A DNA stretch of 64,000 nucleotides from an uncultured Bacteroidota bacterium (lineage in GTDB: Bacteria > Bacteroidota > Bacteroidia > Bacteroidales > UBA12481), in assembly GCA_903851365.1 (NCBI GenBank), contig CAINOB010000002.1:12051-76050 (forward strand), in the 5' to 3' direction. Positions within the stretch are counted from its first letter, which is position 1. Every line of letters starts with the position of its first letter. Made by a program: the position numbers and the translations under genes. The notes below the pieces were generated by a model that did no database searches, was not told the DNA's origin, and saw only the letters and a list, made by a program, of their open reading frames with translations. Shown in pieces: positions 1 through 64,000 of the stretch.

Positions 1-276
1 ACTACCGTTATCAGCGATAACCTGACGGACAGATTAGAGAACATCAAACAGCAGGCAGGCAATGAGATCCTGCTTTTCGGAAGCCCCACTGCAACGGATG
101 CTCTTATTCAATTGGACCTCATCGACGGGTACTGGCTGTTTGTCAATCCGATTATTCTTGGAAGGGGCATCTCCCTGTTTGCAAACATCAAGGTCAAAAC
201 AAAACTGAGCCTGTTGAGCACCCATCCGTTCAGGTGCGGTGTAGCAGAACTTAATTACATGGTTGACAGGCAATAA
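1..276 (+). CDS. RibD C-terminal domain / dihydrofolate-reductase-like family protein (5' end outside window)
   Basis: Frame 1 is open from nt 1 to TAA at 274-276. My translation ...EILLFGSPTATDALIQLDLIDGYWLFVNPIILGRGISLF... matches the conserved C-terminal half of RibD_C-type reductases. It is missing from the ORF track because it has no start in the window. The antisense ORF 34..273 is discounted. Confidence 0.65.
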   Translation, partial: TTVISDNLTDRLENIKQQAGNEILLFGSPTATDALIQLDLIDGYWLFVNPIILGRGISLFANIKVKTKLSLLSTHPFRCGVAELNYMVDRQ

Positions 277-282
277 TTTTCC

Positions 283-813
283 TTATTTCCCCAACCCATA
301 TTCCCCCAACGCCACATACGTTGCCCCTTCCGGTGCCAGGCGCGATTCAAAGAGGATCAGCCGATTGCATTGAATAGTTTCAGGGAACGTTGTTGCAGTT
401 AATTTTATCTGACGGATATCGGTATAATCCTTGAAACGGGCCAGGGTAATATGCGGCTTTACGGAGCCTTGCCCGGGAACGCCGATGAGCGACGATTCAA
501 GCTGCCGGTATATCGAGGTAAAATCAGGATGTTCTTCGTATAAGGCCCACACCATATAGGGTTTTTTAATTGGCCAGATGCAGATTTCCTTTAGGTTTAG
601 GGTTATCGGCTGAAAGCTGGCGCATATCCCGGCGGTGTCTGTTTTAAGCTTGGAGAGTTTATCGGGCGATACTTCTCCAATGAAACAGGCCGTTACATGC
701 AGATTAGCTCCTGGTACCCAGCGGAGTCCGTTGATAACGCCGTTTGAAAGGCTAAACGCAGTTGCTGCCTGGGTGAATGGCCCCCCAACTGGAAAGCCGG
801 TAAATAGTCTCAT
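283..813 (-). CDS. thpR: RNA 2',3'-cyclic phosphodiesterase (2H phosphoesterase, LigT/ThpR family)
   Basis: 176 aa with the two H-x-T/S-x motifs of the 2H superfamily (NLHVTACF and KPHITLARF) at typical spacing. Confidence 0.8.
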   Translation of the reverse strand: MRLFTGFPVGGPFTQAATAFSLSNGVINGLRWVPGANLHVTACFIGEVSPDKLSKLKTDTAGICASFQPITLNLKEICIWPIKKPYMVWALYEEHPDFTSIYRQLESSLIGVPGQGSVKPHITLARFKDYTDIRQIKLTATTFPETIQCNRLILFESRLAPEGATYVALGEYGLGK

Positions 814-827
814 CTCCTTTTTGTGAA

Positions 828-2681
828 TTATTTCCGGAAGCAGTCTACCATCAATTCGTCTTCTACGGCTTTATTCAGGTTGAGCAGATGGAAATAGGTT
901 GCTATACCCGTAGGATCGATAAATTCGGTGAAGGTGAGTGTCAGATACGGTGCACCCTTGCTCCAGGCGCCAGGAGCTTCAACCCTTGCCTTGAGTATTA
1001 CTTTTTTACCATCGGGACGGATTGAATGGTCTGGTTCCGGTTCACCTATAACAGCCGGATCAACAATGATTCCGCTGAAATTCGGATATTTCTTCAAGAT
1101 TTCCTCGTTTTGGGCAGTCCCCAAGCAGTATACCACCGGTCCGCGGGCGAGGGCAACCTTACCCTCCTGCAGCTGATGGCCCCTGATGAAACGCCACTCC
1201 ATCGGCATATCCAGGGTCACTACATCGCCAGCTTTCCATTTGCGGCGGATCTCGTACGGATTGGCACCGGACGGTACAGAAACCGGCTCCTTGTCATTGA
1301 CGTTTACCGTAGCGTTTTTGCACCATCGCGGAATGCGCAGCTGTAAGGCAAAAGTGGCCTCTTTCGATGGCGTCACCTTAAAAACAACATGGCCGGTGTT
1401 TGGATAGTCGGTTTCCTGAGAGAGTGTTACCGTGAGATCAGGGTTCAGCTCCACGGTTGTTCCGGAAGTGGTAAAAAGATTGACTGCAATGGCTAGATCT
1501 GCTGTCTGATAGTATACTTTTTGTGGCAATTCGGCCATGATGCGGCGAAAATTACCGGGACAGCAGAAACCATCCTGGTCGAAATAGACGCGCCGTCCGG
1601 TAAACGGGGTGAAATACCTGATTTTCCTGCCTTCCGGATCCTGTGCCGCAAAGAGCGCATTGTATATTGTTCGCTCCATGATATCCCCGTAACGAAGATC
1701 TCCTTCCAGACGCATCAAGCTTTCCAGCCATCGCACCAAGTAAGCCGTAACGCACGATTCGCCGATCTGCCCGGCACCATTCTGCGTGTAGGAGAACCAC
1801 TCTCCGTCAGAGGCGGAACCGACAACATTGAGGCCTCCTCCGGTGCGCAACAACTCATGGCGCATGTATTCCGACATATCCAGCAGCGACGGCTTATTCA
1901 TGGACCGGTATAACTCGGTCTGTGCGTAACATCGCGCCAGCATCACATAAACATGGGAAGCTTCCGTTTCAAAGGTCTGCTTCCAGGTAAGCAACGACGC
2001 ACACTGCACTTCGGCTTTTGAATTCCCATGTTTAACATTGGCAGCGAAATCCAGGTAGCGATTATCACCGGTTGCCTTATACAGGGCGATAAATCCCTCT
2101 GGAAGTCCGGCCGTGCATACCTCCTCGGGTTTGGGATCCTTTCCGAAGGTGGTGATCACATAATCAGCCAGATTCCGGGCATCCTCAAGCGTTGTTTTAT
2201 TTCCGGTGGCCCGAAAATTCCGGATCAGCCCGAGCAACAGATATTCCTGCTCATGCAACGCCCAGTTGAAATGGTTCTGCTTACCTCCGGGCAGGGGTTT
2301 AAACGTGCCGATATAGCCATCGGCATCACGCGTTGCTATAATTCCTTTGATCAGGTTTGCTGTTCGTTCTGCTACTTTCGGGTCGCCGGTGTAGGCGGAA
2401 AAAAGACTCCCGGCGTCAATCACCTTTCCTACCCCAACATAATGATAATTGTCGGTGAACGGCCGTACCCGGAATGGCTCGGTAAAAAAGTTATCGAGAT
2501 CGAGTACCATGTAGTTCTTATAGATGAGGTCATTGATTCTCCTCCCGATCTCACCTGACAGCTCCGTTTGTTTAAGGGTTATGGGCCGAAGCTGATCGGT
2601 ATTCTGCAGTTTCTTATTCTGCGGACTGGTTAAGGTGACCATCGCAAGGGCCGCCAGGGTAAAGAGTTTAATGTTTGTCAT
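828..2681 (-). CDS. GH127 family beta-L-arabinofuranosidase-like (DUF1680) glycoside hydrolase, secreted
   Basis: The size and the E-x-C (GESCVTAY) plus CC (GFCCPGNFRR) motifs correspond to the Zn/Cys catalytic centre of GH127. The track start at 2726 is TTG. The ATG at 2681 gives a signal-peptide-like N-terminus (MTNIKLFTLAALAMVTL), so I prefer it. Confidence 0.8.
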   Translation of the reverse strand: MTNIKLFTLAALAMVTLTSPQNKKLQNTDQLRPITLKQTELSGEIGRRINDLIYKNYMVLDLDNFFTEPFRVRPFTDNYHYVGVGKVIDAGSLFSAYTGDPKVAERTANLIKGIIATRDADGYIGTFKPLPGGKQNHFNWALHEQEYLLLGLIRNFRATGNKTTLEDARNLADYVITTFGKDPKPEEVCTAGLPEGFIALYKATGDNRYLDFAANVKHGNSKAEVQCASLLTWKQTFETEASHVYVMLARCYAQTELYRSMNKPSLLDMSEYMRHELLRTGGGLNVVGSASDGEWFSYTQNGAGQIGESCVTAYLVRWLESLMRLEGDLRYGDIMERTIYNALFAAQDPEGRKIRYFTPFTGRRVYFDQDGFCCPGNFRRIMAELPQKVYYQTADLAIAVNLFTTSGTTVELNPDLTVTLSQETDYPNTGHVVFKVTPSKEATFALQLRIPRWCKNATVNVNDKEPVSVPSGANPYEIRRKWKAGDVVTLDMPMEWRFIRGHQLQEGKVALARGPVVYCLGTAQNEEILKKYPNFSGIIVDPAVIGEPEPDHSIRPDGKKVILKARVEAPGAWSKGAPYLTLTFTEFIDPTGIATYFHLLNLNKAVEDELMVDCFRK

Positions 2682-2867
2682 GCTGTTAAGGTTGCCTAAA
2701 ATTAGGAAAGCCTGTGCTACTTTCAATATCGATTTAAAAAAACATGCTCAAAAGGCAAATGAGTATTACATTATTACCAGCACCTCGGTCGTAAAGAAAA
2801 AGAATCATCTCATTTTGAACTATTTCCCCCTTTATCGGTTCAATGATTGAATATAAAGCTTTTAACC

Positions 2868-3710
2868 ATGAGAAAGTTTAGTTATTTCTTCGGTGGATTA
2901 GTAATCGCAATCTTTTCAGTCTTTTTTACCTCCTGTGAAACCGACAGTATTTCGTATGGTGTTTATGGAGCGGGCGGTGCGAATTTTCTTACGCTGCATT
3001 CAACCTACGATAATTTCCTGGTAGGGAAAGACACTTTGCAACCTGAAATTTCTTATTTTTATAAAGGAGTCCACCTCTCGGGTGGAGATCATGTTCCTGC
3101 CGATTTTCCTGTAGCCTATGTGGATTTAAGATTTTCAGACGGTCATTCAAACTGGTCAGATCCCAGATTAAGTGCCGCGTACCTATACCAAAAAATTGTT
3201 CAAGGATCATTAAACTGGATGTATAACATTTCTCTAACGTATGATAAATACACAGATTATATAATTAACGCAAATAGTCCACCGGCACACCTGCATCTTT
3301 GCCTGAGGAGCTGGGATGAAAATACAAAGGGTAAAAGACCCGGTAGAACCTGGAAGGTGAAATCCATTGTTGATGATAAAGGAAATGACCTCACCAAGGA
3401 TCCCGACTGGGAAAACTATACCGATAATACCATGAGATTTGAAAAAACCGACCGGTTTGTGTTTACGGTAGGCGAGAAACGGTCGAAAAAGGAAGAAGAA
3501 TTATTCGGGCTTTATCCTAAAAATGATACCGTTTACGGGACGTATAATTTTGGGGGGAAGAGTGCTTCTATTTCAAGTTCAATACTATATCTGGTGTTTC
3601 CCGATTTCAAACGCCAATTAACAGTGGTCGAATCCGCCTTTGGCATGGTGAAACTTAGTGGAATTGAGGGAGGGAAAACAGGCATCTTGGTTTTGGAACC
3701 CATTGATTAA
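2868..3710 (+). CDS. hypothetical lipoprotein
   Basis: The ATG at 2868 gives MRKFSYFFGGLVIAIFSVFFTSC, a signal peptide with a lipobox Cys. No family recognised. It abuts the next gene. Confidence 0.6.
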   Translation: MRKFSYFFGGLVIAIFSVFFTSCETDSISYGVYGAGGANFLTLHSTYDNFLVGKDTLQPEISYFYKGVHLSGGDHVPADFPVAYVDLRFSDGHSNWSDPRLSAAYLYQKIVQGSLNWMYNISLTYDKYTDYIINANSPPAHLHLCLRSWDENTKGKRPGRTWKVKSIVDDKGNDLTKDPDWENYTDNTMRFEKTDRFVFTVGEKRSKKEEELFGLYPKNDTVYGTYNFGGKSASISSSILYLVFPDFKRQLTVVESAFGMVKLSGIEGGKTGILVLEPID

Positions 3711-3743
3711 TTGCATTCTACCCATAAATTAAAATATACTTAC

Positions 3744-4868
3744 ATGAGACAAAAGTCAATCTTAACCTTGATCCTGGTCACTTGTTTGGCATTTTACCAG
3801 ATTAAGGCACAGACAAATATTGCAGCCCAACTCGGCACCATCAGCCCCAACTTTTCGTCCTACGTGGATGGTTACATGAAAGACCTGACAGCTCACCAGG
3901 GATTTGCTTTCCTCAATGACCTTAATTCCACGGGAAGGGTTCTCGGTAAGTGGGAACTTGGTTTTTCCCTGAAAACCGGAACCGGCCTTCGATCGTCGGA
4001 ATACGGCTTCACTGGTTTTTCAGATAATTTCATGCTGGAAGGTGGGGTACCGACTCTGTTTGGAACGGAATCTCCGGGTAAGATGACTTTTCGTTTCCTG
4101 GATGAGGGGACGGGCCTCCCCCTGGTAAATCCAATGACCGGTAAGGATCTGGGCTTTGGTTTGCCGCTTCTGCCGGGAATGGGCACCTCACTTGGCTTTT
4201 CACCGGCTTTACTGCCAGTCTTCAGTTTAGGTGTCGGATACGGAACTGAAGTATCGGTGGGGGTGCTTCCCGGTGCTATCAGGCTGGCAACCAAAGGTCT
4301 GGTTAACGATTTTTCTGTAAAGCGTGATATCATTGCTTCATTTGGTGTAAAACATGATGTGTTTCAATGGATTCCCTGGCTGAACAAGCATAATTTCGGA
4401 TTCTCTGTTGGAGCTCAGTACAGCCTTCTCAATATAGGCGCAAACATTGGCTCTGGTTTGATCGGGAACCTGGATATTCCGAGCAGCGACAAGTTTGAAG
4501 TGTCCAATAATCTAAGCGGCCTGGAATACCGGTCGTCGAACTTTGGCTTCGAGGCACTTCTGACTAAGAAATTCGGATTTCTCGACCTTTCCTTGTTCTC
4601 CTCCTATAACCTGACTCACTACCGGGTTTACAATGATGGTTCTCTTGATGTTAAAATCGCCAAGACTTTCTATACCACAATCAGTGATGGATTCGATCTT
4701 TATCAGATTAAAGACATGATTAATGTAGACCGCAAGGTAAATCAGTTTCTGTATGGTATAGCACTCCAGTTTAACCTGGGGCGCTTTGACCTGGCCCTAA
4801 AGGCAGCACCATTCAGCGGACAAAATTATTACTCCGTGGGGTTGGGATACAAAATCATTAAAAAATAG
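3744..4868 (+). CDS. hypothetical secreted protein, probably an outer-membrane beta-barrel
   Basis: The ATG at 3744 gives the signal peptide MRQKSILTLILVTCLAFYQIKAQ. The protein is Gly/Ser/aromatic-rich with alternating patterns and has an aromatic-rich C-terminus (YYSVGLGYKIIKK). No family name assigned with confidence. Confidence 0.55.
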   Translation: MRQKSILTLILVTCLAFYQIKAQTNIAAQLGTISPNFSSYVDGYMKDLTAHQGFAFLNDLNSTGRVLGKWELGFSLKTGTGLRSSEYGFTGFSDNFMLEGGVPTLFGTESPGKMTFRFLDEGTGLPLVNPMTGKDLGFGLPLLPGMGTSLGFSPALLPVFSLGVGYGTEVSVGVLPGAIRLATKGLVNDFSVKRDIIASFGVKHDVFQWIPWLNKHNFGFSVGAQYSLLNIGANIGSGLIGNLDIPSSDKFEVSNNLSGLEYRSSNFGFEALLTKKFGFLDLSLFSSYNLTHYRVYNDGSLDVKIAKTFYTTISDGFDLYQIKDMINVDRKVNQFLYGIALQFNLGRFDLALKAAPFSGQNYYSVGLGYKIIKK

Positions 4869-5019
4869 GCATTCATTGAGTCCGAATCTCAATAAAATCG
4901 GGTGTCTTGATTCAAAATGAGCAGGTTGCATAGAAATGCAATAAATTCATCATTGAACTTATCGATCCAATTTTTGTTATCTTTCATTTAAGAAGCAAAC
5001 CCTTTTGGTTTCAATATGG

Positions 5020-6828
5020 ATGGAAAAAATGGATACTGTTGAAGCACCCTATATTAACGGAAAATTCCTTTACTACGCGTTTATCGCCGGAGGAAATCAA
5101 ATCCTGCGAAATCAGGTGGAGATCAATAAAATAAATATTTTTCCAGTAAACGATAAAGATACCGGTACCAACCTGGCTTCCACTATTCGTGCGGTTATCG
5201 ATAATATCAAACCCGATAAATCCTATAAAATCACTGCAATAAACATTGCAGATGCAGCATTGATGGGAGCCCGCGGTAATTCAGGCATCATTTTCGCTCA
5301 ATTCCTGCACGGAATGAGCCGGGAAACCATAAATAAACCTCATATCAACCTTCGGGAATTTGCTGAAAGTGTTGAAAATTCAATCCCTTACATTTATACT
5401 GCTATTGCTGAACCGGTTGAGGGAACTATGCTTACGGTTATCAAAGCCTGGTCCGATTTTCTCAATACCAAAAAGGAAGCTATCCACGATTTTAAAACGG
5501 TTATCATCGATTCTCTGGCCGTACTGGAAAAATCACTGGGCGAGACTACCCTGAAATTGAAGGCATTAAAAAAGTCGGGTTTCGTTGATGCCGGGGCCAA
5601 AGGGTTCGTGTTGTTTATCAAAGGGATTATCGAATTTTTAAAATACAGGAATATCCGGGACCTGATGGTTGCCTCCGGTGAAATCATTTCGCTGATACAT
5701 ACCGAGGAGTTTATGGATGATGAGATTTCGCATCGCTTTTGCACGGAGGCGATTTTAAAGGACCTAAAGGTCAGCAAAACTGAACTTCAGAACACCCTGG
5801 GTGACTTCGGCGACTCGGTTGTTATTGCCGGGTCTGAGAGCCTTTGCCGCTTCCACGTTCATACCAATAATCCGGCCGAGCTTTTTTATCAGTTGAAGGA
5901 TTCCGGAACGGTTACCTTTCAAAAGGTGGATGATATGGTTCGTCAGCACGAAACCGCTTTTAAAAGAAAGTGGAACATCGCACTGGTAACTGATTCAACC
6001 TGCGATCTACCTCAGGATCTGATCGATTTTTATCAGATTAATGTGGTGCCGATCAACCTGAATTTTGGGGATTACCATTATCTGGATAAGGTGACCATTC
6101 AACCCGATCAATTTTATGATTTGCTTGAATCCAATCCCGAATTCCCTAAAACATCCCAGATAAACGAGCAGGCTTTCACGAACCTTTTTTCGAATCTGGC
6201 TTCGCATTATGATGCCATTATTGCTGTTCATCTGACCGGTAAGTTCAGCGGTACCTATACCAATAGTGTAAAAGCCGGCAAACGCATTTCGAAAGAGTTT
6301 AACAAGCCGGTGTATGTTATCGATTCAAAAAATTTGTCGGGAGCGCTGGGATTACTGATGCTGAAGGCTGCCAGGAGCATTGAAGCCGGTGAGCCGGTGG
6401 AGTCGGTAGTCAGGGCCATTGAAGACGACATTGTTCAAACCAAAATATTTGTCAGCGTCAGGAACCTGAAATTTATGATCAAGGGGGGAAGGGTTTCCAG
6501 ACCAAAAGGCCTTATCGCCAGTGTTCTGGGCATAAATCCGGTTATTTCGATTGATGAAAACGGTAAATCGATCTTATTCGGTAATACTTTCAGCCAGCAA
6601 GCCAGTCTGGGAAAAATCTATGATCATATCCGTAAGATAAGCGAGGGGAAAACTGTTTGGAACTACATGATGCTGCATGCCCACAACCCTGAAGGAGCCA
6701 GGGAAGCCGGAGAGAAACTGTTTGAAATCACCGGAAAGAGAGCGGTTTCGGTGGTGGATATTTCTCCTGTTATTGGTATGCACGCCGGCAGCGGTGCCAT
6801 TGCCGTTTCGATATTATTTACCAATTAA
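5020..6828 (+). CDS. DAK2 (FakA-like N-terminal and central domains) fused to a DegV/FakB fatty-acid-binding domain
   Basis: The N-terminal half has the DhaL/DAK2 motif FPVNDKDTGTNL and FakA-central-like CTEAIL...RFHVHTNNP. The C-terminal half is canonical DegV (NIALVTDSTCDLP, PKTSQ, HLTGKFSGTYTNS, VIDSKNLSGALG). The track start 5005 is TTG; the first ATG is at 5020. Confidence 0.75.
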   Translation: MEKMDTVEAPYINGKFLYYAFIAGGNQILRNQVEINKINIFPVNDKDTGTNLASTIRAVIDNIKPDKSYKITAINIADAALMGARGNSGIIFAQFLHGMSRETINKPHINLREFAESVENSIPYIYTAIAEPVEGTMLTVIKAWSDFLNTKKEAIHDFKTVIIDSLAVLEKSLGETTLKLKALKKSGFVDAGAKGFVLFIKGIIEFLKYRNIRDLMVASGEIISLIHTEEFMDDEISHRFCTEAILKDLKVSKTELQNTLGDFGDSVVIAGSESLCRFHVHTNNPAELFYQLKDSGTVTFQKVDDMVRQHETAFKRKWNIALVTDSTCDLPQDLIDFYQINVVPINLNFGDYHYLDKVTIQPDQFYDLLESNPEFPKTSQINEQAFTNLFSNLASHYDAIIAVHLTGKFSGTYTNSVKAGKRISKEFNKPVYVIDSKNLSGALGLLMLKAARSIEAGEPVESVVRAIEDDIVQTKIFVSVRNLKFMIKGGRVSRPKGLIASVLGINPVISIDENGKSILFGNTFSQQASLGKIYDHIRKISEGKTVWNYMMLHAHNPEGAREAGEKLFEITGKRAVSVVDISPVIGMHAGSGAIAVSILFTN

Positions 6829-6839
6829 TCACACAAATC

Positions 6840-7616
6840 ATGCTTACTCTGTTTTTGCAGGCCTGCCTTTTAATTCTGGTTCTGGTAACTCTTTTATGGG
6901 TTTTGAGTGTAATTATTAAAAATGTCAGTATTGTCGACCTGTTCTGGGGATTTGGTTTTGTGGTAGTGAATGCATTCTATGTTTTGACATCCGGTGAGAT
7001 GAGTGCCAGAAAGATACTGCTGCTTGTGCTCGTATCTGCCTGGGGGCTCAGGCTTTCCATCTACCTTGCCTGGAGAAACCTTGGGAAAGGCGAGGATTTC
7101 AGATATCAGGAATTCAGGCGGAAATATGGACCAGAGCGCTATTGGTGGGTCAGCTATTTTCAAACCTTTTTATTGCAGGGCGTATTAATGATGATTATTT
7201 CCTTGCCCCTGCTGGCAGTCAGTTCGGGTACAGGTTCAAATACCCTCGGAGTCCTTGATTTCATTGGAATTTTTATATGGCTGACCGGCATTACTTTTGA
7301 AGCGGGAGGAGATTTTCAGCTGGCGGCATTTAAATCAAATCCCAAAAACAAAGGGAAGGTATTAAATACCGGTTTTTGGAAATACACGAGGCATCCGAAT
7401 TATTTTGGAGATTCGGCGGTTTGGTGGGCCTATGCCCTGTTTAGCATAGCAGCTGGGGGTTACTGGCAAATTATTGGATCTGTTCTCATGACTTTAATGA
7501 TTATCAAGGTTTCCGGTGTTGTTTTGCTGGAGAAAACCTTAGTCGATAAGAAACCTGAATACCGGGATTATATCCGGAAAACGAGTTCCTTTTTACCCTG
7601 GTTTCCCAAAAAATAG
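6840..7616 (+). CDS. DUF1295 family membrane protein (steroid 5-alpha-reductase-like fold)
   Basis: Multi-pass hydrophobic protein with the conserved GFWKYTRHPNYFGDSAVWW block typical of DUF1295. Confidence 0.75.
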   Translation: MLTLFLQACLLILVLVTLLWVLSVIIKNVSIVDLFWGFGFVVVNAFYVLTSGEMSARKILLLVLVSAWGLRLSIYLAWRNLGKGEDFRYQEFRRKYGPERYWWVSYFQTFLLQGVLMMIISLPLLAVSSGTGSNTLGVLDFIGIFIWLTGITFEAGGDFQLAAFKSNPKNKGKVLNTGFWKYTRHPNYFGDSAVWWAYALFSIAAGGYWQIIGSVLMTLMIIKVSGVVLLEKTLVDKKPEYRDYIRKTSSFLPWFPKK

Positions 7617-7622
7617 AAGACT

Positions 7623-8363
7623 ATGGATTTCCTGAAAAATAATGTCTGGCTAATACTTTTCGTTGCCTGGGGCTTGCCGCTTGGATATTACCGGAGCAAA
7701 TTCCGCAAAATAGTTTACCAGACCGATAGTTGGATCATTAATATAAAACCGGTTTTCTGGAAGGAAATCAGGGGCCTGTTTGGGAATATTTATCCCGATA
7801 ATCAGAAATATAAAAAGTTCCGGAATTTCTACCTTTTCTATCTGGCAGTTTATTTTTCTTTATTTATTGTTTATTTTATCGTTGGCGCTAAAACTGAAAA
7901 CATGAAACAACTGGCGATCGGGGATACTGTTCCCAAATTTGAATTAATGGATCAGCATGGTAAATTGTTCCAGATTGATTCTGTGCTCGGGAAAAAGAAC
8001 CTGGTTATTTACTTTTATCCCAAAGATGAAAGTCAGGGATGTACCAAGGAGGCCTGTTCGTTTCGCGATCAATTTGAAGTGTTTGCCGATGCCGATGCAG
8101 TGATTATCGGAATCAGCGCCCAATCGGTTGAAAGCCACCTGATGTTTGCCACAAAGAACCGGCTGAATTATACTTTGCTGAGCGATAAAGGAAGCAAAGT
8201 GAGGAAGTTATTTGGCGTACCCGGTAATATTTTCGGGTTGATCCCGGGCAGGGTCACCTATGTAATTGACCGCGATGGGAAGGTGGTTTATCTGTTTAAT
8301 TCACAATTACAGGCCGAAAAACATGTAGAGGAAGCGCTGCGCATTCTGCAGGAAATGAAATGA
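7623..8363 (+). CDS. bcp: Peroxiredoxin Bcp with an in-frame ~93-aa N-terminal membrane extension
   Basis: The C-terminal 153 aa (from the ATG at 7902) are a canonical Bcp (VIYFYPKDESQGCTKEACSFRD). The upstream 93 aa in the same frame contain two hydrophobic helices. The true start (7623 or 7902) cannot be decided from sequence. Confidence 0.8.
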   Translation: MDFLKNNVWLILFVAWGLPLGYYRSKFRKIVYQTDSWIINIKPVFWKEIRGLFGNIYPDNQKYKKFRNFYLFYLAVYFSLFIVYFIVGAKTENMKQLAIGDTVPKFELMDQHGKLFQIDSVLGKKNLVIYFYPKDESQGCTKEACSFRDQFEVFADADAVIIGISAQSVESHLMFATKNRLNYTLLSDKGSKVRKLFGVPGNIFGLIPGRVTYVIDRDGKVVYLFNSQLQAEKHVEEALRILQEMK

Positions 8364-8959
8364 ACCTTGCCGCTCAAATTGGCTTTGTATTCCTATCCTA
8401 CCTAATAGGATCGATACCTTTCGGCTATCTCGTGACCAGATATGCGACCAATAAAAATATTCTGGAGCTGGGCAGCGGCAATATTGGGTCAACCAATGTC
8501 GGGCGTGTTTCCGGGAAAAAGTTTTCAGTAATCACGCAGGTGCTGGATATGACCAAAGGGATTATTCCCGTAGCGGTTTTTATCTGTTTTATTAAGGGCC
8601 GGGTGGTGGTTCCCGACTATTACGTTTATCTGGTTGCCCTAGCGACTATTATCGGCCATGACTTCAGCATCTATCTGAAATTAAAAGGCGGCAAAGGGGT
8701 TAATACCACCCAGGGGGCATCCGTATTGTTAGCTCCCTATTCTGCGTTCATTGCAGCGGCTGTTTTTTATCTGGTGAAGTGGCGGTTTAAATACTCCTCG
8801 ATTGGCTCTATCTGCCTGGCGATTTCCTTGCCCGCGACTGAACTTATTATTCATGGACTCACTTTATCTTTTTACTATCTGGTGGTTTGCATGGTCCTTA
8901 TTATTGTCCGGCACCGAAAGAATATCGACAGGTTATTGAATAAGCGGGAGCTTTTATAA
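8360..8959 (+). CDS. plsY: Glycerol-3-phosphate acyltransferase PlsY (acyl-phosphate dependent)
   Basis: 199-aa multi-pass protein with the GSGNIGSTNVGR motif. Its ATG overlaps the bcp stop (ATGA). Confidence 0.9.
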   Translation: MNLAAQIGFVFLSYLIGSIPFGYLVTRYATNKNILELGSGNIGSTNVGRVSGKKFSVITQVLDMTKGIIPVAVFICFIKGRVVVPDYYVYLVALATIIGHDFSIYLKLKGGKGVNTTQGASVLLAPYSAFIAAAVFYLVKWRFKYSSIGSICLAISLPATELIIHGLTLSFYYLVVCMVLIIVRHRKNIDRLLNKRELL

Positions 8960-8964
8960 AGAAA

Positions 8965-9273
8965 GAAAATAATTTCCAGACCAATACCTTGATGTTGTAC
9001 GGTATGGTGTTATTGCTTTGCGGTTTCTCCTTTTTTATTCTTCTAAAAATAGTAGAGAAAAATTCCCATGAGATAGAAGCCCTGGAGGATGCTTTTAAGA
9101 TATTGAATAAAAAGTGAGTGGTTTCTACCCTTTGCTATACCGCGGCTGTTCCATTGTCCTACCTCCATCCATATATATCATTCGCGATTTATATAATCAC
9201 TGCTATCATGTGGCTCATCCCGGACAAGAATATTGAGAAAGCCTTGAATAGCCAGGCTAATAGTCAAAAATAG
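8965..9273 (+). pseudogene. Remnant of a TMEM175/DUF1211-family membrane protein gene (5'-truncated, internal TGA)
   Basis: My translation of one frame reads ...NNFQTNTLMLYGMVLLLCGFSFFILLKIVEKNSHEIEALEDAFKILNKK*VVSTLCYTAAVPLSYLHPYISFAIYIITAIMWLIPDKNIEKAL...*. This resembles the last ~100 aa of DUF1211 proteins (conserved ...MWLIPD+.IEK). There is an in-frame TGA at 9115-9117, and no room for the N-terminal part after plsY. Confidence 0.55.
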
Positions 9274-9278
9274 TGCGT

Positions 9279-12170
9279 TTACCTTGCCAGGCTTTTATTG
9301 AATGATTCCGGCGGACCGAGGTATGACTTCTTAACCCCACCTGTATTTATTATCAGTTTATCGATTACAATACCCGGATCAACCATCCAGATTTTCAGGG
9401 TATGAGCGCCTTCCTTATCAATATTCAGTTCGGTTTGCAGGGTCATCAGGTTCTCCATTTCACTACGGTTCCCGTTCTTGTAAGCCACCAATTGCGGCTT
9501 GTTGTCATCAAGCGCCACAGCAACCCGTAACCCATAGTCTGAGTTAATGCGGAAGGATGGAATGCAGTTGAACTGTAAAGAAGCTTTCCCCGTCGTGAAA
9601 GCAAATATGTCGTACTCAAGGCGCGGCGAACCGGCTATTATCTGGTCGGGGTCAATGATACTGGCAACTGTTGGTGGCAGTACGGTAACGGAATTTCCCG
9701 TTCTGCCCAGACCTTCAATGATGGTCCACCCGGCTCCCTGTCCGTTGATTTTCCTCGAAAAGTGTTCCGCCTCGATTGATATATATCCGTTGCTTTCTAC
9801 AAATCCTTTTACATCAATGGGAGCTGGTGAAGCGGGATTGAAAATGGTAAGATTGAACTCCCGGCCCATCCCTTCATTTTCGGCCGATGAGGACTCTTTG
9901 AAAAATATTTTACCCGGTACAGCGATTCCTTTTGGCGCTTTATTCCAATCGATCGAAACCCAAATCCTTTTTTCATCGGAAATGACACCCGATGTTACGC
10001 TTAAAACGATCCAATCAGCAGAAGACTTTGATGACCAGTAGATGACACCGGTTCCGGTATTGTACAGATCGATGAACCTCCGGTCCTTGCTGTAAACGCT
10101 GAACCCAGGTAATTTTGCCGTATCACCGCCTTCGGCAATTGCCCGCAATGAAGGTTCACCATCCCCGGAGTAACAACTTAGCGGGGGCATGTCCCACTGG
10201 TGCCACTGTGCACCCCAGGGCCCGGGCAGCGAAGCCATATGGTCCCATTTGTTTCCTACGGTAACCAGCTCTCTGTTATAATGGTAAATCAGTTGATTGA
10301 TTTCATTTTCCGCTTCCTGTGCTTTCGCGGCATAGCTTGCGGCACTGCTCCTTTTCTGTGCACCATAAACATTGCTCTTTTGAGCATTCAACACCTTAAT
10401 ATTGTGGAGGGCCGTACCCTTGACGTTGTAAACCACCATCTCGAAAAAGGCATCTTTCTGTTCTATGGGCAACGATTCATATATTTTGTCCACCTGATTA
10501 ATTAGTGATTGATAGGCATCAATCCTGATCTGTGCCTCGTCATTATAATTATCCAAGCTGAACCATTCCCAGCTAAGTTTATTATCGCGACCATTCCACA
10601 GAACCATGCTTTCCGGGCGGCGGGCATATCCCAGCTCATAATGTTTGCCCATGATTTCTGCAATTGCGGCAGCATGTTCCGGGCCAAAGTCACGGGTTGC
10701 CCATTGTTTGATAAACTGCTGTGAATTTTGATGGTCCCAGGTGGAAATGTCCCAGGCCATCTGCATGAAATATTCGATATTGATCTCTGCCGGCTTGATA
10801 TCTCCCACGTTAACCACCCAAAGTTTTTTGGCATCGAAATCATAAGCCTTTTTCATCTCTGACCACGTCAAGGCCAATGGAGTGGTGCAGGTCCAGGTGT
10901 ATGCAGATGTGGCGCCATTGAGCCACTGGAAGTGGTAATAGATGCCCGATCCGCCCGATCGCTGCTGCTCCTTCTGGTTAGGCAACTGCCTGATATTTCC
11001 AAAATTATCATCCGGCCAGCAGATGGTGACATCATCTGGCACTTTTAGGCCCTGGTTATACAGTCCCAGCACCTCGGTATAGGGTATCAGCACCTGCGGT
11101 ACTTTTGTGATATCTTTATTTACCCATTTCCGGAGGATACTTCGCTGGTCCGCAAAAATCCGTTCAAGTACCGGAAGCGTGATATCGGACCCTGCCTCAT
11201 CATCTTTACCGCGTTTACCCATGGTATACATGTTTTCATATCGTCCGTTGGCTTTTACGCGGTCTTCCCAGTATTTGTAGATATGATCCCGGTTTTTAAC
11301 GTAATCCCATGGTTGCCCGGGATACTCCTTGTCCCATTCGGCGCCGGCGATATTGTTCCTCAGCATGGGCTCGATATGCGAAGAACCCATGATTATTGCA
11401 TATTCATCGGCCACCACTTTATTTTGTTCATACTGATTAAACGGCTTGGTTTGTACCTGCATGGCGGGCCAGACAAGATTTGCCTTCAACCGAAGCAGAA
11501 GCTCAAATATCTTGCTGTATGTTGTGGGCCCGATACCTAGTCCTTCCTGAGGAGCCAGTATATTTATCGCCCATGGCCTGAGGCCCCACATTTCATCATT
11601 GATAAAGATGCCGCGGTATTTTACTGATGGGGATTTGAGAATGGTTGTTCCTGCTTTTACTATTAATTCAGAACGCTTAAGGGGGGGTACATCGGCAAAA
11701 TAATACCAGGGCGATACGCCGATCAGTTTTGATAATTCGAAGATTCCATAGGCTGTACCCCGTCGGTCGCTCCCGGCAATTACGAGTGCCTTTGAGATCC
11801 CAGGGAAGGGATTATCGACCGTTTGAGTCAGGCAGCTTTCCCACTGGCCCTTTACCCCCGATACGTCGATTTTTCGGCTTGAAATCAGTTTTTTGATGAT
11901 TCTGCTGCGATCAATGGATCCGATGATCACGCAATAGGGAATGGGTTCCGTTTGATTGGTTATCAGCAAAGGTTTATATCCGGTGACGCGTTCCACATCA
12001 TTCCGGAACAAACCCGCACAAAGTTTCACGGTAGGGTAATCCTGCTCATCGATCAGGATAATGGCAAGATTCTGTTTAGTTACCAGCTGAAAATCCTGGG
12101 CCGATGCCGGAGCGATTATCAATGTTGCAAGCACAAAAAAGACCAGGCGCGTGAATATTTGGATTTTCAT
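9279..12170 (-). CDS. GH115 family alpha-glucuronidase, secreted
   Basis: 963 aa with a signal peptide. The block GSDRRGTAYGIFELSKLIGVSPWYYFADVPP and the overall length are characteristic of GH115. Confidence 0.8.
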   Translation of the reverse strand: MKIQIFTRLVFFVLATLIIAPASAQDFQLVTKQNLAIILIDEQDYPTVKLCAGLFRNDVERVTGYKPLLITNQTEPIPYCVIIGSIDRSRIIKKLISSRKIDVSGVKGQWESCLTQTVDNPFPGISKALVIAGSDRRGTAYGIFELSKLIGVSPWYYFADVPPLKRSELIVKAGTTILKSPSVKYRGIFINDEMWGLRPWAINILAPQEGLGIGPTTYSKIFELLLRLKANLVWPAMQVQTKPFNQYEQNKVVADEYAIIMGSSHIEPMLRNNIAGAEWDKEYPGQPWDYVKNRDHIYKYWEDRVKANGRYENMYTMGKRGKDDEAGSDITLPVLERIFADQRSILRKWVNKDITKVPQVLIPYTEVLGLYNQGLKVPDDVTICWPDDNFGNIRQLPNQKEQQRSGGSGIYYHFQWLNGATSAYTWTCTTPLALTWSEMKKAYDFDAKKLWVVNVGDIKPAEINIEYFMQMAWDISTWDHQNSQQFIKQWATRDFGPEHAAAIAEIMGKHYELGYARRPESMVLWNGRDNKLSWEWFSLDNYNDEAQIRIDAYQSLINQVDKIYESLPIEQKDAFFEMVVYNVKGTALHNIKVLNAQKSNVYGAQKRSSAASYAAKAQEAENEINQLIYHYNRELVTVGNKWDHMASLPGPWGAQWHQWDMPPLSCYSGDGEPSLRAIAEGGDTAKLPGFSVYSKDRRFIDLYNTGTGVIYWSSKSSADWIVLSVTSGVISDEKRIWVSIDWNKAPKGIAVPGKIFFKESSSAENEGMGREFNLTIFNPASPAPIDVKGFVESNGYISIEAEHFSRKINGQGAGWTIIEGLGRTGNSVTVLPPTVASIIDPDQIIAGSPRLEYDIFAFTTGKASLQFNCIPSFRINSDYGLRVAVALDDNKPQLVAYKNGNRSEMENLMTLQTELNIDKEGAHTLKIWMVDPGIVIDKLIINTGGVKKSYLGPPESFNKSLAR

Positions 12171-12179
12171 GGGTTCAAA

Positions 12180-14447
12180 TTATTTGATGATAAAATCAGG
12201 TTTGGTATCGCCCTGATACAGGATAACCTCTTGATCCTTGCTGATATCGATCCTGTAGCAGCCTTTTTCGAGCTCTACTAATTTAGTATTGTATTTACTT
12301 TCGATTCGAGGTGTTCCATTCATTGCCGGACAAATTACGCAGGGTTCGCCCGCCAGGCTCCTGATTCTCACGAAGCTCGTTATTCCGTTTACGCGGCTGG
12401 CACTGATAAGAAATGCTCCTTCAGTTCTGAGATTATGAAAAGCCACCTCTTTCCAACCGTCAGGCAAAGCCGGAAACACCCGGATTTTGTTGCCCCAGCT
12501 TTGCAGAAGCATATCCTGGGCGCAGGTATTGTAACTCAGTGATGTTTCGATACATGGAGTGGAAAGGTAGTAGATGCCGTTTTTTCCCAGTTTTTCATTT
12601 TCCACCTCTTTGTACAGAATATCATTCATACGCTGAAGAGCCAGGTTACCCAGGCCCAGGGCTGCGGCTGCCGGAGAGGATTGTGATGCTCCCATTTTTG
12701 GCATGGTGAGGGGTTGGAAATATCTCACCGACCTTTCAAGCAGGTCTTTGTTTTTGTTGTTATCGATATTTTCAAGATAGAGCGGATAGATCATCATCAG
12801 GTGTGACATATGCTGATGATCTTTGGGAGCAGGGTAGCCGTTTCCAAGCATATACCCGTTTTCATCGGCCGAATAATCCACCAGTTGATTCCTGATCTTT
12901 TCCCATTCGATCAGGAGTGGATCATCAATTTCTAAAATGCGACAACTCTCGATCAGCCTCATGCATCCCCATTTCAGCAGGGCCAGATCGAAATTACAAT
13001 CGCTGTAAATTCCTGATTCAGGCGAAAAGGTTGGAGGGAGATGCAGTTTGCCGTCATCGCCGGTAAACAGCAGGTGTCGATAAAGATTGACACTCCGTCG
13101 GAGCAAAGGGAAAACAGTGGCCTTCAGCATTTCCTTGTCCATTGAATACCGGTAATGTAGCCAGCAATTATTCAGCAGCCAGGGAAGGCAACCCACCATT
13201 TCGCGATACCTACCGTCGCCATCCCTTTTCCCTTTCAGGTCGAAGGCTGTGGCCAGTGGGAGCAGCGCAGAATCGCTTTGCCACTCACTGGGAACAACGT
13301 TTTTGGTCAGGTTCTCCTGGTTGCGTTGAAGGCACTCAACGAGGGCCTCACCGAGATGCAGCCTGTTTGCTGTGTAAACCGGGAAATGAGCCGTTTGGGT
13401 ATTAAAATCATGCGTACTGTAAGGCCAGGGCCCGCCGGAGTTCCACATGCCGGGGGTATCAATGTATTGTGCACCGGGACGGGTGCAACAGGCCAATCGG
13501 TATACATTATTCCAATAGAACGTTTGCCCGACAGGATCCGGGAAGGTGATAAAACTTTCAGGGTAATAATTGTGCCACCAGGCCCGGTGCTGGTCTCGCC
13601 ATTTCTTCAGGCTTGTTTTGGTTTTTTCCGTTGCCAGCAAAATGGCACTAACTGCCTCACCAGCTGATTTTTTATCGGGGAAACTATTTTTAATCGTAAT
13701 CAGCAGGGTAGTTGAGTTTTTTGCCGTTTGCTCCACTTTCCAGGCTGTGGTATAATCGCCACCTGCAGTCAGGTCCTGAACGCCAGCAATTATCTCCTCC
13801 TGTTTTTCCACTCTATGCTCCGGATTTTTCATCTCCTTATAGGGTGCATAAGCTTGACCGTAGGTTTTATCGCCGGGTTTTCCACCCCTCGACCCTTTGG
13901 CTTCAAACGGGTGCCATTCCCAGTCCGTAAGCTCTTCTCCACCAGAGGCTTCCATGCTGGTATAGATAACATCATCGTGCCTGTGGACAAAATGTGCTAT
14001 AATCAGGCTTCCGTGGCTGGTATTTATTTGGCCGGTCAGTTCGGCATTAAAGAGGTCGAGTCTGAGGTCGCAGTCCATGATTTCGCCTTTGGATTTCATC
14101 AGGAAATATCCGATCTGATAACGGGGGCGGCTATAAGCGGTCCATCCGTAAGTGTCATCGGCATGGTCGTGCACATCAGTTCTGAAAACCTGCAGCCGGA
14201 TCTTGTATTGTTCCATCCAGATCATTGATCCTATCAGCCCGTTTCCAAGATGGGGAGCTTCTGTCATGCCTGAAGGGATCTTTTTCCAAAGGAGATCATG
14301 GTTTTTCATCATCTCCTTCCAGTTTACATGTGCGAGGACCTGGCTGGCGCCTTCCGGCATTAAAAATGAAGCAGGAAAAACCATTGCCCCGGCTGCTGCG
14401 CCTGCTGATTTCTTAAGAAAAACCCGTCTGTTGATAGGTCTTTTCAT
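12180..14447 (-). CDS. GH95-like six-hairpin glycoside hydrolase with a twin-arginine (TAT) signal
   Basis: The N-terminus INRRVFLKKSAGAAAGAMV is TAT-like. HLGNGLIGSMIW resembles the GH95 N-domain motif. The C-terminal block IRVFPALPDGWKEVAFHNLRTEGAFLISA resembles the GH95 C-terminal pattern. It is more divergent than the canonical GH95 at 32155..34491. Confidence 0.5.
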   Translation of the reverse strand: MKRPINRRVFLKKSAGAAAGAMVFPASFLMPEGASQVLAHVNWKEMMKNHDLLWKKIPSGMTEAPHLGNGLIGSMIWMEQYKIRLQVFRTDVHDHADDTYGWTAYSRPRYQIGYFLMKSKGEIMDCDLRLDLFNAELTGQINTSHGSLIIAHFVHRHDDVIYTSMEASGGEELTDWEWHPFEAKGSRGGKPGDKTYGQAYAPYKEMKNPEHRVEKQEEIIAGVQDLTAGGDYTTAWKVEQTAKNSTTLLITIKNSFPDKKSAGEAVSAILLATEKTKTSLKKWRDQHRAWWHNYYPESFITFPDPVGQTFYWNNVYRLACCTRPGAQYIDTPGMWNSGGPWPYSTHDFNTQTAHFPVYTANRLHLGEALVECLQRNQENLTKNVVPSEWQSDSALLPLATAFDLKGKRDGDGRYREMVGCLPWLLNNCWLHYRYSMDKEMLKATVFPLLRRSVNLYRHLLFTGDDGKLHLPPTFSPESGIYSDCNFDLALLKWGCMRLIESCRILEIDDPLLIEWEKIRNQLVDYSADENGYMLGNGYPAPKDHQHMSHLMMIYPLYLENIDNNKNKDLLERSVRYFQPLTMPKMGASQSSPAAAALGLGNLALQRMNDILYKEVENEKLGKNGIYYLSTPCIETSLSYNTCAQDMLLQSWGNKIRVFPALPDGWKEVAFHNLRTEGAFLISASRVNGITSFVRIRSLAGEPCVICPAMNGTPRIESKYNTKLVELEKGCYRIDISKDQEVILYQGDTKPDFIIK

Positions 14448-14476
14448 AATTTCTACAGCCGCAATTTGAAGATTAC

Positions 14477-16360
14477 TTATTCGGCCTTAACAAACTTAAT
14501 CTTTTCGGAAAAAACTCCATCGGTATAATTCAGAATGTAAATGCCTGTTGAAAGTGAGCTGGTATTCAGAACCTCACTCATTTTTCGCAGGTTGATTGTC
14601 TGAAGTATTTTCCCGGTCAGATCCATCAGCTGAAGTTTAGAATTGGGGTTGGGATTTGATTTCAGCAAAATGTTTAAAGAATGAGACGCGGGATTTGGAT
14701 AGACTTCAATGGCCGGATAATCAGCAGGGGTATTATCTGCATGATTAGCCTCTCCCTTTTCCTGGGCCACAACAATCGGAACATATCCTATGGAATATTC
14801 GGGTGGCGGAGTGACAAAAAGTGCAGTGTCGAATGCCACCAGACTGCCACTTGACGGGGCCTTCATATAGGTTTGTTCGATGGTCCAGTTTTTATGCATG
14901 GATTCAACCAACAGCTGCAGACTGTCTTTTTTTCCTTGGGTCCAGTTAAACTGCTGAAAGACAGGTTGATCTATGAATCGATACCAAAAATAGGTAACCA
15001 TTGAATGATCACTCAGATAGGCAAAGAACGGGCCTGCCATCGGACCGGGATTTCTCCAGGAACCCTTTAACTCTGCATGATAAGGTGTGGGATTTTCGGA
15101 TGGGGCATTGAAATGCTTATCCAGAAGCCCGGTTGAAACCGGCACTTTGGAGGCTGGAATGGCGACTCTGAAATTTGCTGAGTCTTTGAAATACTCAGGA
15201 AAATTTCCCATTCCATCAGAAATATTGCCGGTCCATTTAAGGCCGAATGCATTACTCTGGAAAATTGCCGGAGTAGCAACTTCGTTTATTCCCACCACAG
15301 TTTTTCCATTCTGATCATAGGTCACCGGGTAGGTGCGCATCACAGGCTTGTAGGTTCCTGTTGCCAGAAAAGAACCGGAAGGGGCCTGTCCGCCGTTTCT
15401 CCAGGCGAGAACTGCATTATAAATTGCGCTCTTGCTGTAAAACGTCACATCTTTGGATAGAATGGTTCTGTTTAAGCTATCGACCGGAAATTGCAGTCTG
15501 GGAATTTTGTAGTAGTGGTTTTGGCTGGCATCAGTGGCGCTCAAGATTGGCACCGTATTGAACTCCATGGTACCGCCCGACAGGTTTTTGACTGAGGGAC
15601 GCGAATCCAGTCCCCGGCCATGATCGAAGGGATAATCCTTTGAGATTTTAGCCCAGGTTTCCGGCAAATAATAGGCCAGCGGGCCCTTGAAATTCTGAGC
15701 ATTCAAAAAGCAGGTCCAGCTTTTTTCGCCTACCGGATATTGTTCGGTACAGGCAGGGGTAAGAGGCAATGACATATAGCTGATCCCCAGAAGCTCTCCA
15801 TTGGGATTTCCCTGAAATGTCATTCCATCCGGAGGAATAAGTATGCGGTTTGATATTTGGGCGATGCCTAAAATACTGTCTGGCAATGGAGTGTCGCTCC
15901 AAAAGAATTGCCAGCCGGGGGTGGAAATTTCCTTAGTATAGCAGTTTGGGGTGGAATTCATTTTGAATTTTGGCGGACCGTAATGGAACTTATTGCCTGC
16001 CCAGTAGCCGGGGCCTCCTTCAACTGTCTGAAATACATCACCATAAGTGGGACCTCTTTCCGGCCAGTTATCTCTTGCGACTGTTCCAACGGGGCAGAGA
16101 GCAATAGTGGTGTTATCTGAATTATCAGGAATTATCCAACTTGAGGGCAACCCAATCTGGAATCCATCAACAGGCGTGCTTATCAGGGGCCAGATGGCCG
16201 AATAAAATCCGAATCCTTCACCATAGCTGGCAGGGGCCTGAGCGGGATAGCTGGCAATATATCCGTGAAGACCATTCTGACCAATTACAGGTGAATAACC
16301 GATCGAAATCAGGACAGTACAGAGAAGTATATATCTGGTTAACGTGCTTTTTTTGTTCAT
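14477..16360 (-). CDS. Uncharacterised secreted protein (family X, divergent member) with T9SS C-terminal sorting domain
   Basis: Signal peptide present. It shares blocks with 47330..48973 and 49008..50957 (SWTCFLNAQNFKGPLAYYLPETW; GPMAGPF..TYFWYRFIDQP; VTPPPEYSIGYVPIV). The last 77 aa (14477..14710: IEVYPNPASHSLNILL...GIYILNY...KFVKAE) are a Por-secretion-tail type CTD. Confidence 0.7.
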   Translation of the reverse strand: MNKKSTLTRYILLCTVLISIGYSPVIGQNGLHGYIASYPAQAPASYGEGFGFYSAIWPLISTPVDGFQIGLPSSWIIPDNSDNTTIALCPVGTVARDNWPERGPTYGDVFQTVEGGPGYWAGNKFHYGPPKFKMNSTPNCYTKEISTPGWQFFWSDTPLPDSILGIAQISNRILIPPDGMTFQGNPNGELLGISYMSLPLTPACTEQYPVGEKSWTCFLNAQNFKGPLAYYLPETWAKISKDYPFDHGRGLDSRPSVKNLSGGTMEFNTVPILSATDASQNHYYKIPRLQFPVDSLNRTILSKDVTFYSKSAIYNAVLAWRNGGQAPSGSFLATGTYKPVMRTYPVTYDQNGKTVVGINEVATPAIFQSNAFGLKWTGNISDGMGNFPEYFKDSANFRVAIPASKVPVSTGLLDKHFNAPSENPTPYHAELKGSWRNPGPMAGPFFAYLSDHSMVTYFWYRFIDQPVFQQFNWTQGKKDSLQLLVESMHKNWTIEQTYMKAPSSGSLVAFDTALFVTPPPEYSIGYVPIVVAQEKGEANHADNTPADYPAIEVYPNPASHSLNILLKSNPNPNSKLQLMDLTGKILQTINLRKMSEVLNTSSLSTGIYILNYTDGVFSEKIKFVKAE

Positions 16361-16361
16361 T

Positions 16362-18266
16362 TTATCTGATGACCAGCTGCCGTGTTTTAAGGAAATTTCC
16401 GGCTTTCATGGTGTAGAAATAGACGCCGGCTCCAAGGGTGCCAGTTTCCAGGGTAATAGTATGTTTTCCGGCGGGCATGGTGCCTTTGTTCAGTTCGATG
16501 ACCTTACGCCCGGTGATGTCCGTTACCTCGAAAGTCACATCAGATCCGGCAGCAAGTTCAAAGTCGATTTGGGTGCTCCCGTTGAAAGGGTTCGGGTAGT
16601 TCTGACCAAGTAATGACTGTTCTGAAATAGCCCCTGTACCGTCCTTGATATTAGCGTGATCATTCAGGTTCAGGCGGATCATCAAGTTTCTTTTTCCGAT
16701 ATAATCGCCCAGGCCGGTCTCCCAGTTTCCATTGTAAAATCCCATCGATGTTGACTCGACAAGCTTAACCGAGTTATCAGTACCGATTTCCAGACCCTTA
16801 TTACGCCGGACCATATATTCCGGATTCATGTTGTCGAAAGTTAAACCTGCATAAACCAGATCTCCCTTGTGAAGGAATTCCGATTCACCGTCCTTATCGA
16901 ATTGCAGGGTCACCCACTTGTTGAAGTCGGCCGAATCAAGCTGGATGGTTTCCGTTGACAGCAGCTCAAAAGGTGTGGGGTCAGTCTGCCCAACCGGGAC
17001 AAAATAGAGCGAGTAGCGGTAGTTGATCAGTGCATCGGCCTTTCCTCCGGCAATAAACACGGAGACCGAGCTCACTTCGCAATCATTATATATCGGGAAG
17101 ATCGATCCGGTAAAGAATCCGACGTTCGCAACGGCGGCGGCATCATACCGTTCCTTCGTGAATGACCAGCCAAGTTTGTTGATATCACCGGCTCGTGAAT
17201 AGATGCTGTCGGTCACATTAAAAAATACTTCCTTATTATTATCCGTCGGATTTTCGTCCCCGGCTTTAGCTTTGAAATTCATGGCCAGTTTGTAATGTCC
17301 GTATTCTGTTGGTGAATATCGGTCTGCAACCCTGACTGTATCGATAACCAGTGAGGAAAGATCCTTTTTCGGCGATGTCCGGTGAAACACATTGTTTCCG
17401 TTTTTGGTGATATCCAGATCCATTTGAACCTCTTCCTGGTCATATTCACCAAAATTCAGCACGGTAGTTTCGAAATTATAGAACCCGTTGTTGCCGGTCA
17501 ACTGTGATTTCGGGATGCTGGCAATCCAGGGTACTTTGGTGTTCGCGTCATTGTCATCCCATTCCGTTTTTACATAGCTTATTTTCAGATCATTGTTGTA
17601 TGCTTCTGATAAGGTAAAATCGTCGATTGCCCAATAGTATAAAGCGGAATGGAGCCAGTGCAATCTCATTTGAACGTTTGAAGCACCCGCTGCGACATCA
17701 GATATATTTACTTCCATGATGGCCGGCACTCCTGCCGGGTAGTCCAGTGGCCTGTCTTTGTGGCCGCAACCGAAATTGACGCTGTAGGAGGCTGAATGGA
17801 CCCAGTTATCCACTGAAACCTCCAGGAACATATCCACCGGGGAGGAGCCCATGAAGTGGGTTTGATACCTGACCACAACAGAGGAGTGTGCACTGCAGTT
17901 CATGGTCGGAAAGCCCACCGAGTTATCCACCGTAATCTCCGGAGCACCCGCGACCTGGAATATCTCCATGAACAGGGCGATACAGCCATTATCCTTTGTG
18001 GTAGACTGAAGCATCGGATCGTGTGTTCCTGTCCCGTCGAACCGACCTTTCCACCATACAAAATTGGTTCCCTGGTCCTTTGGATCCAGAAAATAATATC
18101 CGGCCGGCGCTGTCCAGCCTTTGGGATCGGCCGGATTTTCCCAGCCGAAGGTTTCCGAGTAGAATACTTTCCCGTCACCCTTTGTGTTGGGGGCCTGGGC
18201 TTGTGTTTCTGTAACTGCCAGCATACCTGCAAGCAATAGTAAAAAGTATAAGTTCCGCATATTCAT
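16362..18266 (-). CDS. Secreted beta-sandwich (MAM / choice-of-anchor-J-like, tentative) protein with T9SS C-terminal sorting domain
   Basis: Signal peptide present. The N-terminal region (SETFGWENPADPKGWT...YWAIDDFTLSE) resembles choice-of-anchor-J/MAM-type jellyrolls. The last ~82 aa (16362..16610: NYPNPFNGSTQIDFEL...GVYFYTMKAG...) are a T9SS CTD. There is a 1-nt gap to the next gene. Confidence 0.55.
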   Translation of the reverse strand: MNMRNLYFLLLLAGMLAVTETQAQAPNTKGDGKVFYSETFGWENPADPKGWTAPAGYYFLDPKDQGTNFVWWKGRFDGTGTHDPMLQSTTKDNGCIALFMEIFQVAGAPEITVDNSVGFPTMNCSAHSSVVVRYQTHFMGSSPVDMFLEVSVDNWVHSASYSVNFGCGHKDRPLDYPAGVPAIMEVNISDVAAGASNVQMRLHWLHSALYYWAIDDFTLSEAYNNDLKISYVKTEWDDNDANTKVPWIASIPKSQLTGNNGFYNFETTVLNFGEYDQEEVQMDLDITKNGNNVFHRTSPKKDLSSLVIDTVRVADRYSPTEYGHYKLAMNFKAKAGDENPTDNNKEVFFNVTDSIYSRAGDINKLGWSFTKERYDAAAVANVGFFTGSIFPIYNDCEVSSVSVFIAGGKADALINYRYSLYFVPVGQTDPTPFELLSTETIQLDSADFNKWVTLQFDKDGESEFLHKGDLVYAGLTFDNMNPEYMVRRNKGLEIGTDNSVKLVESTSMGFYNGNWETGLGDYIGKRNLMIRLNLNDHANIKDGTGAISEQSLLGQNYPNPFNGSTQIDFELAAGSDVTFEVTDITGRKVIELNKGTMPAGKHTITLETGTLGAGVYFYTMKAGNFLKTRQLVIR

Positions 18267-18363
18267 GAGATTTGGTCATGGAAAGGTAATCCTATTTGGA
18301 CTGCGGTAAGTTTATCCAATTGGCAGGTTTGGATATCATCTTGCAGGGGGATGGGCTGCTTTT

Positions 18364-21300
18364 TTATCTTTCTCCCAGGGTAATTGAAATTACTTTGGCT
18401 TTACCCTCTCTCAAAATGCCTAATTTAATGGTGTCACCAGGATGGAACTTTTTGAGTGCATCAGAATATTCCGCTAATTTTTTCACGGATTCACCGTCCA
18501 CAGAGTTTATAATATCCCCCGCAAGCAGACCGGCTTTTTCACCGCAGGAGCCCTGGATGACAGAGGCAATTTTAACGCCTTCACCGGTATAGGCAAAATC
18601 AGGAACAGAGCCTGTTGAAGCCTTTCTCTCTGTTTTAGGTTTCTCTATCAAATGAGGAGCTCCCGACGGTATTGTGCCGGTAAATTCGAACGGAATGTCT
18701 CGATCAGCAAGGTATTCCGCCACCTCTTTGGCCACTGCGGCCACTTTAACCAAACCTTTGCCGTCGATCTTATCCCAGGTATCGGAAGGGCGGTGGTAAT
18801 TTTCAGTAGCTCCGGTAAACAATTGTATGGCAGGTATCCCTTTTTCGATGAAGGCTACCTGGTCGCTGGCGTCGAGTTCCTGCTGCATCACCTCACTTTT
18901 TATGCCTGTGGTGTAATCGGTTCCCATAAATACAAACTTCCACTCTTTGGCTGTATTCCCGTTCAGCACCAGCAGTTTTTTATCGAGCAGACTCCCGTCG
19001 GTATCCAGGTTAACATTGGCTATGGTAGTTCCTGAAAAATACTTCTTTGCCTGGCTCACAAAATATCGGGACCCGATCAATCCGGCCTCTTCGCCTGTGA
19101 AAGCCACAAAAATGATGGTCCTTTTCGGCTGGATGGTTTTGGCCATCGATTTGGCTATTTCAAGCAGGATGGAAACTCCGCTGGCATTATCATCGGCTCC
19201 ATGATGGATTTTACCCTCATCACCTTTGTGCACATCGGGCCAGCCCAAACCCAGGTGGTCGTAATGCGCTGAGATCACTACCGGTGAATCTTTTAGCTTT
19301 TCATCGGTGCCCTTTATTATGGCGACCACATTTTTCATTTTCACCTCGCCTTTGCCAGGTAAATTTTGGGAGAATGGCTGGAACCAGGAGTTCCCCATGG
19401 TCTCTAAACCATACTCTTTAAATTTTTCGGCGATATAGTTTGCGGCGGAATCCAGTTCAGGGGTACCCAACCCGCGACCTTTCAACTTGTCGGATGCCAA
19501 ATATTTAATGTGATCCATCATGCGCTGCTCCGAAAAAATGGGAGCCAGAGTACCCAACGGCGCTCTTTTCTGTACCATATTTACGTTTTGGGCTTTGCTG
19601 TCAAAAATTCTAATCAGCGGAGAATTCAGTACCGGCCATTCCCCTTTTGCAACATTTACCGGTTCGTCGCCTTCGAATCCCAGGTAGCTATATTTACCGT
19701 AATGCGGCAATTTTGTAATGAGGCCTGGAATAGCTGCCTTATTATCCAAAGCGATGAATGCCTGGTTTAAGTCAGCGTTTTGTGCATTATAAACAGTTAA
19801 TACAAAACTGTGATTTTCCTTTGCGGTCGCATGATTTTCATACCTAACCGAATCGCCGGTGAGTGATGAGTGGGAGCTCGCAATGGCACTGTTAATCTGG
19901 GCTGCATACTTGTTTTCAAAACCGATGATCCAGGTCGTTCTATTGGCTGGCAAGCTGGTTATTTCGTTGTCATATACAACCTCAAACTTATCATTGTCGG
20001 CAGCTTTCCACTGGCTGACAAATTCCTGATACAATTTCTTCTTGTTTTCATCAGCCTTGAAAGGCAAAACGACCAGGTTATCCTTGCTGGCCAGGATTTT
20101 CGACCAGGTAGGCGGCACCTCCATCGGATCGAGAATTCTGAAAACATCGTATTGCGGATCAACCGCCAGCTTGAGCGGTTCATTATTCAGATCAAATTCA
20201 AAAGCCTGCTTCCGCTCTTTCATGTTCACCATAAACGTTTTGGGTTCCTTCTCCGTGGCAATGACAATGGGAATATCGACCGTAAAGACATCTGCCTTCT
20301 GTTTTTGCTCGAGTATCAGTGTAACATGAAATTTATCGCCGGATTTGGCGACCCTGGCGTCATTGATGGCGATCTCCGGCGCCCCGGTGCGGGTGAGCCA
20401 TTGATTGAAGAATGGTTTTAAATCCCTGCCTGTAACCGTTTCAAATGAAATCCGGATATCATCGAACGAAGCGGTTTTAAATCTGAAGTTTTGATAAAAC
20501 AGGGCAAACCCTTTCTTGAAATTCTCCTCGCCAACGGCACGTCTCAGCATGTGCATCAGCATCATCGATTTTCCATATCCAATGGCTTCGCTGGCTGCAT
20601 CATGGCGGGATATGAATTTGTTGAGTGGAAAATCGTTGGTTGCGTCCACGACATTCGAAAATTTCTGCAGGGTGGAGCGGCGGTAGTCGTCACCCTGTTC
20701 CCGTTGTTCACTGATCAGGTGATCAGCTTCATACGCGGTTATTCCTTCGCACCAGTTTCCATTGCTGAAATCCACATAAACGCTGTTTCCCCACCAGTTA
20801 TGCAGTAATTCATGCGGATAGGAGGAATGCAAAATAAATGGGAAGCGGATAATTTTTTCGCCCAGGAGGGTGAACGAGGGCATTCCGTAGCCTGTTTCCC
20901 AAAAATTCTCGACCAATGCAAATTTCGTGTATGGATAAGGCCCGGTCAGCTTCTGGTACATATCCATGTATTGTTCGGTCACATCCAGATATTTGCCTGC
21001 CAGCGCCTCGTCGGGCGTGCGTAAGAATGCCATGGCGTCAATGCCGCAGTTCATTTTGTGCGAATACTCAGTGAATCGGGCGCCGATCAGAAAAACCTCC
21101 TCCTGCGGAGTATTGCATTTCCACGAATCGATATGCTGGTCGCCTTTTGTTATTTCGTTGGTTCGTTCGCCCTGCGAAACGGTTTTCCAGCCCGCGGGTA
21201 AAGAAGTGGTTAAACTATAAGTGACATCTTTATCAGGAAAAGAAGGAACCCAGAAGGTTGAGCCTGCGAGATATATTCCTGTTTCGCCAATAATTCCCGG

Positions 21301-21723
21301 CGATTCACTGAATCCTCTGGCATAATCTTCCGCGCTGCCGGAAAAGGCGAAATCAATTTTCCCTTCGTACCGGACAACGAAACCCACCGATCCCTTCTGC
21401 AGTTTTACTTTCCATCTATTCACCTTAATGGTGCTGCCGGTGCCGCCGCTGTCGTCGCGGTCCATGCCCACATCTTTCGCTTTTTCACCGGATGCCATTT
21501 TCTCTGCCTTGGCATTCTTCGAAAACGAAGTAGGCGTGAGCGATGCATTGAGACTGAACTCTGTTTCAAGCGACTGCAGGTTGATTATGGAATCGATTAC
21601 CGCGATATGGGCAGTCGTCGGGTTGATTTGAACGGTTAAAGTATGCTGTACCGTTTTATTTTGTTGCGTAAACCCGGCTAAAGTGGTCATTAACAGCAGG
21701 CCTGCTGCAAGGAATTTGTTCAT
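18364..21723 (-). CDS. Tri-domain secreted peptidase: M1-like gluzincin + M28 aminopeptidase + C-terminal PDZ
   Basis: HELLHNWWGN followed by E at +18 (NWCEG) is the HEXXH-X18-E gluzincin signature. Later SAHYDHLG, GADDNASGVSILLE and FVAFTGEEAGLIGSRYF are M28 motifs. The final ~85 aa (GVKIASVIQGSCGEKAGLLAGDIINSVDG...) look like a PDZ domain. Confidence 0.7.
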   Translation of the reverse strand: MNKFLAAGLLLMTTLAGFTQQNKTVQHTLTVQINPTTAHIAVIDSIINLQSLETEFSLNASLTPTSFSKNAKAEKMASGEKAKDVGMDRDDSGGTGSTIKVNRWKVKLQKGSVGFVVRYEGKIDFAFSGSAEDYARGFSESPGIIGETGIYLAGSTFWVPSFPDKDVTYSLTTSLPAGWKTVSQGERTNEITKGDQHIDSWKCNTPQEEVFLIGARFTEYSHKMNCGIDAMAFLRTPDEALAGKYLDVTEQYMDMYQKLTGPYPYTKFALVENFWETGYGMPSFTLLGEKIIRFPFILHSSYPHELLHNWWGNSVYVDFSNGNWCEGITAYEADHLISEQREQGDDYRRSTLQKFSNVVDATNDFPLNKFISRHDAASEAIGYGKSMMLMHMLRRAVGEENFKKGFALFYQNFRFKTASFDDIRISFETVTGRDLKPFFNQWLTRTGAPEIAINDARVAKSGDKFHVTLILEQKQKADVFTVDIPIVIATEKEPKTFMVNMKERKQAFEFDLNNEPLKLAVDPQYDVFRILDPMEVPPTWSKILASKDNLVVLPFKADENKKKLYQEFVSQWKAADNDKFEVVYDNEITSLPANRTTWIIGFENKYAAQINSAIASSHSSLTGDSVRYENHATAKENHSFVLTVYNAQNADLNQAFIALDNKAAIPGLITKLPHYGKYSYLGFEGDEPVNVAKGEWPVLNSPLIRIFDSKAQNVNMVQKRAPLGTLAPIFSEQRMMDHIKYLASDKLKGRGLGTPELDSAANYIAEKFKEYGLETMGNSWFQPFSQNLPGKGEVKMKNVVAIIKGTDEKLKDSPVVISAHYDHLGLGWPDVHKGDEGKIHHGADDNASGVSILLEIAKSMAKTIQPKRTIIFVAFTGEEAGLIGSRYFVSQAKKYFSGTTIANVNLDTDGSLLDKKLLVLNGNTAKEWKFVFMGTDYTTGIKSEVMQQELDASDQVAFIEKGIPAIQLFTGATENYHRPSDTWDKIDGKGLVKVAAVAKEVAEYLADRDIPFEFTGTIPSGAPHLIEKPKTERKASTGSVPDFAYTGEGVKIASVIQGSCGEKAGLLAGDIINSVDGESVKKLAEYSDALKKFHPGDTIKLGILREGKAKVISITLGER

Positions 21724-21743
21724 TCGATTATTATTTTAGTTCA

Positions 21744-21863
21744 TTACCGGTTGGCAAGATCGGAATAAACGCCGTATTCCCCGAACATCAATTTGGCGCT
21801 GATCTCGCCGGCATGATGTATCTGGTCTAAAACAAATTCGAGAAAGTTTTTAGTTGATGCCAT
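21744..21863 (-). pseudogene. Truncated TfoX N-terminal-domain gene fragment (39 codons)
   Basis: My translation of the minus strand is MASTKNFLEFVLDQIHHAGEISAKLMFGEYGVYSDLANR*. It matches the start of TfoX_N-domain proteins (..F.e.v.dql...g.v..+.MFGeygly) but stops after 39 aa, whereas these proteins usually run to ~100+ aa. Confidence 0.5.
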
Positions 21864-21948
21864 GATGCTCACTATTTTGTCAATTATTTAGTCCTCGATT
21901 GCCTCAATACCTTGTTGCTTAAGTCGCTCCAGGTTATCCTTCATGGCT

Positions 21949-22368
21949 TTATAGTTCCAGGGTTTTAATAAATTCACTTGCTGTCATAACAGGAATCTTT
22001 GAAGTTTTAAAGTCTTTCAAATTCCGTGTAATTAATATTTCTTGACTATTCTCGATTGCTGAGTAATATTGAATTGCATCTTCGAAATCCCCAAATCCAT
22101 TATCATTTAACGCCAAGTCAATAATTTTGTCGTTTAACGACAAAACTGCAGTAAGTATTTTAAACTTTCGAAGAATCTCTTTTGCTGTCGAGGCAGAGTT
22201 AGTCTTTTGCAATAAGTAATTTGTATTGGCAAAAGTCAATGACGAAACACTAAGCTTTACCTTATTTTTATCGGAAAGAGAAAATAATTTTGCTGCATCT
22301 TCGTAAAAAGGATCTCTTTCAGCAAGCAAATCGATTACAATATTTGTATCAATGAATAACTTTCTCAT
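21949..22368 (-). CDS. PIN-domain toxin (VapC-like) of a type II toxin-antitoxin pair
   Basis: 139 aa with an N-terminal LFIDTNIVIDLL acidic motif typical of PIN nucleases. It overlaps the upstream small gene by 4 nt. Confidence 0.75.
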   Translation of the reverse strand: MRKLFIDTNIVIDLLAERDPFYEDAAKLFSLSDKNKVKLSVSSLTFANTNYLLQKTNSASTAKEILRKFKILTAVLSLNDKIIDLALNDNGFGDFEDAIQYYSAIENSQEILITRNLKDFKTSKIPVMTASEFIKTLEL

Positions 22369-22610
22369 TTGTACTTGTCAGATAAGTAATTACCATAATC
22401 CTTTTTGAAATCATAATCTGCGGTAAGCTTAACCACTCCACTTAAACTCCTCACCAATGGCGTAATTTCAATATCCTTTGATTTTTGCTGTGTGACAGAA
22501 TCCAAATAGGACTCTATCATACGAGAAACGCTGATATTGTGATTTCGAGCATATGATTTCGCTCTGGAAATCACATTACTGTCCAATCGGACTGTTAATT
22601 TCGAATCCAT
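22365..22610 (-). CDS. Antitoxin partner of the PIN toxin (DUF6364-like)
   Basis: 81-aa ORF overlapping the PIN gene. The N-terminus KLTVRLDSNVISRAKSYARNHNISVSRMIESYL resembles the small antitoxins paired with PIN genes in Bacteroidota. Confidence 0.6.
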   Translation of the reverse strand: MDSKLTVRLDSNVISRAKSYARNHNISVSRMIESYLDSVTQQKSKDIEITPLVRSLSGVVKLTADYDFKKDYGNYLSDKYK

Positions 22611-22739
22611 AGTTTTATATTTTTGACGTACAAATATATATTATTCATACGTCAATTTCAAATTTATTAGCTGGCATTGTTTGTTGCATATATGGAGATT
22701 TTAGACTAATTTTTGGCTATTAAATCTAAACTAAAAACC

Positions 22740-23588
22740 ATGTCAATAAAAGTAGGATGTTTTGCGTTGGTCAACCCGTTCAGCCTGCTCGAAGCACAGC
22801 TGGACCAGATCAAACAATGGGGTTTCAGCTGCGGCGACCTCACCGACAACTCGGATGGCGCCTGCCTGGGCGTTGAATACGGTTTCACCGCACTCGCCAG
22901 CCTTGATGCAAACCCATTCGATATCAAGCGACTGTTTGAAAGCCGTGGACTGATACTTTCCAGTGTTTGCGCTCACGCTAACCTTCTTGATCCGTCGGCG
23001 CCCTCTCGTTACGGAACTGCTCAGATCATCAAGGCGGTAAAACTGGCCGGTGCCATCGGGGTAAAACATGTGATCACGGCCGAAGGGGATCCCAGAACGC
23101 CTTTCGGGAAAAGTCTGACCATCGATGAAGCCATTTTCTCCATTGCCGAGAAATTGTATGAACCACTCAGGTTTGCTGAAGATTATGGCGTAAAGATCCT
23201 GATCGAACCGCATGGTCATATTTCGGACTCGGTGGAACTCATGGGCCGGTTGCTCAACAAGTGCAATTCCAAAGCCCTGGCTATAAACCTCGATACCGGA
23301 AATCTTTGGCTGGGGGGCGGTGATTCACTGGAAATGATTGAAAAATTCGGACCCTTGATCGAGCATGTTCACTGGAAGGATCTGCCAGCCGAAATGATTG
23401 AAAAAAGGGGCATCCAGTTTGGCTGCGGCATGTCGCTCACCGCCCTTGGTGAGGGTGTTATCGGCATTGAAGCCATATACAAGGCTCTGGTAAAATCGGG
23501 TTTCGACGGCTATTCGACCTTGGAAATTGCCGGGGAAGAGGCCGTTTTGAAGAGCTTTGAATATCTGAAAAAATTGGGTGCGAAATAG
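22740..23588 (+). CDS. Sugar phosphate isomerase/epimerase (xylose-isomerase-like TIM barrel) family protein
   Basis: About 280 aa with blocks typical of the AP-endonuclease-2/xylose-isomerase-like TIM barrel (KILIEPHG, NLDTGNLWLGG, HVHWKD, STLEI). The track start 22713 is TTG; the ATG is at 22740. No signal peptide. Confidence 0.7.
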   Translation: MSIKVGCFALVNPFSLLEAQLDQIKQWGFSCGDLTDNSDGACLGVEYGFTALASLDANPFDIKRLFESRGLILSSVCAHANLLDPSAPSRYGTAQIIKAVKLAGAIGVKHVITAEGDPRTPFGKSLTIDEAIFSIAEKLYEPLRFAEDYGVKILIEPHGHISDSVELMGRLLNKCNSKALAINLDTGNLWLGGGDSLEMIEKFGPLIEHVHWKDLPAEMIEKRGIQFGCGMSLTALGEGVIGIEAIYKALVKSGFDGYSTLEIAGEEAVLKSFEYLKKLGAK

Positions 23589-23600
23589 AAAGATTTACAA

Positions 23601-26459
23601 ATGAAACTGTCCTATATCCGATTCGCTAAGATCCTTGCATTTTCGTTATTGACATCGTTTCTGCTGGTACAGTGTACCCATAAAATGCCATCAGTTGGGA
23701 AACTGGAGGAAGGTTTCAAAAATCCTTCCATCGAGAACAGGCCACTCGCCTTTTATGACTGGTTAAACGGATATGTCGATACCACAAAGATGGTTTTCGA
23801 GCTGAATGAGATGAAGAGGCAAGGCATGCGGGGAGCATTCATCTGGGATGTGGGAGCACTTTCAGATCCGGGTAAGATGATTCCGGCAGGTCCGGCCTTT
23901 CTGGGTAAAGAATCGCTGAAAACCATATGGCTGGCGTTGAAAACCGCAGGCCGACTTGGTCTGGAAATGGGGATGATCGCTTCGAGCAGCTGGAACGCCG
24001 GGGGCGACTGGATTGGTGCAGCTGATGCCAGCAAGCAGCTGCTTAGTACCACCCGCGTGGTTATCGGGCCATCAAAACAGAGGATAATGATCGGGAAACC
24101 TGAAAGTGAAGTTGGTAAAGCCAATGCCAGCTCAGTGATAAGCTCCATCGCCATACCGCATTCCGACTCAAAGAAAATCGATTATGCCAGCCTTAAGACG
24201 ATTTCCCTGGATGAGTTCAGGACATCGGATAAGTATATAGACTGGCAGGTACCCGAAGGGAAATGGGATGTCATCTCTTTTTTTATGTACAATACCGGCC
24301 AGCCTTTGGAGTGCCCGAGTCCGAATTCCAACGGACCGATGATCGACCATCTGAGTAAAAGGGCAACGCAGATTCATTTTGATACCATCCTTTCCCGGCT
24401 GGCCAGCATCAGTACGCCGGAAAGCCGGTTAAAGTTCCTGGAGGTCGACAGCTATGAGGTTTGGCCCGCGAAAGACTGGACGCCCGGTTTCATTCAGGAA
24501 TTCACCACCCGTTATGGATATGATCCCAAACCCTTTCTTCCTCTTCTGCAGGGGTATAAGAGTAAAGACAGCATTGTCGGGGAAAGGTTTCTGGGTGATT
24601 ACAACCGAATGGTCGGCGACATGATCATTGAAAATCATTTTAAGCAAGCTTCCGATCTGGTAAATGCCAAAGGAATGAAGTTGTTCGCCGAGGCCGGCCA
24701 TGGAGGTTATCCGCGCGTAGAACCGTTGAAAGGACTTGGAAATGCTGATGTGCCTATGGGGGAATTCTGGAACCGGCAGCGATTCTGGGTTACCAAGGAG
24801 GCAGCCAGCGCGGCGCATATTTACGGGAAACAGGTGGTGGCGGCTGAATCGCTTACGGGCTGGAACCATTGGCAGCACGGTCCGGCCGATTATAAGCAAT
24901 TGATTGATATCGCCTTCTGCGAGGGTCTCAATCAGATTGTATTCCACACTTTCGCGCATAATCCCGCAATCGCAGGTAAGCCTGGGTTTGCCTATCATGC
25001 CGGTGAACACCTCAATGTTAATACCACCTGGTGGAATATGGTGCGGCCATTCATGGATTATCTCAGCAGGTGCTCTTATTTGTTAAGACAGGGTAATTTT
25101 GTGGGAGATGCCTGCCTTTATTATGGTGACCAGCAACCCAATCTGATACCGCCCAAACGGATCGATCCGAATATCAAGCCCATATACAATGACGACCAGT
25201 GCTTGCATTGCGGCCAGCCCAAGCCAGTGAATGTGGGGCCATTGGAAGGCTATGATTTTGACTATATCAATGCCGATATTATCACAAGCACATTAAGGGT
25301 GGAAGATGGAAAACTGGTGCTGCCCTCCGGCATATCCTACCGGGTGATGCTGCTGCCGAACAGGGTGGATATCTCTTTTGAAGTATTAAAAAGCCTGGAG
25401 AAACTGGTATCTGATGGAGCTACCGTGATTGGACCAAAGCCGGAAAGAAGCACCTCGCTAAAAAATTATCCGGATTGCGACAATGAGATAAAAACCATTG
25501 CCGGGAAGTTATGGGGTCAGGCGGATGGCAAAAGTGTATTTTCAAACACCTTCGGAAAAGGAAAAGTATATTGGGGCAAAACGGTGAAAGAGGTTTTGGA
25601 GGAGATGAAAGTAAAGCAGGATCTTGAGGTAAAAGGCATCGATAATAGTCAATATGTGATCGATTATATCCATCACCGGACAGCAGGTGAGGACATCTAT
25701 TTTGTTTCAAACAGCAGTCCTGCAGAGCAACACGTGACCTGTACCTTCCGGGTGGACTCCAACAGGGTTCCGGAATTGTGGGACGCTGAATCGGGTCTTA
25801 TACAACGATCGGTGAAGTACTCAAAAGTGGACGGTGGGATCAGCATCGAACTGATCATGGATCCATTGGCATCCAGGTTTGTCGTTTTTAAAGATAAATC
25901 CTCCGGGAAAAATGACAAGGACCTTTCGGCAGATCTGCAGTTTGGTTTTTCCGGTCATTCCACTGCCACTGCTCCGATCGATCTGACGGACAGGTGGACG
26001 GTAAGCTTTGATCAGTCCATGGGTGGACCATCGACCTTTAAAATGGAAAAATTGATAGATTGGACGGCAGCAGATTCAGCAGGGGTAAAGTTCTATTCAG
26101 GCACCGCAAATTATACCAGGCAGTTTACCATTGAAAAGGAAATGCTTGCAAAGGGAACACACGCTTATGTAACTTTTGAGAATATTCAGAAGGTCGCGCG
26201 GGTAATCATTAATGGCACCGATTGTGGAATTATCTGGACTCCCCCATACCAGGCTGATATTACGGAACATATCAAACCGGGAATCAATGAGATTCAGGTT
26301 CAGGTCACGAATACCTGGAACAACAGGATTGTAGGAGATTGGAGAAATCCGGATAAACCTCCCTACACCCACACGAATGCAAAAGGCCATTTTAGTGCGA
26401 AAAGCGCGTTGTTGCCTTCGGGGTTAATTGGAAAGGCGGGAATATTCTTTGTTAAGTGA
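23601..26459 (+). CDS. Large secreted glycoside hydrolase, GH106-like (alpha-L-rhamnosidase type), with a C-terminal galactose-binding-like domain
   Basis: Lipoprotein-like signal (LLVQC). The N-terminal pattern FKNPSIENRPLAFYDWLNGYVDTTKMVFELNEMKRQGMRG and the C-terminal ARVIINGTDCGIIWTPPYQADIT...VTNTWNNRIVGD resemble GH106-type proteins, which are often annotated as GH2 sugar-binding. The family assignment is from memory only. Confidence 0.5.
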   Translation: MKLSYIRFAKILAFSLLTSFLLVQCTHKMPSVGKLEEGFKNPSIENRPLAFYDWLNGYVDTTKMVFELNEMKRQGMRGAFIWDVGALSDPGKMIPAGPAFLGKESLKTIWLALKTAGRLGLEMGMIASSSWNAGGDWIGAADASKQLLSTTRVVIGPSKQRIMIGKPESEVGKANASSVISSIAIPHSDSKKIDYASLKTISLDEFRTSDKYIDWQVPEGKWDVISFFMYNTGQPLECPSPNSNGPMIDHLSKRATQIHFDTILSRLASISTPESRLKFLEVDSYEVWPAKDWTPGFIQEFTTRYGYDPKPFLPLLQGYKSKDSIVGERFLGDYNRMVGDMIIENHFKQASDLVNAKGMKLFAEAGHGGYPRVEPLKGLGNADVPMGEFWNRQRFWVTKEAASAAHIYGKQVVAAESLTGWNHWQHGPADYKQLIDIAFCEGLNQIVFHTFAHNPAIAGKPGFAYHAGEHLNVNTTWWNMVRPFMDYLSRCSYLLRQGNFVGDACLYYGDQQPNLIPPKRIDPNIKPIYNDDQCLHCGQPKPVNVGPLEGYDFDYINADIITSTLRVEDGKLVLPSGISYRVMLLPNRVDISFEVLKSLEKLVSDGATVIGPKPERSTSLKNYPDCDNEIKTIAGKLWGQADGKSVFSNTFGKGKVYWGKTVKEVLEEMKVKQDLEVKGIDNSQYVIDYIHHRTAGEDIYFVSNSSPAEQHVTCTFRVDSNRVPELWDAESGLIQRSVKYSKVDGGISIELIMDPLASRFVVFKDKSSGKNDKDLSADLQFGFSGHSTATAPIDLTDRWTVSFDQSMGGPSTFKMEKLIDWTAADSAGVKFYSGTANYTRQFTIEKEMLAKGTHAYVTFENIQKVARVIINGTDCGIIWTPPYQADITEHIKPGINEIQVQVTNTWNNRIVGDWRNPDKPPYTHTNAKGHFSAKSALLPSGLIGKAGIFFVK

Positions 26460-26485
26460 TTTTTCTATTGGAAACAGGTAAGTTT

Positions 26486-29400
26486 TTATTGCTTTATCGC
26501 TCTTCCAGGATCAACAACCTTTAAATCCAATTGCTTCACTGCATCATTGAATGCTGGAATCTGTTTGTCAAAAACAACTTGTAACCGCCTTAATTCAGGA
26601 GTTAATCTCGCATTCAGTTCTTCAAAAACCTTGTTTTCCTGCTCTGTTGGTTTAGCATCAGCCGTGCGTATGAAATCCTGCAATGAATTGTATCGCTCAA
26701 ATAATTGCATTGGATAGCGAAGAGCATCTTCGTTTGCCTTGATCCTGGAATTGATGAGTGTGTCGCCAATGATTTTCAATGAATCAAGTAATGGCTTTGC
26801 TACTTTTTTCAGGGATATAATTTTTGTTGAGTCGCTGAAACTGTTGATGAAATTGTTCACCTGGCTTTGTACACCACGGATCTGCAGGATTGTTTTAATA
26901 ATTTCATTTTGCTTCTTATTCAGTGCCATCATTAAATCGAACTGCGATTTTAAATCTTCCTGAGACGTTTTTATTTTCGGATTTAGCACGACTGAAAAAT
27001 TTCTTTTCATCAAAAGGGAATCACCTTTCATCAACTTTACGATGTAATTTCCGGGTAGTGCTTTAGCGCCTGCCAATGAACCTGCTGACCAGTATTCTTC
27101 TTCAAAGTGTTTTGCATCAGGGTAAACTAAATTCCAAACAAATCGATTCATGCCACTGTCGGTTGGCAAAATATCGTCCTGGTGTTTTGGGTCTTCATAA
27201 AGATTTATAACCTTCTTAAGTGGTTTTCCATACTTATCAAACTTGTTGGAGAATGTAATTATACTATCGCCATCTGATGAATAGAAGACCAATTTAATTT
27301 CCCCTTTTGGCTTTTCTTTCAGATAATAATCTATGATGACTCCATTTGGCGCATTGGTGCCGGCTTGTTTTTTTATCGTCTCGTCTTTTTCAGGATCAAG
27401 CTGCTTTCCATCCATGCGAATTGCAACATTGGGCTGATACAGCCAATAATCAGCATTTGAAACTGAATCGCTGATCTGATAGAATGGAGTTAAATCATCC
27501 AGCACCCAAAATCCTCTGCCATGTGTAGCTATTACCAGATCCTTTAGATCTTTTTTTACCTGCATATCATGCACAGGGGTAACCGGAAGATTCAGTTGCA
27601 GGGATTGCCAGTTATCACCATTGTTAAATGAAATATATGCCGATGTTTCTGTTCCTGCATACAACAGATTCTTTCTGTTGGGATCTTCACGAACACAACG
27701 GGAATACACATTCACGGCTAAGCCATTCGTGATCAGTGTCCATGTTTTTCCATAATTGGTAGTACGATAAATATATGGACGTGTATCGTCGAGACGATAA
27801 CGATGCGCTGCAAAAAAACAGGTACCCGCTTCAAAATGTGATGGCTCGATAATACTCACCGTCAACCATGCAGGTAAATCTTTTGGTGTCACATCACTCC
27901 ATGTTTTTCCATCATCGGTACTCAGGTGAATAAGTCCATCATCACTGCCTGCCCATAGTTCGCCAATTTTAACCGGTGATTCTGCGAATGCATAAACAGT
28001 GCAGAAAATTTCGGCACCGGTGTTGTCGGGTGTAATCGGCCCTCCACTTTGTAATTGCTTTGAAGGATCATTACGTGTGAGATCGGGAGAAATGGTTTCC
28101 CAGCTCATTCCACCATTTTTAGTGCGGTGCACAAATTGCGAAGTGCAGTACATTACCTGGTTGTTCCAAGGGGAGAATGAAATCGGATAGGTCCATGCAA
28201 AACGATTCTTCAAGAAGTTAGCACCCCATCCATCATTGATAAGCGGATAAACAGAAACACTTTGATACTGCTCATTTTTTTTATCATGACGACTCATGAT
28301 GCCATCATATTCGCCGCCATAGGAAACCGCAGGATCAGCGGGGTCGGGAACAATGTATCCGGCTTCGCCTCCTGCAGGAACATACCAATCATTTCTTGAG
28401 ATTGATTCTCCATAAGATCTGGTTGCTATCCGAACGGGTCCCAAGTCCTGCTGACCGCCGTATGCGTGATATGGAAAATCGTTATCAAGGTTCACATGAT
28501 AAAACTGCCCTGTGGGTAAATCTTCACTTGTCCAGGTTCTTCCACCATTAAAAGTGACTGAAGCACTTCCATCATCAGAGATAATAAAATTGTCAGAGTT
28601 GTTTGGATTAATCCACATGTCGTGATTGTCTCCATGCTCCTGAAGGATTTTTGTGAACGTAATTCCACCATCAATTGATTTCCAAAAATCAACATTGCTC
28701 ACATAAAGAACATTCTCATTATTCGGGTCACAAAAAATTTCAGAGAAATACCATGGACGCTGGGAAAGATCGTTTTTTACAGAAGCGATGCTCCATGTTT
28801 TTCCGGCATTATCACTTTTGTATAAACCGGGATGAGCTTTGTTTTCAATCATGGCATACACCCGTTGTGGATTGGTTGCTGAAACGGCAACACATATTTT
28901 TCCTAACAATCCCTTTGGCATTCCGGGATTTTGGGAAAGTGAATTCCATGTGTCTCCTCCATCAGTGCTTTTATACAAACCACTTCCCATTCCGCCACTT
29001 GCAAGTGCCCAGGGTTTCCGGTTCACCTGCCACAAGGAAGCGTAAATAATATTGGGATTAGTGGGATCAAAATCAATATCAATTGCGCCGGTACTGTCGT
29101 TCTTATAGAGTACCTGCTGCCAAGTTTTTCCTCCATCCTTTGTCCGGTATATGCCTCGCTCTTTGTTCACTCCGAACATTTTACCTGTTATAGCCGCAAA
29201 AGCGATATCGGAATTTTTTTGGTGAACAATTATTTTTCCTATTGCAGATGCATCAAGCGTCAGCACATGCTTCCATGTTTTACCTTCATCGATGCTTTTA
29301 TAAATGCCATCACCCATAATTGCGGTGTTGCGAATGGCAGCTTCGCCCATTCCTGCATAAATCACATTCGGATCATTTGGAGCAACAGCCAGGGCACCCA

Positions 29401-29668
29401 CTGATGCAGAATGAAAAGTTGAATCTGAAACAGGGAACCAGGTAATTCCACCATCAATGGTTTTCCAAACTCCACCTCCGGTTGCACCCATATAATAAGT
29501 TAACGGGATGCCAACCACACCACTTGCTGTAAGAGATCTGCCGCCCTGGTAGGGACCGATACTGCGCCATTTCATTCCAGAAAAAAGTTGTTTGCTGAAT
29601 GTTTCAGCAGTACCAGAATACTGACTTAAGCAGATAACGATTGCCAGTGATAGGGAATAGATTTTCAT
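26486..29668 (-). CDS. BNR/sortilin (VPS10)-type double beta-propeller protein, secreted
   Basis: At least 10 S/T-x-D-x-G-x-T-W type repeats (TIDGGITW, SIDEGKTW, TKDGGKTW, STDGGDTW, SDNAGKTW, TKNGGMSW, STDDGKTW, TTNYGKTW ...) followed by a helical C-terminal region. ATG at 29668 (the track start 29674 is TTG). Confidence 0.65.
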   Translation of the reverse strand: MKIYSLSLAIVICLSQYSGTAETFSKQLFSGMKWRSIGPYQGGRSLTASGVVGIPLTYYMGATGGGVWKTIDGGITWFPVSDSTFHSASVGALAVAPNDPNVIYAGMGEAAIRNTAIMGDGIYKSIDEGKTWKHVLTLDASAIGKIIVHQKNSDIAFAAITGKMFGVNKERGIYRTKDGGKTWQQVLYKNDSTGAIDIDFDPTNPNIIYASLWQVNRKPWALASGGMGSGLYKSTDGGDTWNSLSQNPGMPKGLLGKICVAVSATNPQRVYAMIENKAHPGLYKSDNAGKTWSIASVKNDLSQRPWYFSEIFCDPNNENVLYVSNVDFWKSIDGGITFTKILQEHGDNHDMWINPNNSDNFIISDDGSASVTFNGGRTWTSEDLPTGQFYHVNLDNDFPYHAYGGQQDLGPVRIATRSYGESISRNDWYVPAGGEAGYIVPDPADPAVSYGGEYDGIMSRHDKKNEQYQSVSVYPLINDGWGANFLKNRFAWTYPISFSPWNNQVMYCTSQFVHRTKNGGMSWETISPDLTRNDPSKQLQSGGPITPDNTGAEIFCTVYAFAESPVKIGELWAGSDDGLIHLSTDDGKTWSDVTPKDLPAWLTVSIIEPSHFEAGTCFFAAHRYRLDDTRPYIYRTTNYGKTWTLITNGLAVNVYSRCVREDPNRKNLLYAGTETSAYISFNNGDNWQSLQLNLPVTPVHDMQVKKDLKDLVIATHGRGFWVLDDLTPFYQISDSVSNADYWLYQPNVAIRMDGKQLDPEKDETIKKQAGTNAPNGVIIDYYLKEKPKGEIKLVFYSSDGDSIITFSNKFDKYGKPLKKVINLYEDPKHQDDILPTDSGMNRFVWNLVYPDAKHFEEEYWSAGSLAGAKALPGNYIVKLMKGDSLLMKRNFSVVLNPKIKTSQEDLKSQFDLMMALNKKQNEIIKTILQIRGVQSQVNNFINSFSDSTKIISLKKVAKPLLDSLKIIGDTLINSRIKANEDALRYPMQLFERYNSLQDFIRTADAKPTEQENKVFEELNARLTPELRRLQVVFDKQIPAFNDAVKQLDLKVVDPGRAIKQ

Positions 29669-29808
29669 AATCAAAGTTTCTTACGGATGTTCTTTTCTAT
29701 CAGTCAATTTCAAATTGCTACTATCGCCTGAATAGGACGCATTAGGCATAGAAAAGTTTATCCAAAGGCACCCCGCCTTAATCTGTTTAGCCCGTCGGAA
29801 TCCGTTCC

Positions 29809-30186
29809 CTATAACATCTGCTTGGCTTTATTCACTGTGATTTCTAATACCCTGGTGAGCCAGGAAAATTTGCTTTTCATTAGATCAAATTCATCGCCCG
29901 ATTCGATATAGCTGGCAGTGCCATCTATCAAAAAGCCCGTTCCCGGATTATCTTTGTATCCCAAAACATCTTTGCTGCCCAAGGTTAATTTGACCTTATT
30001 GTTTACATCAACATTTTTCTCAGTTTTCCGAAAGCCGTAGGCAGGAATTAAAATACGCTCATCTTCAGTAATTACCAGGTAGGAATTCCAGGTGTTTACT
30101 AAGTGAGGTTCTACTCCCCATGACATGATAGATACAACGCCTTCATGCTTAAGTACTTCTAATAATTTCTCGTTTAATTTGCTCAC
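29809..30186 (-). CDS. Pyridoxamine 5'-phosphate oxidase-like FMN-binding split-barrel family protein
   Basis: The core LEVLKHEGVVSIMSWGVEPHLVNTWNSYLVITEDERILIPAYGF...GTGFLIDGTASY is typical of small PNPOx-family proteins. The track ORF starts at a TTG (30273) and its first 29 codons contain a promoter-like box, so I prefer the GTG at 30186. The start remains uncertain. Confidence 0.6.
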   Translation of the reverse strand: MSKLNEKLLEVLKHEGVVSIMSWGVEPHLVNTWNSYLVITEDERILIPAYGFRKTEKNVDVNNKVKLTLGSKDVLGYKDNPGTGFLIDGTASYIESGDEFDLMKSKFSWLTRVLEITVNKAKQML

Positions 30187-30214
30187 GGTATTTGTTATAT
30201 TTCGTTTAACGAAG

Positions 30215-30222
30215 CAAACATA
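30215..30222 (-). promoter_or_regulatory. Candidate Bacteroidota -7 promoter box (TAnnTTTG)
   Basis: The minus strand reads TATGTTTG, 28 nt upstream of the preferred GTG start of the PNPOx-like gene. It is a single short motif match only. Confidence 0.3.
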
Positions 30223-30458
30223 CCCTATAAAGGGCTGATAAAAATTTAACAGGATTAAGAAATTGTGCTCCAATTAAAAGCTACCACCTCGTTTTCATTT
30301 AAATCAATGAATCTTCTTATATGTTGGATTATATTCATTTTTTTAAAAAGTCTTTCATCGCTTCCAAGTAATATTGGTTCCAGCCCTCCAACACCGCATT
30401 GATATTTTACCCAAATTTGGCTGAAATATAATTAATAAAGTAAATCAAACCAGACACC

Positions 30459-32150
30459 ATGAAATCAAACCGAATACTTGCCTTGTTGGCTGCCGCCCTC
30501 ATTTTCGGCAATACTGCAATAGCCCAACATGATCCTGTTGCGATGGGGTTACATGCCATTACTAAGGAAGCAATAAAGGGCCAGCTGGATTTTCTGGCTT
30601 CTGACTGGATGGAGGGACGCGAAACATCAACCAGGGGCGAATTTATGGCAGGCGATTATATCTCTTCTGTTTTTCAAATCTATGGACTTCAACCAGCCGG
30701 TGATATGGTGGGTGGCGGGTACAATTTCAGCATGGATCAGGCCTATCTGTTCATGTCGGGCAGCCGGCCCAAAATGAATCCGCCCAGTAGGGGTTATTTC
30801 CAGAATATCCCTTTCGTTCAGACGCTCAAGAGTGAATCTTCCATGGAACTGATTTCTCAGGAAGGAAATCAACAGCGTAAATTTGTTTTGACCAAGGGAA
30901 GTGACTATTCGGTCCAGGCCACAGGAACTGGTCAGGAGATTACCGCATCGATTGTTTTTATCGGATACGGATATAAGAATGATTCACTGGGATATGACGA
31001 TTTTAAGGGCCTCGACCTGAAGGGGAAAATCGTTCTCAGAATCAATGGACTGCCGGGAAATCGGGATACTACATCCATGGCTTATAAAAAACTGAATTTG
31101 AAAGACAGAAACACCTTATATCAGTCATACCAGGTTAAAGACAATCTGCTCAGGAAATATGAGGTGGCCGGCGTGATCGATTACCCTGGCTTCAGAATGG
31201 GAAATCCCGTCAATATTCCCTTCCGATATAACACCAGGATATACGAGGGCGAGAAACCATTGAATTCAAACTTATTGAACATAAGTCTTCCTGTCGACAC
31301 CCTTGCCGCTTCGGTGATTATTATTTCCCTGGCACCAAAGGTGGTAACGGAAATCATGAACGGATCGGGAATCAATATCAAAGAATTTGAGGAAAATGCC
31401 GCAACAAAACTCAAGACGGGCTCCAGAGAGATTAAGGGTAAATCAATCCATCTGACCGCTTCCACGACTACTCAGACTGTTCGCGGGCGCAATGTTCTGG
31501 CCATGATAGAAGGAGAAAATCCCAATGAGATTGTCGTAGTGGGTGCTCATTATGATCACCTTGGAACCTACAATGGCTATATCTGGAACGGTTCTGATGA
31601 TAATGCTTCCGGAACAGTGGGTGTCATGACACTTGCAAAAGCTTTTGTAGCAACAGGAGTTAAACCCAAAAAGACGATCATTTTTGCCGCCTGGACAGGA
31701 GAGGAAAAAGGCTTGCTGGGTTCACAATATTTTGTTGACAAGTACCCTCACCAGGAGAATCTTGTTCTCGACCTGAACTTCGATATGATTTCCCGTCGGC
31801 CGGAAAAGGACACTTCCGGATTCAAAGCGGGCATGGATTATACGGAAGCCTTTCCGGTATTGAAGGATTTGGTGGAAAAGGCCAATACCCAGTATGAACT
31901 TGGACTGGACATTAAGTTCAGGCCCGCCAAACAACCGACCGGAGGCACTGATTTTGAGGCGTTTGCACAGAAGAAAGTTCCGGTTTACGGATTTGACGCC
32001 GCATTTACAACTGATTATCATGGTCCTATGGATCATTCAGACAAGGCCAACCTCGATTTGATGCAAAAAATCATCAAAGCCGGTTTTATCAGCCTGTATG
32101 AACTGGCCAACACAGAAGGGAAGATCAGAACAAACGAATTGAAAAAATAG
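30459..32150 (+). CDS. M28 family metallopeptidase with PA-type insert, secreted
   Basis: Signal peptide present. M28 motifs GAHYDHLG, GSDDNASGTVGVMTLAKAF and FAAWTGEEKGLLGSQYF. Confidence 0.8.
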   Translation: MKSNRILALLAAALIFGNTAIAQHDPVAMGLHAITKEAIKGQLDFLASDWMEGRETSTRGEFMAGDYISSVFQIYGLQPAGDMVGGGYNFSMDQAYLFMSGSRPKMNPPSRGYFQNIPFVQTLKSESSMELISQEGNQQRKFVLTKGSDYSVQATGTGQEITASIVFIGYGYKNDSLGYDDFKGLDLKGKIVLRINGLPGNRDTTSMAYKKLNLKDRNTLYQSYQVKDNLLRKYEVAGVIDYPGFRMGNPVNIPFRYNTRIYEGEKPLNSNLLNISLPVDTLAASVIIISLAPKVVTEIMNGSGINIKEFEENAATKLKTGSREIKGKSIHLTASTTTQTVRGRNVLAMIEGENPNEIVVVGAHYDHLGTYNGYIWNGSDDNASGTVGVMTLAKAFVATGVKPKKTIIFAAWTGEEKGLLGSQYFVDKYPHQENLVLDLNFDMISRRPEKDTSGFKAGMDYTEAFPVLKDLVEKANTQYELGLDIKFRPAKQPTGGTDFEAFAQKKVPVYGFDAAFTTDYHGPMDHSDKANLDLMQKIIKAGFISLYELANTEGKIRTNELKK

Positions 32151-32154
32151 AGAA

Positions 32155-34491
32155 TCAGCTGAGTGGATAGGTCTTACCGGCTGCGGTGTCCAATGTCCAG
32201 CTCTTGTCGCCATAAATGACTTTGCACGGGAGGCCTGCCCCGGAATGGATCACTGCCCGGGTGAGTTGACCATTGTTCCAGCTCAGATCAACCTCGAATC
32301 CACCGCGTGCACAGAGGCCGGTAACTTTTCCGGATGGCCATGCCTTGGGCAGTGCGGGGAGCAGATGAATGCCTCCCGTGTGACTTTGCACCAGCATCTC
32401 GCAGATTCCAGCTGTCGCACCAAAATTGCCGTCGATCTGGAAGGGCGGATGGGCGTCGAACAGGTTTGGATAAACACCTGCGCCACTCTCCCCGTAAATG
32501 GTTTTCGTCCCGTGGACAACGTTCAGCAAGCTTCGCAGCATGGTGTAGGCGTGATCGCCGTCCCACAGCCGCGACCAGAAATTGATCTTCCAGGCGCGGC
32601 TCCAGCCGGTGCTTTTGTCGCCGCGGGCTTGTAAGGAAACGCGGGCAGCTTCGGCAAGTGCGGGTGTGTTTGCCCGGGTAATCTGGTGCCCGGGGTACAA
32701 CGCGAACAGATGGGAAACGTGCCGATGGTCATCTTTGGGATCGTCCTTATCGGCTTCCCACTCCTGCAGTTGTCCCCAGCGTCCGATCTTCGGCTTGAGC
32801 AGTTTGTCGCGCAGGCCAGCGATGTGATCCCGGAATTCCTTATCATCGCCGAGGACATCGGCGGCTTCAATCGTGTTGGTGAACAGGTCGTAAATGATCT
32901 CCTGATCGTAGGTCACACCTTCTTCGGCGGGGCCATGCTCGGGCGACCAGCCGTCGGGTGTGACGAGCGTGCCGTCGGGTCTCCGCTTCAGGTGATCGTC
33001 CCAGAACTGGCAAACTTCCTTTAGAACGGGATAGGCGGAGTTTCGGAGATAGTCCTGATCCCGGCCAAAGGCGAAATGTTCCCACAAATGCTGCGCATAC
33101 CAGGCGCTGGCGGGCGGGTTCCATTTCCAATACGAAACACCGCAGGCGTTGTTCATTGTCTGGACAGTCCAGCCCCTGACCTTACCGTAGTTTCTTTGCG
33201 TATTCTTCGCGCTCACCTCGCGGATACTGGTGACATAGTCGATAAGCGGTTGGTGGCATTCCGCGAGATTGGTTGGCTCGGCCGGCCAGTAGTTCATTTC
33301 CAGGTTGATGTTCGAGTGGTAGTCGCCGGCCCAGGCGGGCTCGTTGCTGTCGTTCCAGACTCCCTGGAGATTGGCTGGCAAAGATCCCGGGCGCGAACAA
33401 CTGATTAGCAGATAGCGGCCGTACTGACAGAGCAGGGCTTCAAGATTGGGATCGACCGTCGTATTTTTTACGTAGTCCTCCAGCCGCGCCAGCGTGGTCC
33501 TGTCCAGCAGGTCAGGTGCAGTGGTTCCCACATCGAGGGAAAAACGATGGAAGAGGGATTGATAATCTTTTACATGACGCGACAGTAACTCCTTCACGCT
33601 CTGACTGGCAGCGGAATCCACCCGCTTCTTGACGGCAGCATGCGGATGTTCACCCAGCCACTGCTTGTTGTGATCCTGGAGGAAGTTCGTGCCCGCCCCG
33701 AGTATCAGTGTAAGGCTGTCGCATTGGTCGAAGGCCAGATTGGTGGTGGGCACGGCAATGTCCCATTGGTTTTTGGCCGATGCCCCGTCATCTTTCGCTG
33801 CGATGGCGCCTTTTTTATTCAGCACGAGCAATTGGGCTTCATATTCAAAACCGTTCTCCAATTTGCCCACCGAGCTGATCCTATTGCCATCGGCGGCAAT
33901 CCGGGCCTGGTGCATGTCGGCAAGCTGAACGCGGCCACTATAGGCAGCGGGCTTGTTCGCAGTCAGGTGGATCACCATGACCCCGTCGGGATGACTGGCG
34001 AAGGCTGTGCGTTGATAGCGCACGCCGTTGTATTCGTAGGTCACCTGATGAACGGCGCGATCAATATCGAGCTCCTGCCGGTAATCGGTCACCTTGGAGA
34101 AATCATGCCCGAGATGGATGAAGATATCGCCAAACGCCTGATAGGAGCCCATGTTTTGGCCTTCATCACCCAGACCGTCAACGGCCATTCGATCTCCGCC
34201 CCAGAGACTGATCTCATTGAACTGGATCCGCTCGATCGCGGTGCCGCCGAAGAGCATCGCCCCCATGGGTCCATTGCCGATCGGAAAGGCTTCAGTCATC
34301 CAGGCTTCTGCCGGACGGTCAGACCATAAGCATAATTTCCCCGTTGAGTCAGCCCGGTCAGTTTTGTCCCGCATCGGGGCAGCCAGGCCAGTTAGTGGGC
34401 TAAGGCCAATAGCGGCAGTAGCCAGCGAGGATGAATACAAGAAGTGACGCCGCGAAATGGCATTCTCCGGTGTTTGTGATTTTTTAGCCAT
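32155..34491 (-). CDS. GH95 family alpha-L-fucosidase/alpha-L-galactosidase with TAT signal
   Basis: [17 protein letters not shown] is a TAT-type signal. Canonical GH95 blocks: [38 protein letters not shown] and [27 protein letters not shown]. It is markedly GC-rich, which explains the many spurious ORFs on both strands. Confidence 0.85.
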
Positions 34492-34615
34492 ATAATATTT
34501 TATTTTTCGCTGATCAGGATTTGCACTGGCCCCAGCAGACCGGAAGGAAGGAGTTTACTACCGGTCTACCAAGGCTGATGATGAAAATCGGGCGTTTTTT
34601 CATAGCTGGTCAATT

Positions 34616-35611
34616 TTAAATTTCTTTGATCAGCCAGGAATGAGTATCGGTTCCAATTCTTTCTCCCATTTTAACAGAAGTTTCATAGCCCTTTGCCGTA
34701 TTGACTAATAAATTCTCATCAATGTGAATTTTATTTTTTTCAAAAAGGAGTACTACCGTTGAGCCTCCAAATTTGAAGTAGCCCTTCTCTTCGCCTTTAT
34801 TTGCAGAACTTCCTTTAAAAGTTTGTTCGATGCTTCCTACCATGGTGGCACCAACTTCGACCATAATAACATCACCAAACAAAGGATTTGAAATGATGGC
34901 ATATTCCCGTTTGTTCAGACAGAATATTTCAGCCTTTTTTCGTAAAGCAAAGGGGTTGACTGAATAATAGACACCATTAATCTTTTTGTTTGGAGACAAA
35001 TCTCCACTCACCGGAAAATGAAAACGATGGTAATCGACCGGAGCCAGCCGGATGATGAGCAGTGCGCCATCATGGTACTTTTGTGCGAGATCAGGATTAT
35101 CCAAAAAAGAGGATATATTAAAGCGATATCCCTTTATAATAAAATCGGAGTTACTAATATCGGAATAAGCCAAAATCTTTCCATCTGCAGGTGATACAAC
35201 AATATTGGAGCAGGTATCAACCGGTCTTGCGCCATCCTTCAGTTTTCGCGTAAAAAAATCGTTGAAATTTTTGAACTCCTGTTCTTGAGCAACGCTCATA
35301 TCAATATCAAAATCTTCAATAAAGGGTTTTATCTTTTTCGCTGAAGAAGTACGATCCATCATATTACCGTAAATCGATGAAACCAGCTTTCTATTCGCCA
35401 ACGCCCACAAGGTTGCTTCTCCTATTGGATTGTAATACAACCATACCAACCACTTTTCGCCGGCCACCTTTTCGGTTTTTAGCTGCCCGCTTTCTCTTTC
35501 AAAATATTGAATGGGATTCTGATGCGGCAGAGGATAAATGGCCAGGCTGATGATTGCTGCAAGCAACAACACAATGATGCCCCACCTCTTTTTAGCTTTT
35601 GATATTTTCAT
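34616..35611 (-). CDS. psd: Phosphatidylserine decarboxylase proenzyme, long GGST-type
   Basis: N-terminal TM helix. The autocleavage motif sits in YFKFGGSTVVLLF near the C-terminus. Blocks SPADGKI and LAPVDYHRFHFP are typical of Psd. Confidence 0.75.
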   Translation of the reverse strand: MKISKAKKRWGIIVLLLAAIISLAIYPLPHQNPIQYFERESGQLKTEKVAGEKWLVWLYYNPIGEATLWALANRKLVSSIYGNMMDRTSSAKKIKPFIEDFDIDMSVAQEQEFKNFNDFFTRKLKDGARPVDTCSNIVVSPADGKILAYSDISNSDFIIKGYRFNISSFLDNPDLAQKYHDGALLIIRLAPVDYHRFHFPVSGDLSPNKKINGVYYSVNPFALRKKAEIFCLNKREYAIISNPLFGDVIMVEVGATMVGSIEQTFKGSSANKGEEKGYFKFGGSTVVLLFEKNKIHIDENLLVNTAKGYETSVKMGERIGTDTHSWLIKEI

Positions 35612-35665
35612 GTTTGTGTTGTTTGTGTGCTTACTCTACCCGGGTTTACTATAGTTTGAAATTAT

Positions 35666-35707
35666 CATTAGTCATTTTCTTCGTAGTAACAGGAATAGTC
35701 AATACCT
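35666..35707. repeat. Direct repeat copy A (42 bp) flanking the hipBA cassette
   Basis: cattagtcattttcttcgtagtaacaggaatagtcaatacct matches 37309..37350 at 39 of 42 positions (hand alignment). It contains the hipA stop codon. Confidence 0.85.
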
Positions 35708-36949
35708 GAACGCTGAACTCATGATTTCTATTTCATTGCGCGATATTCCGGTTTGTCTGGCAATTTTTTCCCAATTGATAACAGACTTCTTAACCGTGGA
35801 TAGGATAGCTTCCGCCTCATTTTTGTTTAGTCTGAAATACTCAGAAACCTGGAGGGCAATACCAAAATCAAGCACTCCGCTGGTTTCGTCAATGGTAAGT
35901 GATAATTCTTCCTTGTCAATGGACGGGTTGAGGTCGAATGCGGGACTCAGCCTCCAGTTACCCTGATCAATGATGAATCCATGATTGCGTAAATGATCGT
36001 CGGTATTGGATATGGCGATATTAAAAATGATTCTTTTCCAAAGTTCATGGAGATCATCTTTGGGGTTCCCACTATGATTCTGAATAAATAGTGCAATATC
36101 AAGATATCCGGCAGGATTGTCACGGATAGTATCTTCGTTATTACCAGTAAGTGTCATAGCCGAAGCAAAGTGAATCCTCTCACCGTCCTGCCTGTCGAAT
36201 CTTTTTGTAAAGAATGTATGGAAGGCACCTGAAACTTTTTCAATTCTCGATTCAGCCATATGGATTCCTGCGGATAGAGCAAGCCGGTAAGCCAGATACT
36301 CCCACTTTGCTTTATCAATGCGATCGTTCCTTGAGGGGAACTTAGCTATCCAGGGATGACCATTTTTATCCAGGATATTGGCTTTGGGTCTGGCACCTCC
36401 CAGCGAAGATCCCGGAGCCATTAACAAAACAAGCCACTTGTTAAGGTTTTTAGTTGATTTATCAGATTCCACCAGGCCTGCAATACGCTGCAACTCGCCA
36501 ACTGAAGTCCAGGGTGGAACCGGGGAGTTCTGGTCATCACTCAAAAAGGGGCCGAGAGGATCAATTTTGTATCGTAAGGCACCCATCCTGCAGGTATCGG
36601 AAACACCAAGCAAAAAGTCAATGTCGTACAGCAAGGGAGCGATTTTACCATCTTTACTGGCTTGCAAGGCCGCCTTTCTTTTCATGAGATTTTTTCCCCA
36701 GGAATCAGGCATTGAATCGAGAAATACTCCAAAGTTTTCTTTTTTATCCGGAAACTGCGGGCCCGAAAAGAAGCCTATATCCGGATCCAAAAGACGCAGT
36801 TCCTTTCCTTTAAGCCAGCGCTTATCATATTCAAAGCTGAATGATTTACGGCCTTTGCCCTGGTGAGCCGACAATATGCCAATAAGAACCGGTTCCGGCA
36901 TCCCTAACCAATGTGCATAAACAAACAGTTCTGTTTTATCTGCTGACAT
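35699..36949 (-). CDS. hipA: HipA-family serine/threonine kinase toxin
   Basis: 416 aa with the HipA N-terminal coupling region, SLGGARPKANI and the catalytic-loop block ISNTDDHLRNHGF. It lies 2 nt downstream of an XRE-HTH gene. Confidence 0.85.
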   Translation of the reverse strand: MSADKTELFVYAHWLGMPEPVLIGILSAHQGKGRKSFSFEYDKRWLKGKELRLLDPDIGFFSGPQFPDKKENFGVFLDSMPDSWGKNLMKRKAALQASKDGKIAPLLYDIDFLLGVSDTCRMGALRYKIDPLGPFLSDDQNSPVPPWTSVGELQRIAGLVESDKSTKNLNKWLVLLMAPGSSLGGARPKANILDKNGHPWIAKFPSRNDRIDKAKWEYLAYRLALSAGIHMAESRIEKVSGAFHTFFTKRFDRQDGERIHFASAMTLTGNNEDTIRDNPAGYLDIALFIQNHSGNPKDDLHELWKRIIFNIAISNTDDHLRNHGFIIDQGNWRLSPAFDLNPSIDKEELSLTIDETSGVLDFGIALQVSEYFRLNKNEAEAILSTVKKSVINWEKIARQTGISRNEIEIMSSAFRY

Positions 36950-36951
36950 GA

Positions 36952-37248
36952 TTATTTTTTACCAAGGAGTTCAATATCCCGGAGCTTTTTTCCGAGTTCA
37001 TCATCGGCAGCCAGTTTCAGGAAATCGTCCTGTAAACCGAGTACACGCATTACATTAAATACAGCACCTACAGATACCCCCGGATTTCCTTTTTCAATCA
37101 GGTAAAGGGTATTTCTGGAGATATCGGCGCGTTCGGCAACCTGGATGGTTGTCAGTTTGCGACGTTTTCTTGCGAGCTTAATATTTTCACCAAATACTTC
37201 GAATATTCTCTGGTGTTTTGGAAATAGAACCTGTTTCTTCGAATTCAT
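36952..37248 (-). CDS. hipB: XRE-family helix-turn-helix antitoxin (HipB-like)
   Basis: HTH LTTIQVAERADISRNTLYLIEKGNPGVS. The ATG at 37248 (MNSKKQ...) is preferred over the track start 37311, which would read through the promoter-like region and repeat copy B. Confidence 0.75.
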   Translation of the reverse strand: MNSKKQVLFPKHQRIFEVFGENIKLARKRRKLTTIQVAERADISRNTLYLIEKGNPGVSVGAVFNVMRVLGLQDDFLKLAADDELGKKLRDIELLGKK

Positions 37249-37253
37249 TTTTA

Positions 37254-37302
37254 TACTATATTCTGAGCAAAAATAATGAATATGTTTGTAATATAGTACA
37301 AA
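37254..37302 (-). promoter_or_regulatory. Candidate hipBA promoter with flanking inverted repeat (possible HipB operator)
   Basis: The minus strand has TTTG (37299-37302) and TATTTTTG (37268-37275, which fits TAnnTTTG) 19 nt upstream of the hipB ATG. A 9-bp inverted repeat, TACTATATT (37254-37262) / AATATAGTA (37290-37298), brackets the -7 box. The region is AT-rich, so chance matches are possible. Confidence 0.35.
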
Positions 37303-37308
37303 ATTTTT

Positions 37309-37350
37309 CATTAGTCATTTCCTTCGTAGTAATAGGAGTAGTCAATACCT
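37309..37350. repeat. Direct repeat copy B (42 bp) flanking the hipBA cassette
   Basis: cattagtcatttccttcgtagtaataggagtagtcaatacct matches copy A (35666..35707) at 39/42. Confidence 0.85.
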
Positions 37351-37406
37351 TCCATAAACACTTCGCGGTCGTCAAAGAAACGTATGGATATTTTTGCGTT
37401 ACTCAT
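37311..37406 (-). other. 31-codon ORF whose 3' end is repeat copy B (possible remnant of a disrupted gene)
   Basis: My translation is MSNAKISIRFFDDREVFMEGIDYSYYYEGND*. The last 12 codons plus the stop lie in the repeat. Copy A would encode GIDYSCYYEEND* in the same relative frame. Whether it is expressed is unknown. Confidence 0.2.
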
Positions 37407-37517
37407 AATTTTAATGTCTTTTATTCTGTCTCTCTGTGCGCTGGCCCCAAGGATTGCGCGAACGATCCAAATAGGTAAGCATAGGGAATAGCGGTAGTTT
37501 GCTTTGTTTCTTGAGTT

Positions 37518-38717
37518 CTATCTCAACGTAAAGATCCGGACAATAGGATTATCCTCAGGATCCATATTTCTAACCAATTCAATCAATTGTTCTCTTTTCT
37601 CTGGATGAGTAATCTCAATTTCAAGCTGCTCTTTTTCAATAGCTTCCTGTAGATCGATGATATTCAATACCTCTGCTATTTTACCGTCCCAAGTATCGAC
37701 AATTATCACTTCACCAAGTCCATCAATATCATTGTTTATTCCTTGTAAGTCTTCATTAGAAAGAAACTTTGTTTTGGGTTTTTTTGGTCGAAATAGTTGA
37801 TTTGATTTTATGTTGTATACCAATGGAATACGTTCTTCTCCAAACTTAGGAAGGTGTGCATAAAGCAAAAAATAATCCCCAATACTTCTTAAATAAAGGA
37901 TAGAGTTGTATGCCCATACTCCGGGATTATTAGCTATGTAGAAGGTCGGTGAATGATTTTCCCCTAAGTTGATTTTAAATAGGGCCGAGAGTCCGTCTTC
38001 ATGATTCTTATAGACTGTATCATAACAGAATTCTTGCATAAATAACTCACCATTGTCGATCCAGTAATTTGAGAATCCGGTTCGATTTCCTTTTGCAATA
38101 CTCTCGTTGGTAATGTAATGGTATTGTTTTTTCTCTTGAAACGTACTATCGAGAATTCTAACCAACGGAAAGTCTGCAACTTGTTGATCAGGTCTTCTAA
38201 GTACCACCTGAATATCACCCTCTCTATTGAAGAAAACTTTTTGGAATGCACGTTTGTAATGTGAAGAATAATTGAATTCATCCAGATATTTACCTTCAAT
38301 CGAGTAGATCAGGATTTTTTTTGAGGTCTCATCGTGAACTAGGATTTTAGGATCTTTGGGGTGAAAATAGACATCCTGAAAACCTAGAAATTCACCAGGC
38401 CCTTTACCTTGTCTTCCAATAATTCGGATAAATTTACCATTGGATTCAAACAGTATCAAGCGGTTCTCTCGGACAGCTTTTATCAAAATATATTTGTTAT
38501 GGATAATGGGTATGCCAAGTGAAAAATGCGCGTTTGGAAGGTTTTCTAACTTAACATAGCTAACATCAGACACAATTTCACTGAGTTTAAAATCTCTAAC
38601 ATTTTGATAACCTTCCAAAATGTCTATTTCAACAATTTCATTTTTTGTGTCCGATAAAGTTGTGCATGTAGCTGTAAAAAAGCAGAGCACAATAACAAGG
38701 ATGATTTTTGATTTCAT
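37518..38717 (-). CDS. Lipoprotein, probably a 6-bladed beta-propeller (BF3164-like family)
   Basis: Lipobox (VLCFFTATC). Its length, repetitive beta-strand-like pattern and very AT-rich composition resemble the paralogous 6-bladed beta-propeller lipoproteins of Bacteroidales. Assigned from memory only. Confidence 0.45.
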   Translation of the reverse strand: MKSKIILVIVLCFFTATCTTLSDTKNEIVEIDILEGYQNVRDFKLSEIVSDVSYVKLENLPNAHFSLGIPIIHNKYILIKAVRENRLILFESNGKFIRIIGRQGKGPGEFLGFQDVYFHPKDPKILVHDETSKKILIYSIEGKYLDEFNYSSHYKRAFQKVFFNREGDIQVVLRRPDQQVADFPLVRILDSTFQEKKQYHYITNESIAKGNRTGFSNYWIDNGELFMQEFCYDTVYKNHEDGLSALFKINLGENHSPTFYIANNPGVWAYNSILYLRSIGDYFLLYAHLPKFGEERIPLVYNIKSNQLFRPKKPKTKFLSNEDLQGINNDIDGLGEVIIVDTWDGKIAEVLNIIDLQEAIEKEQLEIEITHPEKREQLIELVRNMDPEDNPIVRIFTLR

Positions 38718-38906
38718 ATTTCTAATATTACCACTAACGAGTCAATACTCGAAAACTTTCGGGTATCTGATATATAGTAGTCCTGTTTATCATATTGAAA
38801 ATCAATGTGAAATACTCAAAACCAAATTTACTTATTCTTCTGAAACAATAGGAAGTGCAAATCTGAGTGGTTTTGGCTCATTCTGCCATTTATGCGGAGG
38901 CAGCTA

Positions 38907-40436
38907 TTATTTCAATGCGCTGCGCCCCTCAACTTTACTCTTTTCCAGCAGCGCCTTCAATTCGGCAACGATCTCCGGGTGTTTGAAATAGAGATTCACT
39001 GTTTCCCCTGGATCGGTTTCGAGGTTGTAAAGCTGGCCCGGTGCATCGGGCGAATTGTCAGGAAGGGCGAAGGGTTTGAGCTCGGGATTGTTGTAGTTAT
39101 TCCCGCCCGAGCCGCGATGATCGAGGTATTTCCAGGGGCCCTTGCGGATGGCGAGCGCCAGACTGATGGTCTGATGCAGGGTGTATGGGCGGATACTGTT
39201 ATCACTCTTTTTGCCGAGCAGTAAGGGAAGAATATCAAAGCTGTCCTGGGCGGCGCTATCAGGCAGAACGGTGCCGGTAATAGCAGCACATGTCGCCATG
39301 ATATCGGTGAGGCAGACTGTTTCATCGCTCGTTGTGCCGGATGCGATTTTACCTGGCCAGCGAACGATGAAGGGAACCCGGTGGCCCCCTTCCCACTGAT
39401 CGCGTTTCATCCCGCGCCAGGGCCGTGCCCCGTCATGGTCATAGTCGGCACGCATGTGAACCACTGCTGTAGTTTCCGGACCGTTGTCGCTGGAAAACAT
39501 AACTATCGTGTTGTCTGCCAACGCAAGCTGCTCGAGAGTTTTCATCAACTCACCCACGATGTAATCGAGTTCATGGATGAAATCCCCGTGGGGTCCGGCC
39601 TTTGTGCTGCCCTGAAACTGCTTTGAGGCGAAAGAGGGCAGATGCACCGCATTCATTGCGTGGTATAGGAAAAATGGTTTATCCGGCTGATTTTTTGCGT
39701 GTTGTTCCAGGAACTCCCGGCTCTTTTTCAGGAAAACCATATCCAATTCTTCCAGGTCATAGTTTGGGGCGATCATGCCCTCGCGGTTGTCGTTGGCATA
39801 CGGGTGTTTGGGCAGCTTCGATTTGTCGAGCATCCCGGTGGGAGGTACCGGAATGCGATCACCATCAATGAAGGCATAAAGAAAATCAGTGGCCGGGCAG
39901 CATGCAGTACCGAAAAACTGGTCGAAACCCCGATTAATCGGCCCGTCCGGAATTGCCCGTGAATAATCGATCATCTTCACGCCTTCAACGTCTTGTTTCG
40001 TGATGCGCTGCCCATCCTTGTCAAAGAAACTCAGTCCGACATGCCACTTGCCTGTCATCGCGGTGGCATATCCCTGGTTGCGGAGCATCTGCGGCAATGT
40101 CAGCTGATCTTCAGTGATGAGGCAAGGCCCACCTACACCGGCAAATACCCCTTTATAGGGGATACGGAAGGCCATCCGGCCTGTCAGCAGGCCATACCGG
40201 CTGGGTGTAGAAACGGTGGACGGAGAATGCGCATCGGTGAACCGGATACCTTGCTTTGCAAGTCGATCGAGGTTTGGTGTGGCGACTTTGGATTCCGAAT
40301 TGTAGCAACCGATATCACCATAGCCAAGGTCGTCGGCGAGAATAATTATGATGTTGGGTTTCGCCTGCTTTGGCGTATCAGCAGCCTGAGAAGCCAATGG
40401 GGTGAGCAGGAGAGTGGTGAGAAGGGTTGATTTCAT
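38907..40436 (-). CDS. Sulfatase family protein, apparent Ser-type (S-T-P-S-R) formylglycine motif, secreted
   Basis: Signal peptide present. Sulfatase blocks NIIIILADDLGYGD, AHSPSTVSTPSRYGLLTGR, GKWHVG and SDNGPE. The codon at 40209-40211 is TCT (Ser) where Cys is usual. Confidence 0.85.
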   Translation of the reverse strand: MKSTLLTTLLLTPLASQAADTPKQAKPNIIIILADDLGYGDIGCYNSESKVATPNLDRLAKQGIRFTDAHSPSTVSTPSRYGLLTGRMAFRIPYKGVFAGVGGPCLITEDQLTLPQMLRNQGYATAMTGKWHVGLSFFDKDGQRITKQDVEGVKMIDYSRAIPDGPINRGFDQFFGTACCPATDFLYAFIDGDRIPVPPTGMLDKSKLPKHPYANDNREGMIAPNYDLEELDMVFLKKSREFLEQHAKNQPDKPFFLYHAMNAVHLPSFASKQFQGSTKAGPHGDFIHELDYIVGELMKTLEQLALADNTIVMFSSDNGPETTAVVHMRADYDHDGARPWRGMKRDQWEGGHRVPFIVRWPGKIASGTTSDETVCLTDIMATCAAITGTVLPDSAAQDSFDILPLLLGKKSDNSIRPYTLHQTISLALAIRKGPWKYLDHRGSGGNNYNNPELKPFALPDNSPDAPGQLYNLETDPGETVNLYFKHPEIVAELKALLEKSKVEGRSALK

Positions 40437-42445
40437 CGAAGTAAATTAATCTCCTGTTTATCAGTCGGTTTTGTAATGCCGGGCCAGTCATCGGTACGGA
40501 ACGGCACAGCAGGCAGGTTTTCCTTGTTGTAAAGGTTGCATACCGGATTATCAGCCCACCCATATCGGACAGCTACAGGGGCGGGAACCTGAGGTGAAGA
40601 AAGCAATACGGCTGATCCGTCAATTACTGCATTTGCCCAGACGAACTTCCTATCGGCACCGGCAATCGCAAATCCGGTTAATTTATCTCCTTTGGCGATG
40701 AGCCCGCTTTGGGCGTGATCAAAAGTGAGCCTGATACCTTTGGGAGTAATTTCCATGGATTTGTACCATGGTCCCGACCATTCGATATTCTTTCCGTACG
40801 TGTTGGCCAGAGCGCTTAATGCCAGCCGGCGTCCAACTTCCAGTTTGTTTCGAGGATGGATGTTCGCTGCATCACCGATATCGATGGCCATGGCGATACC
40901 GCATCCGGGCATCGCTTTTGCGGCTACAGCCTGTGCTTCACGCAGTTCTGCCCAAGCGCTTTCTTGCGGCACATCAGATGTTTTCATGAAATTGGCCAGT
41001 GAAACGATATGGAATCCGAAGTCGCCGACACCGAAGCGGGCGCGCCAGTCGGAGATCATCGTTTGGAGCAAAGTGCTGTATTGATAGGCCCTGTCGGCGT
41101 TACTCTCGCCTTGGTACCAGATGGCTCCCTTAATGGCAAAAGGTAAAAGGGGCGCGATCATTCCGTTGTACAGCACCGAGCAGACGTTTGGGTTACCGAT
41201 CAGCGGGGCTCCGGTGGCAGCGCGGGCGGCAGTTTCCTGAACCCGCCACAGACCAGCAAGTGTGATGGCAGAGGATTCATCTCCGGATGGGTAGGCCTTC
41301 ATTTGTTCAGCCGGGCCGAAAAAACCGCCGCCTCCGGAATTCACCACTCTCATGGAAATTATGTTTGTGCCTGGTTTAATCACCGTGGCCGGCACTTTGT
41401 AGATTCGCGGCTTATCAAAGTTATCTGTGTGACCCACAGGGATTCCGTTAACCCAGGTAATATCGCAGTCGCCGATTGTACCAAAGCTGAGGACGACCTC
41501 TTTGCCGCTCCAATTGGAAGGCACTTCAAATGTGTGATGCACCCAGACAACGCCTTCATAACCGGGTATTCCGCACTTTTGCCAGTCAGCGGGCATGTTT
41601 GCCGTTTTCCAGGAGGATACATCGGTTTCCGTTTTGAACCAGGCATTTGTGGTCCCAGGGTCATGGGTTTGGTACCATTTATCCATTACTGCACCGAGCT
41701 GATCTTTTTCGGGAGAGGCTGTCACCTCTTTCACCCGTTCCAGGTCGGATGCGAAATCTGACAGCGGAGCCAGCGCTCCGGCACTGGTCCACGCCTCGCA
41801 GACTGTACCACCCCAGCAAGTTTCAATAAGGCCGATCGGAACATTAAGTTCGCTGTGAAGGTCCCGGCCGAAGAAATAGGCCGCGGCTGAGAATCCTCCC
41901 GAGGGGCCTTTTATGATGGTTGCCGGACTGCATAGCTGCCAGCTGCAACTGAGCGTGGCTTCCGGCGTGTAGGCAATCTTCTGGGGCACGGTCAACAAGC
42001 GGATCCCTGGATAATTAGCAGCAGCGATCTCGTCGGGTACCCTGCACAATCCGATGCCCATCTCCATGTTCGACTGGCCGGAACAAATCCATACATCACC
42101 GACGAGAATGTCGGAGATTTGAGATTTCAATTTGCGATCGGTCGATTGCACATTGAGTACCCGGCCTTTTCTGCTTGCCGCCATGGGATCGAGGCGGGCC
42201 ATCCATTTACCGTCGGCTGCCGCGGTGGCATTTTTCTTTTGTCCCGCAAAGCTGACTGTGACCGTTGCACCGGGCTGAGCCCATCCCCAGACAGGCACCC
42301 TGAAATCGCGCTGCAGAACAGCATGATCGGCGAAAAGAGGATGCAGCAGTGGTTTTTCATCAACAACGGAGGCGCTAACCATGATGGTAAAAGCGAAGAG
42401 CAGAAGGCTAGTAAGACAAAAAGCGGAAAAATATTTTGAAATCAT
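40433..42445 (-). CDS. Sialate O-acetylesterase-like (SASA/DUF303) carbohydrate esterase with inserted beta-sandwich domain
   Basis: Signal peptide present. The GDVWICSGQSNME motif and length are typical of Bacteroidota 9-O-acetylesterase-like enzymes. Its stop overlaps the sulfatase start by 4 nt. Confidence 0.75.
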   Translation of the reverse strand: MISKYFSAFCLTSLLLFAFTIMVSASVVDEKPLLHPLFADHAVLQRDFRVPVWGWAQPGATVTVSFAGQKKNATAAADGKWMARLDPMAASRKGRVLNVQSTDRKLKSQISDILVGDVWICSGQSNMEMGIGLCRVPDEIAAANYPGIRLLTVPQKIAYTPEATLSCSWQLCSPATIIKGPSGGFSAAAYFFGRDLHSELNVPIGLIETCWGGTVCEAWTSAGALAPLSDFASDLERVKEVTASPEKDQLGAVMDKWYQTHDPGTTNAWFKTETDVSSWKTANMPADWQKCGIPGYEGVVWVHHTFEVPSNWSGKEVVLSFGTIGDCDITWVNGIPVGHTDNFDKPRIYKVPATVIKPGTNIISMRVVNSGGGGFFGPAEQMKAYPSGDESSAITLAGLWRVQETAARAATGAPLIGNPNVCSVLYNGMIAPLLPFAIKGAIWYQGESNADRAYQYSTLLQTMISDWRARFGVGDFGFHIVSLANFMKTSDVPQESAWAELREAQAVAAKAMPGCGIAMAIDIGDAANIHPRNKLEVGRRLALSALANTYGKNIEWSGPWYKSMEITPKGIRLTFDHAQSGLIAKGDKLTGFAIAGADRKFVWANAVIDGSAVLLSSPQVPAPVAVRYGWADNPVCNLYNKENLPAVPFRTDDWPGITKPTDKQEINLLR

Positions 42446-42447
42446 AC

Positions 42448-44838
42448 TCAGGGTTTATTAAAGTTGATTTGCCAGGAGACCTCCCCATTATCCGGGCGCT
42501 CAAGGATGATTTGTACCAGCCCATCGGCGGGGTGTTTTTGAAGTTTTGCCTTTGCCCCGGAAGCTGTTACGCGGGTTGCTTTGCTGCCATTGCCGGCCAC
42601 AACGATTTTGAAAGGTTCGCCGCCGATCACCTTGGCTACGCCTGACAAACTATTTCCTTTGGCGTCCCACTTAACATTGGCCAGATCCACCCAGCCTTGA
42701 AGCACATGGCGGTTAGTGGATAAAACCTGCGGATTCGATTGAACCTTTCGGATGGAGAGCATGGCGCAATGGGTAGGCCCTAAAAGTTTCTCAATTTTTG
42801 CGGTACCGGAATACTTGCCGACTAACGAGTCCGACCAGAATTCATAAACATAATAGGATGCAGCGGGATCGAGTCCGATGGCTCCGGCAACATGTTCACC
42901 GCTGAGTGCCGCCGAAATCATATCAGTTCTGGCCGTGTCGGGATTGAACAATGCCACCTGATGCCACTCGGGCGTCAATTCGAGATCGTACACACGCGGA
43001 TTGGCAATGCCGGTAAAGGCATCCAGGGGACGTGCGCTGTGCGGCTCACGATACAGCGGATAGATGCGTGTGACATCATGGAGGATCTCCGGCGTGAACA
43101 AACGGAAAGACGTTGCGAGTTCCAGTCGCCCGCTGGTTAGAAAAATCATGGTGAGGAGCGATTGGCGTACTTTGGGCGTGCGGTTATGTACCGCTTTGCT
43201 GTCGGGGTAGTAGTTGAACACCACGCGGTTTTTATACCAGCGCAGGCCGCATGTGGTCACCATGCCGGGTACATACTCGTTCGAGTCTCCCCAAACCCGC
43301 TGCATGTCCACCAAGCCCGCGGTAACGTCCAGCATAGGCCGGCCGGTTTCCCCCAGATTACGCTCGTGTATGAAAGCATCCGGGCCCAACCCTTCGCGGC
43401 ACAGACGGAACACTTCGCGGTAGGCAAAAGCAGTAGTGGCATATTTGTTTTCGAAACCTCCCTCCGGCCGCCAGCCGGTCTCGGGGTAGTCGAATTTGAT
43501 GCCGGTCATACCGTCGTTCTTAAGCCGTTGCCAGGTCGACAGAACGTGTTTCTGAAAATCCGGATCGGTATAGTCGTAGGTTACTAACGGCTGATGATGC
43601 GGATGTTTGACTTGCAGCCGGGAAATATCGTTGAACAGCATGTGGCCGGGGAAGGCCCGGGCGTAATCGTCTGACGGCAGGCCAACCTGGAAGTAAGTGA
43701 ATGGGATGCCGCCACGCGCTTTTAGTGCTGCACACCACTTGGCAAATGTTTCATACGGGGCGACCAAATGTCCATATTTCGACCAGTGCGCATCATCCCA
43801 CCACCCCTGTTCCGTATTGCCGTCCTTATAGCAATAGGTATCCGGCTCCAGGCGGATGGCAACTTTGGTATATTTGGTAATGCCCGCCTTTTGCCCCATC
43901 TCCAGCTCTGAAATCAACGCCACGCTGTTATTGATGTCGCCGAGTCCGCTCAGCGCTCCCACCGCCCAGCCACATAATGTTGGGAAATCATAAATGTTAG
44001 GTCGTGCATTGTTTGCCACCCGCATGGCAAGGCCATAGGTTTCAAGAGCAATAAAAGGATCAGGCTGCGTGACATCAAGATAAAAGTTGTCTTCTGAAAA
44101 ATAGGTTTCCCCCGGATTCACTAAACGACCCACAGGGTCCTCAGCCCTCATATCAATTTTACCGTCACGCAGGGCAACCCATTTCCCAAACTCTTTGTTA
44201 GCCAGACCACCCCACACCAGCGACAACCGTTTCCCATCGGCAAAACACGTTAATAGCAGGCTGTTTGGACAAGCCCGGTTCAGCCCCTTCTCGATACGCG
44301 GGACATCGGCACCCGCAGCCCCGTTGAGCGTTTGCGGCACCTCCAGCAACTTTCCGGACAACACCCGTCCATGCATCATCGGCGAAGCCTTCATCAATCG
44401 GGCTCCCTGCGGCATGATATTCCGTATGCCAAAACCCATGACTACACCCCCCCTTCCATCATACACCGCAAAACTGAAGATATATACCGGGATCGACCGG
44501 GTCCCCGGATGCTCCATCTCAACTACCAAACGGTGTCCGTGGCCAAGCGCATCATTGACCTCCTCCTGTTTCCCTGTGAATCTCATACCATCGGTATTGC
44601 CCCATGAATCCGCTGACACTCCAGCCTGGTCAATAATCAATTGCCCGGTTGCCTTGTCGGTAATCGTATACATGCCATTGGACATATCGAATGCCAGGGA
44701 AACAATTTCATTGGAAAGGACTACCTGACCAGACGTTTCATCCTGATTCAATTCAATGGCAGCCATCTTTGCGGGAGCAAAAACCAAACCTATTGACAGT
44801 ATAACTGATAAAGAGAGAATTCGCCTGATGTTGATCAT
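42448..44838 (-). CDS. Putative glycoside hydrolase, alpha-galactosidase-like (clan GH-D TIM barrel), family uncertain
   Basis: The start at the ATG 44836-44838 (MINIRRILSLSVIL, signal peptide) overlaps the upstream stop by 1 nt (TAATG). The blocks FPTLCGWAV, MTGIKFDYPETGW and MQRVWGDSNE resemble the strand-end motifs carrying the nucleophile and acid/base in GH27/31/36-type barrels. Confidence 0.45.
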   Translation of the reverse strand: MINIRRILSLSVILSIGLVFAPAKMAAIELNQDETSGQVVLSNEIVSLAFDMSNGMYTITDKATGQLIIDQAGVSADSWGNTDGMRFTGKQEEVNDALGHGHRLVVEMEHPGTRSIPVYIFSFAVYDGRGGVVMGFGIRNIMPQGARLMKASPMMHGRVLSGKLLEVPQTLNGAAGADVPRIEKGLNRACPNSLLLTCFADGKRLSLVWGGLANKEFGKWVALRDGKIDMRAEDPVGRLVNPGETYFSEDNFYLDVTQPDPFIALETYGLAMRVANNARPNIYDFPTLCGWAVGALSGLGDINNSVALISELEMGQKAGITKYTKVAIRLEPDTYCYKDGNTEQGWWDDAHWSKYGHLVAPYETFAKWCAALKARGGIPFTYFQVGLPSDDYARAFPGHMLFNDISRLQVKHPHHQPLVTYDYTDPDFQKHVLSTWQRLKNDGMTGIKFDYPETGWRPEGGFENKYATTAFAYREVFRLCREGLGPDAFIHERNLGETGRPMLDVTAGLVDMQRVWGDSNEYVPGMVTTCGLRWYKNRVVFNYYPDSKAVHNRTPKVRQSLLTMIFLTSGRLELATSFRLFTPEILHDVTRIYPLYREPHSARPLDAFTGIANPRVYDLELTPEWHQVALFNPDTARTDMISAALSGEHVAGAIGLDPAASYYVYEFWSDSLVGKYSGTAKIEKLLGPTHCAMLSIRKVQSNPQVLSTNRHVLQGWVDLANVKWDAKGNSLSGVAKVIGGEPFKIVVAGNGSKATRVTASGAKAKLQKHPADGLVQIILERPDNGEVSWQINFNKP

Positions 44839-47318
44839 TATTGCTCTATGTTTTGAATATTGATAGTACCTGATTGTAAATCCTTTGCCCGGCATTGAAC
44901 GGATATCGTTCCTTTCCCTTTCGGACGGATAGTCAGCAGCAATCTTCCTTCGTAAGCTTCGCGTTTGTTTTGTTTGTACAATTCATGACTGAACTGGTTT
45001 CCCGAATCCAATCCGATCAATTCACCCGCGCCAGCTACATCAACAGTTATCTCGTTTTTTGCTAATGGACAGCGTGTGCCCTTTTCATCCTGGATCTCAA
45101 GGGTAAGAAAAACAAGTCGTTCGCTTTCCGGGCCATCGGATTTCCATTCCTCTTTTAAACCCAGTTTTTTTGGTTCACCCGCCGTTTTTAATGTATGGGT
45201 GGCGACTATCTGGTTTTTGTTAAAGGCTTTTGCAATCAGTTCACCCTGTTTATAATTAACAAGATAGATGGCCTGATAGGTATTTGGATTCACTGCCTTT
45301 TTCCCAAGGCTTTTACCGTTTTGATATAACTCAACTTTTTCAGTGTTGCTGTATACAAAAACCGTATCCACCTCCCCCGGATTAAAATTCCAGTGCGAGG
45401 CAACGTTGTAGCTGCGCCACTCGAAGTCGTCTTTTACTTTCAGGTTTACTGCGATGTGAACCATCGGTTTTTCCGACCAAAATGCCTGCCAGTAGTAATA
45501 CAAGGGTTTTTCGAAACCGGCGATATCAATCAGTCCCCATTCCCAGCCTCGACGGGGCCAGCCGAGCGCTTCTCCTAAATAATCTATCCCCACCCACAGG
45601 AACAGGCCGACAACATTTGGATTATCGCGCACAGCAAGCCAGTTTTCGAGAGTCAGGTAGTTCTCAGCGCCAAGCAGAATCCGGTTTGGATAGCGGGCAT
45701 GTTCTTCGCGATAATGCTCCTTAAAATACCGATCGGGATAATTATATCCGGCGACATCCATGGTGTCGAAAAATCCATTAGCATTTGCCCAGGGCGACCA
45801 ATCGCAAGTGGCTGTTATCATGCGGGTATTATCCTCCTCTTTTGCCCAATCGATAAGCTTTTTCAGGGTTTTGGGCCCATCAGGATATCGCTGGTCAGGC
45901 ACTTCATTTCCCACCGAATACATAAATACGGAGGGATGATTCCGATCACGCCTGACCATATCCTTCAAATCGGTTTCTGCCCATTGGTTGAAGAAAATGT
46001 GATAGGTGTATTTGTTCTTACCTGCCGGATCTTCCGTCTGGCCATAGTGCCAGGTATGGTTCCATTCATCAAAAGCTTCCGCCATCATATACATACCCTT
46101 TTCATCGCACACCTCAATAAAGGCAGGGTCAACCGGTCCGTGTGTGCGGATGGCATTGCAGCCCTGCGCCTTCAGCTTGTCAAGCCGGTATCGCCAAACG
46201 TCCTTGGGGACTGCGGTTCCAAAAGAACCGGCATCTTTGTGGAGGCATACCCCTTTAATAATCACTTTCTCTCCGTTTACAACCAGTCCCTGATCTTTAT
46301 TGAAAACAATAGTACGAATTCCCACTTTCTGCTGCTCAGTATCGACCAGGCGGTTCTCAATCCACAACTGAAGCTCCAGCGTGTAGAGATATGGGTTTTT
46401 ATCCGACCAAAGCACTGGATTTTTAGCTTCAATATTCAGGGTGGATTTTACCGATGTGTAATCGCTAAGGTCACAGCTATCGATGGCTTTAGTAAAAATG
46501 CCACCATCCCTGCCTTTCAGAAGTGCAACTATCCGGGCTTTTTTCAGCACTTTTTTCCATTCTTCAGGAAACCGCTGGAAATTAACTTTCATGCTCTCGG
46601 TATAATTGTTGGAAATTACCTCGCAATCTACCTTGAGCCTGGCAACGTTGCCATTTGCTGAAATGGTCCTGAAAAAGGTGCCGAAGGATTTAAAATGCTG
46701 CTGCCCGGTAATAAAAAGACGGACGTTCCGGTTAATTCCGGAACCGGTGTACCATCTGCAATTATTAATCAATGAATTATCCACCTTAACGGCAATCACG
46801 TTGGTTTTCCCATCATATTTTAAAAAGGGTGTTAAATCGTATTCAAAAGTGCTGAATCCATACGGACGGTTTCCCAGGTATATGCCATTCAGATATACCG
46901 ATGAGTTCATATAAACCCCATCAAACCTGATTTTAATCCGTTTCCCTTTTGAACCCTCCGGTACTACAAAATGCTTACGATAACAACCGATCCCATAAGG
47001 CAGATAGCCGCCTGATGCACCGCTTGGGTTTGCCTCCGCAAATTGTCCTTCTACCGACCAATCGTGAGGAACATCCAAACGACGCCATCCGGAATCATCA
47101 AACTCAGGGACGTAAAAACCAGGGGATTCGCCTAAATAAAATAGCCAGTCTGCATTAAAGTTCAGCTGCACATCCATCACGGGTTCAGCAATCACCTCTT
47201 TACCAGCAATTTTATTGCTCTTATCACGGAAAACATTTTCATCAACCTGTGAAAAAGCACCCTGGCAGATAAAAGACAGAAGTCCGAACAGCAAAATTAA
47301 TTTACGTGACCAGTTCAT
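44838..47318 (-). CDS. GH2 family glycoside hydrolase (beta-galactosidase/beta-glucuronidase type), secreted
   Basis: Signal peptide present. GH2 blocks WRRLDVPHDWS, VYLNG, IRTHGP and NHPSVFMYSVGNEV (acid/base Glu context). Confidence 0.85.
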   Translation of the reverse strand: MNWSRKLILLFGLLSFICQGAFSQVDENVFRDKSNKIAGKEVIAEPVMDVQLNFNADWLFYLGESPGFYVPEFDDSGWRRLDVPHDWSVEGQFAEANPSGASGGYLPYGIGCYRKHFVVPEGSKGKRIKIRFDGVYMNSSVYLNGIYLGNRPYGFSTFEYDLTPFLKYDGKTNVIAVKVDNSLINNCRWYTGSGINRNVRLFITGQQHFKSFGTFFRTISANGNVARLKVDCEVISNNYTESMKVNFQRFPEEWKKVLKKARIVALLKGRDGGIFTKAIDSCDLSDYTSVKSTLNIEAKNPVLWSDKNPYLYTLELQLWIENRLVDTEQQKVGIRTIVFNKDQGLVVNGEKVIIKGVCLHKDAGSFGTAVPKDVWRYRLDKLKAQGCNAIRTHGPVDPAFIEVCDEKGMYMMAEAFDEWNHTWHYGQTEDPAGKNKYTYHIFFNQWAETDLKDMVRRDRNHPSVFMYSVGNEVPDQRYPDGPKTLKKLIDWAKEEDNTRMITATCDWSPWANANGFFDTMDVAGYNYPDRYFKEHYREEHARYPNRILLGAENYLTLENWLAVRDNPNVVGLFLWVGIDYLGEALGWPRRGWEWGLIDIAGFEKPLYYYWQAFWSEKPMVHIAVNLKVKDDFEWRSYNVASHWNFNPGEVDTVFVYSNTEKVELYQNGKSLGKKAVNPNTYQAIYLVNYKQGELIAKAFNKNQIVATHTLKTAGEPKKLGLKEEWKSDGPESERLVFLTLEIQDEKGTRCPLAKNEITVDVAGAGELIGLDSGNQFSHELYKQNKREAYEGRLLLTIRPKGKGTISVQCRAKDLQSGTINIQNIEQ

Positions 47319-47329
47319 TTGGATTTGTA

Positions 47330-48973
47330 TTATTTCTCTAATCCCTGCTGGGTAACAATGGGAACATAACCTATCTCCAGCCCTTTTGGCGGGGTGACTA
47401 GCAGAGCCGGGTCAATTTCGGCCAATTTCCCAACCAAGGGTTTAGGAAGGTATTCCCGGTTCTTAGTCCAGTTCCGGTGAAGCAGTTCCACCCGCCTTTG
47501 CATTTCTTCACGCTCCGCTTTGGTCAGATCGGCGTTGAGCAAGGCAGGCTGGTCAGCGAACCGATACCAGTAGTAGGTTAACGTGCTGCCGTCTCCAAGT
47601 TTCACTTTGAACGGACCGGCTGCGGGGCCGGGGGTTTTCCAGCAACTCGTTTTTTCATCAGGAGTCACATAAGCCACAGGAGTGCGTGGTTCAGTATTGT
47701 TAAAGGTAACATTCTGAAGTCCGGTTTCAACCGGCACCTCTTTGGGCGACACGGCTATCCACTTACCAATGGTATCATTACCTTCTTTTACCAATTTATA
47801 ATATTCAGGAAGGGTTACAACAGAGCCGTTATCTGTTTTTCTCGTTGTGATAAGCTCACCTGACCAGCGGACCCTGAGGGTTGCCGAATCAGTGACATTA
47901 GCATCCATATAGGAAGTAATATTCAGTAAGGCACGTTTATTCTTGGGAATATGATCGCCATAAAGACTCCAGTTCGACCGGACCCCTTTTTGAAATTTCT
48001 GCATGGTAGCTCCTGCCAGATCAATGGTGCCATCAGCCTGTGCACCTCCTTTAAACCAGGCTTCCACTTTGTCCCAGAGCGCCTTCTTGTTGTATACCAT
48101 CAGACGGTGCAACAGATCTGAATTGCCATCGGCACCCAGGGGGTACTGTGTCGTAGCGATACGGACATAAATCTGGCCTTTAGAGTCGGTAGCTTCAGCC
48201 GAACGTATATGCTGTGTTTCCATCTGAAATGCCTTGTTGGCTTGTGTGGGGCGCTGATCGAGAAACATCCCGCTTAATTTGGGATTTTCAACGGTTGCCT
48301 GGGACCAAAAATAAGGGGTAAAGAAGGCAACCGGGCCCTTGAAATTCGCGGTATTTATAAACAGGGTCCAGCACTGATTCCCGGTAGGAACGTCGGTCCC
48401 GGCAGTGGTGGATTTAGGCTCCGTGAGCGGCAATGGGAGGTAACCGCTGCCAAACAATTCACCGCAAGTGCCCTGCTTCAGGTTTAAGCCATCGGGAGGC
48501 CATAGAAGCCAGGGACTCAGCTGAGCTGCTCCATATTTTCCTTTATCATTGCTCCAGTCTCTGCCTTGTCCGGCGCCAGGTCCATTAGCCCAACCGGCAA
48601 AGTTCAGCTGCACTCCGCCCATGATGAATTTTGGTGTTGCCGTGGCGTACTCTGTGTCGTTCCACCAGCCCAGACCTCCTTCAACATCGGTATAAAAATC
48701 CTTTTTTGTCAGAGGACTGTTATTCTGAGGAAACATCCACGAACCGAATAAGCCTGATTGAAAACTCCGGCCAGGATACTCTTTTACTAATGGAAAGGCG
48801 GCTGCATACATTGAGTAACCCGCATTGAAAGTGGTGTCAACTTTATCCACCTTCAAGATCATATACCCGCCGATATTGGCTTCGCGGATCTTGTTTTTTG
48901 TGGAGGCTTTATCCTGTGCCGAAACCATAGTGGTCAGCAGTAAGGCGATGATAATGTTAAGTAGGTATTTCAT
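47330..48973 (-). CDS. Uncharacterised secreted protein (family X), no T9SS CTD
   Basis: The ATG at 48973 gives the signal peptide MKYLLNIIIALLLTTMVSAQ; the track start 49051 would overlap the upstream gene. It is a close paralogue of 49008..50957 and ends ...GYVPIVTQQGLEK directly after the shared core. Confidence 0.7.
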   Translation of the reverse strand: MKYLLNIIIALLLTTMVSAQDKASTKNKIREANIGGYMILKVDKVDTTFNAGYSMYAAAFPLVKEYPGRSFQSGLFGSWMFPQNNSPLTKKDFYTDVEGGLGWWNDTEYATATPKFIMGGVQLNFAGWANGPGAGQGRDWSNDKGKYGAAQLSPWLLWPPDGLNLKQGTCGELFGSGYLPLPLTEPKSTTAGTDVPTGNQCWTLFINTANFKGPVAFFTPYFWSQATVENPKLSGMFLDQRPTQANKAFQMETQHIRSAEATDSKGQIYVRIATTQYPLGADGNSDLLHRLMVYNKKALWDKVEAWFKGGAQADGTIDLAGATMQKFQKGVRSNWSLYGDHIPKNKRALLNITSYMDANVTDSATLRVRWSGELITTRKTDNGSVVTLPEYYKLVKEGNDTIGKWIAVSPKEVPVETGLQNVTFNNTEPRTPVAYVTPDEKTSCWKTPGPAAGPFKVKLGDGSTLTYYWYRFADQPALLNADLTKAEREEMQRRVELLHRNWTKNREYLPKPLVGKLAEIDPALLVTPPKGLEIGYVPIVTQQGLEK

Positions 48974-49007
48974 TCGTAAATAATTTATTGTTTCAAGTGT
49001 AATTGGC

Positions 49008-50957
49008 TTATTCCGATTTAATAAACTTAATGAACTTTGAATAAACTCCATTGGTGAAATTCAGAAAATACAGACCATCTGAAAGAAACCTGATATCAAG
49101 CACTTCCCTGGTGTTGTACAATTTTACAGTCTGAATTATTTTCCCCGTTATATCCATTAATTGAAGTTTCGTATTGGTGTCGGGAACGGTCTGCAGTAAA
49201 ATGTTTAAGTAATGCGATGTCGGATTTGGATACACTTCAATTACCGGGGACTTGTTGAAGGCACTACGATCTGTAGAATTTACCTCCGATAATTCCTGAC
49301 GTATAACAATCGGAACATATCCAACTTCCAAACCTTCTGGTGGCGTGACTATCAGGGCGGGGTCAATATCCGCCAGTTTTCCAATCGTGGGTGGAGGCAG
49401 GTATTCACGATCCTTGGTCCAGTTCCGGTGCAGCAATTCCACCCTCCTTTGCATTTCTTCACGCTCCTCCTTGCTCAGGTCGGCATTGAGCAATGCAGGC
49501 TGGTCGGCAAACCGATACCAGAAGTAGGTTACCGTACTGCCATCCCCCAGATTCGCCTCAAACGGTCCGGCTACCGGACCCGGGGTATTCCAGCAACTTT
49601 CTCTGTTTGCCGGAGTAATGTACGCCACAGGGGTTCTTGCGGCAGTATTGCTAAAACTAACATTCTGGAGTCCGGTTTCTGCCGGCACCTCTCCGGGTGC
49701 CACTGCAATCCACTCACCAATGGAGTCATTCCCGGTTTTTACCAGTTTATAATATTCGGGAAGAGTCACCACACTACCGTTGCCTGTTTCTCTCCGTGTG
49801 ATAAGGTCACCTTCCCAACGAACCCTCAAAGTTGAATTATCGGTGACATTTGCATTCATATAAGAAGTAATATTCAGATAAGCACGTTTATCCGCAGGGA
49901 TATCATCAGCATACAAACTCCAGTTTGACCATACTCCTTTATTGAATTTCTGATTATAAGCCCCGGTGAGATCAATGGATCCATCAGCCGGTGCACCTCC
50001 CTTAAACCAGGCATCGACCTTGTCCCACAGCGCCTTCTTTTTATAGACCATCAGGCGGTGCAACAGATCCGAATTTCCATCGGAATCCACAGGATACTGT
50101 GTCGGAGCGACACGTGCATAGGTCTGTCCCTTGGAATCAATAGCTTTAGCGGAACGGATATTTTGCGTTTCCATCTGAAATGCTTTGTTGGCTTGAGAGG
50201 GACGCTGATCAAGAAATAACCCGCCCACTCGTGGATCCTTTGCGGATGCCTCGGTCCAGAAGTAAGGGGTGAAGAATGCAACCGGGCCCTTGAAATTCCC
50301 GGTGTTAAGGAACAGCGTCCAGCATTGGTTTCCGGTAGGAACGGCAATACCTGCCGTAGTGGTTTTCGGCTCAGTAAGCGGCAAAGGCAGATAGCCACTG
50401 CCAAACAATTCACCGCAAGTGCCCTGCTTGAGGTTTAAGCCATCGGGAGGCCACAATATCCATGGACTCAGCTGAGCCACACCATATTTCCCATTTGGAT
50501 TGCTCCAGTCTCTGCCCTGTCCGGCACCAGGCCCGTTTGCCCATCCGACAAAGTTCAGCTGTACTCCACCCATAATAAATTTTGGTGTTTCTGTGGCATA
50601 TTCTGTATCGTTCCAGCAGCCAAGACCTCCTTCAATATCCGTATAAAAATCCGTCACCGGTAATGGGCCATCGTTTTGCGGAAACATCCAGGTACCAAAC
50701 AATCCCGATTGAAAGCTCTTGCCCGGATACTCCTTTACCAAAGGCCATGCTGCAGCATACATCGAGTAACCCGCATTGAATGTTGTGTTCACGCTCGCTA
50801 CCTGCGCAACCATATACCCGCCAATATGGGCATCGCGAATCGATACCACTCCGGAGGTTTTCTCCTGTGCCGTTACAAAGGGGGCTGTCAGAAGGCAAAG
50901 GATAATGGCGAATAAAGATTTCAGAATGTTTTTTTTCGTCATAGGGTTCAGGTTCAT
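49008..50957 (-). CDS. Uncharacterised secreted protein (family X) with T9SS C-terminal sorting domain
   Basis: Signal peptide present. The core is collinear with 47330..48973. The last 77 aa (49008..49241: IEVYPNPTSHYLNILL...GLYFLNF...KFIKSE) are a T9SS CTD. The start overlaps the upstream stop by 4 nt. Confidence 0.7.
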   Translation of the reverse strand: MNLNPMTKKNILKSLFAIILCLLTAPFVTAQEKTSGVVSIRDAHIGGYMVAQVASVNTTFNAGYSMYAAAWPLVKEYPGKSFQSGLFGTWMFPQNDGPLPVTDFYTDIEGGLGCWNDTEYATETPKFIMGGVQLNFVGWANGPGAGQGRDWSNPNGKYGVAQLSPWILWPPDGLNLKQGTCGELFGSGYLPLPLTEPKTTTAGIAVPTGNQCWTLFLNTGNFKGPVAFFTPYFWTEASAKDPRVGGLFLDQRPSQANKAFQMETQNIRSAKAIDSKGQTYARVAPTQYPVDSDGNSDLLHRLMVYKKKALWDKVDAWFKGGAPADGSIDLTGAYNQKFNKGVWSNWSLYADDIPADKRAYLNITSYMNANVTDNSTLRVRWEGDLITRRETGNGSVVTLPEYYKLVKTGNDSIGEWIAVAPGEVPAETGLQNVSFSNTAARTPVAYITPANRESCWNTPGPVAGPFEANLGDGSTVTYFWYRFADQPALLNADLSKEEREEMQRRVELLHRNWTKDREYLPPPTIGKLADIDPALIVTPPEGLEVGYVPIVIRQELSEVNSTDRSAFNKSPVIEVYPNPTSHYLNILLQTVPDTNTKLQLMDITGKIIQTVKLYNTREVLDIRFLSDGLYFLNFTNGVYSKFIKFIKSE

Positions 50958-52981
50958 TTTCTTATGGTAATTTTTACCGGAACCTCTTCATTTAACGAAA
51001 CATACAAAATCAGGTCGTCTCCATCAAGCTGATGGTTAATGCCCACTTTACTATTACTGTTTTCTTTTCCGTTTACCAGGATTTTAGCTCCCTCAGAATT
51101 CCAGTTTTTTACCCTGATGGCCGGATTAATGACCGGTGAATCCTTGCTTCCCTTAAGCGTTAACTCAAGGGTACCGCCTTTGGAATTATTGCTTTCCAGC
51201 TGGTAACATCTCTGGGTTTTATCATATCCATTTGAAATATATCCATCAGCGGTCATGGAGAGTTCAGGGGCATAGGCCCACGACCGGCCGAAACTGACCA
51301 GATCATGGATGTTCAATCCATTCATTCCATACAGTCCCATCCAATACATGCGATTTCCGCTCTCATGAATTACAGGATCAGAGCATGGCGAACTGCTAAT
51401 ATGGGCAGGGCGATCCAGTGTTTTGGCCCATCGTCCGTCGCTACGGGCCTGGTTTACGGGATAATGGTTGTATCCAACATCAATCCATCTCACCCACATA
51501 TCGTTACCTGGTTCAAAACAGATGAAAGGTTTGTTTTGCGACTTGAAATTGAATTGCTGAACGGTATATTTTCCTGGCCAGTCGGCAGGCTGCTTTTTAA
51601 GGTCTACTGATACAGTTCTTGTATTGTAATTGTAATCTGCTACCGACACATAATTGTTTTCAAGGAGGTCTTCGTTACGCTGCCCGGGTTGTGTGAAGGG
51701 CAATGATTCCTGATATTGTATGGCGTCGCCTGTAGTCCCTTTATTCCAGGAAACTTTCCGGATAGCTGATCCATCGGGATAAATGTAGTAGTATTCATCC
51801 ACCCAACATTCCCATCCGGTTTTGGGATCGGGCATCCAGGTGTGATCGTGGGAACTGACCAAAGCATAACGCCAGTGGACCACCGCTCTGGCAGCAGTGT
51901 TTTCAATGATTCTGACATGTGAGAAGCGGCAATGGCGATCCTGCATATGTTCGAAACAACCCTCTATATCATCTTTTCCGTTGCCCCAGGTTTCCAGGCT
52001 TTGATCAGCCATCCAGTTTTCATTTTCAGACACCCAGGCTGGACCATAACGGGAACCCCTCCAGAATATCATCTTAGAAGGATTATTGTCGAAGCAAACC
52101 ACGATATCAGGATCCTGGTCCACAGGCCATAGATTATCCCATCCGGGGTAGTAATTCAGCTTGGTATAATAAGCACCAAAATGACCCGGATTCTTTTCAA
52201 TTGTTGGCAGCCTGCGCGGTTGAATATCCGGCACTGATGGTTTGACTTTTAAATAATCGCCTTTGATCTGGTCAACAGTCAGGGCAGTATCAAACACCTT
52301 TACTTCATCAATAATTCCATCCAATCCGAAGTAAGCTTCAACGGTTCCCCAGGTCCGGATTGTATTGCTTGGCCTACCGGGCACAGTCACCATTCCGAGA
52401 ATGCAGCTGTTTTTTGAAGGGTAGGTCAGTGAGCCTTTGATCGGCACCGAGGCGGCCAGTTCACCGTTTACATAGAGCACCATTTCCTTTTGTGCTGTAT
52501 ATACCCCTGCAATATGCATCCATTTCCGGAGCGGCATGGTTTCGTTGACACTGGTACAGGCTATCCACTGTTCACCGATGGCTGTTTCCAGGGAGACCTG
52601 TCCGTAAGGGCCGATGAGGAGGCGGTATCCCTTTACCTCATCAGATTCCGTGGTGATTACGGGGCACCAGTTCTCGGGATATTCGCCCAAAGCTACCCAG
52701 GCTTCGATAGTAAAAGACGTCCCTGGTTTCTTAATATCATTCCCGGTTCGGATCACCCTGGTAGTAAATCCATCCAGGCGCAAGCCTTTTCCGGCTACAC
52801 CAGCCACCGATTCAAAATTACCTTCAATGGTATCTGCGATTTTGGTGGATTCTTCAATCACAGTCCGTTTAATGATCGTTTCAAAATTCCAGGTCATGAC
52901 GGGGGTCTGAGCCATTGCCGTCTGTTGTGCAGCCAGCGAGGTCAATAACAGGGTGAGGATGAGGTTACCGATATATTTCAT
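50954..52981 (-). CDS. Secreted LamG/concanavalin-A-like jellyroll domain protein with ~440-aa unrecognised C-terminal region
   Basis: Signal peptide MKYIGNLILTLLLTSLAAQQTAMAQ. Residues ~40-240 (KGLRLDG..., WVALGEYP..., WMHIAGVY..., MVLYVNGELAA) fit LamG-type lectin folds. I do not recognise the remainder (Trp/Tyr-rich, HMQDRHCRF, WECWVDEYYYIYPDG). Confidence 0.6.
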   Translation of the reverse strand: MKYIGNLILTLLLTSLAAQQTAMAQTPVMTWNFETIIKRTVIEESTKIADTIEGNFESVAGVAGKGLRLDGFTTRVIRTGNDIKKPGTSFTIEAWVALGEYPENWCPVITTESDEVKGYRLLIGPYGQVSLETAIGEQWIACTSVNETMPLRKWMHIAGVYTAQKEMVLYVNGELAASVPIKGSLTYPSKNSCILGMVTVPGRPSNTIRTWGTVEAYFGLDGIIDEVKVFDTALTVDQIKGDYLKVKPSVPDIQPRRLPTIEKNPGHFGAYYTKLNYYPGWDNLWPVDQDPDIVVCFDNNPSKMIFWRGSRYGPAWVSENENWMADQSLETWGNGKDDIEGCFEHMQDRHCRFSHVRIIENTAARAVVHWRYALVSSHDHTWMPDPKTGWECWVDEYYYIYPDGSAIRKVSWNKGTTGDAIQYQESLPFTQPGQRNEDLLENNYVSVADYNYNTRTVSVDLKKQPADWPGKYTVQQFNFKSQNKPFICFEPGNDMWVRWIDVGYNHYPVNQARSDGRWAKTLDRPAHISSSPCSDPVIHESGNRMYWMGLYGMNGLNIHDLVSFGRSWAYAPELSMTADGYISNGYDKTQRCYQLESNNSKGGTLELTLKGSKDSPVINPAIRVKNWNSEGAKILVNGKENSNSKVGINHQLDGDDLILYVSLNEEVPVKITIRK

Positions 52982-53152
52982 AATTGGTTGATTACCGTGC
53001 TAAAGGTAGCAGGCAAATTGGAAATAGATGTGTATCTGATTGTCAGGACCAGGCACTAACTTGGCAGGTCTATTTGTCAAGACCCGCTTAGGCTGCATGT
53101 TTTTGTATATCCGGTCTTTAGTTATATTTAATACTTGAATCAGACAGATAAA

Positions 53153-55656
53153 ATGAACCACCGAATCTCCAAATGGTACTACTTCACGCTTCTTATAATC
53201 GCTGTTTTTTTTGTTACATGCAGTGTTGAGGAATATTCAGATATTACTATTTATGGGGCAAAATTGAACGCTAAGGCCGATCCGATCGGGGTTGATACGG
53301 AGAAGCCGGTTTTTTCCTGGAAGCTGAAGTCTGATAAACGAAATCGTTGGCAGTCAGCTTATCAGATAATTGTATTGGATGCAAATACCAGGGATACGTG
53401 CTGGAATTCAGGCGAAATCCATTCAGATAACAACATCATGGTACCATATGCCGGTACCCCGTTAAAGGGGGTCAGCCGGTACCTGTGGAAGGTCAGGATC
53501 CGGGACCAGAGAGGGAAAGTCAGCCGCTGGTCGGGAGAAAACCATTTTGCTACGGGCTTGATGGAGGAAACTGACTGGAAGGGGGTTTGGATCAGTTCCC
53601 GGGATCCTGCATATTCTCCGTTTTTTACCAAGGAAATAAACATGGAGAAGGTTCCAGATGAGGCGACCGTTTTTGTGAATTGCCAGGGATATTTTGAGTT
53701 ATACATCAATGGAGAGAAAATCGGGAAGGATCTCCTTTCGCCTGCAGTCGCATCTGATTTCCGGAACTAGCTCGGTCATCGTTCTTACAGATACTACCTG
53801 GCAAACCGGCAACAGTAATATCAGCCAGATAGGAAGCTGGCGTTGGAATCAGATGGGCGGAGAACTGATCGATGACCGGATTCCTATGCATGAATGGTAT
53901 AATCCGAATTCCGGCAGGGATCTTAAAAACGCCATTCGGATTACAAAACCGCCGGCATCTACCCGGTCGCAGGTTTGCGGAACCAATATCATTTCCGACT
54001 CTATTCAGGTAAAAACCATCACAGCAATCAGCGACAATACCTGGCTGATCGATTTTGGCGAGAATTTCACCGGCTGGATGAGGATGAAAATCAGCAACCA
54101 GGCAGCGGGAGATACGATCGATTTTATCTATTCGGATTTTTGCAATAAAAAACCGAATAAAAAATCAAGATATAACTGGGATTTCGGGAATGCATCCATT
54201 GATCAGCGTGACGCTTACGTTTGTTCTGATTCTAAAAGCGGAGTGTTCTGTCCGAAATTCAATTATCATGCTTTCCGGTATGTGATCGTCCAGGGATTGA
54301 AAAGAGAGCCCCGGGCCGGTGACATTTCCGGGTATATGATTGAACCGGATCTGGACAAATCGGGTTTCTTTACGTGTTCCGACCCCGACCTGAATGCCAT
54401 TTTTGAACTCAACAGATATACCTTTCGTTGACTGTCAGCTGGCGGATATTATGTGGATTGCCCCCACCGTGAGCGCCTGGGGTACGGCGACGGACAGGTG
54501 GCAGTTGAAACAGGCATTTACAATTTTAACCTGCTGAATTTCTATAAAAAATGGGCCGGAAACTGGAGATCCGCGCAGGACACTACCGGTGAATTTCCCA
54601 ATACCGCCCCATCGCCCTACAGTGCTGGCGGAGGGCCCGGCTGGGGTGGCACTGGCGTTGTCCTTCCCTGGAAGATATTCAGATATTATGGAGATACGGC
54701 CTTTTTGCGCTCCTCCTATCCGTCCATGGCAAGGTATATCGGCTTTCTGGAAATGAAAAGTAAAGATGGCGTTCTGCAATATTATGGAGATGAAACCTGG
54801 GGATTCATCGGGGATTGGGTCCCTCCCGGCAGGGGAATGGATTCGAACGACAAGGTGGGTAAGACCGAAAAGGAACTGTTCAACAATTGCTACAAGGTAT
54901 ATCTGTATAAGATTCTGGGCGAATGTGCCGGGGTTCTGGGTATGGCCGCCGACAGCATTAAATATGAAGACCTGGCTGAAACGCTTAAGGGAAAAATCAA
55001 CTCGGGTTATTTCGATGCTGCCAAAGGTACCTATGCCAACGGGGAACAGCCCTATCTGACGTTTCCCCTGTTGATGGATATACCCGGGGGAAAATGACAG
55101 AGACCATGTTCTGGCTAACCTGGAGAATGAAATACGGGTCACCAACACCGGGCACCTGAATACGGGCATGCTGGGGACTTATTTCATGCTGCAATATCTG
55201 GCCGGAGCGGGTCGTTCCGACCTGGTTTACCTGATGATGAAACAAAAAACGTATCCGGGCTGGGGGTATATGATTGCCAGTGGAGCAAATACCTGCTGGG
55301 AACAATGGATTGGATACTGGTCAAACATTCATTCAGTGGCATTCCGGCATTTGCTTATTTCTCCGCAGCTCACTGACCTGATTGATGCCCAGAGAACCGA
55401 ATTTGATTCCCCGAATGGGAAATTGGTCGTTGCCTGGAATCATCAAAAAGGCGGAGGCCTCGAAATGGAGATCGGGATTCCGGTAAACACAAAGGTTGAC
55501 ATTATTTTACCTGTTTCCGCAGACGAAACGGTTTGGGAATCTGATCAACCAGTGACCGGAAATGGCGAAATCAGCATCATTTCAAGTCAACCCGGCAAGT
55601 TGGGATTGCGCCTTGCATCAGGTAGTTACTTGTTTAAAATCAGGAAAACAAGATAA
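53153..55656 (+). pseudogene. Decayed GH78 alpha-L-rhamnosidase gene (frameshifts, internal deletion, in-frame stop)
   Basis: Four consecutive track ORFs (53135.., 53694.., 54453.., 55168..) carry GH78 pieces in order. These are the N-domain KADPIGVDTEKPVFSWKL...SAYQIIV, YFELYINGEKIG, the catalytic-domain MDCPHRERLGYGDGQ and the C-terminal CWEQW. The frame changes near 53700-53770 and 55097-55168. There is an in-frame TGA at 54429-54431, and roughly 80 aa expected after LSPAV appear to be missing. Confidence 0.8.
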
Positions 55657-55733
55657 GACTGATCCTTTTGAGGTATTTGGCGGCTTGAAAATTTAAGCTT
55701 CGAAATTCTGAACATAACATCACCAAAACTGTT

Positions 55734-56354
55734 ATGTTAGAAAAACTGAAAAGCATGAAAGCAATTATCATATTGATTATTGTTACCATTTCAACAATCG
55801 TTTTATTTCAATCTTTTATTATCATGCCAAGGAACAAAACGGAGGAACAAAAATATTCTCTCGTTCGTAAGTACAAGGATTTTGAAATCAGATATTATCC
55901 TTCCGCCACTATCGCAACAATTAATTCGAATGCAAAAACTTACAGGGATCTTAGTGGCCCCGGATTTCAGAAACTTGCAGGCTATATTTTTGGTGGCAAT
56001 GAGGCCAATACAAAAATTTCAATGACCGCACCTGTTCGAATGGATATCAATGATTCTGTTTCCACGATGAGTTTTGTAATGCCGTCTGCCTATAAAAAAG
56101 AAAACCTGCCAAAGCCTAATGACCCCGCTATCGATATTCATAACACAGATAATGAATATGTTGCATCAATTCGATTTGGTGGATATGCTTCGGATGAAGA
56201 CCTGAAATTCTATTCTGACAAACTTCAAAATCTTTTGAAAGAAAATGGGATCACCTCTTTCGGAAATTATAGATTTTTGGGGTACAATCCCCCATTCCAA
56301 CCTATTGGCAGAAGAAATGAAATTATTGTTTCAGTCGGATGGGATGGTAAATGA
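55734..56354 (+). CDS. SOUL heme-binding family protein, membrane-anchored or secreted
   Basis: N-terminal hydrophobic segment, then EEQKYSLVRKYKDFEIRYYPSATIATI...GFQKLAGYIFGGNEANTKISMTAPV, which is typical of the SOUL/HBP family. Confidence 0.7.
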   Translation: MLEKLKSMKAIIILIIVTISTIVLFQSFIIMPRNKTEEQKYSLVRKYKDFEIRYYPSATIATINSNAKTYRDLSGPGFQKLAGYIFGGNEANTKISMTAPVRMDINDSVSTMSFVMPSAYKKENLPKPNDPAIDIHNTDNEYVASIRFGGYASDEDLKFYSDKLQNLLKENGITSFGNYRFLGYNPPFQPIGRRNEIIVSVGWDGK

Positions 56355-56376
56355 TTCCCTTTAAATGAGGTTTCGG

Positions 56377-59300
56377 TCAGAGTTTTCTTATCCAGATATT
56401 CCTGTAGCTGACTGCACTATTATGATCCTGCAGCATTAAGGGCAGTTCAGTTTCTGAAAGACTAAATTCCCGATTACTTGAAGTCGTAGGCTCTTTTACC
56501 TCAACATGGTTTTGCACCAATACTCCGTTATGGAACACTGTGAAGGAACCCGGTTCAATCAGTTCTTTATTTTCATTGAATTTCGGGGCCATGAATATTA
56601 TATCATAAACCTGCCATTGATCTGGTTCAAGTGAAGCATTAACGAGGGGTGGGAAATTACCGTAAAATGCTGCAGCCTGACCGGTAGGATATGTTTTATT
56701 ATGGTATGAATTCAAAACCTGAATTTCATATTTACTCATGAGGTATATGCCCGAATTGCTGCAACTCTGACCTGTTTTCCCTTTCAAAACATCTTCCATA
56801 GCTGCTTTCCACTCGACATGCAACTGACAATCGCGGAATTTCTGTTTTGTTATGATATCCTTGGTCCCGGGTTTTACCGTAAAACTATCACCTGAAGCAA
56901 TCCATTCTGGGGCACCACCCGTCTTTGCACTAACAAAATTGATAAGGGTATCCTTGTCAAACAAAATGATCGCATCTGAAGGTGGAGCTCCATTTTTGCC
57001 CGGAGTTACTATCGACGGCTCAATCAAGTCGGGATACCACTTGCTGATCAGAGTCTTTTCCTCTTTGTTTAACAGGTTGATATCAATAGGTTTATCCTGT
57101 TCGCGGATTCCTTTTTGGTTCAGGCGGTTCATCAAACTCCAGTTACGGCTGTGCTTACCAGGTTCAGGATCAGCAGGTTCCTGGGCTTTAAGATCATAAC
57201 GGGTAAAGTCGATTACCTTCCCGGGTGTATTATTTTGCCAATCCTGCAATATTGCAAGTCGGAAATCCTTATTCATAAACCATTGGATCTCCAGCTCAGG
57301 CTCTGATCCGCAAACTCCTGTGCCACGCTGGACGAATTGATAGTTGAGGTTATTATTATTCTTGTATTGCTCACGCCAGAGCATTCCAAATTCCCCCATT
57401 GTGATACATTGCGCATCAGGCCAGCGTCGTCTCATTTCACTGAACCAGATCAGCATGCCTTCCATGCCGTTCCGACCTTTATAGCCATAAATTTTGTGTG
57501 CTTCAACCAGACCTAATTCCCAGGTGCAGGTTACCCACGCAAAATTATTTATTTCGAAGCCCTTGTCGAAATGGGCCGCTGTAACGGCAAGCATTTCTTG
57601 AGTGCCCCTCTCGGTCCCCAATCTGATGACCGTTTCTATCGGACCAACGCCTTGCCGGCTGCCGCACCATTCGCCATCAATAGTTCTTCCGCCAGGGTAT
57701 CTTGCACTCAGGAAATCCATGGTCCAGCCATCCAGGTTAACGCAATCGATTAAGTCATCCTTACCCTGGGCAGGTTTTAAAAAATGTTCTTTTGATGGGT
57801 AATAAGGATAGGATATCGAGCCGTCGCCATCACCGTTGTCAATTGCATACTGACTCCAGATATTGCCCTGGCAAACATGAATCCCTTCCACATCGGCAAG
57901 ATATCTGAGATTTTCCGCGGATAGAAAACCTGCTATCACACTCAGGGGACGGTATCCACCTCCAACCATCTCCGAAACCATTTGTAACCCATCATGCAGG
58001 TCGCGGTTAACCTGTTCACGGGTATTATACATGTTGGCAAAATACCCGCCTGGTATAAATGTAATTTCATCGCCAAACTTTTCATGATAGGAAACTATCA
58101 GCTTCTTCAGATCACGATAGGCAGGGTGTTCATCCTTGAGCGCCAACCAGCTGAAGGCCCAGGTAATCCGGGCACCCGGCCAGCCTTTTTCCACGGTTTC
58201 CCTGAAAATACGAGCTCCCTCTGATGAGTGAATACTCGATTCATCTTCGCCAGCGGTTACCTCGCGTGAGGTTTCAATCTGGTTAACACGCACAACTGTA
58301 TTAAAAGTAAAATAGCGGTGCCCTAAAAATTGGTTTTCAGTTTCCTTCTCCATTCCGAGCATCGTTTCTGCAAAGGCCTTTCCAAGGCGAACAAAGGTTT
58401 TACCACTGCCCAGATAGTGGTATTCAGCGTTAGATGCGCCTCTTTTCCAGATCGCCTTTTCTTTTCTTGTTAGTCCATTCTTTGTAAAACCATACTTTTC
58501 GCGCTGCTTTCTGGCCTCTTCCTGTGTCATTTTGCCCTGCTTAACCTGCCATTTCCATTCGTTTGTCAGCCGTTGCTTCCAGTAAATATCGCTAAGCGCG
58601 AGTTCATAAAAGGGGCCACTATCGACCGCTTTCACATTTCCACGATAGGGTTCCGCTACCTTGCTATCATATTGCTCTACCGCAGCGAATTGTGTCTTGC
58701 GAAAATCAGAGACAGGCAGAGTTTTGTCGAATTTCCGACTATCCGGATCCGTACCATAGACACCCAGAATACCTACAATAAATGGCAGATGTGGCTTATC
58801 AAATTCTTTGCGCACATCGCTGATAAAATGGATCATATTCTCGGTATACTGATTGATATAGTATCGGTTACACATATCATTCCAGCCCTGAAACCAGACG
58901 AATCCTGCCAGTTCATAGCCCTGGGCCGGATCGTAGCCTGGAACGATTTTACTTATGCTCTTTGCGCTATTCAGTGTGGCCCTGATGTCGCGGATCATTT
59001 CGCGGTAATAATGTCCCACCGCCTCCTTTGAAGGAGCATTTCCCTGGGCCTTCTCTTTCGGACTGGGCTCATAAGGTCCGGCGCTGGGCGGGCGAAAGTC
59101 CACCGCCAGTGATTTTCCGCCCCAGGCGGTTTTGATAATCAGGACAGGCTCATCGTGCGCTTTATCCATATAGAGACCAAAAGCATATTCCGGCCCAATT
59201 TTCTCATGGTCAAAACCATAGCCCACCTTGACCTTACCCTGCAGAACGGTATCACGCTCATCTTGTTGAGTGAAGTAGGTTATCCAGGAATGGTCACAGA

Positions 59301-59517
59301 CAACAGGATGGCCTTTCTGGTCCAGTACCATGCTTAAAAGTGAAGCAGTCTTTGGATCGTCACCAATAGCCTTAAATGTGCTGAGGTGGGCTGAGCCCTG
59401 CATGTTCGACTGTCCGGCCATGATATACACTTTCAGGGGCTTCCCGACAGCCATCGCCGTGTTGCAAACTACCATTGCCATGACCGCAGTCATCATTATT
59501 CTTGCTATTGATTTCAT
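56377..59517 (-). CDS. Tri-domain secreted protein: SASA-type esterase + unrecognised ~400-aa central domain + DUF1080 (3-keto-disaccharide-hydrolase-like) domain
   Basis: aa ~25-390 are SASA-like (VYIMAGQSNMQG, VWFQGWND). I do not recognise aa ~395-800. aa ~835-1046 fit DUF1080 (WIASGDSFTVKPG..., NSGIYL..YEIQVL, ...VSYRNIWIRKL). Confidence 0.7.
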   Translation of the reverse strand: MKSIARIMMTAVMAMVVCNTAMAVGKPLKVYIMAGQSNMQGSAHLSTFKAIGDDPKTASLLSMVLDQKGHPVVCDHSWITYFTQQDERDTVLQGKVKVGYGFDHEKIGPEYAFGLYMDKAHDEPVLIIKTAWGGKSLAVDFRPPSAGPYEPSPKEKAQGNAPSKEAVGHYYREMIRDIRATLNSAKSISKIVPGYDPAQGYELAGFVWFQGWNDMCNRYYINQYTENMIHFISDVRKEFDKPHLPFIVGILGVYGTDPDSRKFDKTLPVSDFRKTQFAAVEQYDSKVAEPYRGNVKAVDSGPFYELALSDIYWKQRLTNEWKWQVKQGKMTQEEARKQREKYGFTKNGLTRKEKAIWKRGASNAEYHYLGSGKTFVRLGKAFAETMLGMEKETENQFLGHRYFTFNTVVRVNQIETSREVTAGEDESSIHSSEGARIFRETVEKGWPGARITWAFSWLALKDEHPAYRDLKKLIVSYHEKFGDEITFIPGGYFANMYNTREQVNRDLHDGLQMVSEMVGGGYRPLSVIAGFLSAENLRYLADVEGIHVCQGNIWSQYAIDNGDGDGSISYPYYPSKEHFLKPAQGKDDLIDCVNLDGWTMDFLSARYPGGRTIDGEWCGSRQGVGPIETVIRLGTERGTQEMLAVTAAHFDKGFEINNFAWVTCTWELGLVEAHKIYGYKGRNGMEGMLIWFSEMRRRWPDAQCITMGEFGMLWREQYKNNNNLNYQFVQRGTGVCGSEPELEIQWFMNKDFRLAILQDWQNNTPGKVIDFTRYDLKAQEPADPEPGKHSRNWSLMNRLNQKGIREQDKPIDINLLNKEEKTLISKWYPDLIEPSIVTPGKNGAPPSDAIILFDKDTLINFVSAKTGGAPEWIASGDSFTVKPGTKDIITKQKFRDCQLHVEWKAAMEDVLKGKTGQSCSNSGIYLMSKYEIQVLNSYHNKTYPTGQAAAFYGNFPPLVNASLEPDQWQVYDIIFMAPKFNENKELIEPGSFTVFHNGVLVQNHVEVKEPTTSSNREFSLSETELPLMLQDHNSAVSYRNIWIRKL

Positions 59518-59521
59518 CTTT

Positions 59522-61252
59522 TTATTGGCTTATTGTGAACCATACCCTGATGTTACACGGAGGTTGCCAGGTGGTTTCACTGATTGGTCTCATAACCACC
59601 GGATATTTCCCGAACATATCAGAATGAATATGCTGCATAACCAGATAGGTGTTTTTTAAGTTTGAACCCGACGGTGCCAGCTCAGGAGTGAATTTCTGGG
59701 GATCCCGCAATTCAATATAATTACTGTAGTTTGGTTCAGAATCAAAGAATGGTTGAAAGATACCATCCACCGACATCAGGTAAGGACCATAAAAAAGTGC
59801 TGCCTGCATTTTGCCGGAAATTGGAAATGCAATCTCCTTCTTGTCCTTATTAGCCCATTTCATTACATAGTCCAATGCAATATCGATCTGGTCGCCAACT
59901 CGCAGGTCTTGATCAATAATCAGGTAATCACCTTCCTGCTTTATTCGAAGCTTTTTCCCTGCGAAAGTTAAGTCAACTTGCCTGGCCCAGCTGGGTTTTC
60001 GCACCGCCAAACGTGAACTTATCCCGGCTTTTATAACACGAATCTTAAATTGGTTGGAGTGGTCTTTTACTTGTTCCGCTGTTAAACGGAGCTCGTTATC
60101 GGTATAATCTCCGTCGAAAAAGAGGTTGAATTGAACCGTGTTTTCCTTCCGTGTAAAAACATTTTCTTTCGTTTCATGCAGGGCGCGCAAGGCATGGAAA
60201 TTGCAACACCACCACGACCGGGCAATATTATTATCATTGACGAAGCCCATTTCCGGATCAAGGCTCCTGTGACCGAAATCGCCGGTTTCATACTGGTTTG
60301 CAAACAAGTGGTTAATGAGACAATGCTCTGATTTTTCCAGGTATTTTGTTTCGCCGGTTGTTTTCCATAAGCGAAGAGACAGCATGATAAAATCAGCTTC
60401 AGCACAACCTTCATCGCGTGCCTCTTTTGAAACTCCCATGGTTCCGAAATATTCAGGAACGCCGCCAAAAATCAGATATTCCGGCGAACGAACCAGCTCC
60501 TCGTAACGGTCCGTCACAAATTTTAGCTGTTCTGTTTTACCTGTCCGATCGTAAAGCATCAGGGTGCCCAACAACGTATTCAGGTATCCATGGCTGTGTT
60601 GTTGCCCTGGTGGAGGAAGCAAGGGGAATACAGAGGAGGCGGTTTGCAGGTATTTTCCATCTTTGGTTTCATCCCAAAGCAACACCAATCCTTCCATCAG
60701 CTGGGTGAAACAAATGTAACCCATGTAATCTTTATTCTTCAGTCGCTCCACCACTTGCGGGCTCATACAGTTATCAGCAATTCCAATGATGAAATCCCCC
60801 AGTTTTCTCGCTGCAGCAAGTACTTTGGGCTGATGATCCATTTGATAATATCTCATTAGGCCAACCAGCAATCGACCGTTTCCCCAAAGCAAAGCCATAT
60901 GCGGTCCAGCCAGTTTTTCAGCATCAAACACAAGATCAGGATTTCCAAAACGACCGTCCTGATGCTGGTATTGAAGAGCTTCATCCATCAGTTTATGAAT
61001 GTCGATCGGATTGTTTTCCACCGGGTAGGAGGAAAAAACATCGAAATAGCGCCCTGAAATATCCCCGCTGAAATCGGTAAACCGACGTTTGAATTCTGGC
61101 TTAAGCGAGAGGTCTGCCAGAATAAAATCAGAAGACATTTGAGGTGTATTTCCAAACATTATCCGGTCGGTCACCATTTTGATCCGCTTATTGATTTGTC
61201 CAACGGCAGGTAATACCATAAAAACGGCGAGTAGGAAAAAGATCTTTTTCAT
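59522..61252 (-). CDS. GH127/GH146-like (DUF1680) six-hairpin protein, secreted
   Basis: Signal peptide present. E-x-C (DEGCAEADF), the TGETKYLEKSEHCLINHLFANQ block and the CC motif (SWWCCNFHALRAL) parallel the GH127 catalytic-centre arrangement. It is shorter and more divergent than 828..2681. Confidence 0.55.
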   Translation of the reverse strand: MKKIFFLLAVFMVLPAVGQINKRIKMVTDRIMFGNTPQMSSDFILADLSLKPEFKRRFTDFSGDISGRYFDVFSSYPVENNPIDIHKLMDEALQYQHQDGRFGNPDLVFDAEKLAGPHMALLWGNGRLLVGLMRYYQMDHQPKVLAAARKLGDFIIGIADNCMSPQVVERLKNKDYMGYICFTQLMEGLVLLWDETKDGKYLQTASSVFPLLPPPGQQHSHGYLNTLLGTLMLYDRTGKTEQLKFVTDRYEELVRSPEYLIFGGVPEYFGTMGVSKEARDEGCAEADFIMLSLRLWKTTGETKYLEKSEHCLINHLFANQYETGDFGHRSLDPEMGFVNDNNIARSWWCCNFHALRALHETKENVFTRKENTVQFNLFFDGDYTDNELRLTAEQVKDHSNQFKIRVIKAGISSRLAVRKPSWARQVDLTFAGKKLRIKQEGDYLIIDQDLRVGDQIDIALDYVMKWANKDKKEIAFPISGKMQAALFYGPYLMSVDGIFQPFFDSEPNYSNYIELRDPQKFTPELAPSGSNLKNTYLVMQHIHSDMFGKYPVVMRPISETTWQPPCNIRVWFTISQ

Positions 61253-61258
61253 GACTAT

Positions 61259-62623
61259 TTATCCGATATTCCAACCTGCCCTGAATTCGGGCTTTATTAA
61301 TGAATTTGCCTGTTCGAGGTTTGTTATTTTCATGCTGTCTTTATCCCACTTCAATTCCTGGTTTCGGTACAATGAAGCGGCTGTTCCCAATAATACGGTT
61401 TCGGTGAGTGGCCCGCCGTAATTGAAATTCGCGCTGGCTGGTTTCCCTGTTTTTATGGCTTCCAGCCAGTCGGCATGATGGCCCTTGCTTCGTTCAATCA
61501 GTTGCGGAGGTGTTCCGGCCTGCTGGTTTTTATCATTGAGCAGGACTTTAAATCCAGTGGCACCGTGAGAACCGTGGATGATGATGCCCTTTTCGCCGAT
61601 CAGCAGAGCTCCGCAGGTGTCCTCATATTTTAAATCCCTGAGCCTGTCGTCGTTCAGGGGAAGCAAGCCTCCGTCGTACCAGGTGAGTTTCACGGGCGGC
61701 TGATTCTCCCTTGCCGGGAACTTATAGGTGATGATTGATGCGGTAGCGTAGGTATCGTATTTGACATCAGGAAGCAGGTTTGAAGTGCTGGCGATCACAC
61801 TGTCAGGACTTCCCAGATCCAATGCCCAAAATGCCGGATCAAGGGTATGGCACCCAAAATCGCCCAATGCACCGCAGCCAAAATCGATAAACCCACGCCA
61901 TTTCATCGGAAGATAATCAGGCTGGTAGGGCCTGTTCTGCGCCGGACCGAGCCATAGGTCCCAGTTCAGCTGCCGTGGGATTTTATAATCTCCGGTTGGC
62001 CGGGCGATGCCATGGGGAAATGAAACGGAGCCGCCTCCGGCTGGCCGGTCGCACCAGGCATGAACCTCGGTGACCTTGCCAATGGTTCCTGCCTTGATAT
62101 GCTCATAAAACTGGCGGATGCTATCCCACGAATGCCCCTGATTTCCCATCTGTGTTTGTACCTTGTATTCCTTTGCCAGCCTGGTGATTTCCCTGACTTC
62201 AAAAACAGAGTGTGCCAGCGGCTTTTCACAATAGACATGCTTGCCCATTTTTATGGCCATTGTGGCTATCACCGCATGATTGTGGTCGGGAGTGGAAATA
62301 ACGACCGCATCGATATCCTTCTGCTTTTCGAGCATCTCCCTGAAATCCTTGTATCGCTTGGCTTTGGGATAAGCATCGAACGATTTTTGCTGGCGCTCTC
62401 TCCAGTCCACATCACACAAGGCAACGACATTCTGGTCTTGCAACGCCTTTAAATTACTGCCTCCTCTCCCTGCAATCCCTACAAATGCAATATTCAGTTT
62501 ATCAGATGGCCATACCACTTTTTCATTTTTCTTTTCACCGGGCGTACAGGAAGCTGATCCGAGTACCAGGGCTCCTACGGATCCTATGGAAATCGTTTTT
62601 GTAAATTCTCTTCGGGAGGTCAT
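61259..62623 (-). CDS. Gfo/Idh/MocA family oxidoreductase with TAT signal (periplasmic)
   Basis: MTSRREFTKTISIGSVGALVLGSASC is a TAT-type signal. Rossmann motif NIAFVGIAGRGGSN. The EKPLA block is typical of the family. Confidence 0.8.
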   Translation of the reverse strand: MTSRREFTKTISIGSVGALVLGSASCTPGEKKNEKVVWPSDKLNIAFVGIAGRGGSNLKALQDQNVVALCDVDWRERQQKSFDAYPKAKRYKDFREMLEKQKDIDAVVISTPDHNHAVIATMAIKMGKHVYCEKPLAHSVFEVREITRLAKEYKVQTQMGNQGHSWDSIRQFYEHIKAGTIGKVTEVHAWCDRPAGGGSVSFPHGIARPTGDYKIPRQLNWDLWLGPAQNRPYQPDYLPMKWRGFIDFGCGALGDFGCHTLDPAFWALDLGSPDSVIASTSNLLPDVKYDTYATASIITYKFPARENQPPVKLTWYDGGLLPLNDDRLRDLKYEDTCGALLIGEKGIIIHGSHGATGFKVLLNDKNQQAGTPPQLIERSKGHHADWLEAIKTGKPASANFNYGGPLTETVLLGTAASLYRNQELKWDKDSMKITNLEQANSLIKPEFRAGWNIG

Positions 62624-62765
62624 GGTTAGAGTTTTAGTTTATCGGGTTCAAGATAGTACACGTATCGGATATCTGTATGTATCCAATTGGTTGGATTGGG
62701 TACTAACTTGTTTTACTTTGGAAGTAATTGCCAAAATCCGAACTTCGATGTAAAAATATCTTAAT

Positions 62766-64000
62766 ATGCGTGATTCGAAATTCAGCAGCAACCTGCTATT
62801 CCTGTTCCCGATGATATTTCTGGGAGCCTGCACGGGGAAAATTGTTAAAAGGCCGAATTTCCTTATTCTGATTGCAGATGATCAGCGATGGGACCAGTTG
62901 AGCTGTGCCGACCAACCGATTATCCCGGAATTGAAAACCCCGAATATCGACAAGTTGGCAGGCAGGGGAGTCTACTTCAGGAATGCTTTTGTAACCTCTC
63001 CCGTCTGTGCCGTTTCGAGGGCAAGCATCATGACCGGAAGATATGCCAGTACGCATAAGATGAACCATTTTAACACCCCGTTTGCTCCGGATGTCATCGC
63101 AAAAACTTTTCCTGCCTTATTACACGACAATGGATACACGACTGCGATACTCGGAAAATGGGGCATAGGCACGGAAGGCACCGCAGGGATTTTCGACCTT
63201 TTCAATGCCTGGGCTGACCAGGGAAGCTACTTTCATGACACCGACAGCGGGAAGGTCCATAATGAGGAATGGCTGGCCATCAAAGCCCGGGAGTTCCTCA
63301 AATCCAGCACCACCGATAAACCGTTCTGCCTCACCGTCTGCTTTAAATCGCCACACCATCCCTATCAGCCTGACCCGCGCGACAAGGATCTTTTCAAAGA
63401 CGTGATCATTCCCAAAAGAGCGATGGATACTCCTGAAAGCTACCAGGCACTTTCGCCGGCCGTGATGGAAAAATCATTGAACCGCTGGTGTTATTTTGAT
63501 GAGAGAAAGGATTCTGCAACCAAAGAAAATTTCGAAAAGAATTTCCTGAGATGTGTTGCAAGTTTGGACCGCGCGGTAGGAAATGTCGTGCAAAGCCTTC
63601 AGGATCTGAAGCTTGATAAGAATACCGTAATCATATACCTGTCAGATAACGGCTATATGTGGGGTGAGCATGGTTTAGGCGGAAAGTGGTTATTATATGA
63701 AGAATCAATCCGTGTGCCGTTGATTATTTACGAGCCTGGTATCCCCGCTAAATTGAACGGTGTGAAGCTTGACGAACTTGCATTGAATATTGATATTGCC
63801 CCCACAATACTGGATTTGGCAGGCATTCCTGTTCCGGATGTCATGGATGGGATGAGCTTATCCCCCTTTCTCAGAGGAAAGGATGCTCCAGGCAGGACAG
63901 ATTTTTTCATGGAGCATGTTGAGGTTATTAAGGTCGAAACTCCGATCCCCGACAGCAGGGGGGTGCGCTCGAAGGAATGGAAATATTTACGCTACGTTAA
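62766..64000 (+). CDS. Sulfatase family lipoprotein (3' end outside window) with unusual C-A-V-S-R active-site motif
   Basis: It is missing from the ORF track because it has no stop in the window. My translation from the ATG at 62766 is MRDSKFSSNLLFLFPMIFLGACTGK...NFLILIADDQRWDQ...VTSPVCAVSRASIMTGRYA...YLSDNGYMWGEHGLGGKW.... The frame is open to nt 64000. The minus-strand track ORFs here are antisense artefacts. Confidence 0.8.
   Translation, partial: MRDSKFSSNLLFLFPMIFLGACTGKIVKRPNFLILIADDQRWDQLSCADQPIIPELKTPNIDKLAGRGVYFRNAFVTSPVCAVSRASIMTGRYASTHKMNHFNTPFAPDVIAKTFPALLHDNGYTTAILGKWGIGTEGTAGIFDLFNAWADQGSYFHDTDSGKVHNEEWLAIKAREFLKSSTTDKPFCLTVCFKSPHHPYQPDPRDKDLFKDVIIPKRAMDTPESYQALSPAVMEKSLNRWCYFDERKDSATKENFEKNFLRCVASLDRAVGNVVQSLQDLKLDKNTVIIYLSDNGYMWGEHGLGGKWLLYEESIRVPLIIYEPGIPAKLNGVKLDELALNIDIAPTILDLAGIPVPDVMDGMSLSPFLRGKDAPGRTDFFMEHVEVIKVETPIPDSRGVRSKEWKYLRYV

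Follow-up and report, generated by a model that had tools for sequence, protein, structure and literature searches.

Oxidation-assisted cleavage of glycosides, a redox-neutral scheme of oxidation, elimination and reduction, was shown for the enzyme pairs AL3/AL2 and BT2158/BT2157 (bioRxiv 10.1101/2024.03.25.586180; PMC8121099). The dehydrogenases AL3 and BT2158 are exported by the TAT pathway (bioRxiv 10.1101/2024.03.25.586180; PMC8121099). The only substrate groups essential to AL3 are the 3-OH and 4-OH, and the enzyme alone only oxidises (bioRxiv 10.1101/2024.03.25.586180). DUF1080 proteins have been described as 3-keto-glycoside lyases/hydratases (bioRxiv 10.1101/2024.03.25.586180), and one was reported to be an endo-glucanase/xanthanase (PMC10881899).

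We analyzed a window of 64,000 nucleotides from an uncultured Bacteroidales bacterium of freshwater or sediment origin. Three minus-strand ORFs at 61259..62623 (gene 1, 454 aa), 59522..61252 (gene 2, 576 aa) and 56377..59517 (gene 3, 1046 aa) lay in a region rich in sulfatase, GH106, GH95 and GH2 genes, and all three products carried signal peptides. The gaps of 6 nt (genes 1 and 2) and 4 nt (genes 2 and 3) agreed with the original prediction, which was made from the letters alone. It had also named an exported Gfo/Idh/MocA dehydrogenase, a GH127-like protein, SASA and DUF1080 domains and a divergent sulfatase, and had suggested profile searches as a check; Pfam recovered the Gfo, GH127, SASA and DUF1080 domains as well as the sulfatase (9.1e-50). 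The sulfatase gene (62766..64000, plus strand) leaves the window and is partial; at the same locus in other assemblies it encodes 460 aa. The 142-nt divergent region between it and gene 1 (62624..62765), presumed to be a shared regulatory region, contained an inverted repeat of 10 pairs at 62679-62703, and a promoter/terminator scan gave no signal above shuffled controls.

Gene 1 matched the Pfam domains GFO_IDH_MocA (2.8e-19) and C2 (1.2e-20). PDB searches returned 8tdf (4e-95) and 8tdh (2e-93) over the full length, with approximately 45% identity to AL3 across 387 aligned residues, whereas inositol dehydrogenases, glucose-fructose oxidoreductase and GH109 gave weaker matches confined to the Rossmann part (1e-7 to 1e-14). 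The NCBIfam model BT_2158_fam ("glycoside 3-dehydrogenase") matched at 2.8e-133 with 445 bits, below its equivalog cut-off of 750 bits. AL3 is the glycoside 3-dehydrogenase from the Nasseri/Withers pathway for which crystal structures exist; D248 and H252 are its C-terminal catalytic residues and R192 is its O5/O6 ligand. Counterparts of AL3 Q161, R192, D248 and H252 were invariant among gene 1 homologues (n = 117), and in 114-116 of the 117 the W195 position was Phe with a GGGSVS insertion and the Y349 position was His. As judged from this alignment, the catalytic residues of AL3 are kept and two substrate-binding positions are consistently different across the orthogroup. Direct reading of the sequence revealed a twin-arginine signal peptide, MTSRREFTKTISIGSVGALVLGSASC (62546..62623, minus strand), whose terminal Cys is a possible lipoprotein cysteine. 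The N-terminus MTSRREFTKT matches S/T-R-R-x-F-x-K, and the RR-x-F-x-K columns (RR-x-F) were kept in 110 of 117 homologues. The 8tdf and BT_2158_fam matches place gene 1 in one family with AL3 and BT2158, both TAT-exported glycoside 3-dehydrogenases.

Gene 2 encodes an exported two-domain GH127-like protein. Pfam detected the GH127 catalytic domain PF07944 (3.5e-12) and middle domain PF20736 (3.4e-08), and did not find the C-terminal domain PF20737. Gene 2 shares both detected domains with GH127 (HypBA1 beta-L-arabinofuranosidase; BT1003 aceric acid hydrolase) and GH146; it also has their invariant zinc/nucleophile motifs, Glu-x-Cys and Cys-Cys, together with a Glu that is a candidate acid/base. 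Similarity to these families was nevertheless very weak (46 bits to Pfam), and the C-terminal beta-sandwich domain was missing. The weak PDB matches to GH127/GH146 beta-L-arabinofuranosidases aligned E-x-C and C-C, and residues E267, D280-E281-G282-C283, W347-W348-C349-C350 and H353 were at least 97% conserved among 115 homologues, in line with the invariant Glu/Cys/Cys-Cys site of a GH127-like enzyme. The NCBIfam aceric acid hydrolase model scored 44.5 bits against a cut-off of 950 bits. Gene 2 belongs to a separate subfamily of approximately 590 aa and is probably a Cys-nucleophile, Zn-site glycosidase.

Gene 3 had been described as an esterase/DUF1080 fusion. Both domains were present, but a 435-residue DUF3863/DUF3864 core between them, the largest and best-scoring part, had been missed, so that the exported protein has four modules rather than two. 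The SGNH-type carbohydrate acetylesterase domain (SASA, PF03629, 5.8e-22; aa 28-254, 58756..59436) carries the GQSN serine motif as AGQSNMQG and lies inside an N-terminal module of approximately 395 aa; standalone homologues of this approximately 390-aa module showed 64-73% identity. DUF3863 (aa 398-748, 57274..58326; 1.6e-103) was followed by DUF3864 (aa 753-831, 57025..57261; 6.7e-31), its constant C-terminal companion, which nearly always occurred together with it in homologues. PDB 3LM3 (BDI_3119 of Parabacteroides distasonis, from structural genomics) matched DUF3863 at 1.1e-143, also covers DUF3864, and shares the two-domain module at 48% identity; unlike gene 3, it is a standalone protein. 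An AF2 model of DUF3863 (pTM 0.82) matched 3lm3 in Foldseek with a TM-score of 0.88, followed by GH57, CE4-like deacetylases, GH38 and NDST1 at 0.36-0.44. DUF3863 is an uncharacterised (beta/alpha)-barrel of glycoside hydrolase/deacetylase fold with a conserved DNGDGDGS loop. Approximately 90 columns were invariant among 20 homologues, and a literature search on DUF3863 returned no paper mentioning the family. Homologues showed fusions of the module to many ordinary exo-glycosidases and sulfatases. The DUF1080-DUF3863 fusion occurred in at least 13 homologue clusters, and the recurrent partner of DUF1080 was the core, not the esterase. The complete four-module architecture was also found in P0001 (90% identity), in a lake-derived metagenome-assembled genome (L003) and in an independently made assembly of the window's species, so the 1046-aa fusion is not an assembly artefact.

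The C-terminal domain of gene 3 (aa 849-1044, 56386..56973, minus strand) is a DUF1080/3keto-disac_hyd domain of the 4QHZ subtype (Pfam 4.9e-33). Its nearest solved relative was PDB 4QHZ (2e-43), an uncharacterised DUF1080 "putative glycosyl hydrolase"; a profile reached the BT2/AL2-type structure 8tda at no better than 0.0035 and over the N-terminal part only. The domain falls in another subfamily than the characterised BT2157 and resembles BT2157/AL2 only remotely. The motifs NSG, Y-E-x-Q, Y and L-Q-x-H were invariant among six relatives, one of them from a canonical cluster, and the conserved residues map to N134, E164, Q166 and Y190 of BT2; E103 and K245 of BT2 had no clear counterpart. 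The domain is a candidate 3-keto-glycoside lyase/hydratase. The DUF1080 endo-xanthanase/lichenase THTE_1561 of Thermogutta terrifontis shows that direct hydrolysis of glucans may be possible for a small protein of this family.

A TIM-barrel partner encoded elsewhere in the window had also been suggested. The ORF exists (22713..23588; Pfam AP_endonuc_2, 3.1e-30), but no signal peptide was found; we rejected it as a pathway lyase, since its product is cytoplasmic and resembles IolE rather than AL1/BT1, and the gene lies 33 kb away. The operon contained no exported TIM-barrel lyase, and no second cytoplasmic oxidoreductase or SusR/DUF6377 regulator was found near the three genes.

We further examined gene neighbourhoods in other genomes. 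Orthologues of gene 1 directly adjoined standalone DUF1080 genes of the 4QHZ subtype at three loci (L086, Gfo 81% and DUF1080 56%; L054, 79% and 57%; L065, 75% and 36%). A relative with 54% identity lay in a canonical cluster (Gfo, TIM, two DUF1080, Gfo, Gfo, TIM), another with 67% had a further Gfo gene and the gene of an exported TIM barrel beside it, and a Verrucomicrobia genome (L066) carried a Gfo-DUF1080-DUF3863 string. Among 47 metagenomic 4QHZ-type DUF1080 genes with sufficient upstream DNA, six had a Gfo gene directly upstream, against a background of approximately one Gfo per 100 kb; more than 80% had no adjacent Gfo. TAT-type Gfo genes immediately adjoined DUF3863 genes at L007, L074, L075 and L080 in addition to the L066 string (Bacteroidales, Verrucomicrobia and Pirellula), and Gfo orthologues lay within 10 kb of DUF3863 genes at L035, L049, L054, L065 and L087. 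Gfo was adjacent at approximately 5 of approximately 65 evaluable DUF3863 loci, and sulfatase far more often (18/80). The nearest other species (L001, L002/L005 and L004) carried the GH127-like gene with a DUF3863-DUF1080 gene and no adjacent Gfo. The conserved pair is thus the GH127-like and DUF3863 genes without the oxidoreductase, and the three-gene order is specific to the species of the window. In relatives, LamG, T9SS-tail and 546-aa genes precede this pair, whereas the LamG (675 aa) and T9SS-tail (649 aa) genes of the window lie several kb from it, suggesting a rearrangement; gene order near Gfo orthologues was also heavily shuffled. Of the predicted oxidative cleavage operon, the AL3/BT2158 family membership and the orthologues beside standalone DUF1080 genes stood, but the three genes did not co-occur as a conserved unit.

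The domains identified, the signals for export, the conservation of catalytic motifs and the recurring neighbourhoods lead us to propose, with roughly even confidence, that the three genes are co-transcribed and encode exported enzymes coupling oxidation by gene 1 to elimination by DUF1080 within a large glycan-utilisation region. The region would serve the use of a sulfated, acetylated, deoxyhexose-rich glycan. Gene 1, folded with NAD bound and exported by TAT, would oxidise the 3-OH of a non-reducing-end sugar; the DUF1080 domain would eliminate the aglycone from the 3-keto-glycoside and hydrate the glycal; and gene 1 would then reduce the 3-keto sugar, making the net "hydrolysis" redox-neutral. 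The SASA and DUF3863/DUF3864 modules may strip substituents that block the keto step or cut neighbouring linkages, and the GH127-like protein may act as an ordinary Cys-nucleophile glycosidase on another linkage of the same glycan. We infer the reaction order, substrate, co-transcription and any role of the SASA, DUF3863 and GH127-like parts; nothing tied SASA or the GH127-like protein mechanistically to keto-chemistry, a link that the original prediction had supposed. Several observations speak against the coupling: the nearest other species have no Gfo beside the pair, most 4QHZ-type DUF1080 genes have no adjacent Gfo, the DUF1080 domain resembles BT2157/AL2 only remotely and has no clear counterpart of BT2 E103 and K245, one DUF1080 protein is reported as an endo-glucanase/xanthanase, an exported TIM-barrel lyase is missing, and gene 1 scores below the equivalog cut-off and differs from AL3 at two sugar-binding positions.

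A less probable, though substantial, alternative is that the genes share a glycan-utilisation region but are not coupled mechanistically. Each enzyme would take a different linkage or substituent, DUF1080 would assist the DUF3863/DUF3864 core, either by GH16-like hydrolysis or by lectin-like binding, and the Gfo, having arrived by recent rearrangement, would work with other partners. The conserved pair lacking Gfo, the at least 13 clusters with the DUF1080-DUF3863 fusion, the LamG/T9SS-tail displacement and the shuffled surroundings of Gfo orthologues are consistent with this, as are the GH16-like jelly-roll fold of DUF1080 and its member reported as an endo-glucanase (PMC10881899). However, the placement of Gfo orthologues beside standalone DUF1080 genes of this subtype, and of Gfo beside DUF3863 in four further loci of three phyla, is in both cases well above the background Gfo density; the retained channel residues NSG, E-x-Q, Y and Q-x-H would also not be needed by a mere binding module.

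It is improbable that DUF3863/DUF3864 is the catalytic partner of Gfo, instead of or besides DUF1080, for example as a metal-dependent 3-keto-glycoside lyase replacing the TIM barrel, which would make Gfo, DUF1080 and DUF3863 a novel form of the pathway with three components. The adjacent and nearby Gfo genes listed above, the barrel fold typical of a superfamily of metal enzymes, its numerous invariant Asp, His and Glu residues and DNGDGDGS loop, and an operon lacking an exported TIM barrel would fit such a role. Adjacency was nevertheless rare compared with that of sulfatase, the proteins related in fold act as hydrolases or deacetylases rather than lyases, and the fusions to ordinary exo-glycosidases and sulfatases better fit a substituent-removing or hydrolytic accessory. 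Least probable, and in our view very unlikely, is that gene 1 feeds no lyase, being either a periplasmic dehydrogenase of free sugars or cyclitols, comparable to glucose-fructose oxidoreductase or inositol dehydrogenase, or an NAD-dependent glycosidase that, like GH109, needs no partner. The Rossmann-only matches to these enzymes and the sugar-binding residues that differ from AL3 point that way, but the full-length AL3 match is 80 orders of magnitude better, the D248, H252 and R192 counterparts are invariant, lyase genes accompany relatives of gene 1 in their clusters, and AL3 itself, with its two-hydroxyl requirement, alone merely oxidises (bioRxiv 10.1101/2024.03.25.586180).

The coupled reading can be set beside three kinds of known system. 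The LacABC/ThuAB 3-ketoglycoside dehydrogenases (3-ketosucrose pathway of Agrobacterium; CCNA_01705 of Caulobacter; PMC9007349) likewise oxidise at C3 in the periplasm and are followed by a DUF1080 enzyme, but their oxidant is a membrane-bound flavoprotein/cytochrome complex, whereas that of the window is a soluble, NAD-bound Gfo/Idh/MocA enzyme. The NAD-dependent glycosidases GH109 and GH4 share the proposed C3 oxidation, elimination, hydration and reduction, and GH109 is, like gene 1, TAT-exported with a Gfo/Idh/MocA fold; they perform every step in a single active site, however, and gene 1 matched GH109 in the Rossmann part only (2e-07, against 4e-95 for AL3). Closest are the AL1-AL5 (Alistipes) and BT2156-BT2160 (Bacteroides thetaiotaomicron) clusters (Nasseri et al., bioRxiv 10.1101/2024.03.25.586180; Liu et al. 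2021, PMC8121099), with which the window shares a TAT-exported Gfo/Idh/MocA 3-dehydrogenase, a DUF1080 module and export of all components, and relatives of gene 1 occur in such canonical clusters. Unlike them, the window is without the exported TIM-barrel lyase, second cytoplasmic oxidoreductase and nearby SusR/DUF6377 regulator, has two changed substrate-binding positions relative to AL3 (Trp to Phe with an insertion; Tyr to His), places a 4QHZ-type DUF1080 at the C-terminus of a 1046-aa esterase-DUF3863/DUF3864 protein, and sits among sulfatase, GH106, GH95 and GH2 genes rather than in a disaccharide operon. Since the oxidative pathway has already been published, the operon would be a variant and not new chemistry; its novelty lies in known oxidise-then-eliminate components in a new fusion and a new neighbourhood.

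The three tightly spaced minus-strand genes of the original prediction were confirmed as open reading frames (ORFs), with gene 1 at 61259..62623 (454 aa), gene 2 at 59522..61252 (576 aa), and gene 3 at 56377..59517 (1046 aa), separated by gaps of 6 nt (gene 1/gene 2) and 4 nt (gene 2/gene 3). Pfam profile searches bore out the expected Gfo/Idh/MocA domain in gene 1, GH127 catalytic and middle domains in gene 2, and SASA and DUF1080 domains in gene 3. The 3' end of the trio is faced by a converging SOUL-family gene, and the sulfatase gene expected next door was found to be divergent from the trio, starting near 62766 after a 142-nt spacer (62624-62765). A 10-pair inverted repeat (GTATCCAATTGGTTGGATTGGGTAC) was observed at 62679-62703 inside this divergent region and may be an operator. 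In the promoter/terminator scan, counts were not above those of shuffled controls, and the consensus was that of sigma-70, which does not fit Bacteroidota; because the scan was uninformative, the presumed co-transcription of the trio has the two short gaps as its sole basis. The 1046-aa ORF of gene 3 has an identical copy in another assembly of the same species, and its four-module architecture was also found in a lake-derived MAG and in a homologue with 90% identity; the fusion is therefore genuine. Independent assemblies, as well as relatives at 88-92%, carry the same ORF, which rules out an artefact of assembly or frameshifting. Among genome records, the closest are MAGs that bear the labels 'Porphyromonadaceae' or Bacteroidetes, and the exact gene 1 protein is present on 12 metagenome contigs.

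The best solved relatives of gene 1 were 8tdf (4e-95) and 8tdh (2e-93), two entries with essentially one sequence, and the other Gfo/Idh/MocA structures matched at 1e-14 or worse over the Rossmann part only. We took this sequence to be AL3, the dehydrogenase of a characterised oxidative glycoside-cleavage cluster of Alistipes, because every active-site residue given for AL3 in the preprint meets its own residue type in this sequence once the numbering is shifted by a constant 29. AL3 and BT3, its equivalent in Bacteroides thetaiotaomicron, are TAT-exported, bind NAD tightly, oxidise the 3-OH of glycosides, and are recycled via reduction of the 3-keto sugar product (bioRxiv 10.1101/2024.03.25.586180). 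Gene 1 is about 45% identical to AL3 over 387 aligned residues. With the AL3 residues mapped by the chain offset of 29, Q161, R192, D248, and H252 are kept in gene 1 as Q162, R193, D255, and H259, and these four catalytic or cofactor positions are conserved in 115-117 of 117 homologues (identity at least 52%). W195 of AL3 is replaced by Phe, with a six-residue insertion (AGGGSV) ahead of it, and Y349, a ligand of the 2-OH, by His; the Phe was found in 114/117 homologues, the His in 116/117, and an RR-x-F-x-K motif in 110/117. Gene 1 thus has the features of the AL3/BT2158 type, namely a TAT motif, the NAD-side Gln, the catalytic His and Asp, and the O5/O6 Arg. By the curated NCBIfam threshold and the pocket residues it did not qualify as an equivalent of BT2158, as its match to the NCBIfam model 'glycoside 3-dehydrogenase' (BT_2158_fam; 2.8e-133, 445 bits) fell below the 750-bit cut-off and the sugar-binding residues W195 and Y349 are not kept. 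On the basis of this score and of the Phe/insertion and His replacements, we classify gene 1 from its sequence as a sister subfamily of the characterised dehydrogenases, in which the sugar pocket differs consistently and the substrate is probably another one. A GH109-like stand-alone glycosidase was ruled out for gene 1, the match (2e-07) covering the Rossmann part only.

The original prediction also offered a TIM-barrel partner for the oxidoreductase, and this part did not hold. The only TIM barrel of the window (22713-23588) lacks a signal peptide, lies 33 kb from the operon, and shares 23-28% identity with the exported TIM barrels of two canonical clusters, the comparison loci L089 and L091 from other genomes or metagenomes. 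Its best PDB matches were Art22 and IolE, not AL1/BT1, and its best NCBIfam match was IolE, below the cut-off. It was therefore ruled out as the lyase partner and, being cytoplasmic by these features, could not credibly work with a periplasmic system. No exported AL1/BT1-like TIM-barrel 3-keto-beta-glycoside lyase was detected in or beside the operon. The IolE-like gene is followed after 12 nt by a GH106 rhamnosidase gene (together 22713-26459, plus strand), and the two are a possible pair.

The predicted esterase/DUF1080 fusion stood as far as the SASA and DUF1080 domains of gene 3 are concerned, but residues 398-831 had been overlooked. The SASA domain (PF03629) scored 78.9 bits against a cut-off of 24.8 and carries the GQSN nucleophile motif (AGQSNMQG, residues 33-40). 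Residues 398-831 comprise DUF3863 (PF12979, 1.6e-103) and DUF3864 (PF12980, 6.7e-31) in tandem, by far the strongest Pfam match in the protein. This core matched PDB 3lm3, titled 'putative glycoside hydrolase/deacetylase', at 1.1e-143, and its AlphaFold model (pTM 0.82) was superposed on 3lm3 with a TM-score of 0.88 (Foldseek), which places the core in the glycoside hydrolase/deacetylase fold; remoter superpositions were GH57, CE4-like deacetylases, GH38 mannosidases, and the NDST1 deacetylase domain. A literature search on DUF3863, DUF3864, and 3LM3 revealed nothing relevant. The module (57022-58326, minus strand) is unusually conserved, most homologues being 60-87% identical, and modules 70-81% identical to that of the window were found in loci of Pirellulales, Sedimentisphaerales, Verrucomicrobia, and Chitinophagaceae. 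The DUF3863/DUF3864 family forms few 50%-identity clusters (402 matches, many of them fragments). Its fusion partners include DUF1080, SASA, GH106, GH78, GH95, GH92, GH38, GH63-like, GH43, sulfatase, PQQ-propeller, and amidohydrolase domains. In 18/80 species-representative loci, DUF3863 has a sulfatase gene as its immediate neighbour.

The DUF1080 domain of gene 3 (Pfam match 4.9e-33) has the uncharacterised 4qhz as its nearest solved relative (2e-43). A phmmer search from the domain did not reach BT2/AL2, the DUF1080 proteins of the characterised clusters, and a six-sequence profile matched the BT2/AL2-type structure 8tda at only 0.0035, in the N-terminal part. By way of a bridging sequence taken from a canonical cluster, the domain could be aligned in part to BT2; N134, E164, Q166, and Y190 of BT2 there correspond to the NSG, Y-E-I-Q, and F-Y motifs of the window domain. 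Q273 and H275 would correspond to its L-Q-D-H motif. Within the BT2 residue set (E103, N134, E164, Q166, Y190, K245, Q273, and H275), four were thus matched by alignment and two by motif, and E103 and K245 have no assigned counterpart. All four motifs are invariant in six aligned relatives.

Gene 2 matched PF07944 weakly, at 46.5 bits against the Pfam cut-off of 24.9, and the GH127/GH146 enzymes of the PDB were likewise weak matches (5e-07 to 1e-04), with the Glu-x-Cys and Cys-Cys motifs aligned. The E-T-C and C-C of 8k7y have E281-G-C283 and C349-C350 as their aligned counterparts in gene 2, indicating that the GH127-type Zn site is present. In HypBA1, the Zn site and Cys nucleophile are formed by E338/C340/C417/C418. 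Among 115 homologues of its ~590-aa two-domain subfamily, E267, D280-E281-G282-C283, W347-W348-C349-C350, and H353 are at least 97% kept. The candidate acid/base E267 sits 14 residues ahead of E281, counted in sequence without a structure-based alignment; the corresponding distance in HypBA1, from the acid/base Glu to the Zn-site Glu, is 16 residues. By Pfam, gene 2 lacks the C-terminal beta-sandwich PF20737, having two domains in its 576 aa, and it scored 44.5 bits with the NCBIfam aceric-acid-hydrolase model (cut-off 950). Gene 2 looks catalytically competent by prediction, and nothing ties this GH127-like protein to keto-chemistry. A second GH127-like gene (828-2726, minus strand; 632 aa) is more typical, with PF07944 at 9.3e-39 and a trace of PF20737, and is only 23% identical to gene 2.

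The co-occurrence of the three genes was upheld only in part. In the nearest other species (loci L001, L002/L005, and L004), the DUF3863-DUF1080 gene comes directly after the GH127-like gene (identities of 87% and 89-93% for the L001 pair), and no oxidoreductase is present. The trio is therefore not conserved, but orthologues of gene 1 recur beside DUF1080 genes. In L086, an orthologue (81%) comes after four sulfatase genes and is followed by a standalone DUF1080 gene 56% identical to the window domain, and the orthologues of L054 (79%) and L065 (75%) are also beside DUF1080 genes. That of L091 (54%) belongs to a canonical cluster (Gfo, TIM, two DUF1080, Gfo, Gfo, TIM); that of L089 (67%) has an exported TIM barrel and a second Gfo as neighbours, with GH106, GH78, GH28, and sulfatase genes around them; and that of L090 (66%) lies between SASA and GH127-family genes. 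We further surveyed 4QHZ-type DUF1080 genes in 80 metagenome loci, 47 of which had at least 1.5 kb upstream. A Gfo gene was directly upstream in 6 of these 47, and more than 80% had none; against a background of ~1 Gfo per 100 kb, this is roughly a tenfold enrichment. In the relatives, the GH127-like/DUF3863-DUF1080 pair comes after LamG, T9SS-tail, and 546-aa genes; the LamG (675 aa) and T9SS-tail (649 aa) genes of the window are, unlike these, several kb from its pair, and the gene order of the window therefore looks like a rearrangement. A GH127-like relative at 65% identity has lost the pairing with a DUF3863 gene.

From the identified domains, the export signals, the conserved motifs, and the recurring gene neighbourhoods, we read the trio with moderate confidence as an oxidation-elimination-reduction system, in which the order of reactions, the substrate, and co-transcription are inferred. 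Gene 1 would oxidise C3 of a terminal sugar on a decorated glycan, the DUF1080 domain would carry out elimination and hydration, and gene 1 would then reduce the 3-keto sugar, closing a redox-neutral cycle. The SASA esterase and the DUF3863/DUF3864 module would prepare or further cut the substrate, and the GH127-like enzyme would act on another linkage. The enzymes could instead act independently and share no more than their location, and DUF1080 would then be a hydrolase or a binding module in the service of DUF3863; the pairs without oxidoreductase in the nearest species fit this explanation, and the Gfo enrichment upstream of DUF1080 speaks against it. We consider it rather unlikely.

It is improbable, in our estimation, that DUF3863/DUF3864 is the real partner of the oxidoreductase. 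TAT-type Gfo genes do abut DUF3863 genes in L007, L074, L075, and L080, and in L087 a standalone DUF3863/DUF3864 gene lies two genes from a gene 1 orthologue (89%). Contig CAZEKJ010000023.1 (L007 and L005) carries two DUF3863-DUF1080 genes ~16 kb apart, one after a GH127-like gene and the other after a TAT-type Gfo only 27% identical to gene 1. The replaced pocket residues would be compatible with gene 1 being a dehydrogenase for free sugars, a role that we regard as very unlikely for an enzyme with the catalytic residues of AL3. A Gfo-DUF1080-DUF3863 string occurs in L066, a Verrucomicrobia genome. Gfo, DUF1080, and DUF3863/DUF3864 might form an unrecognised three-component oxidative cleavage pathway, in which the barrel would act either on the 3-keto intermediate, perhaps as a metal-dependent lyase in place of the TIM-barrel enzyme, or on a substituent that prevents oxidation at C3; to this extension of the oxidation-elimination-reduction reading we likewise assign a small probability. 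If true, Bacteroidota, Verrucomicrobiota, and Planctomycetota would be able to dismantle in this way sulfated and acetylated glycans that resist ordinary glycosidases.

The window also encodes GH115, two GH95-type, GH106, and GH2 enzymes, a second SASA protein, sulfatases, the second GH127-like protein, and LamG and T9SS proteins. This gene content points to a target glycan that is sulfated, acetylated, and rich in rhamnose and fucose. A GH78 alpha-L-rhamnosidase gene (53135-55656, plus strand) is split over four or more ORFs. An independent assembly of this species shows the same split, with pieces of 205, 240, 214, and 162 aa, and the gene therefore looks like a real pseudogene and not a sequencing error. 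The G+C content is 0.54-0.56 at 32001-34000 and 40001-44000 versus about 0.43-0.48 elsewhere, covering a GH95 gene (32155-34491) and, at 40433-44895, the SASA/GH2N gene and an 815-aa gene, which may reflect horizontal acquisition. This 815-aa ORF (42448-44895, minus strand) and a 573-aa ORF (47330-49051, minus strand), both in the glycan-enzyme block, have no Pfam match. In L001 and L092, a 546-aa gene without Pfam match lies between the T9SS-tail and GH127-like genes, and the 573-aa ORF of the window also comes after a T9SS-tail gene (position compared, not sequence). Other genes observed were a HipA-type toxin kinase gene (35699-36949, minus strand), an ORF at 5005-6828 (plus strand) with Dak2/FakA-like and DegV domains, that is, a fatty-acid kinase A-B fusion, and, just past the window end in other assemblies (L083-L085), an islet with genes for Mrr restriction, DUF559, Bro-N, and a ParD antitoxin, upstream of and next to the divergent sulfatase gene.

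The locus suggests that environmental Bacteroidales use a sister dehydrogenase subfamily with an altered sugar pocket in a setting of sulfatase- and rhamnosidase-rich machinery for complex glycans, with DUF1080 joined to an esterase and an uncharacterised module. If confirmed, the substrate range of the pathway would extend to decorated polysaccharides. The DUF3863/DUF3864 family is the by-product that holds the most promise. It makes an attractive subject for functional work through its solved structure, its 70-81% identity to the window module in loci of different phyla, and its more than 10 kinds of fused glycan-active domains, often by sulfatases. The oxidise-eliminate-hydrate route is known from gut bacteria, with disaccharides, thioglycosides, and drug-like glycosides as substrates, and publications already cover its chemistry and what the Gfo and DUF1080 families do in it. 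New here are the distinct dehydrogenase subfamily, the other DUF1080 subtype fused to an esterase and DUF3863/DUF3864, and the sulfatase-rich setting without a TIM-barrel lyase. The window shares with the AL/BT system a TAT-exported Gfo dehydrogenase with the catalytic residues and a Pfam DUF1080 domain, whereas it differs in having no exported TIM-barrel lyase and a DUF1080 of the 4QHZ subtype.
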